NCBI GenBank assembly: GCA_000166095.1
Contig: CP002278.1
Coordinates: 570,001-602,000, forward strand
DNA length: 32,000 bases
Source of the DNA: Methanothermus fervidus DSM 2088
GTDB taxonomy: Archaea; Methanobacteriota; Methanobacteria; DSM-2088; Methanothermaceae
Direction of reading: 5' to 3'
Both the position numbers and the translations under genes were made by a program. This document shows, in pieces, positions 1-32,000 of this stretch (positions are counted from its first letter, which is position 1; each line of letters opens with the position of its first letter). The notes beneath the pieces were generated by a model, which worked only from the letters and a program-made list of their open reading frames with translations, did no database searches and was not told the origin of the DNA.

Positions 1-362
1 CACAAATGATGCTAAAGTTAGCTAAAGAACATGCAAAATTTTTAGAAGCAGAAGTAGTTAGGGTTATACATGTGCCTGGAGTTTTTGAAATACCATTAGC
101 AGTAAAATTCCTTTTGGAGAATGAAGATGTTGACGCAGTTGTGACACTTGGTGCTGTAATTGAGGGTGAAACAGATCATGATCAGGTTGTAATGCAACAA
201 GCTTCACGAAAAATTATTGATCTCTCTCTTGAATATAATAAACCAGTAGCATTAGGAATTTCAGGTCCAGGAATGAGTAGACTTGAGGCTCATGAAAGAG
301 TCAAATATGCTAAAAGGGCTGTAGAGGCTGCTGTCAAAATGTGCAAGCGATTGAAAAGCTAA
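1..362 (+). CDS. ribH: 6,7-dimethyl-8-ribityllumazine synthase (5' end cut by window edge)
   Basis: The frame is open to base 3. The translation [22 protein letters not shown]...[15 protein letters not shown]...[29 protein letters not shown] matches, from memory, the C-terminal ~120 aa of archaeal RibH (M. jannaschii type, ~140 aa). Confidence 0.9.
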
Positions 363-374
363 AAGGGATTTCTA

Positions 375-1307
375 ATGGAAATTTATACCCCCAATGAATT
401 AAGAAAAAAATTTAAAGATCCATGGGTAGCCCCATACAAAAAAATAATTACAATGGTGGATGATCAGATTGTAGAACTGGTTGAATATCATCCATGTATT
501 TCAGGTTCAGAATGGATGATCTACCAGTATAAACGGACAAGTAACTTAGTTTTAGATGCATATAGAGATGGAAACAAACATGTCTATATAGTTAAAGTAG
601 GTAAAGAAAAATTAAATTTGAAAGCCAGTTTTAGTGCTGCAGGGATCGAAGAAGTGAATGTAAAAGATGATGAAGTCAGGATTGTACATGCAGGTCTTGC
701 TGGGGCAGGTGTTGGTGCAGCTATTTGTAGAGGAATGGCAGAGGGTGTAAAAAGAATAGAAATATATAGTTTAGGCGGCGGATCCAAATTAGGAAAAGCA
801 GCTGTAATAACTCCTTTGATGAAGAAAATCGTAATTGGGATAGATGATACAGATACAAAAGAACAAGGTGCAACTTGGACTTTAGCACACAATCTTGGGA
901 CAAAATTGAAAGAAAAGGGGTATGAATATATTGATCATGTAATAGTACAGCTTTACCCAAAGAATCCTAATAAAACACAAAACTGCGTTGCAGTAGCACT
1001 AACGTTTGCTGTTAGGCCAGGAATGGAGGAAAAACTCGTTAATAATGCAGTGAAATTCCTTGAAAAAGCAACGCTTTCTGATAATACTGCAATAGCTGTC
1101 TTTGAAGGTATTAAAATCCCTGAAGAACTTATAAAATATTCAATAAAAGCTAAAACTAAAATGGTATCTTTAGATGAATGTTTAACCACTGCAAAAAAAT
1201 TAGGTATCAGTCTGATAGATGTGACTGGCGAGAAAGGTAAGATAGGTGCATTAGCTGCCATAGGATTGCATAACAATGTTAAGGAGGCTGTGAAACTTTA
1301 TTGCTGA
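375..1307 (+). CDS. TiaS-kinase-like domain protein (possibly methanogenesis marker protein 11 family); function unknown
   Basis: 310-aa ORF. The C-terminal half has VIGIDDTDTKEQGATWT, QLYPKNPNKTQN and GKIGALAAIG. These mirror the GIDDTD, L-x-P-x-x-P-x-KT and GxIGALAAxG motifs of the N-terminal kinase domain of tRNA(Ile2) agmatidine synthetase TiaS. The N-terminal ~150 aa are unassigned and contain a Gly-rich loop, GLAGAGVGAAICRG. There is no OB fold or Zn ribbon. Confidence 0.5.
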   Translation: MEIYTPNELRKKFKDPWVAPYKKIITMVDDQIVELVEYHPCISGSEWMIYQYKRTSNLVLDAYRDGNKHVYIVKVGKEKLNLKASFSAAGIEEVNVKDDEVRIVHAGLAGAGVGAAICRGMAEGVKRIEIYSLGGGSKLGKAAVITPLMKKIVIGIDDTDTKEQGATWTLAHNLGTKLKEKGYEYIDHVIVQLYPKNPNKTQNCVAVALTFAVRPGMEEKLVNNAVKFLEKATLSDNTAIAVFEGIKIPEELIKYSIKAKTKMVSLDECLTTAKKLGISLIDVTGEKGKIGALAAIGLHNNVKEAVKLYC

Positions 1308-1320
1308 ATCATTGTTAAGA

Positions 1321-1623
1321 TCATGAAAAGTTTTGCCTTTTTTCTATTACTTGTTTTTTAGATTTCTCTGCTAGATCTTGAAGTCCGGAAACAACGCTTT
1401 CAGGTAAAATGTCGTTCCCATTTTCAAAGATTATTTTTGATATTATTGCTGAGAGAACAAATATAGCGCACTTGTGTTCAATCTTTGTTCTGTGAATATG
1501 GTGAGGACTTATGTTAAGGGATAAATATTCTTTAGGTTCCTCATTTACATTCTCAACAGTTTTTAAGTATTTTAAAACGTAAACTAAAAATTGATGTAAT
1601 TGTATCAATTCATCTTTATACAT
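1321..1623 (-). CDS. small conserved archaeal protein, UPF0058-like
   Basis: 100-aa ORF with SD GGGAGG 7 nt upstream of the ATG. The N-terminus MYKDELIQLHQFLVYV and the central PHHIHRTK..HK motif resemble the UPF0058 family as I recall it. Confidence 0.55.
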   Translation of the reverse strand: MYKDELIQLHQFLVYVLKYLKTVENVNEEPKEYLSLNISPHHIHRTKIEHKCAIFVLSAIISKIIFENGNDILPESVVSGLQDLAEKSKKQVIEKRQNFS

Positions 1624-1764
1624 TTTATCCTCCCATTAAAATCACAAAGATTTTATGCTAGAGATTATTACTCCTTAATATACTTTTTTGGTTCAATGCA
1701 ATAAAAAATGTATTTATCATAATAATTTGATTCCCAATATTATTACTTATAGGAGAAAGATAGG

Positions 1765-3057
1765 ATGGAAGTTGTTGTGTTTAAAAAAGAAAAAATAGAG
1801 AATTTAATAAAAAGATCTGAAATTGATATAAGCACTGTTATACCGAAAGTTAGTGAAATAATAAGGGAAGTAAAAGAATGTGGGGATGAAGCACTAATAA
1901 ATTTAACTCGAAAGTTTGATGGAGTAGAAATTGATAAAATTAAAGTTACAAAAGATGAAATAAAAAGAAGTTACAAACGATTAGATGATAGCATTATTCA
2001 TGCATTAAAAAAAGCTTCAAAAAATATTAAAAAATTTCATGAACGACAAATTCCAAAAGAATGGTTTATAAATAATGATATTTATGCTGGACAAATAATT
2101 AGACCAATTGAAAGTGTAGGGTGTTACATACCAGGAGGTAGAGCTGTATATCCATCTACAGCATTGATGACAATAATTCCTGCGAAAGTTGCAGGAGTAA
2201 AAAGAGTTGTATGTTGTACACCTCCACAAGAAAATGGATTTGTTGATGATGCAACTTTAGTTGCTGCAGATATTGCAGGAGCAGACGAAATATATAAAGT
2301 GGGTGGAGTCCAAGCGATAGCTGCACTAGCTTATGGTACTGAAACAATAAGGCCTGTCAATAAAATTGTTGGACCAGGAAACATATTTGTCACTGCTGCA
2401 AAAAAACTTGTTTATGGAGATGTAGACATAGATTTTCTTGCTGGACCTTCAGAGGTTTTAATAATTGCTGATGAAAATGCTAAAGAAGAATACATTACTG
2501 CTGAAATGTTGGCACAAGCAGAACATGATCCACAAGCTTCATCAGTTCTTGTTACCAATTCAACGAAAATTGCAAACAACGTTAGATCCCTGATTAAAAA
2601 GAAAATTAAAAAATATAAAAGAAGAGAAATTATTGAAAAATCATTAAAAGAAAATGGTAAAATTGTAATAACTAAAAACATTAGAGAATCTATTGACTTT
2701 GCTAACAAATATGCGCCTGAACATCTAGTATTAATGGTTAAAAATCCAGAAAAATATTTAAAATATATAAACAATGCAGGTTCAATATTTTTGGGTGATA
2801 ATACACCAGTATCAGCTGGAGATTATGGATTAGGAAGTAATCATGTTTTACCAACTGGAGGATTTGCAAAAGCATGTGGAGGTCTATCTACAGAATCATT
2901 TATTAAAAAAATAACTGTGCAAAAACTTTCTAAAAAAGGACTACTTTCCCTAAAAGATATCGTAATTCCACTTTCAGAATATGAAGGTTTGGACGGACAT
3001 GCAAAATCTTTCAAGAAAAGACTAGAGGTGTTAAAAAGTGAGCATGATAAATGTTAA
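1765..3057 (+). CDS. hisD: histidinol dehydrogenase
   Basis: 430 aa with an upstream AGGAG SD. It shows typical HisD blocks: [54 protein letters not shown] and [13 protein letters not shown]. Confidence 0.95.
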
Positions 3058-4354
3058 AAAAAGAACACATTACTCTGATGAAATTACGCCTGACATGGAT
3101 GGAAAAAAAGTATCATTGGTAGGTTGGGTACATGAAATAAGAGACTTGGGAGGTATTGTATTTTTACTTTTAAGAGATAGAGAGGGAATAATTCAAGTTA
3201 CTGCACCAAGTAAAAAAGTGGATAAAGAATTAATGGATAAAATGAGAAAATCTGGAAAGGAATCTGTTATATTTGTGGAAGGCACTGTAAAAGAATCTTC
3301 AAAAGCTCCAAATAATGTTGAGATTATACCAACAAATTTTGAAATAATAAATAAATCAAAACAGCCACTTCCGCTTGACACAACAGGGAAAGTAAAGGCA
3401 GAATTGGATACCAGGTTAGATGCTAGATTTTTAGATTTAAGAAAATTAAATGTAAATGCAATATTTAAAATAAGAAACAAAATGCTTAATTCTGTAAGAA
3501 AATTTTTTGAAGAAAATGGATTTATAGAAATTAATACACCAAAACTTGTTGCTTCTGCAACAGAAGGTGGAACAGCCTTATTCCCAGTTACATATTTTGA
3601 AAGAGAGGCTTTTTTAGGGCAAAGTCCTCAACTTTACAAACAGATGATGATGGCTGCAGGTTTTGAAAAAGTTTATGAGATTGGACCAATTTTTAGGGCA
3701 GAAGAACATGATACATTAAGACATTTGAATGAAGCTATATCTATAGATATTGAAGTTTCATTTGCTAATCATGAAGATGTCATGAAGATTCTTGAAAATC
3801 TCATTGTTAGGGTTATTGAAGATCTAAACAAAAGTTGTAAAAAAGAATTAAAAATATTAAATAAAAAATTAGAGGTTCCTGAAACTCCATTTGAGAGAAT
3901 AACATATGATGAAGTAATTGAAATTGTAAATTCTAAGGGAGTAGTACTGGAATATGGAGAAGATCTATCAAGGGCTGCTGAAAAGGCCCTTGGTGAAGAA
4001 ATGGATAATTATTACTTTATTATAGATTGGCCAACCTCAATAAAACCATTCTATGTTATGCCAAATGAAAAAAATCCAGAGAAATGTTATGCATTTGACT
4101 TGATGTATAAAGATTTAGAGATATCTTCAGGAGCTATGAGAATTCATGATCATGATTTATTAGTAAAAAGAATTAAGGAACAAGACCTAAATCCTGAATC
4201 CTTTAAATATTATTTAGATGCATTTAAGTATGGAATGCCACCACATGCTGGTTGGGGTCTCGGAGCTGAAAGATTTATGATGGCATTAACAGGTGTAAAA
4301 AATATACGTGAAACTATTTTGTTTCCAAGAGATAGAAGAAGATTAACTCCGTGA
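3038..4354 (+). CDS. aspS: aspartate--tRNA ligase, archaeal/eukaryal type
   Basis: 438 aa. The GTG start sits 7 nt after GAGGTG. There is an N-terminal OB anticodon-binding domain ([30 protein letters not shown]). Class II motifs are present: [21 protein letters not shown] and GWGLGAERF. Confidence 0.95.
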
Positions 4355-4357
4355 TTT

Positions 4358-4990
4358 TTGATGATGGGTGCATCAACAAAACAAGGTTATGAAATTGCAA
4401 AAAAAAGTCGTAAGATAGTGAGATTACTTATTGAAGATAAAATAAAAAATTTTTCTAAAGAGGAAAGAAAAATAATTGAGAGGGTTGTCCACTCTACAGC
4501 TGATTTAGATTTCGCTGAGTTAATCGAAATTCATCCAAATTTTGTAAATAAAAGTTTGGAAGCTTTAAATAATAATGAAGATATTTTTGTAGATGTAAAA
4601 ATGGTTAAGGTTGGAATAAATAAATACCCTGGGAATATATTATGTTATATCGATGATAAAGACGTAATCAAATTAGCTAAGAAAAAACAAATAACAAGAG
4701 CTGCAGCATCTGTTGAACATCTTGTGAATACAAATTTTAATGGAATTGTTGTTATAGGTAACTCCCCAACTGCATTATACAAAATAATTGAATTTCATAA
4801 AAAGAATAAATTAAAAGTTAAGAGTGTAATTGGTGTACCAGTTGGATTTGTATCTGCAGAAGAAGCAAAAGAAATGTTAAAAGATTCAGGTATTCCTTAT
4901 TTAATAACTAGAGGTCCAAAAGGAGGTACATCTGTAGCTGTAGCTGCAATAAATTCACTTATAAATATGAGGGATAAAAATGAATTCTAA
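4358..4990 (+). CDS. cbiC: cobalt-precorrin-8 methylmutase
   Basis: 210 aa. [24 protein letters not shown] and GVPVGFV.AEEAK are typical of CbiC/CobH. The exact start (TTG 4358 or ATG 4361/4364) is uncertain. Confidence 0.85.
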
Positions 4991-6236
4991 AAAATTATTT
5001 GAAGAAGCTAAAAAATTTATGCCTGGTGGTGTTAATTCCCCAGTGAGAGCTTTTGAACCTTATCCATTTTTTGTTGAAAGAGGTAGAGGATGTTTTATTT
5101 ATGACATCGATGGAAATTCATATATTGATTATTGTTTAGCATATGGACCATTAATACTTGGACATGCTCATCCTTCGGTTGTGGCTGCTGTATATAAACA
5201 AGCTGAAAAAGGAACAACTTATGGGACACCGACAGAAAAAGAATTAAAACTTGCAAAATTTGTTGTAGATAAAGTTCCATGTGCAGAAATGGTTAGATTT
5301 GTTAATTCAGGTACTGAGGCAACTATGAGTGCTATAAGATTGGCAAGAGCATTTACAGGCAAAGAGAAAATTGTAAAATTTGAAGGTGCATACCATGGTG
5401 CACATGATTATGTTTTAGTTAAACCTGGTTCTGGTGCTACGACATTGCCAGATTCAGTAGGTATTCCAAAAGAAACAACCAAAAATACAATATTGTGTAC
5501 ATACAATGATGAAGAATCTGTAATAAATGCCATTGAAAATCATGATGTAGCTGCAGTTCTTGTTGAACCTGTTATGGGAAATATAGGATGTATAAAGCCA
5601 AAAAAAGGTTATTTAAAATTTTTAAGAAAAATAACAAAAGAAAATGATATATTATTAATATTTGATGAAGTGATAACAGGGTTTAGATTGGCTGAAGGTG
5701 GAGCACAAGAATATTATGGTGTGACACCTGATTTAGTAACTTTAGGCAAAGTCTTAGGTGGGGGACTCCCAATAGGTGCACTAGCAGGGAAAAAAGAAAT
5801 TATGGAAAATATAGCGCCTAGTGGGGATGTATATCAGGCAGGAACATTTAATGGTAATCCAATGACAATGTCTGCTGGATTAGCAACTCTTAAACATTTA
5901 GATAAAAAATTTTACAAGGAGCTGAATAAAAAAGGTAAATATCTTACAGAAGGAATAAATGACATAGTTGAAGATGTAGGTATTGGATACCTATCATCTG
6001 TTGGATCAATGTTTCAAATTTATTTCACTGAGGGAAAAGTACTTAATCATGAAGATGCTAAAAAATCAAATGTGAAAGTTTTTAATAAATATTTCAAAAC
6101 ATTGTTGAAGGAAGGAGTTTTTGTTCCACCGTCACAATTTGAGTGTTGTTTTATATCTGATGCTCATGACTACAAAATTCTTGATAATACACTTGAAAAA
6201 ATTGAGACTTCTCTTAAAAAATTAAAAAATGAATAA
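4980..6236 (+). CDS. hemL: glutamate-1-semialdehyde 2,1-aminomutase
   Basis: 418 aa. It has [40 protein letters not shown] and the PLP-lysine context [11 protein letters not shown]. Confidence 0.95.
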
Positions 6237-6948
6237 CATGGTTTCAATAGCTATTGGTGTTGGAAAAAATAAAAATGTAGAAAAAGCAGTTAAAAATGTA
6301 AATTTTGATGTTTTATTAGCCCATTCTGAAGATGAGCTAATTGAAATGATAGAAAATAATGAAGCCGATGCTTATGTAAGAGGTTCTTTATCTTCATCAA
6401 TAATTCTCAAACTTAGAAAAATGGGTGAAATTCATAGAGCATCCCTAATAGAAACAAATGGAAAAAGATTCTTTTTAACACCAGTGGGGATCGATGAAGG
6501 TAGAACTCTCAAAGAAAAGCTTAAAATAATTAAAAAATGTTATAATTTTTTTAAAAAAATAAATTTAAAACCTAAGATAGCTATACTTTCAGGTGGTCGT
6601 AAGGAAGATGTGGGAAGGTCAATAGAAGTTGATAAATCCATAGAGGAAGGTGAAAAATTAGAAAAACTTGCAAAAGATATGGGTGCCAAACATTACTATA
6701 TATTAATAGAGAAGGCAATAAAAGATGGATGTAATCTTGTCGTTGCACCAAATGGTATTTGTGGAAATTTAATTTTTAGGTCTTTAGTGTTAGTAGGTTC
6801 AGCTAAAAGTTATGGGGCAATTTCTTTGGGAATAGATCCAATATTTATAGATACATCAAGATCTCAAACTGTAGAAGGATATATGAGAGCTCTAAAATTT
6901 GCAAAATATCTTGCAACAAAATTTAAAAAGGAAGGACAATGTCATTAA
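6229..6948 (+). CDS. MtxX-like / methanogenesis marker protein 4-like (PlsX/Pta-fold) protein, function unknown
   Basis: 239 aa. [26 protein letters not shown] and [16 protein letters not shown] recall the methanogen-restricted MtxX-related family. The family assignment is from memory and is not verified. Confidence 0.5.
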
Positions 6949-7706
6949 CAAAACCTATTTATAAACTTTATGAATGGCACTTAAAAAGAAATTTAGACAA
7001 AAACAAAATACCGAAGCATGTGGCTATAATTATGGATGGTAACAGACGATATGCTAGATTAATAGGTAGTAAAGATCCAACAATTGGTCACAAGAAGGGT
7101 GTTAAAACATTGGAAAAACTACTTGATTGGTGTATAGAACTTGGAATAAAGATTGTAACTGTTTATGCTTTTTCAACCGAAAATTTTAAAAGACCAAAAC
7201 ATGAAGTCAAAAAGCTAATGAAACTTTTCGAGGAAAATTTCAAAAGGATAAAAACTGATAAAAAAATTCATAAAAATAAAATAAGAGTAAAAGCTATTGG
7301 AAAATTAGAATTATTACCTAAAAATTTGAGGAAAGCTATAAAAGAAGCAGAAGAAGCTACAAAACATTACAAAGAAAGGTTGTTAAATGTTGCTATTGGT
7401 TATGATGGTCGCCAAGAAATTGTTGATGCAGTGAAAAAAATTGCTAAAAAAGTTAAAGAAGGTAAACTTTCACTAAATGAAATAAACGAAGAGGTTGTTG
7501 ATAAACATCTTTATACAGCGGAAGTAGAGGATCCACAATTAATTATAAGGACTAGTGGAGAAGAAAGATTGAGTGGTTTCTTGCTATGGCAGTCCTCCTA
7601 TTCTGAACTTTATTTCTGTGATAGTTTATGGCCAGAATTCAGGAAGGTAGATTTTTTGAGAGCTATAAGATCATATCAACAAAGAGAAAGAAGATTTGGT
7701 AGGTGA
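6939..7706 (+). CDS. uppS: cis-prenyltransferase (undecaprenyl/dolichyl-precursor diphosphate synthase)
   Basis: 255 aa with the hallmarks [47 protein letters not shown] and F.RA...YQ.RERRFG. Confidence 0.93.
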
Positions 7707-8458
7707 AAAAATTGATAGACATTCATTGCCATCTTGATTTCAAAAATTTCAATAAGGATCGTGAAGAAGTCATAAATCGTGCAAAAAAGAAATTGACAGC
7801 TGTTATTAATTCTGGAGCATCATATGAAGGTAATAAAAAAACTTTAAAACTTTCTAAAGAATATGAGGGATTCATATACCCAACACTTGGTTTTCATCCA
7901 ACAAATAATGAGCCTATAGATAGAACCATCGAAGAAATAGAGAAAAATGTAGAGTATATAGTTGGTATTGGTGAAGTTGGAATGGACTTTTATCGTGTGG
8001 AAGATCCTGAAGAAAGAAAAAAACAAGAACATATTTTTAAAAAATTTATAGAGCTTTCAAATGAATATGAACTCCCTCTGGTTATTCATGCAAGAGAATG
8101 TGAAGATCGCGTGTTTGAAATAGTTAAGGAACTTAAAGATGATTCAAATGTTGTGTTTCATTGTTATAGTGGAAGTGTAGAGCTTGCTAAAAAAATATTA
8201 GAAGAAGGATATTATATTTCTGTTCCAACTCTTGTATGTTTTTCAAAACATCATCAAAATATTGTAAAAAATTTACCTCTGGAAAAAATTTTAACAGAGA
8301 CTGATAGTCCATTTTTATCCCCTTATAGAGGTAAAAGAAACGAACCATCATTTGTTGAAGAAGCTGTTAAAAAAATAGCTGAACTAAAATCCGTGAGCAT
8401 AGAAAAAGTAGATGAAATAACAGATAGAAATGCTAGAAAAGTTTTTAATATTGGGTGA
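7703..8458 (+). CDS. TatD-family metal-dependent hydrolase/DNase
   Basis: 251 aa. It has [32 protein letters not shown] and TETDSPFL. The GTG start overlaps the uppS stop (GTGA). Confidence 0.88.
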
Positions 8459-8462
8459 TCAC

Positions 8463-9113
8463 TTGAGACCTTATGTGATTCTAAATGCTGCAATGACTCT
8501 TGATGGTAAAATTGCCACTAAAACCTATGACTCTAAAATTTCAGGTGAGGAGGATCTCATCAGAGTCCATAAATTAAGAAAAGAATGTGATGGAATAATG
8601 GTAGGTATAAATACTGTCATTATAGATGATCCAAGATTAACCGTGCATAAAATAAATTCGAAGCCATCTGATAACCCTGTGAGAGTTATTGCTGACAGTA
8701 GAGCAAGAACTCCATTGAATGCAAGAGTATTAAATAATGAAGCACCTACAGTAATCGCTGTTAGCGAGAAAGCTAAAAATGAAAAAGTTGAAAAGCTTAA
8801 AAAAAGAGCAAAAGTGTTAGTACTTGGAAAGGAAAGAGTTGACCTCGTGGCACTAATGGAAAAACTCAAAGACATGGGAATAAATAAATTAATGTTAGAA
8901 GGAGGATCTACATTAAATTTTTCCATGTTATCCAAAGGTTTAGTCGACGAGGTTAGAGTTTGTGTAGCTCCAATGATTGTTGGTGGTAAAGATGCAAAAA
9001 CCTTAGTTGATGGACCTGGCTTTGAAAAAATGGATGAAGCAATAAAATTAAAATTAAAGAAATATTATACACTTGGTAAAGATTTAATTTTAGAATATAA
9101 AGTTATCTATTGA
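8463..9113 (+). CDS. 2,5-diamino-6-(ribosylamino)-4(3H)-pyrimidinone 5'-phosphate reductase (archaeal riboflavin pathway)
   Basis: [34 protein letters not shown] and [12 protein letters not shown] mark the RibD-C/archaeal reductase family. I prefer TTG 8463, which lies 3 nt after GGTGAT, the same geometry as the thpR start. ATG 8430 is the longer ORF-track alternative. Confidence 0.85.
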
Positions 9114-9753
9114 TTATTCTTTTCGGATATTTATCTAAAGCTTTTTTTGCAATTTTTTTTGGTAATCCTGAGCCTATTGCTAATTTATAAGCAAAATTGT
9201 AATCTATGAGATCTTCAGGTGAATGTGCATCACTGTTAACAACAACGGGAATATCTAACTCCATTGCTATTTTTGCAACATGACCATTTGATAAACAATG
9301 TCCAGCCCTAGAGGTTATTTCAAGTGCCACATCATTTTCTTTGGCTATTTCAGCATCTTCATAGCTTATTAATCCTGGATGTGCTAATATGTCAACTTCA
9401 GGACATTCCACCGCAGCATGGTTTGTGCCCTTTGCAACAGGTTCAACTAAAGATTCTCCATGAACTAATATTATTTCTGCGCCTAAATTTCTGGCTTTAT
9501 TTGCTAATTTTTCTATCACTTCTGGAGGTACATGTGTTATCTCTACACCAGGAATAACTTTAATTTCCCAATTTTCTTCGATGTCATCTACAACTCTAAT
9601 AATATTCTCAACACAATATATATTTGAGTGATCAACATGATCTGTTATTGCAATAGCTTCATGTCCTAAAAATTTTGCGCGACGGGCTATTTCCGAAGGT
9701 ATAAGATCTCCATCACTAAATATACTATGAATATGCAAGTCTATCCTCTTCAT
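9103..9753 (-). CDS. PHP-domain metal-dependent phosphoesterase
   Basis: 216 aa with SD GGAGGG 6 nt upstream. [29 protein letters not shown] and [10 protein letters not shown] are the PHP His/Asp metal-ligand motifs. The substrate is unknown. Confidence 0.8.
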
Positions 9754-9771
9754 TTAATTCCCTCCTAAAAA

Positions 9772-10608
9772 GTGATTAACATGGTTTCGGTATTTGTCCC
9801 ATCTCATATAACAGGATTTTTCCAAGTGGTAGATCATAATAATCCTCTCAAAAAAGGGTCAAGAGGTGCTGGTATAGTAATAAATAGAGGAGTGACAACT
9901 ACAGTAAAGTCTTCTAATAAGACTAAGATAGATGGTTTGGAGATAATTGCTAAAAAAGTTATTGAAGTAATGAAAAGATATTACAACATTGGAAATATTA
10001 AAGTTAAACATGAGATTGACGTACCTATTGGATGTGGATTAGGAGTTTCAGGTGCATGTGCTTTAGGCACTGCCATTGGAATTGCTAAAGAATTAAAATT
10101 ACCTATAACTCTCAACCAAGCAGCTGATTTCGCACATTTAGCAGAAGTTGAGCTCAAAACAGGTTTGGGGGACGTTATTGCAGAGTTGTCTGGCGGGTTA
10201 GTTATAAGAACTAGAGAAGGTGCTCCTAGTTATGGAAAAATAGATAAAATAATTGTTCCATCACTTTATGTTATAATAAAGGTATTGGATAAGATAAATA
10301 CACCTGCTATTTTAAAAGATAAGTTATATTTAGAAAAAATAAACAAGATTGGGGAAAAAATGTTGAAGAAGATATTGATACAACCTTCACTAAAAAATTT
10401 TCTAAATTTATCTTCTAACTTTTCTAAAAAGATATCTATAGTGACACCTGAAATTAAAGATATAATGGATATTATGAATGAAGAAACAATTGGGTCTTCT
10501 GTAGCAATGTTAGGTAAAACAATATTTGGAATATCTGAAACTCCAGAAACTTCATTAGATGATGTAATAATTGCAAAAATTGATTTTACTGGCGCTAGAA
10601 TCTTATAA
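9772..10608 (+). CDS. pantoate kinase (archaeal CoA pathway, GHMP kinase family)
   Basis: The N-terminus FVPSHITGFF and the GHMP motif PIGCGLGVSGACALGTA are present, and the length is ~275 aa. The start is GTG 9772 or ATG 9781, the latter preceded by GTGAT. Confidence 0.8.
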   Translation: MINMVSVFVPSHITGFFQVVDHNNPLKKGSRGAGIVINRGVTTTVKSSNKTKIDGLEIIAKKVIEVMKRYYNIGNIKVKHEIDVPIGCGLGVSGACALGTAIGIAKELKLPITLNQAADFAHLAEVELKTGLGDVIAELSGGLVIRTREGAPSYGKIDKIIVPSLYVIIKVLDKINTPAILKDKLYLEKINKIGEKMLKKILIQPSLKNFLNLSSNFSKKISIVTPEIKDIMDIMNEETIGSSVAMLGKTIFGISETPETSLDDVIIAKIDFTGARIL

Positions 10609-10632
10609 TAATAAATCCTGGGGGCAAATCCT

Positions 10633-11427
10633 ATGATAGGTAAAAAAATTAGGATGGAACGAATATTTGATAGAGAAAGTAAAAAAACTGTTATAGTACC
10701 CATGGACCATGGAGTGTCTCTTGGTCCAATAAAGGGCCTAAAAAACATGCCTAAAATAATAGATGAAGTAGCAAATGGGGGAGCAAATGCTGTATTATTA
10801 CACAAAGGCATGGTTGAAGCTGGTCACAGAGGATATGGAAGAGATATTGGACTTATAGTGCATCTTTCAGCTAGTACTTCTTTAGGACCAGATCCAAACC
10901 ACAAAGTACTTGTAACAACTGTTGAGGAAGCTATAAAGCTTGGAGCTGATGCAGTATCAGTACATGTCAATGTAGGATCTGAAGAGGAAGCAGAAATGTT
11001 AACAAAATTAGGCATGGTTGCTGAAGCATGTAGAGAATGGTCAATGCCATTATTATCTATGATGTATCCTAGAGGCAAAAAAATTGAAAATGAGCACGAT
11101 GTTGAAGTTGTTAAATTAGCTGCTCGTGTTGGAGCTGAATTAGGATCAGATGTTGTAAAAACAAATTATACAGGAGATCCAGATAGCTTCAAAGAAGTTG
11201 TAAAGGGTTGTCCAGTGCCAGTGGTTATTGCAGGAGGACCCAAAGTTGAAACAGAAGAAGAATTTTTAGAAATGGTAAAAGGTGCTATAGAAGCAGGAGC
11301 ATCTGGAGTTGCAATTGGTAGAAATATATTCCAAGCAGAATCTCCTGAAAAGATGACAAAAGCTGTTTCTGCAATAGTACATAAAAACTTTGATGTAGAA
11401 GAAGCATTGGAAATTTTAAAGGAGTAA
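10633..11427 (+). CDS. aroA': 2-amino-3,7-dideoxy-D-threo-hept-6-ulosonate synthase (class I aldolase family)
   Basis: 264 aa and near-colinear with my recollection of M. jannaschii MJ0400: [65 protein letters not shown]. Confidence 0.92.
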
Positions 11428-12561
11428 ATGAAAATGAAGTTCATATGGTTACTTTTGCCTAAAGGGGACTGGGAATACAAAAAGAAATTTGTAACAACAG
11501 CCTTAGAATCAGGAATTGATCATATAGTGGACTTTAGTAACGATATCGACAAAATTAAAAAACTTGGTAATATTAAAGTTATATCAAATAGAGAAAATGC
11601 GGACATATTTTTAATTGGTAAAAATGGAGAAGGAAATGGTACATTGTCTGTTCCTAGTGATGCTAAAGAATCTAAAGATATTGCAACTGCTACGAGTTTT
11701 AAGAAAAAGGGAAAAGTTACTGCTGCATATGTAGAGGTAACTAGTAAAAAACATGAAAAATTAGCTAGAAACATTGGGAAAGTTGTGGATTATGTAATAT
11801 TGGTTGGCAAAGATTGGAAGGTAATACCTCTAGAAAATGTAATAGCAGATTTACAGGGTGAAAAAGCAAAAATAATTGCGGCAGTTTCAGACGTTGATGA
11901 AGCAAAAGTGGCATTGGAAACATTGGAACATGGAGCTGATGGTATATTAATACAGCCATCAAAACTATCTGAAATAAAAGAATTTGTAAAAGTGGTTGAA
12001 GACATTGAAGCAAAGAGATATGATCTCAAAACAGCTAAGATAACTAAGATAAAACCTGTGGGATCTGGTGACAGAGTATGTATAGATACGTGTTCATTGA
12101 TGAATATTGGTGAAGGAATGCTTGTTGGATCTTATTCTCATGGATTTTTCTTAGTTCATAGTGAAACTCTTGAAAGTGAATATGTTGAGGCAAGACCTTT
12201 CAGAGTAAATGCAGGGCCAGTGCATGCATATATAATGATGCCTAACCACAAAACCAAATATCTTTCAGAATTAAAAAGTGGCGATGAGGTCTTAATTGTT
12301 GACAGTAAAGGCAATGGAAGAAAAGCTATTGTAGGCAGAGTAAAAATCGAGAAAAGACCTTTATTGCTTATAGAAGCTGAGTGTGAAGGTATGAAAATTG
12401 CAACTTTACTTCAAAATGCAGAAACAATTAGACTTGTAAATGAAAAAGGTAAGCCAGTGTCAGTTTCAGAGTTAAAAGAAGGTGATAAAGTATTAGTTCA
12501 TATAGAAGAAAGCGCCAGACATTTTGGAATGGCTATAAAAGAAAGTATAATTGAGAAATAG
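11428..12561 (+). CDS. aroB': 3-dehydroquinate synthase II (archaeal type)
   Basis: 377 aa, starting immediately after aroA' with a 0-nt gap. FIWL......W...K..VTTALESG, RVCIDTCSL and FRVNAGPVHAY are typical of the MJ1249 family. Confidence 0.9.
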   Translation: MKMKFIWLLLPKGDWEYKKKFVTTALESGIDHIVDFSNDIDKIKKLGNIKVISNRENADIFLIGKNGEGNGTLSVPSDAKESKDIATATSFKKKGKVTAAYVEVTSKKHEKLARNIGKVVDYVILVGKDWKVIPLENVIADLQGEKAKIIAAVSDVDEAKVALETLEHGADGILIQPSKLSEIKEFVKVVEDIEAKRYDLKTAKITKIKPVGSGDRVCIDTCSLMNIGEGMLVGSYSHGFFLVHSETLESEYVEARPFRVNAGPVHAYIMMPNHKTKYLSELKSGDEVLIVDSKGNGRKAIVGRVKIEKRPLLLIEAECEGMKIATLLQNAETIRLVNEKGKPVSVSELKEGDKVLVHIEESARHFGMAIKESIIEK

Positions 12562-12569
12562 GTGATAAG

Positions 12570-13124
12570 TTGAGAACTTTTTTAGCTATTGATCTCGATT
12601 CAGAGTTACATCAAAAAGTAATTGAAATTCAGAAAAAATTAAAGGAAACTAAAGCAGACATAAAATTTGTAACACCTGAAAATTTACATTTTACACTTAA
12701 ATTTTTTGGTAATATTGATGAAAAACAATTAAATGAAATATCAAATATTGTTAAAAAGAGTATAGAAGATTTTCATGAGTTTGAATTGCATCTGAAAGGC
12801 ATTGGAGTTTTTCCAAATAAAAAATATATTCGTGTCATTTGGATTGGTGTAGACAATCCTGAATATTTCATCAAGTTACAGAAAAAATTAGACATTGAAT
12901 TTAATAAAATAGGTTTTGATTTGGAAAGAGATTACGTTCCTCATTTAACCATTGGCAGGGTAAAAACTGCAAGAAATAAAGATAGATTAATCAAAAAAAT
13001 AAATGAATTAGAAAATGTAACTGTAGGTTCGATGAAAGTTAAAGAATTATCTCTCAAAAAAAGTATATTGAGGCCTGAAGGTCCAAAGTACAAAGACTTA
13101 CAAATATTCACTCTTAGTAAGTGA
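12570..13124 (+). CDS. thpR: RNA 2',3'-cyclic phosphodiesterase / 2'-5' RNA ligase family (2H phosphoesterase)
   Basis: 184 aa. The TTG start lies 3 nt after GGTGAT. There are two H-x-T motifs (LHFTLKFFG and PHLTIGRV), and the N-terminus is MRTFLAIDL. Confidence 0.88.
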   Translation: MRTFLAIDLDSELHQKVIEIQKKLKETKADIKFVTPENLHFTLKFFGNIDEKQLNEISNIVKKSIEDFHEFELHLKGIGVFPNKKYIRVIWIGVDNPEYFIKLQKKLDIEFNKIGFDLERDYVPHLTIGRVKTARNKDRLIKKINELENVTVGSMKVKELSLKKSILRPEGPKYKDLQIFTLSK

Positions 13125-13128
13125 TACT

Positions 13129-14490
13129 ATGAAGTACAGAGAAATATTGGATGAAATAAAACCTAAAAAGTCTGAAAAGGAAAAAATAGAAACGCTTTGC
13201 AAAACATTAATTGACAATATTAATGACATTGCCAAGAAAGAAAACATACCTGTTGAGGCAACACTTGTAGGTTCTGTTGCAAAAGGCACATGGCTTTCTG
13301 GAAAAGCAGATATAGATATTTTTCTACCATTTCCATTAACTACACCAGAAGATGAACTCAGAGAAAAAGGCTTATATCTAGGACATGAATGCATAAAAAA
13401 AGTTGGGGGAAAAGCTGAAGAAAAATATGCTGCACATCCATATGTTACTGGTCATATACAGGGATATGAAGTTGATTTTGTACCATGTTATAAAATAAAA
13501 GATGCTAATCAACTTAGATCAGCCGTAGATCGAACACTATTACATACAAAATATATACAAGAAAATTTAGATGAAGAGAAGAAAGATGAAGTGTTGTTGC
13601 TAAAAAAATTTATGGAAGGAATTGAAACCTATGGTTCAGAATTTAAAGTTGGTGGTTTTTCAGGTTATTTATGCGAACTTTTAATCCTTTATTATGATTC
13701 ATTTGAAAATGTTTTAAAGGCTGCCAGTAATGAATGGAGACCTGGTTATGTTATAGATATAGAAAATTATGGAACTTCAAGGAAATTTAGAGATCCTTTA
13801 ATAGTTATAGATCCTGTTGATAAAAATAGAAATGTTGCCTCTGCATTAACAATGCAAAAAATGACTGAATTTATAGTTGCAGCTAGAAATTTCCTTGAAA
13901 ATCCAAAAAAAGATTACTTTTACCCTGTGAAACTTAAAGTTTCAAAAGAAGAATTAAAAAAAGAAATTAAAAAAAGAGGAAGTAGGATAGTTGCAGTTAT
14001 CTTTAAACATCCAAAATTACCTGCAGACACACTTTATCCACAATTGAAAAAAACAGAAATGTCCATTAAGAAGCATTTAAACAAAGAAGGATTTAAAGTG
14101 CTTAGAAGTGGACACTGGAGTAATGAAGAAGATTTAGGATTTTTAATATTTGAATTTGAAGTTTGGAGATTACCTAAATATAAAAAACATTTTGGTCCGA
14201 AATTTTGGATAAAAAAACATTATTACAGGTTTTTAAGAAAATATGGTAAAGAAAATGTGTGGGTAGAGAAAGACAGAGTTGTATCAAGAAGGGAAAGGAA
14301 AAATTACAAAGTAGAATCTTATATAAAAGAATTATTAAAAAGTGGAAAAATAAGAGTAGGTAAAGACATTAAAAATTATGTTAGTAAATCCAAGGTAATG
14401 AATGAAACAGAATTCTTAGATTATGTGCCAAAACAATCTTTAGAATTTCTAAAAAAATTTTTAAATCCAGGCATACATTTATGGAGATAG
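13129..14490 (+). CDS. cca: CCA-adding tRNA nucleotidyltransferase, archaeal class I
   Basis: 453 aa. The nucleotidyltransferase signature is GSVAKGTWLSGKADIDIF. It also has HPYV, VD.VPCY and LLKKF....GIYG-like blocks. Confidence 0.92.
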   Translation: MKYREILDEIKPKKSEKEKIETLCKTLIDNINDIAKKENIPVEATLVGSVAKGTWLSGKADIDIFLPFPLTTPEDELREKGLYLGHECIKKVGGKAEEKYAAHPYVTGHIQGYEVDFVPCYKIKDANQLRSAVDRTLLHTKYIQENLDEEKKDEVLLLKKFMEGIETYGSEFKVGGFSGYLCELLILYYDSFENVLKAASNEWRPGYVIDIENYGTSRKFRDPLIVIDPVDKNRNVASALTMQKMTEFIVAARNFLENPKKDYFYPVKLKVSKEELKKEIKKRGSRIVAVIFKHPKLPADTLYPQLKKTEMSIKKHLNKEGFKVLRSGHWSNEEDLGFLIFEFEVWRLPKYKKHFGPKFWIKKHYYRFLRKYGKENVWVEKDRVVSRRERKNYKVESYIKELLKSGKIRVGKDIKNYVSKSKVMNETEFLDYVPKQSLEFLKKFLNPGIHLWR

Positions 14491-14497
14491 AGGGGCA

Positions 14498-15391
14498 ATG
14501 AAATTCAGAGAAATCAGTGAAGAAGAAAGAAGGAGATATTATAGACATTGGAGTGTAAAAAAAGTACCTAAATTTATAATAAAATCTCTAAAATTTAGAG
14601 AATTTGCTTTTGATCATGATGGAAGTGGTCCTAGCGATAGATACCGTAGCTTTAAAAATAAGAGAAAGTTAGAGAAATTCATCAAAATTAGGGCACCTTA
14701 TGCTATATATTCTTCAGTAGCATTCTATGAGAAACCTCATAAAAGAGAAGGTTGGAAAGGGGCAGAACTTGTTTTTGATATAGATGCAAAAGATTTGCCT
14801 ATTAAAAAATGTAAATGTAAAAATGCATGTGAAATTTGTTTAGAACAGGCAAAAGACATTGTTAAAATAATAAACAGTATATTAAGGAATGATTTTGGAT
14901 TAGAAAAAATTCATATTATTTATTCTGGTCGTGGATACCATATTCGTGTTCTTGATAAAGATGTTTTGGAATTGGATAGTGAAGTGAGGCGTGAGATATT
15001 AAAATATGTTGTTGGTTGGGATGATCCAGGCAGCGATGTATTTTTCACAATACCAATAGGTTATCCCAAAGTATTTACAAAGTGGATGAAATATATTTTT
15101 TTAAATATTGATGAGAATTCCAAAGTTGAGGGAATATCACGCTATACCTTAAGAAAAATTAGGAAAAATAGAGAAAAAATTAAAAAAAATGAATTTGGTA
15201 AACTTAGAATCAATTTAAAAAGATTGATAGATCCTATAAGAAATATAAATTCAAAACTTGTTGATACAAAAGTCACAATTGATGTTAATAGGATCCTCAG
15301 ATTACCTGGAAGTGTTCATTCAAAAGTTGGAGCAGTGTGTACAGAAGTCAATAGCTTAGATGACTTTAATCCAGAGGAGTGTTTAATATGA
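14498..15391 (+). CDS. priS: DNA primase small (catalytic) subunit
   Basis: 297 aa. It has the catalytic ELVFDIDAKD, a Zn knuckle (CKCKNACEIC), YSGRGYHIRV and the LRLPGSVHSK motif. Confidence 0.9.
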   Translation: MKFREISEEERRRYYRHWSVKKVPKFIIKSLKFREFAFDHDGSGPSDRYRSFKNKRKLEKFIKIRAPYAIYSSVAFYEKPHKREGWKGAELVFDIDAKDLPIKKCKCKNACEICLEQAKDIVKIINSILRNDFGLEKIHIIYSGRGYHIRVLDKDVLELDSEVRREILKYVVGWDDPGSDVFFTIPIGYPKVFTKWMKYIFLNIDENSKVEGISRYTLRKIRKNREKIKKNEFGKLRINLKRLIDPIRNINSKLVDTKVTIDVNRILRLPGSVHSKVGAVCTEVNSLDDFNPEECLI

Positions 15392-16569
15392 AAATATTTT
15401 TCATTGATCCATTGAGTAAAGAAGGTAAAGAAATAATTAGGCAAGATGATTCTCTAGATAATTTATTTGATAAACAAAGTATTGGGTACAGTTATGCTGA
15501 CATTGGATTGGCTAGATTAAAATGGTATTTTAATAAAAATTTCAGAGAATATGAATTTTTGTTTGATGAAAATATTGCAGAGTATGATGTAAAAGCTTTC
15601 TATGCATTGGCTCAGGCAATTGCAATAAAATTTGGGTCTAGTTCTCGTGAATCACGAATATTAATAGATTCACAAAAAGAACTAACTAAAGAAAGATTAA
15701 AATTATATCCCAGGTTAGAGGAAAAATTCATTGAAAAATTTGGAGACATTGTCAAGTGGACAGAATTAAAAGATGCCATAAAATATGGTAATATACGGTT
15801 TAAAGATTTATTGCTAGATGAAGGTAAAGTAATTTTAAGTGAAAAAAAATTTCAGGAAAAATTTGGAAAAAGATTTAAAAATAGAGATATTGGAAGGTTT
15901 TATAGGAAAATTGTAGGAAATAAACTAAAAGATATTATTTCAGGAATAGTCGCTGCAAAAGTCAAAAAATATATTAACAAAGTTTATGAGAAGGTTAAAT
16001 CTCAAGAAATTAAACCACATCCTAATATCAAAAAGATTGCAAAAGAAATATCTAGGATAACCACACGTCCCTCAAACATTGTTATAAAGCCAATGAAAAA
16101 ATCTCCACTGGATCCTAATGCATTTCCACCTTGTATAAAAAAAGCATTACAGGGTGTAAAATCAGGCTTAAGAAATTATGCCATAGTTACACTTTTAACA
16201 CCTTTTCTTTCACGTGCAAGACTTTGTCCAACGCTTTCTGGAAAGCGTAACTTAAAGATCTCTGATTATGATCCTAAGTTGAATATATTAAAAAATGAGA
16301 TACTTCCAATGATTTATAAAGCTGCAGAGAGATGTGACCCTCCTCTTTTTGAAGACGATCCACAAGAAAAACGTAATATAATTGCTAAATTAGGTTTTGG
16401 ACTTCATGAGGAACCTCATCTTGAAAATGAAGGGGAAAGCGAATGGTATTCTCCAATGAATTGTGATAAAATTCAAATATATGCTCCTGAATTATGTGAT
16501 CCTGATGAAACATGTAAAAAAGTCAACAATCCTCTAGTATATTATTTAAAAAAGAAAGGAGGGGATTAG
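15388..16569 (+). CDS. priL: DNA primase large subunit
   Basis: It follows priS with an ATGA start/stop overlap; GTG 15379 is the longer alternative. The C-terminal domain has PPCIKKAL plus further Cys residues ([22 protein letters not shown]), consistent with the PriL 4Fe-4S domain. Confidence 0.85.
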
Positions 16570-16570
16570 T

Positions 16571-18223
16571 TTGAAAATTTTTGTAACTTGTGCACTGCCA
16601 TATGCAAATGGTCCATTACATCTTGGTCATTTACGATCAACCTATATTCCAGCAGACATATATTCAAGATATCAACGTATGGTTGGAAATGATGTATTAT
16701 TTGTTTGTGCAACAGATGAACATGGGACTCCAATAGCAGTTAAGGCAGAAAAAGAAGGAAAAGATCCATTAGAAATAACAACAAAATATTATAAGAAAAT
16801 AAAATCAGATTTAGATAAATGTGATATTTCATTTGATAATTTTTCAAGGACTAGCAGCGATATTCATTATAAAGTTGCACAAAATTTTTTCTTGAAATTG
16901 TATAAGAAAGGATACATTTATGAAAAAGAAATAAAACAATTCTATTGTACGAATTGTAAAAGGTTTTTACCTGATAGATATGTGGAAGGTATTTGTCCAT
17001 ACTGTGATTCTGAAGGTGCAAGAGGAGACCATTGTGAAGTATGTGGTAGACATCTAGAAGTTTTAGAACTTATAAAACCACGGTGTATATTATGTTCTGG
17101 AGAACCTGAAATAAGGAAATCAAAACATTATTTTTTTAAATTATCAAAATTTCAGAAGAAATTGAAGGAATGGGTTGAAAATAATGAAGAATTACCATCA
17201 AATGTCAAAAATTATACATTAGAATGGCTAAAGGAAGGATTAAATGATTGGATAATGACAAGAGATATGAAATGGGGAGTACCAGTTCCTCTTGAAGATG
17301 CTGAAGGAAAAGTTATATATGTTTGGGGGGAAGCATTCCTTGGATATATTTCCTCAGCTATTGAGTGGTCAAAGAAAAATAAAAAAGATTGGAAAGAATA
17401 TTGGGACAGTGGGGCCATACATTTCATTGGAAAAGATATAATATATCACCACACAATCTTTTGGCCTGCTATGTTAATGGCCTATGGTTGTAAACTTCCA
17501 AGGACTGTGATAGCTGGTGAATATTTATCATTAGAAGGAAAAAAGATGTCTACAAGTAAAAATTGGGTGGTTTGGGTCTCAGATTTTTTAAAGAGATTTG
17601 ATTCCGATCTTTTAAGGTATTATTTAACAATTAATGCTCCATTAACAAGAGACACAGATTTCTCTTGGGATGATTTCCAGAGAAGAGTAAATGATGAGCT
17701 TGCTGACATCCTTGGAAATTTCATCCATAGAGCTCTAATGTTCACTTATAGATTTTTTGATGCAAAAATACCAGAACCTTCAGAGTTTGGAGAGAAAGAT
17801 ATTGAATTTGAAGAAAGGATAAAAGAATCTCCAAAAATTGTTGGAAATTTCATAGAAAATTTTAAATTTAGAGATGGATTAATAGAGATAATGAAATTAG
17901 CAAGAGATGGTAATAAATACTTTAATGATCAAGAGCCGTGGAAAACATTCAAAGAAAATAAATATAAGGCTGCAACTTGCATATATTTATGTGACCAGGC
18001 TGTAAAAGCTATTGGAGTCTTAATAAAACCATATTTACCAAAAACTTCTTCAAATATTTTAAGCATGCTGAATCTAGATGATAATGTAAGATGGGAAGAT
18101 GCAAATGAATTTATAGAGCCAAATCATAAAATAAATAAACCTAAACCATTATTTTCAAAAATAAAATCAGAAGTAATTGAGAAAGAAAAAACCAAATTAA
18201 AAGAAAAGGTAAAAAATGAATGA
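16571..18223 (+). CDS. metG: methionine--tRNA ligase (core enzyme, no C-terminal appended domain)
   Basis: 550 aa. The TTG start follows AAGGAGGGGAT. It has the HIGH-type [11 protein letters not shown], a Zn knuckle ([18 protein letters not shown]...CILC) and the KMSKS-type KMSTSK. Confidence 0.95.
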
Positions 18224-19754
18224 AGAAGGATTAATAAGCAGAACAGAAAGATTACTTTCGGAAATAAAAAAAAGTAGCATTAAGGTAGATGACTTAAGGT
18301 CTTATGATAAAGCTTTTAAAATTTATAGAAAATTAAAGAGTACTCTTAATAAGCTTGAAAAAATTAAAAAAACAATGGAACTAAAGGGTTATAGAAGTCC
18401 ATATAGGTCCATAGCTAAATATTCAACTTACATTGAAGAACCTATTCATGAAGAGCCACATGAAATGGCTAGACATGCTAGATATTTCAGAATAAAAGCT
18501 TCTATAAGAAAAAACATATTAGACCGTGTTAATTCAGCTATAGCATCTCATAAAATTGCAATAAGTAACTTAGAGGAATACATAGAGTTAAAGTGTGTTA
18601 GATGTGGAAAAAGATTTAAAATATATGAAAAATGTGAATGTAATAGAGAAGATGAATATAAAGTGGTTCCAAATGAAAAAGGTATCCATAGAATAGAAAT
18701 AATTCCATATCTTCCTTTATCTGGAGATTACATGGTAAAAATATCTAAGTTAAGTAATTGGGCAAGAGAAGCTTTTAAAAAAATTGTACGTACGTTGAGA
18801 CATGAAAAGAGAGGCACGATAAAATCTACTTCTCTTGTCATAAGGGTGTTTGATGGAAAAAGATGGCTCAGAAAAAAAATCGTAATTAATGGTAGTTTTG
18901 AAGAATGTGAGAATAAATTGCGGAAAAAATATGGATCAAATTTACGTATAGAATTTATGCAATTTCATAGAAGAAAGGCAAGGATTATTGATGATAGATA
19001 CATTCGTAATGCACTTGCCTTAGGTTATACTTGTTTTTGTGAAAACAAGATAGAAAAATTAAAAAATGAGATATTTAACAGTGAAATGAAAAATCCTGAA
19101 TATTTTGAAGAATATTTAAGGATTATTAAAGATGTTGAGAGATCATTGTTATCACTGGATCCTGAAATTAGAGAGGAAATTAAAGAAGAGGAGATAAAGA
19201 AGGTTTTAAAAGAAAAAGGTTTTTTAAATGAAAATGAGGAACTCATAAAAGAAATTAGAGAAGATTTAAAAATTAAAAAAGAAATTGAAGAAGTATTTGT
19301 CAATGTCCCTATAACCTTATTATTGTGGGACATAGCTAATTATTATCTTTGCACATCATATGATCGAAGAACTAAACATTCTGGACCTTTTCCTGGCCTA
19401 CGACCAGTTCTAGATAGACATCAAGCAAAAATATTCAATGAATTTAACAAAAAAGCTGTTAAAATAATTAAGAAATATTTTATGGAGAAAATAGAGTACA
19501 TCCCTAACTTAAATGAAATAATCCTTGAAAATTTCAAAATAGAAAGGAAAATGAAAGGTCTTAGACTTAAAACAGATCCTTTTGCATTTGGGGCAGCCAT
19601 TGTTAACTTGAAGTCTGATATTGATATAGAAAAATGTTCTAAATTGTTTTCAACAACGCCTAAGAATATTAAAAGAGAAAAGAGAAACATAAAAATTATT
19701 ACAAAACCTTCATCAGACAAGGCTAAAAGATTCTTAGAGATTGTTAGAGGTTAG
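18216..19754 (+). CDS. conserved-looking archaeal hypothetical protein with a zinc-ribbon motif (possibly a DUF530-type family)
   Basis: 512-aa ORF overlapping the metG stop by 8 nt. It contains [16 protein letters not shown], a long Glu/Lys-rich helical insert, and [15 protein letters not shown] recognise no catalytic motif. The DUF assignment is from memory only. Confidence 0.45.
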
Positions 19755-19770
19755 AAAACAGGGAGGTAAA

Positions 19771-20238
19771 ATGGCAAGAAAAATACATGTTACAAAGCCA
19801 TTAACAATAAAAACAATAACAGAATTATTAGAAAAAAATCCAGACCTTGAAGAAATTACATGTCCTGCAAGTTTATATCGTCGAATATCTCCTAAATATA
19901 TTAAGGCCTTGAAAGAATTAGGTGTTAAAGTTAGAGCCACAAAAAGAGGAAGAGGAAGGCCCAGAAAATATTCAGAAAAGGACAAAGCGATGGTAAATAG
20001 ATTACTTAAAAAAGGCAAAACTCCAAAAGAAGTTTCTAAAATTATGAATATACCTCTAAAGACTGTGTATTACCTCAAAGGAAACTTAAAACTTAAAAGA
20101 GGTAAAAAACCAAAATACACGAAAGAAACAAGGTTAAAAGTTAAAAAGATGGCTAAAAAAGGAGTTAGTGCTAGAGAAATATCTAAAAAAATGAACATAC
20201 CTTTAAGAACTGTCTATTACATATTAAGGAGTGAGTAG
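19771..20238 (+). CDS. DNA-binding protein with two tandem Hin/resolvase-type HTH domains and an AT-hook
   Basis: The ATG at 19771 lies 3 nt after GGGAGGT, so the ORF-track TTG at 19741 is rejected; the product is 155 aa. GRPRKYSEKDKAMVNRLLKKGKTPKEVSKIMNIPLKTVYYL is duplicated as GKKPKYTKETRLKVKKMAKKGVSAREISKKMNIPLRTVYYI. Both copies resemble the Hin DNA-binding domain (GRPRAI...RLLEKG....IA..FGI.VSTLYRYF). Confidence 0.7.
   Translation: MARKIHVTKPLTIKTITELLEKNPDLEEITCPASLYRRISPKYIKALKELGVKVRATKRGRGRPRKYSEKDKAMVNRLLKKGKTPKEVSKIMNIPLKTVYYLKGNLKLKRGKKPKYTKETRLKVKKMAKKGVSAREISKKMNIPLRTVYYILRSE
19942..20226 (+). repeat. intragenic tandem duplication encoding two HTH modules (19942-20076 and 20095-20226)
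   Basis: About half of the aligned residues are identical between the two ~45-aa modules. The duplication is also visible at DNA level: atgaatatacctctaaagactgtgtattacctc versus atgaacatacctttaagaactgtctattacata. Confidence 0.75.
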
Positions 20239-21169
20239 TGATCAAATGTTACCCACATTATCTGCATTCATAGTATCGTTCTTAGCTACATACTTAATAA
20301 TGCCAAAATTGATTAAGAAGTTAAAAAATGCGGAAATTATAGGTAAAGACATACATAAGCCAACAAAACCACTTATTCCAGAAATGGGTGGTTTAGGTAT
20401 CTTATTAGGGTTTTTTTTAGGAGTTTCTATTGCTTATTTTTTATTACCTCATTATCATTTTTTATTGGCTTTAGTGGTTGTATTTTTTGTAGGGATTGTA
20501 GGTGTAATAGATGACCTTGTGAATTTATCTTGGAAAGAAAAAATATTTTTATTATTTTTTTCCTCTTTACCAGTTATCTTCACTTTCCCAAAAACAATTT
20601 TTTATTTAATCTTAATACCTTTAGCATTTATAGTGGTGCCCAATTTAACTAATATGTTAGCAGGGTTAAATGGTCTTGAATCTGGTTTAGGATCAATAGT
20701 AATGTTCTTTATAACAATTGTGTGTGTTATTTTAGGAAAATTTCATGTTACTCCAATATCTGCTGCAATGTTTGGGTCTTTATTTGCATTTTTACTCTAT
20801 AACAAATATCCAGCACGTATTTTTCCAGGAGATGTTGGAACATTGACAATAGGAGCATGTATTTGTGTTGTTGCATTTTTTGGAAATATAGAATTCATCG
20901 TTTTAATTATGCTAATGCCTTATATTATAGATGCCTCACTTAAGTTTTTTTCTGCTGGAATAATGGAAAGATCACAGCATAAACCAACAAAAGTTACAAA
21001 GGATGGATTACTTGTTCTTCCAAAAGAAAGAAATTTTAACTCACTTATTAGGCTGTTATTACTTAAAAAACCTATGAAAGAGAATGAAATTGTTAAAATA
21101 ATATGGGTAATAGAAATAATCTTTTGTATTCTCGCTGTTTTATTAACCTATGCTTATGATTTTGTTTAA
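20231..21169 (+). CDS. UDP-GlcNAc:dolichyl/polyprenyl-phosphate GlcNAc-1-phosphate transferase family (AglH/Alg7-type GT4)
   Basis: A polytopic membrane protein. It has VIDDLVN (DD motif) and NLTNMLAGLNGLESG, which matches the Alg7/AglH-type NxxNxLAGxNGLExG rather than the MraY NxxDGxDGL version. The start is GTG 20231 or ATG 20246. Confidence 0.8.
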   Translation: MSSDQMLPTLSAFIVSFLATYLIMPKLIKKLKNAEIIGKDIHKPTKPLIPEMGGLGILLGFFLGVSIAYFLLPHYHFLLALVVVFFVGIVGVIDDLVNLSWKEKIFLLFFSSLPVIFTFPKTIFYLILIPLAFIVVPNLTNMLAGLNGLESGLGSIVMFFITIVCVILGKFHVTPISAAMFGSLFAFLLYNKYPARIFPGDVGTLTIGACICVVAFFGNIEFIVLIMLMPYIIDASLKFFSAGIMERSQHKPTKVTKDGLLVLPKERNFNSLIRLLLLKKPMKENEIVKIIWVIEIIFCILAVLLTYAYDFV

Positions 21170-21185
21170 TACTCTTCTAAATAAA

Positions 21186-21205
21186 TTTTTATCTTTTTCT
21201 TTTTT
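21186..21205 (+). terminator. oligo-T tracts after the AglH-type gene
   Basis: Three T5-T6 runs (tttttatctttttctttttt) begin 17 nt after the stop. Archaeal intrinsic termination uses oligo-T tracts. Confidence 0.45.
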
Positions 21206-21239
21206 CAGTGCTTTGAAACTTTCGATGATAACTTCTTCA

Positions 21240-21989
21240 CTACTTTTTGATAATTCCCCCCCCCGCAACAATACTGCGAAGCATTTTTGCAAAACTATTT
21301 ATCTTTCTCAAGCCTGCCTCCTTTGAATATTTTATACATTTATCAAAGGATTTTTCTGCATGCTTATACCAACCTCTTCTCAAATTTCTAATTGAATATA
21401 AAAAATATAGGTAAGAGCATGCTTTCTCATCACCTATTGCTTCAGCAATGTTGATAGCCTCTTCCAATGGTAAAATTGATGAATTCCTGTAAAGTTCTAA
21501 ATATTCTTCTGGGATTTTGAGTTCTGAAACTAAATCATCGGCAATTTCTTTTAATTTATCCAATTTAACTTCAATTTTTTTAGAAGAGTCTTCTGGGAAT
21601 TCTTTATACAAACCTCTAATTTTTGAAGCTTCCATTGCTTTTTTTACTCTTTCAACCTCACGAATTTTTTCTAAGACCCTATCCCTATCTTCTCCTTTTA
21701 GATTTTTAAGTAATTGTTTATACAATTCTAGACTCTCATCTACTTTTTTCTGAGTAAAATATATATCAGCTAATGATTCTTGGATGTAATTTTTATATAT
21801 GTTGTCATTAATTTCCTCTGCAATGTCACGTGCTTTAAGGAGATTATCTATAGCTTTCTCAAATTTTTCATCATCAAAGTAATGTTTACTTAATTCACAT
21901 AAAATTTCCATTTCTCTTCTCTTAATTTTAGTTAATTCATCTAAAAGACTTTCAATACTTTTTTTCTTGCCAAATAACTTGCCAATCAT
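21240..21989 (-). CDS. helical-repeat (TPR/MIT-like) protein, partner of the KaiC-like ATPase; function unknown
   Basis: 249-aa ORF whose ATG overlaps the stop of the upstream ATPase gene (ATGA). Predicted all-helical repeats include FEKAIDNLLKARDIAEEIND and ESLELYKQLLKNLKGEDRDRVLEKIREVERVKK. The N-terminus is MIGKLFGKKKS. I recognise no enzymatic motif. Confidence 0.6.
   Translation of the reverse strand: MIGKLFGKKKSIESLLDELTKIKRREMEILCELSKHYFDDEKFEKAIDNLLKARDIAEEINDNIYKNYIQESLADIYFTQKKVDESLELYKQLLKNLKGEDRDRVLEKIREVERVKKAMEASKIRGLYKEFPEDSSKKIEVKLDKLKEIADDLVSELKIPEEYLELYRNSSILPLEEAINIAEAIGDEKACSYLYFLYSIRNLRRGWYKHAEKSFDKCIKYSKEAGLRKINSFAKMLRSIVAGGGIIKK
21256..21264. repeat. C9/G9 homopolymer inside the 3' end of the 249-aa gene
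   Basis: There are nine consecutive C on the + strand, which encode Gly-Gly-Gly on the - strand. I noticed no G:C run of comparable length elsewhere while reading the window. Confidence 0.95.
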
Positions 21990-22666
21990 TTTATTACCAC
22001 GCCTTCTTTTGTTACTTTATATTTCCAACGTTTTTTAAATATTTCAGATGCTAAAGCTTCAACTTCTAACTCGTCGCCAGTTATGTGAATGATATTGTCG
22101 CACAATGCTTTTATCATGTTTTCACTCTTAGTTGCTGCTGAGCCTTCGTGATAACAAATCATGCTTGTGCCTTTAGCAGCTTTCATCCTCATGTTGTATG
22201 TGTACAACATTCTTAAGATACGTTTTTCATCGTTAAAAAGAATTAAATATGATAAAGAATCCATCACAACTCTGACATTTGATTTTACTTTTTGTAAAAT
22301 TAATGATAATTTTAAAATTAAACCAGTTATGTCATTTACTGATACAGAGAAATGATTAGGAAATGATAGTTTTTTTGGTTTTGAAGGTAAAATATCTATA
22401 ACAAATAATTTTCCTTCATTAAAAAAGGTTTCAAAATTGAAACCAAAATCCTTACTACTTTCTGCAATATTTTTCCAGGGAGATTCTGTATTTATCAAAA
22501 TACCTGATTCTCCTGCCTCAAGACCTGAATACAAAAAATGCCATGAGATTAATGTTTTTCCAGTTTTTGGAGGACCATATAATAATGTAGTAGTGCCTCT
22601 TGGAATTAACCCCCCTTCATGTAAAGAATTCATTCCCTGAATACCTATAGGAACTTTGTCAACCAT
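21986..22666 (-). CDS. single-domain KaiC/RecA-superfamily ATPase (COG0467/FlaH-like)
   Basis: I place the start at ATG 22666, 5 nt after AAGGTGGT, giving 226 aa. It has IGIQGMNSLHEGGLIPRGTTTLLYGPPKTGKT (Walker A at 22553-22576), the catalytic-Glu context GILINTES, and Walker B VRVVMDSLS. Confidence 0.85.
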   Translation of the reverse strand: MVDKVPIGIQGMNSLHEGGLIPRGTTTLLYGPPKTGKTLISWHFLYSGLEAGESGILINTESPWKNIAESSKDFGFNFETFFNEGKLFVIDILPSKPKKLSFPNHFSVSVNDITGLILKLSLILQKVKSNVRVVMDSLSYLILFNDEKRILRMLYTYNMRMKAAKGTSMICYHEGSAATKSENMIKALCDNIIHITGDELEVEALASEIFKKRWKYKVTKEGVVIK

Positions 22667-22711
22667 GTAAACCACCTTAAGTAATAATATAATGTAAGAT
22701 ACCATAGATTG

Positions 22712-22723
22712 TACATGCATGTA
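22712..22723. promoter_or_regulatory. perfect 12-bp palindrome TACATGCATGTA upstream of the KaiC-like operon
   Basis: It is self-complementary over 12/12 positions. It lies 46-57 nt upstream of the ATG at 22666 and abuts an AAATAAATAC TATA-like element on the - strand (22721-22730). Confidence 0.3.
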
Positions 22724-22928
22724 TTTATTTGAACAGAGTTTTAAAGATTTGATCTTTGCTTGTGAAATATTGTAGTACACATATAAAAAATTTTCATGCC
22801 GGGGGGAGAAATAAAATGTTATATTGTCTTTACTTAGGATCAGTGTTAATGTCAAAGAATAATTTTAAAACCATAATTATTTTAATTTTTCAAAACGGGA
22901 AAAATTTGATTCAAAAAAAATTTGAGAG

Positions 22929-23564
22929 ATGAGTATGAAAAATAAAAAAATGATTACTATTATTTTAAAAAAATTAAAAGAATTATATCCTGAGAAAATT
23001 AAACAACGAGATCCTTATAAAGTGTTGATAGAAACTATTTTATCACAACGTACAAAAGACGAAAATACAAAAAAAGCATCAAAAAAATTATTCTCTAAAT
23101 ATGATACCATAGAAAAAATTGCTAATGCACAAGAAAAAGATCTTGAAAAATTAATAAAATGTGTAGGATTCTATAGAGTTAAAGCCAAAAGAATTAAGAA
23201 AATATCTAAAATTTTAATAAATAAATATGATGGTAAAGTACCTAAAAATTTAAAAGAACTTCTAAAATTGCCAGGAGTTGGAAGAAAAACTGCTAATTGT
23301 GTGTTAGTTTATGGATTTAATGAGGATGCAATACCTGTAGATACACATGTTCATAGAGTTGCAAATAGAATCGGATTAGTTAATACAAAAACTCCTGAAG
23401 AAACAGAGAAAACCCTCAGGAAAATAATACCAAGAGATTATTGGAAAGAAGTTAACAAATTGTTTGTAGAATTTGGAAAGAATATATGTAAGCCAACTAA
23501 TCCTAAACATGAAAAATGTCCAATAAAAAAATTTTGTAAGTATGTGGAAAATCTAGAAGTTTAA
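22929..23564 (+). CDS. nth: endonuclease III-family DNA glycosylase/AP lyase (HhH-GPD)
   Basis: 211 aa. It has ILSQRTKDE, the HhH LPGVGRKTANCVL with the catalytic Lys, VDTHVHRV with the Asp, and a C-terminal cluster loop C-x6-H-x2-C-x5-C. ATG 22935 is an alternative start. Confidence 0.9.
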   Translation: MSMKNKKMITIILKKLKELYPEKIKQRDPYKVLIETILSQRTKDENTKKASKKLFSKYDTIEKIANAQEKDLEKLIKCVGFYRVKAKRIKKISKILINKYDGKVPKNLKELLKLPGVGRKTANCVLVYGFNEDAIPVDTHVHRVANRIGLVNTKTPEETEKTLRKIIPRDYWKEVNKLFVEFGKNICKPTNPKHEKCPIKKFCKYVENLEV

Positions 23565-25750
23565 GGTTTCAAAGCTGCTATCTTTTTTGCAAAAGATTCT
23601 AAAACTTTTTTAGAAAGACCTTCCACATATTTCATAGAACCAACGCCTTCATGTCCGCCACCGTCTATTGATGCTTCAGGTATTTCTTTTTTAAGTTCAG
23701 AAATAACTTTATTTAAGTTAAAACCCATTTCTTTGTATACAGTTTCTGTAGACCTAACAACAGCAAAATCAGGTCCATAAGCTAATGTAACAATCGGAGT
23801 GTTTTCACCTTTTTTTTGTACAAAATGATCATGCACAAAACCGCATGTTTTACCTGGAGCAGGAAACGTAAATTTATGTGAATATTTTTCAACGTCTAAA
23901 ACATTTAAAATAATACCATTTGGTAATTTACGTGATTTTACATGTGGTAAAGCAGCTTTTAATTGTTCTTTAACTTTTCGTTTATATTCATTGTACACGA
24001 TTTCCACTAATTTTCGTTGTTTATCAAGACCTGAAAATCCTAATAAGGTATCAATTATACCCCTACCATCTCTAAATCTCAAATAGAATGCTTCAAAATC
24101 TAAACATGCTGCAATTTTTTCAAGATCTTTTTTACTATATCCCTTGGATTCTGCAAGTTTTATGTATCTTTCTGCTTCTAAAGATTGTGATCGGTCACCT
24201 ACAGCTGCTATTCCTGGTATATGTAAAATCATGTCTTTTATTTTTGGATTAATCATTTTTGAGATTTCAGATGCTAATGCCCCAGCAGGTATTTCTGAAT
24301 CTCCCCCAACTAAATATGGATTAACATGTACATCCACATAATCATCTACTATAACTTTACCATCAACAACTTCTCCTGGATAATGATGATCCACTACCAC
24401 TGTTTCTAAGTCATATACTTTTGTTTTCATTAAAGAAACCAAGTCTTCCTCTGTGGATCCATTATCTAGTAGAATTAGCAATGGTAACTTTTGGTCGTAC
24501 CTTTCACAATCTTCCAATGCCATAGATAAATCTTTAACTACGTCTTCCAATTCATAAAATGGTGCCTTACTAGGTGATCTTCTGAAACAATGCCATTCTG
24601 CTTCTGGATCTGGATTTATTTTGCGTATTAATGGTAACACTGCTTTTTCAATTGCTACGCCAGCACATATTCCATCTGCATCTGCATGATGTCTAACCAA
24701 TATGGGTCTACCATCAAATATTGCCCGTCTTATTGTTCTTGCTGCATCAACAAGTTTTGGATGAAGTTTATTAAGAACATCGCTCTTTACATATAACTCT
24801 ATGTATTGAGGTTCAGCCCATTTTTCAATAGCTTCATTTATTAATTCTCTTACACGTGTAGCATCTTTACCAATTAATCTTTCCATTGATGCTACTTCTA
24901 TTTGCACTTTACCTCCATGCTGATTAACTGTGCCAATTACTTCAACAATATTACCTGTTTTGATGTGTGGATAGGCTCTTATACCTGGTTCATCAAATGC
25001 AGCTGCCCAAACAGTGTCAGTTTCATCTGCTATTGTGAAGAGTGTAGGTCCTGAAGTCTGCTGTACTTGTATAACTTCCCCCACAACCCTCACAGTTTTA
25101 CCTATTAATTTTTCATTGATATCTTTTGCTTTTGTCCTTTCAATTTCTTTTTTGACTTTAACTATCTCATAAGGTTTAGTAAGGGTTACTGGTTGAAGGT
25201 CAATCTCTCCTTTATGTGGCCTTACATCCAAAACTTTCACAAATACTTTTTGCCCTATTTCATAATTTTGAGGTATTACATCTTTCATTAATCCCCAAAC
25301 ACGATCATTAAGTTTTACAAACACTCCATATCTTTCTATTCTTCCAACTTCTCCTCTATATATTTTTTTAGCTTCAACATCCTCTATATCACATGCAGGA
25401 TGTAAAACATATACTGAAGTCTTTTTTTTACAGTCTGAACAATATTCTAAGCCAGGTTTAATAATTTTTCCACATTTTGGACATACGTTTATTTCACCTT
25501 TGCCTTTACATTTTTTACAAGTTTCTCGCACTTCTATTTCACCTTTACCATCGCATACATCACAGGGAATCCCATGTTCTTCGTCTAAATCAAATTTTTC
25601 TAAAGTATTTTTTGGGATTCCTTTAACATGTTCTTTCACGTTTTCAAAGTCTTTATAACCAGTTCCACCACATGCTTCACAAATCTTATAGTTTACTACA
25701 ATATAACCTTTCCCTTTACATTCTGGACATTTTCTTATCAAAACTTTCAC
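23561..25750 (-). CDS. multidomain DHH/DHHA1 phosphoesterase (RecJ/HAN-like nuclease) with DnaJ-type Zn fingers, S1 and OB domains
   Basis: 729 aa. There are four CxxCxGxG repeats (CPECKGKG, CEACGGTG, CDVCDGKG, CKKCKGKG) plus CPKCG...CSDC. An S1-like segment (YRGEVGRIERYGVFVKL) and an OB-like segment (VRVVGEVIQVQQTSGPTLFTI.DETD) follow. DHH motifs are VRHHADADGICAG, LLDNGS and VVVDHHYP, and the DHHA1 motif is GGGHEGVGS. The GTG at 25750 is embedded in GGAGGTGA, so TTG 25741 (5 nt after that SD) is a plausible true start. Confidence 0.8.
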   Translation of the reverse strand: MKVLIRKCPECKGKGYIVVNYKICEACGGTGYKDFENVKEHVKGIPKNTLEKFDLDEEHGIPCDVCDGKGEIEVRETCKKCKGKGEINVCPKCGKIIKPGLEYCSDCKKKTSVYVLHPACDIEDVEAKKIYRGEVGRIERYGVFVKLNDRVWGLMKDVIPQNYEIGQKVFVKVLDVRPHKGEIDLQPVTLTKPYEIVKVKKEIERTKAKDINEKLIGKTVRVVGEVIQVQQTSGPTLFTIADETDTVWAAAFDEPGIRAYPHIKTGNIVEVIGTVNQHGGKVQIEVASMERLIGKDATRVRELINEAIEKWAEPQYIELYVKSDVLNKLHPKLVDAARTIRRAIFDGRPILVRHHADADGICAGVAIEKAVLPLIRKINPDPEAEWHCFRRSPSKAPFYELEDVVKDLSMALEDCERYDQKLPLLILLDNGSTEEDLVSLMKTKVYDLETVVVDHHYPGEVVDGKVIVDDYVDVHVNPYLVGGDSEIPAGALASEISKMINPKIKDMILHIPGIAAVGDRSQSLEAERYIKLAESKGYSKKDLEKIAACLDFEAFYLRFRDGRGIIDTLLGFSGLDKQRKLVEIVYNEYKRKVKEQLKAALPHVKSRKLPNGIILNVLDVEKYSHKFTFPAPGKTCGFVHDHFVQKKGENTPIVTLAYGPDFAVVRSTETVYKEMGFNLNKVISELKKEIPEASIDGGGHEGVGSMKYVEGLSKKVLESFAKKIAALKP

Positions 25751-25765
25751 CTCCAGAAATACAAA

Positions 25766-25776
25766 TTTTTATAAAA
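25766..25776. promoter_or_regulatory. palindromic TATA-like element TTTTTATAAAA in the 62-bp divergent spacer
   Basis: It is the only strong TATA-like element between the DHH gene (-) and the MFS gene (+). The core TTTTATAAAA is self-complementary. It ends 36 nt before ATG 25813. Confidence 0.3.
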
Positions 25777-25812
25777 GTGAATTTGGTATATACTGTTGAG
25801 AGAGGTGTAGAC

Positions 25813-26976
25813 ATGAATGACGCCAAGAAATTCATAATCCTCATGGGGATCGTAAGTTTATTTGCAGATATGACCTATGAAGGTGCAAAAGGAATTGCAG
25901 GACAATATCTAGCACTTTTAGGTGCAAGTGCTATAATTGTAGGATTTACTGCTGGATTTGGTGAATTGGCAGGATATGCTGTCAGATTTTTATCAGGATA
26001 TTTAAGTGATAAAACATTAAAACATTGGAGTATAACTTTTGTAGGATATTTCATAAATTTGTTTGCAGTGCCTCTTTTAGCATTTGTTAATAGATGGGAA
26101 CTTGCAACAATGCTTCTCATAGCAGAAAGAATAGGAAAAGGCATTAGAACTCCACCTAGAGATGCAATGTTATCTTATGCTACTGCACATACAGGAAGGG
26201 GATGGGGCTTTGGTATACATGAAGCTTTGGATCAAATAGGCGCTGTTCTTGGACCTCTTATCATGTTTACAGTTTTATATTTAAAAGGAAGTTACAAAAC
26301 ATGTTTTATTATTTTAGCATTGCCAGCTATATTATGTATCTCAATTTTAATAATTTCTTATTTTTTATACCCAAAACCTGAAAAACTTGAGATTGAAACA
26401 AAAATTGGTATAAAATCAATGAGTAAAGCATATTGGATATATGTAGCTGCAGCTTCACTAATAGCTCTTGGATTTGCGGATTTTCCACTAATAGCATATC
26501 ACATAAAACAAAATTTTATATTTTCAGATGAAATTATTCCGCTTTTGTTTAGTTTAGCAATGGCTATCGATGGTATATCAGCTTTAATATTTGGAAGAAT
26601 GTTTGATAAATTTGGAATAGTAATTTTAGCTGTATCCATACTTCTATCATCGTTTTTTGCACCTTTAACATTTCTTGGAGGGAGTATTTTAGTAATTATT
26701 GGAATATGTCTTTGGGGAATGGGCATGGGTGTTAATGAATCAATAATGAGATCTATGGTTACAATATTAAGTCCGAAAGAAAAAAGAGGATCAGCATTTG
26801 GAACATTTCACATGATTTTTGGTATTTCATGGTTTATAGGAAGTTTCATCATGGGGTTTTTATATGAGATTTCACTGGTTATTTTAGCCCTCTTTTCTGT
26901 AGCCACTCAGTTATCTTCTCTTATATTCATATATATCTTATATAAGATGAGTTACTCCACAGAGCTTCCTTCATAG
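25813..26976 (+). CDS. MFS-type membrane transporter
   Basis: The ATG at 25813 lies 5 nt after AGGTG, giving 387 aa. It has about 11-12 hydrophobic segments, and the loop motif ERIGKGIRTPPRDA resembles the MFS motif A region. The substrate is unknown. Confidence 0.75.
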   Translation: MNDAKKFIILMGIVSLFADMTYEGAKGIAGQYLALLGASAIIVGFTAGFGELAGYAVRFLSGYLSDKTLKHWSITFVGYFINLFAVPLLAFVNRWELATMLLIAERIGKGIRTPPRDAMLSYATAHTGRGWGFGIHEALDQIGAVLGPLIMFTVLYLKGSYKTCFIILALPAILCISILIISYFLYPKPEKLEIETKIGIKSMSKAYWIYVAAASLIALGFADFPLIAYHIKQNFIFSDEIIPLLFSLAMAIDGISALIFGRMFDKFGIVILAVSILLSSFFAPLTFLGGSILVIIGICLWGMGMGVNESIMRSMVTILSPKEKRGSAFGTFHMIFGISWFIGSFIMGFLYEISLVILALFSVATQLSSLIFIYILYKMSYSTELPS

Positions 26977-27010
26977 AGAAAACTAGCCTAAAGACAGTAT
27001 TCCTAGAGAT

Positions 27011-27046
27011 TTTCTTGTCGATAAAGTTAAAAATTTTAACAAGAAA
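27011..27046. terminator. nested inverted repeats between convergent genes
   Basis: TTTCTTGT (27011-27018) pairs with ACAAGAAA (27039-27046). An inner GTTAAAA-a-TTTTAAC palindrome occupies 27026-27040. The element lies between the MFS stop (26976) and the secreted-protein stop (27051). Confidence 0.35.
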
Positions 27047-27050
27047 TAAT

Positions 27051-28562
27051 CTACCAAATGTCTACATAATTTCCACGGCTTGTATATCTAACGACTTTAA
27101 CAAATGTTCCTGGAGCAATATATTTATTTATTTCAACTATTTGTGGATTGCAATTGCCTATACTATATTTCAACTGTAAATTGATAGGCACGTAACTTTT
27201 TTTAACATTCGTTAGAATGAGAGTCGTACTCACTGCATAACTACTTGGATAATCACCTAAAATTATAACTTTCTTTTCTCCTGGGTTTAAGGTTAGTGAA
27301 TATTCATTATAAAAGATTTTTGAACCATTTATTGTGTCTGTATAAACACTTACATAATATTTAATGGTTGTTGGTGTTGAACCTTTGTTGGTTATGGTTA
27401 TTGAAAACTTAGATATATTTTCATTACATTTAGATACCCACTTTATTAAATTTAGGATAATGTTAGGTATCTGAGGATTTAATTCAGGATGTGGACCTAA
27501 TAATGCAACTCTTCCATTACCATAATTATCAACTATAATTGCGTTCCCTGAATATCTATCTAAATAAGTTGCAAGTGCTGTTGATCCAGTCATTACTGGA
27601 CCATTCCAGAACCATAAAGTTAAACAACCATTTAAATCTAAAATTTCTTTACCAATTTCAGTAATTTTCACAGTAATGTTACCAATATAAGATGTTGCCT
27701 GTGATGTTACTCCAGCTAATCCCCAACCATTGTAATAATCATCTTCTGTTACTACTAATGATGAGGCTGCAAATGCTCCAGCACAAATACCAATATAACC
27801 TTTCCCACTATAAACAAAATTTTTAATTGCAGCTTCTGAGATGTTTTCATTTTTAATGTAAGATCTTCCTGAGATTCCAGCAGGCATTATCAAAACATCA
27901 AAATCTCTAAGAGTGTCATAGGTTATTTTATCTATCTTAGAGAATGTAACTATAAATTTTTCAGTGTTTGTTGTTGAAAGACATTGGACTATCCCATTGA
28001 CACTTTCATCTAAAGCATCAGTACCATTATAAATAGCCACATTGATAATGGGAGTTAATGTGACATAATCTGGCAACTTTTTCTCTTTATCATATAGTAT
28101 GCATATATTAGCAAAGAGGTAAAGTAATGTGTGGTATGATATCTTCCCCAACTTACTGTTAGCATAATTTGGAGCTCTGGAATTATTTTCAACAAATGAT
28201 TGAATTCTTTTGGCAATATTTATATATTCCATTTTTGATAATGTGCCTTGTATGCATGCCCCCTGTGGATTTATAGGACTAGAAACATTGAAACTTTTTA
28301 TTTTAGTTTCTTCATTTTTGCCATTGTATAAACTTACTACACATTTTGTGCTCAAATATAAATATTGTTCAGATGTAACATTTACTTCTGAAATGTTAAT
28401 TGTCTTAGGCACCTTATGCATGTTTTCTATACTATATTTCACACTATATGATGCATTTATTACATCTTTAATCATGAATTCATCATTGTTTGCAGCTGTA
28501 ACTGAACTAACAGAACATACAATCAGCAAAATACAAAACACTATTACTGCTTTTAAATTCAT
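27051..28562 (-). CDS. secreted cell-wall-associated protein: signal peptide, 2 pseudomurein-binding repeats, GATase1-like (BPL_N-like) domain, C-terminal beta-sandwich
   Basis: 503 aa with SD GGTGGG upstream and signal peptide MNLKAVIVFCILLIVCSVSSVTA/ANN. The two PMBR-like segments are IKDVINASYSVKYSIENMHKVPKTINI....EQYLYL and YINIAKRIQSFVENNSRAPNYANS.LGKISYHTLLYLF. The central domain has DVLIMPAG...GKGYIGICAGAFAAS...LLGPHPE. The C-terminal part is CARDB-like (ITITNKGSTPTTIKYYVSVY...LNPGEKKVI). Confidence 0.8.
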   Translation of the reverse strand: MNLKAVIVFCILLIVCSVSSVTAANNDEFMIKDVINASYSVKYSIENMHKVPKTINISEVNVTSEQYLYLSTKCVVSLYNGKNEETKIKSFNVSSPINPQGACIQGTLSKMEYINIAKRIQSFVENNSRAPNYANSKLGKISYHTLLYLFANICILYDKEKKLPDYVTLTPIINVAIYNGTDALDESVNGIVQCLSTTNTEKFIVTFSKIDKITYDTLRDFDVLIMPAGISGRSYIKNENISEAAIKNFVYSGKGYIGICAGAFAASSLVVTEDDYYNGWGLAGVTSQATSYIGNITVKITEIGKEILDLNGCLTLWFWNGPVMTGSTALATYLDRYSGNAIIVDNYGNGRVALLGPHPELNPQIPNIILNLIKWVSKCNENISKFSITITNKGSTPTTIKYYVSVYTDTINGSKIFYNEYSLTLNPGEKKVIILGDYPSSYAVSTTLILTNVKKSYVPINLQLKYSIGNCNPQIVEINKYIAPGTFVKVVRYTSRGNYVDIW

Positions 28563-28602
28563 GTTTTTCCCACCTCGGTGAAAAAATAAAGTTTTTTCTA
28601 CT

Positions 28603-28612
28603 AATATAAAAA
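28603..28612 (-). promoter_or_regulatory. TATA-like box TTTTTATATT for the secreted-protein gene
   Basis: The - strand reads TTTTTATATT, ending 40 nt upstream of the ATG at 28562. The SD GGTGGG lies between them. Confidence 0.4.
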
Positions 28613-28637
28613 CTTTTCCTTATATTAGATAGAAAAA

Positions 28638-28645
28638 TTTATAAT
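28638..28645 (+). promoter_or_regulatory. TATA-like box TTTATAAT with purine-rich BRE-like flank for the ABC operon
   Basis: AGAAAAATTTATAAT lies 61 nt upstream of ATG 28706. This leaves room for a ~35-nt leader that contains GGAGG. Confidence 0.4.
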
Positions 28646-28705
28646 GTAAAAATTGTGGATATTTTTATTCAAAGATTATGCTTGTTCAAAAATGGAGGCA
28701 TAAAT

Positions 28706-29653
28706 ATGGATAAGAAAATATTAGTGGTAATTGCAATAATAGCAGTGATAATAGCTGCCTATGGAATTTACAACTACACAGCACAGCCAAAAGGAGAAGT
28801 GGTCATTGGACATTTAAAAAGTGATCATCATGCAGCATTGTATGTTGCATTGGCAAAAGGGATGTTCGAGAAGGAAGGGATAAAAGTTAAAACAATAGAA
28901 TTCAAAGCTGGACCAGAACTTATGAGGGCTATTGCATCAAAACAAATAGATATTGGGTATGTAGGAACACCACCTGCTGTAACATCAATATCTAAAGGTG
29001 TACCTGTAAAAATAATTGCAGCTGTTAATGAAGAAGGTTCAGGAATTGTAGTTAAAAAAGGAAGTGGAATTCATAGCATCAGTGATCTTAAAGGAAAAAC
29101 CGTTGCAATACCAATGAAAGGTAGTATTCAGGATGTTTTATTAAAAATGGTACTAAAACAACATAACATAGATCCAAAGGATGTAAACATTGTTGAAATG
29201 GATGTACCTATGATGCCAAAAGCTTTACAGGCAGGTAGAATAGATGCATTTATTGCATGGGAACCTTATGTTACAATGGCAAAAATGAAAGGTTATGGAG
29301 ATGTACTAATGTATTCAAGTGAAATATGGAAGGACCATCCATGTTGTGTTGTAATAGCTAGAGACGATTTCATAAATAACAATCCAGAAATTGTCAAAAA
29401 ATTCTTGAAAGTTCATGTAGAAGCAACAAATTACATAATAGCACATAAAGATGAAGTTGCATCAATAATTTCCAAAAAATTAGGAACACCAGTAGATGTT
29501 GAGAAAGAAGCCATGACCCATATCAAATATACATCAGTGCCATCTCAGGACAATATAATGAAATTTGTTAAGATATTGAAACAAATAGGTTACATCAAAA
29601 AAGATCTTACAAAAGAAGATATTTTTGACTTAAGATATCTTCCTTCTTCCTAA
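28706..29653 (+). CDS. ABC transporter substrate-binding protein, NMT1/SsuA/TauA-like (NitT/TauT family)
   Basis: The ATG at 28706 follows GGAGG, giving 315 aa. An N-terminal membrane anchor (ILVVIAIIAVIIAAYGIY) is present without a lipobox Cys. The body (IGHLKSDHHAALYVA, DIGYVGTPPA, AFIAWEPY) resembles the sulfonate/nitrate/HMP-type SBP fold. Confidence 0.75.
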   Translation: MDKKILVVIAIIAVIIAAYGIYNYTAQPKGEVVIGHLKSDHHAALYVALAKGMFEKEGIKVKTIEFKAGPELMRAIASKQIDIGYVGTPPAVTSISKGVPVKIIAAVNEEGSGIVVKKGSGIHSISDLKGKTVAIPMKGSIQDVLLKMVLKQHNIDPKDVNIVEMDVPMMPKALQAGRIDAFIAWEPYVTMAKMKGYGDVLMYSSEIWKDHPCCVVIARDDFINNNPEIVKKFLKVHVEATNYIIAHKDEVASIISKKLGTPVDVEKEAMTHIKYTSVPSQDNIMKFVKILKQIGYIKKDLTKEDIFDLRYLPSS

Positions 29654-29689
29654 TTTTTTATTTTTAAGCATTTTTTTGGAGGTTTGTTA

Positions 29690-30442
29690 GTGAAAAAATA
29701 TTTAGAGATGACTTTGAGCCCATTGTTGGTAATAATTTTATGGTCATTGTTAACTTTCACAAATATAATACCTAATTATATCTTACCAAACCCAGGTGAA
29801 GTTCTTATTTCATTTTATACTCTAATAAAAAATGGTGAATTATTTGTCCATGCATATAATACGTTAATGAGAGTCGTTCTAGGATTTTTAATAGCTTCAG
29901 CAATTGCAATACCATTAGGCATTGGAATAGGATGGTCAGAAACAATTGAAAATATTTTTAATCCCCTCATACAAATATTAAGACCCATACCTCCCTTAGC
30001 TTGGGTACCTTTCGCATTAATATGGTTTGGTATTGGTCTTAAATCAGAAGTGTTTATAATATTTATCGGTTCTTTTTTCCCAATATTGCTTAATACAGTT
30101 GACGCTGTTAAGGGCGTTGAGAAAGTTTTCATCGAAAGTGCATATGTCTTAGGAGCCAATGAACAACAAATATTAACTAAAGTAGTATTACCAGGTTCCC
30201 TACCAGGAATTGTATTAGGTATGAGAGTAGGATTTGGTATAGGGTTTATGTGTACTGTTGCAGCAGAGATGATAGCCGCAAAATCAGGATTGGGTTATTT
30301 GATCATGGATTCTATGCGGCTCATGGACACTGGAACTATGCTTGTAGGTATCATAACAATAGGAATACTAGGTTTTTTAATCGACACTATATTTGCAAAA
30401 ATTGAAAAAAGAGAATTTAAATGGAGAGGAAAAACAACATGA
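29690..30442 (+). CDS. ABC transporter permease (NitT/TauT family)
   Basis: The GTG at 29690 lies 6 nt after GGAGGT; the ORF-track TTG at 29684 abuts the SD. It has six hydrophobic segments and an EAA-like loop, ESAYVLGANEQQILTKVVLPGSLPGI. Confidence 0.85.
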   Translation: MKKYLEMTLSPLLVIILWSLLTFTNIIPNYILPNPGEVLISFYTLIKNGELFVHAYNTLMRVVLGFLIASAIAIPLGIGIGWSETIENIFNPLIQILRPIPPLAWVPFALIWFGIGLKSEVFIIFIGSFFPILLNTVDAVKGVEKVFIESAYVLGANEQQILTKVVLPGSLPGIVLGMRVGFGIGFMCTVAAEMIAAKSGLGYLIMDSMRLMDTGTMLVGIITIGILGFLIDTIFAKIEKREFKWRGKTT

Positions 30443-31194
30443 TCATTGTTAAGAACCTTTCAAAGAAATTTGGAAACGTTAAAGTTCTAGATAATATAAA
30501 TTTAAAAATAAAAGATGGTGAATTTTTCTGCATTGTAGGACCTTCAGGATGTGGAAAAACAACATTGTTAAGAATTATCGCTGGATTAGAAAAACCTACG
30601 TCTGGAGAAGTTTATATCAACAGTGAAAAGGTAGGAAATCATAAATCTAGCTGTAGTATGGTATTTCAGCAATATGCATTATTTCCATGGAGAACTGTGC
30701 TAGAAAATGTAATGTTTCCATTAGAAATTCAGGGAATATCTGAAAGTAAGAGACGTAAAATAGCCGAAGAATATCTTAAGCTTGTGGATCTACAAGATTT
30801 CAAGGATGCATACCCTTATGAATTGTCAGGCGGTATGAAACAAAGAGTTGCAATCGTTAGAGCCTTAGTCAATGATCCTAAAGTATTATTGATGGATGAA
30901 CCATTTGCAGCTTTAGACATGCAGACAAGAAATTTCTTACAAAAAGAATTATCATATATCTGGGAAAAGACTTGTAAAACAATTGTTTTTGTTACACATA
31001 ATATTGATGAAGCTGTTTTTCTTGGGGACAGGGTAGCTGTTATGAGTGCAAGACCTGGAAGAATATTAAAAATATTTGAAGTAAATCTAAAAAGACCAAG
31101 GGACAGATTAGATGAAAAATTTTTGGAAATTAGAGGTAAAATACTTGATATTCTTGAAAAAGAAGTTAAGCGATCGATTGAAATAAAAATATAG
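30439..31194 (+). CDS. ABC transporter ATP-binding protein (NitT/TauT family)
   Basis: The ATG at 30439 overlaps the permease stop (ATGA) and lies 8 nt after GGAGAGGA. It has Walker A GPSGCGKTT, the Q-loop VFQQYALFPW, the signature LSGGMKQR, Walker B LLMDEPF and the H-loop THN. Confidence 0.93.
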   Translation: MIIVKNLSKKFGNVKVLDNINLKIKDGEFFCIVGPSGCGKTTLLRIIAGLEKPTSGEVYINSEKVGNHKSSCSMVFQQYALFPWRTVLENVMFPLEIQGISESKRRKIAEEYLKLVDLQDFKDAYPYELSGGMKQRVAIVRALVNDPKVLLMDEPFAALDMQTRNFLQKELSYIWEKTCKTIVFVTHNIDEAVFLGDRVAVMSARPGRILKIFEVNLKRPRDRLDEKFLEIRGKILDILEKEVKRSIEIKI

Positions 31195-31200
31195 TTAAAT

Positions 31201-31228
31201 TTGTTATTTTTGTTATTTACAGCTTTTT
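31201..31228 (+). terminator. oligo-T tracts / tandem TTGTTATTT x2 after the ABC operon
   Basis: ttgttattt-ttgttattt followed by agcttttt gives two T5 runs within 35 nt of the stop at 31194. Confidence 0.4.
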
Positions 31229-31242
31229 ATTCTTGATTAAAC

Positions 31243-31250
31243 AATATATA
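31243..31250 (+). promoter_or_regulatory. TATA-like box AATATATA upstream of the RHH-like gene
   Basis: It lies 55 nt upstream of TTG 31306 and about 43 nt upstream of the GGAGAG SD. Its position argues against the ORF-track start at 31276. Confidence 0.35.
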
Positions 31251-31305
31251 GAATAATCACCAAAAAATATTTTATTTGAGAATACAAATATTTGGAGAGA
31301 TTTTC

Positions 31306-31803
31306 TTGAAAAGATTAACGGTTGCTGTGCCAAAAAAATGGCGTAACAGACTTATAAAAGTCATCAATTTAGAACATGAACTTTGTACTAAGAAAAAAAA
31401 ATTAGAAATTCTAAAAAAGGGTGAAGATGCTTTAAAAATACCTTGTGGTTGGTTATCTATTTCGCAACTTGTAGATTATATAGTACAGCAGTATGTTACA
31501 AGGAAAGATATTGATCTGGATTTTTTCAAAACAAAAAATAAAGATACATTATCACTGAATGGAAAGTTAAGTATAACATTTAATGATGATACATATAAGA
31601 AAGTTCAAAATTTTAGGAAAAGACTTGCTCGTAAAGGCAGATGTATCTCATTTGCAGAGGTAGTCAGATCTGCAATAAAATCTTGGTTTGAATCGGAACG
31701 TCCAATTTATCATTTAAAAAAAGAGATTGAAAACGTGGAAAAATTAATAAAAAAATATGAAAGTAAAAAAGAAAAGAGAATGGAAATGTGGCACAGACCT
31801 TAA
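31306..31803 (+). CDS. putative tandem ribbon-helix-helix (CopG/Arc-like) DNA-binding protein
   Basis: The TTG at 31306 lies 6 nt after GGAGAG, giving 165 aa. Two beta-alpha-alpha modules are present: KRLTVAVPKKWRNRLIKV...ISQLVDYIVQQY and KLSITFNDDTYKKVQNFRKRLARKGRCISFAEVVRSAIKSWF. A Lys/Glu-rich helical tail follows. Confidence 0.5.
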   Translation: MKRLTVAVPKKWRNRLIKVINLEHELCTKKKKLEILKKGEDALKIPCGWLSISQLVDYIVQQYVTRKDIDLDFFKTKNKDTLSLNGKLSITFNDDTYKKVQNFRKRLARKGRCISFAEVVRSAIKSWFESERPIYHLKKEIENVEKLIKKYESKKEKRMEMWHRP

Positions 31804-31832
31804 TCACCAAAAATTAACTATGATGGTCACAT

Positions 31833-32000
31833 ATGTGTGGGATTGCAGGTTTTTCTGGAAAAAATGCAAAAAAAATTGTTGAAAAAATGCTTAAAATTTT
31901 AAGGCATCGAGGACCTGATGCAACAGGAATTTATTATGATAGCAAAGTAAAAATTATTTATGATAAAAAAGTGGAGGAGAAAGAAGCTCCGCCTTCCAGC
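31833..32000 (+). CDS. class II (Ntn) glutamine amidotransferase, asparagine synthase-like; 3' end cut by window edge
   Basis: This ORF is not in the ORF track because no stop lies within the window. The translation is MCGIAGFSGKNAKKIVEKMLKILRHRGPDATGIYYD... The N-terminal Met-Cys nucleophile and the HRGPD motif are typical of AsnB-type enzymes. Confidence 0.7.
   Translation, partial: MCGIAGFSGKNAKKIVEKMLKILRHRGPDATGIYYDSKVKIIYDKKVEEKEAPPSS

Follow-up and report, generated by a model that had tools for sequence, protein, structure and literature searches.

A predicted exported protein joining pseudomurein-binding repeats to a glutamine amidotransferase fold: a candidate archaeal wall hydrolase

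The gene, its signal-like N-terminus and its predicted wall-binding unit

A gene for a 503-aa protein occupies positions 27051-28562 on the reverse strand of the window (the whole 32,000-nucleotide stretch of Methanothermus fervidus DNA that was analyzed), as read from the open reading frame list and the translation. It comprises 503 codons and a stop codon at 27051-27053, and its product has an exact or near-exact copy in database record P0001. All features described below lie on the same strand. A Shine-Dalgarno-like GAGGTG (28571-28576) precedes the ATG by 8 nt, and a candidate archaeal TATA-box-like element, TTTATATT (28603-28610), lies ~45 nt upstream of the ATG; both were read from the sequence, and the latter may serve as the promoter of the gene. 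The motif and codon positions given in an earlier, sequence-only reading were all exact on re-translation, with VAIYNG starting at aa 175, DVLIMPAG at aa 222, GYIGICAGAF at aa 255 and LLGPHPE at aa 354.

The host belongs to a pseudomurein-making lineage, the Methanobacteriales, of which it is a divergent member; a search with its MetRS gave no identity above 71%. The gene is flanked by an MFS transporter and an ABC uptake system. Transporter and housekeeping genes surround it directly, and neither a wall operon nor wall-synthesis genes occur among them. It is a positional orthologue of Methanobacterium genes, with synteny that includes RecJ-like, HhH-GPD and MFS genes. Because this positional orthologue sits next to a RecJ-like gene, we consider the window gene to be chromosomal and not prophage-derived; the conserved chromosomal synteny rules out a prophage origin.

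The first 23 residues (28494-28562) resemble a signal peptide, with MNLK at the start, a hydrophobic core and VTA/A at the end. We called this putative signal peptide by inspection and hydrophobicity. The n-region is positive, and the Kyte-Doolittle value is 3.3 for a 14-residue window from aa 5. Most homologues have comparable hydrophobic N-termini.

Behind this N-terminus, two segments with the pattern of pseudomurein-binding repeats (PMBRs) had been proposed at aa ~30-160. PMBRs are indeed present (Pfam PF09373, 42.1 bits for the whole protein against a cut-off of 24.9, rising to 51.9 bits when only aa 100-170 are scored), but both Pfam-detectable repeats fall at aa 108-135 (28158-28241) and aa 138-168 (28059-28151), with scores of 40.7 and 15.6 bits, respectively, against a family-built HMM. 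The segment at aa ~30-105 (28248-28475) gave no match in a Pfam scan. It shares 43-45% identity (E ~1e-10) with the segment ahead of two canonical PMBRs in the PMBR-transglutaminase proteins P0024-P0028, and by this homology it is probably a divergent first module of the wall-binding unit. Residues ~30-168 together appear to form a three-motif unit of the same kind as in the PMBR-transglutaminase proteins, the third motif being assigned by homology and not by Pfam. Three motifs are the reported minimum for pseudomurein binding (PMC2989375). The PMBR is a generic anchor, and the S-layer protein MTH719 has one too.

A glutamine amidotransferase-like core and an orphan C-terminal domain

Pfam, AlphaFold2 and Foldseek each point to a core of the class I glutamine amidotransferase (GATase) fold at aa ~170-378 (27429-28055). 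The Pfam family is BPL_N (PF09825), matched in two stretches at 50.5 bits (cut-off 24.2, E 1.7e-13), with the C-terminal HPE region aligned to profile positions 182-224. BPL_N had been suggested as the closest family from the motif pattern, and the score above cut-off bears this out. The protein is thus by score a formal member of BPL_N (COG4285-type), a family whose function is unassigned. The domain that served to define BPL_N is the N-terminal one of eukaryotic biotin-protein ligases. JGI names the homologues 'glutamine amidotransferase-like uncharacterized protein', and we found nothing in the accessible literature on prokaryotic secreted BPL_N members.

AlphaFold2 modeled the core (aa ~170-380) with pLDDT >90. 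In the predicted topology, a strand at 255-259 leads through C260 into a helix at 261-266, and a strand at 350-355 is followed by H358-P-E360 and a helix at 366-377. The best Foldseek matches in the PDB were HisH, GatD and PdxT (E ~1e-9 to 1e-7; TM 0.75 normalized to HisH). Judged by this model, the core has a class I glutamine amidotransferase fold, in which a strand-helix elbow carries the cysteine and the last core strand is followed by H-x-E. The predicted topology and the Foldseek matches agree with the G-x-C-x-G ... H-P-E layout that had been recognized in the sequence.

Sequence comparisons reached less far than the structural ones. PDB searches with the protein and with the family profile gave only elbow alignments to DJ-1/PfpI/PdxT, which ended before the His/Glu region and placed Cys260 in register with the nucleophile cysteines of YhbO, DJ-1D and PdxT. 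An hhalign comparison with E. coli HisH put the oxyanion strand and the cysteine in register, with P227-A228-G229 placed on the LPGVG motif of HisH, in an alignment that was not significant (E 0.22). The DJ-1/PfpI family (Peptidase C56) was rejected, since the protein scored 21.8 bits, below the cut-off of 26.6, and has an alanine after Cys260 and a conserved histidine at 358.

HisH, PdxT and GatD, the closest solved structures to the core, are cytoplasmic and work with a partner (HisF, PdxS and MurT, respectively), whereas for the window protein export is predicted and a partner domain is absent. The sequence-only reading had argued against a synthase partner, and the 503-aa protein indeed contains no such domain. 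We likewise rejected the possibility that the protein is the glutaminase subunit of a synthase, because it has a signal-like N-terminus and PMBRs, and a synthase domain is absent from both the protein and its neighbors. Two residues past G-x-C-x-G, glutamine-binding GATases typically carry a glutamine, whereas the window family has tyrosine or phenylalanine.

Gamma-glutamyl hydrolase and PuuD (Peptidase C26) share the superfamily fold of the core, as well as its G-x-C-x-G ... H-P-E arrangement of Cys, His and Glu. Enzymes of the C26 type work without a synthase partner; the bonds that they hydrolyze are gamma-glutamyl amide or isopeptide ones, and the animal gamma-glutamyl hydrolase is secreted or lysosomal. 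These enzymes have no wall-binding domain, whereas the window protein carries PMBRs and gave no Pfam match to Peptidase_C26 (PF07722) at E<=1. A comparison with E. coli PuuD by hhalign produced no meaningful alignment.

The residues of the putative triad are Cys260 (codon 27783-27785), the candidate nucleophile within G-I-C-A-G, and His358 (27489-27491) and Glu360 (27483-27485) of the H-P-E motif, which directly follows the strand at 350-355. Among 35 close homologues (alignment A1), C260, H358, P359 and E360 are invariant (35/35), as are G258, G262 and G229. The triad is C-H-E in 168 of 192 family representatives. The Cys, His and Glu residues proposed earlier as a triad are present in the protein and kept by most of its relatives. 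This conservation and the predicted topology support their juxtaposition in a putative triad. These data support strong conservation of the putative catalytic motifs, consistent with purifying selection.

One position in the core departs from the family. The oxyanion-strand motif P227-A228-G229 (27876-27884) falls in near-invariant columns of alignment A1, where the family consensus is P-G-G. Glycine occupies position 228 in 178 of 182 family sequences and alanine in 3 of the 182. A sister-strain protein with 99.5% identity has Gly228, the allele of P0001, whereas the window allele encodes Ala228. The sister-strain and window genes differ by two non-synonymous and three synonymous changes, with no frameshifts or stops. 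The Gly228Ala change could reduce activity.

The remainder of the protein, aa 379-503 (27054-27428), is an orphan all-beta domain in the predicted structure. Nine strands are predicted, and the stand-alone model has pLDDT 73 and pTM 0.70. Residues 379-503 gave no Pfam match, no match to CARDB (PF07705) even at E<=10 with the isolated domain, and no homologues in our searches; the fold matches were weak and generic, of the Ig-like or beta-sandwich type (E >= 5e-3). A CARDB-like beta-sandwich had been suggested here. Its all-beta character holds, but the profile, homology and fold searches rule out a CARDB identity.

Relatives and known pseudomurein lysins

We next consider the company that the GATase domain keeps in other proteins. 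Fusion to PMBRs occurs in both orders among GATase-bearing sequences, with 40 GATase-PMBR and 4 PMBR-GATase proteins; PMBRs are absent from 141 of 185 GATase-bearing family sequences. Some relatives lack a leader, keep the triad intact and have the architecture GATase-PMBR-Transglut_core or GATase-PMBR-Peptidase_C39 (alignment A2). Their GATase domain is 30-43% identical to that of the window protein, and the lysin-type GATase domains are nearest to the secreted PMBR-type ones, at <=53% identity. Of ten leaderless fusions, seven match PHROG 37889, 'pseudomurein endoisopeptidase', and those with C39 (P0072, P0092 and P0075) match endolysin PHROGs. Read from domain architecture, the GATase-PMBR-Transglut_core/C39 layout is that of a lysin with two predicted catalytic domains.

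Some of these fusions have links to viruses. Outside its GATase domain, P0080 (aa 199-499) shares 44% identity (E 9e-77) with the PMBR protein of Methanobacterium virus Drs3. The viruses PhiF1 and MSTV1 have annotated Pei genes that match the C-terminal part (aa 229-434) of the L113 protein. The L113 fusion gene adjoins a phage-type homing endonuclease gene and also an ORF whose homologue lies close to the lysin gene of viral contig L087. One leaderless fusion gene lies on a virus-like contig. The window's GATase domain was not found in GenBank phages or IMG/VR, and isolated methanogen viruses have Pei without a GATase domain. Viral single-domain members are distant; they are surrounded by genes for ribonucleotide reductase, ThyX and thioredoxin, outside lysis modules.

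In a genome scan, the family occurred almost only in Methanobacterium-like genomes among the matches listed, often as several paralogues, and its distribution looks patchy across pseudomurein genera. Many remote relatives in the scan came from Planctomycetota and Verrucomicrobiota and were secreted proteins without PMBRs. The distant members of the family clearly do not act on walls. A scan of close-relative genomes with the single protein as query returned no matches. Within 59 Methanobacteriaceae loci, 7 had a Pei-like gene within 6 kb, as counted with PMBR-free cores as queries.

PeiW and PeiP (Peptidase C71; PHROG 37889) resemble the window protein in that both combine PMBR repeats with a domain of the thiol-nucleophile type and target, or would be placed at, the sacculus, and proteins of the PeiW/PeiP type are physically fused to sister copies of the window catalytic domain. 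PeiW and PeiP cleave the Ala-epsilon-Lys bond. They differ in having a papain/transglutaminase fold with a Cys-His-Asp triad, whereas the window protein has a predicted class I GATase alpha/beta fold with Cys-His-Glu; they are also leaderless and prophage-encoded, whereas the window protein is chromosomal and has a predicted signal peptide. By Pfam, the transglutaminase-like catalytic domain of the Pei enzymes is absent from the window protein and present only in its fused relatives. PeiR and the PMBR-C39-like methanogen proteins represent a second pseudomurein-lysin fold, again joined to PMBR-like repeats, and GATase-PMBR-C39 fusions exist. The window protein lacks C39 and differs from PeiR in fold and triad.

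A possible role in the pseudomurein wall

The explanation that best accounts for these data, to which we give a probability of about 0.5, is that the window protein is an exported, wall-anchored thiol amidohydrolase of the GATase fold that cleaves pseudomurein. The protein would leave the cell by a Sec-type signal peptide, and its three-motif unit would hold it on the pseudomurein sacculus. There, the oxyanion strand, the Cys260 nucleophile elbow and the His358-Pro-Glu360 motif would form a catalytic core that acts through a thioester acyl-enzyme intermediate. In pseudomurein, the enzyme would cut a peptide or isopeptide bond, either in the stem or in the cross-bridge, and its role would be wall remodeling or autolysis. 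Wall hydrolysis, which had already been proposed from sequence, is supported because sister domains are fused to PMBRs and to known pseudomurein-lysin folds. The architecture, the PMBR fusions in both orders, the Pei-like neighbors in 7 of 59 loci, the conservation of the motifs and the pseudomurein-making host also favor it; the generic nature of the PMBR anchor and the PMBR-less relatives count against it. Further points against it are the distant viral members in nucleotide-metabolism modules, the isolated viruses whose Pei lacks a GATase domain, the near-restriction, among the matches listed, to Methanobacterium-like genomes, the rare Ala228 and the window gene's surroundings, which hold no wall operon. 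The protein is therefore a credible candidate for a new kind of archaeal wall hydrolase.

As for the bond, our preferred guess is a gamma-glutamyl one, either Glu-gamma-Ala or gamma-Glu attached to Lys, chosen by analogy in chemistry with the other Cys-His-Glu enzymes of this fold. Since there is no Peptidase_C26 match and no PuuD alignment, analogy alone suggests this specificity. A wider proposal is more tentative, and we hold it to be possible but doubtful. It says that BPL_N-type GATases make up a third pseudomurein-cleaving class, which cuts the gamma-glutamyl isopeptide bond spared by PeiW, PeiP and PeiR. Such enzymes would act in the Methanobacteriales as secreted, wall-anchored autolysins or remodelers and, in uncultivated viruses and proviruses, as the second domain of bifunctional GATase-PMBR-Pei lysins.

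If the PMB unit merely tethers a surface amidohydrolase, its substrates could instead be soluble or foreign, and the enzyme would serve nitrogen scavenging or detoxification as a glutaminase, a hydrolase of gamma-glutamyl compounds, a peptidase or a DJ-1-like deglycase. PMBRs also anchor non-lytic proteins, MTH719 being an example, and most family members, including those of Planctomycetota and Verrucomicrobiota, have signal-like N-termini and no PMBR. The distant leaderless viral members in nucleotide-metabolism modules indicate that the fold is used in chemistry unrelated to walls, and the position of the window gene between a transporter and an uptake system also fits this reading. However, a tethered exoenzyme leaves unexplained why sister domains with an invariant triad occur inside Pei-type lysins, between or ahead of the PMBRs, and why fusion to PMBRs came about in either order of the domains. 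The Pei-like neighbors in 7 of 59 loci also speak against it. We regard this explanation as unlikely.

Cys-His-Glu acyl-enzyme chemistry allows transfer reactions as well as hydrolysis. Were the same true here, the protein could be a pseudomurein transpeptidase or cross-linker, in which the cysteine thioester is resolved by the epsilon- or alpha-amino group of lysine to form the gamma-glutamyl-lysine cross-bridge. The predicted wall location fits this role, and transglutaminases have only been 'postulated' for cross-linking, with no enzyme assigned (PMC10117817). An essential enzyme would be expected to be universal, yet the family, among the matches listed, is nearly limited to Methanobacterium-like genomes. 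Its presence in leaderless lysin-type proteins favors cleavage over synthesis, and the window gene has no linked wall-synthesis genes. A cross-linking role is accordingly improbable in our estimate.

Least probable of all is that this strain's protein is catalytically impaired or a purely structural or adhesive surface decoration: Ala228, at a site where 178 of 182 family sequences and the sister strain have glycine, and a beta-sandwich C-terminal domain of a type common in adhesin-like surface proteins would fit such a loss, but three other family members share the alanine, the nucleophile, His, Glu and remaining glycines are all intact, and the five differences from the sister strain include no frameshift or stop.

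To our knowledge, the only characterized pseudomurein-cleaving enzymes, PeiW, PeiP and PeiR, are derived from viruses, and there is essentially no knowledge of how pseudomurein methanogens open, remodel and recycle the sacculus. In the accessible literature we found no description of a wall-anchored pseudomurein enzyme with a GATase fold. Surveys have not found archaeal counterparts of the bacterial cross-linking and recycling enzymes (PMC10117817), and in a 2024 review the hydrolases of archaeal walls are 'still very mysterious' (PMC10791045). The hypothesis is open to direct test with recombinant protein, sacculi and the existing gamma-Glu-Ala-pNA substrates. If it is true, the enzyme would find uses in lysing Methanobacteriales, as in protoplasting, genetics and permeabilization for FISH, and among anti-methanogen enzymes for ruminants. 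It would also hint that methanogen lysins can cut a second type of bond, and it would provide a host-encoded, exported candidate with a new fold for the missing machinery of pseudomurein turnover.

Architecture and predicted catalytic core of the protein

The target gene (window 27051-28562, minus strand) is one uninterrupted ORF of 503 codons in the ORF list and in translation. Translation also reproduced every motif and codon of the sequence-only reading: VAIYNG at residue 175, DVLIMPAG at 222, GYIGICAGAF at 255 (Cys260, codon 27783-27785) and LLGPHPE at 354 (His358, codon 27489-27491; Glu360, codon 27483-27485). The protein contains just three histidines, His358 among them. On the minus strand, the sequence upstream shows a TATA-like box (TTTATATT, 28603-28610) and, 8 nt 5' of the ATG, a GAGGTG ribosome-binding site, so the gene has the look of an archaeal gene that is expressed independently. 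A 123-aa TTG-initiated ORF antisense to its 5' part (28210-28581, plus strand) lies in AT-rich sequence and is probably spurious.

The centre of the protein scores as BPL_N (PF09825; 50.5 bits, Pfam cut-off 24.2), the family that had been picked out by pattern. Sub-threshold Pfam matches to LBP_M, ThuA and DJ-1/PfpI all fall in the GATase1-like superfamily. Pfam gave no Peptidase_C26 match, and hhalign gave no alignment to E. coli PuuD. Against E. coli HisH, hhalign placed DVLIMPAG on LPGVG and GICAG on GICLG at a non-significant E of 0.22, and profile alignments to solved DJ-1/PfpI/PdxT chains span the Cys region only. By score, the protein belongs to BPL_N, with PMBR, and falls outside C26, DJ-1/PfpI, C71/Pei, C39 and CARDB.

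An AlphaFold2 model built on a 35-sequence alignment has pLDDT >90 across residues ~170-380. Cys260 sits between strand 255-259 and helix 261-266, forming a nucleophile elbow, and His358-Pro-Glu360 directly follows strand 350-355, ahead of helix 366-377. The top Foldseek match in the PDB was HisH (E 1.3e-9; TM 0.75 normalised to HisH), followed by the peptidoglycan-amidating GatD, PdxT, ThuA and the GH42 GATase-like domain. The model and these matches bear out the proposed GATase1-like fold. The residues of the putative Cys-His-Glu triad are likewise conserved: C260, H358, P359, E360, G229, G258, G262 and G356 are invariant in 35 homologues, and C-H-E is present in 168 of 192 fetched representatives, the exceptions being mostly fragments. 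This invariance points to purifying selection on the P-G-G oxyanion strand, G-x-C-x-G and H-P-E, the complete apparatus of a triad GATase.

The N-terminus reads MNLK, then from residue 5 a 14-residue stretch of mean Kyte-Doolittle hydrophobicity 3.3, then VTA/A. By inspection and hydrophobicity it is Sec-like, in agreement with the predicted signal peptide, and from it we infer export. Such a hydrophobic stretch is common to nearly all close homologues and a hydrophobic N-terminus to ~60% of family representatives.

Two PMBRs had been placed at residues ~30-160. Two repeats do score in Pfam (PF09373; 42.1 bits, cut-off 24.9), but they lie at 108-135 and 138-168, and residues 30-105 have no Pfam match. 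That segment is 43-45% identical (E ~1e-10) to the one preceding two canonical PMBRs in the PMBR-transglutaminase proteins P0024-P0028. The repeating unit of these relatives (~140 aa) comprises one divergent and two canonical motifs; the target carries exactly one such three-motif unit, its divergent first motif being detectable by homology and not by Pfam. Pseudomurein binding reportedly needs at least three motifs (PMC2989375).

Residues 379-503 are all-beta, with nine strands in a stand-alone model (pLDDT 73, pTM 0.70). A beta-sandwich is thus a reasonable description, but its labelling as CARDB-like found no support: neither CARDB nor any other Pfam family matched at E<=10, and fold matches are weak and generically Ig-like (E>=5e-3). 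The region had no homologue among family members or in a 5.8-billion-protein collection.

Genomic setting and distribution of the family

The best identity of the window's MetRS to any protein on record is at most 71%, and nearly all named top matches among those listed are from Methanobacterium, Methanothermobacter or Methanobacteriaceae. These data indicate, from one marker protein, that the host is probably a divergent or deep-branching lineage within the pseudomurein-making Methanobacteriales. This MetRS (16571-18223, plus strand; 550 aa) lacks the C-terminal tRNA-binding domain (PF01588), which is present in nearly all full-length relatives of ~650-700 aa among the matches listed. It is followed by a three-gene run (18216-21169, plus strand) of DUF530 (751 bits), a double-HTH protein and an MraY-like family 4 glycosyltransferase, which may be linked to cell-envelope precursor synthesis.

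The neighbours of the target gene are housekeeping and transport genes: an MFS transporter, an NMT1-type ABC uptake system, an HhH-GPD glycosylase and a 729-aa RecJ-like protein (23561-25750, minus strand) with N-terminal CxxC zinc-ribbon repeats, an OB fold and a DHH domain. The 5' end of the listed MFS ORF (25672-26976, plus strand) runs into the RecJ-like gene; the true start of the ORF is probably downstream, because the Pfam match begins at residue 60 and the gene call on contig L001 has 387 aa. In 8 of 59 Methanobacteriaceae loci (L081, L082, L002-L004, L006, L011 and L039), the best-scoring matches among them, the RecJ-like gene (60-62% identity) lies 2-3 kb from a GATase-PMBR gene. This conserved neighbour marks the target gene as a chromosomal positional orthologue, as expected of a host-encoded protein, and not as prophage cargo. 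Four of the eight loci (L002-L004, L081) carry a tandem second GATase-PMBR paralogue; Methanobacterium genomes have several paralogues, some as convergent or divergent tandem pairs. In 7 of the 59 loci (~10%) a GATase-PMBR gene has a host-encoded Pei-like transglutaminase-core gene no more than 6 kb away; among them are L024, L036, L038, L048, L054 and L084, in the last immediately upstream.

Searched exhaustively with HMMER, the core by itself matched 1004 clusters (50% identity) at E<=1e-3 and 23 at E<=1e-30. In a genome scan that hinged on one motif, 80 loci were kept. The best 56 of them all belong to Methanobacterium, Methanobacteriaceae or Methanovirga, with 34-46% identity and several loci in a genome, and so does the lower-ranked L076; the others came from Planctomycetota, Verrucomicrobiota and a few further bacterial phyla (22-31% identity). 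Among the matches listed in this one-motif scan, the distribution suggests that the family may be missing from other pseudomurein genera. Both orders of fusion exist: 185 GATase-bearing sequences comprised 40 GATase-PMBR, 4 PMBR-GATase (the target, P0045, P0050 and P0056) and 141 without PMBR, and locus L130 adds a further PMBR-GATase case.

Leaderless fusions to pseudomurein-lysin domains

A leaderless subgroup begins at the GATase strand M-x-x-V-L-I-Y-N-G, with LPGGDGG, GTCAGAY and GPHPEL invariant (alignment A2). Its members run from a GATase-like domain with intact Cys-His-Glu through PMBR to a thiol peptidase, which is Transglut_core in P0076, P0080 and P0104, Peptidase_C39 in P0072, P0092 and P0075, and a divergent NC(V/C)D...H...D core in others; P0073, P0097, P0101, P0111, P0120, P0126 and the L113 protein also belong to this subgroup. 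Of 10 representatives, 7 match PHROG 37889, 'pseudomurein endoisopeptidase'; those with C39 have endolysin PHROG matches as well. P0080 residues 199-499 are 44% identical (E 9e-77) to a PMBR protein of Methanobacterium virus Drs3. The 439-aa L113 protein (2306-3625, plus strand, on a 5.9-kb contig) matches annotated Pei genes of PhiF1, MSTV1 and three uncultivated Methanobacteriales viruses at residues 229-434 and PHROG 37889 at 226-410 (E 3.6e-11). Its gene adjoins a GIY-YIG/HNH homing endonuclease and a 105-aa ORF, which is 39% identical (E 2e-23) to one near the C39 lysin gene of L087. Lysin-type GATase domains are closest to secreted PMBR-type ones (up to 52-53% identity) and share 30-43% with the window's domain.

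Bifunctional bacterial endolysins typically place two different catalytic domains around a wall-binding module. The leaderless fusions have the layout of a pseudomurein lysin with a pair of catalytic domains, an apparently undescribed design. This layout offers strong guilt-by-association support, by analogy, for a GATase-like domain that would act on pseudomurein.

Two IMG/VR viral lysins of 246-256 aa with PMB-like repeats and C39 (L087 9974-10744 and L088 1997-2737, both plus strand) are of the PeiR type, from uncultivated methanogen viruses. In the L087 lysin, the N-terminus matches PHROG 37889 and the C-terminus matches endolysin PHROGs; its gene follows tail-like genes encoding 910 and 798 aa.

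Proposed function and competing explanations

We give roughly even odds (about 0.5) that the protein is a wall-directed hydrolase. It would be exported by Sec and anchored to pseudomurein by its three-motif unit. Cys260, activated by His358 and Glu360, would attack an amide carbonyl in the pseudomurein peptide, the P-(G/A)-G oxyanion strand would provide stabilisation, and the resulting thioester would be hydrolysed. Known Cys-His-Glu enzymes of the GATase fold hydrolyse glutamine or gamma-glutamyl amides, which makes gamma-glutamyl specificity a tentative suggestion by analogy. It fits the Glu-gamma-Ala and gamma-Glu-Lys bonds of pseudomurein (PMC10117817). The absence of a Peptidase_C26 match and of a PuuD alignment counts against it.

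An exoenzyme tethered to the wall and acting on non-wall substrates is unlikely. Several observations count against a wall substrate. PMBR is a generic anchor, and isolated methanogen viruses have Pei without a GATase domain. Neither GenBank phages nor IMG/VR yielded a match to the window's GATase domain. IMG/VR viral contigs L089-L098 encode distant family members (~24% identity) of 212 aa, leaderless and single-domain, whose motifs (VPGGF, GICMGAY, CHPE) are intact; their genes resemble an auxiliary metabolic gene in phages of ~36-39% GC. In the locus analysed in detail, L095 (9986-10624, plus strand), the genes on either side encode the large and small ribonucleotide-reductase subunits, ThyX and thioredoxin, and a lysozyme gene is 5 kb away, so the fold clearly also serves non-wall chemistry. 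The lysin fusions favour the wall. A cross-linking transpeptidase is improbable.

Least probable is a surface protein impaired or non-catalytic in the window allele. Window 21497-32000 is 99.5% identical over 10.5 kb to L001 (Logan DRR667206_33, the only recorded contig), and the two are strain variants. The target gene has five differences, three synonymous and two non-synonymous: Ala228 (GCT, codon 27879-27881) is Gly in L001, and Gly284 (codon 27711-27713) is Arg. Residue 228 is central in the P-G-G oxyanion strand and is Gly in 178 of 182 family sequences and Ala in only 3, so the window allele may have lowered activity; its triad residues are intact.

The wall-directed hydrolase we propose would be like PeiW/PeiP in its design (PMBR with a thiol hydrolase), while its active-site chemistry would be like that of gamma-glutamyl hydrolase. 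In the accessible literature, PeiW/PeiP and PeiR are the only enzymes named as cleaving pseudomurein, and the GATase-like domain is not mentioned, in line with the sequence-only reading of an undescribed type. We rate the protein a candidate modular cell-wall hydrolase of known design, whose catalytic fold would be new for such a role.
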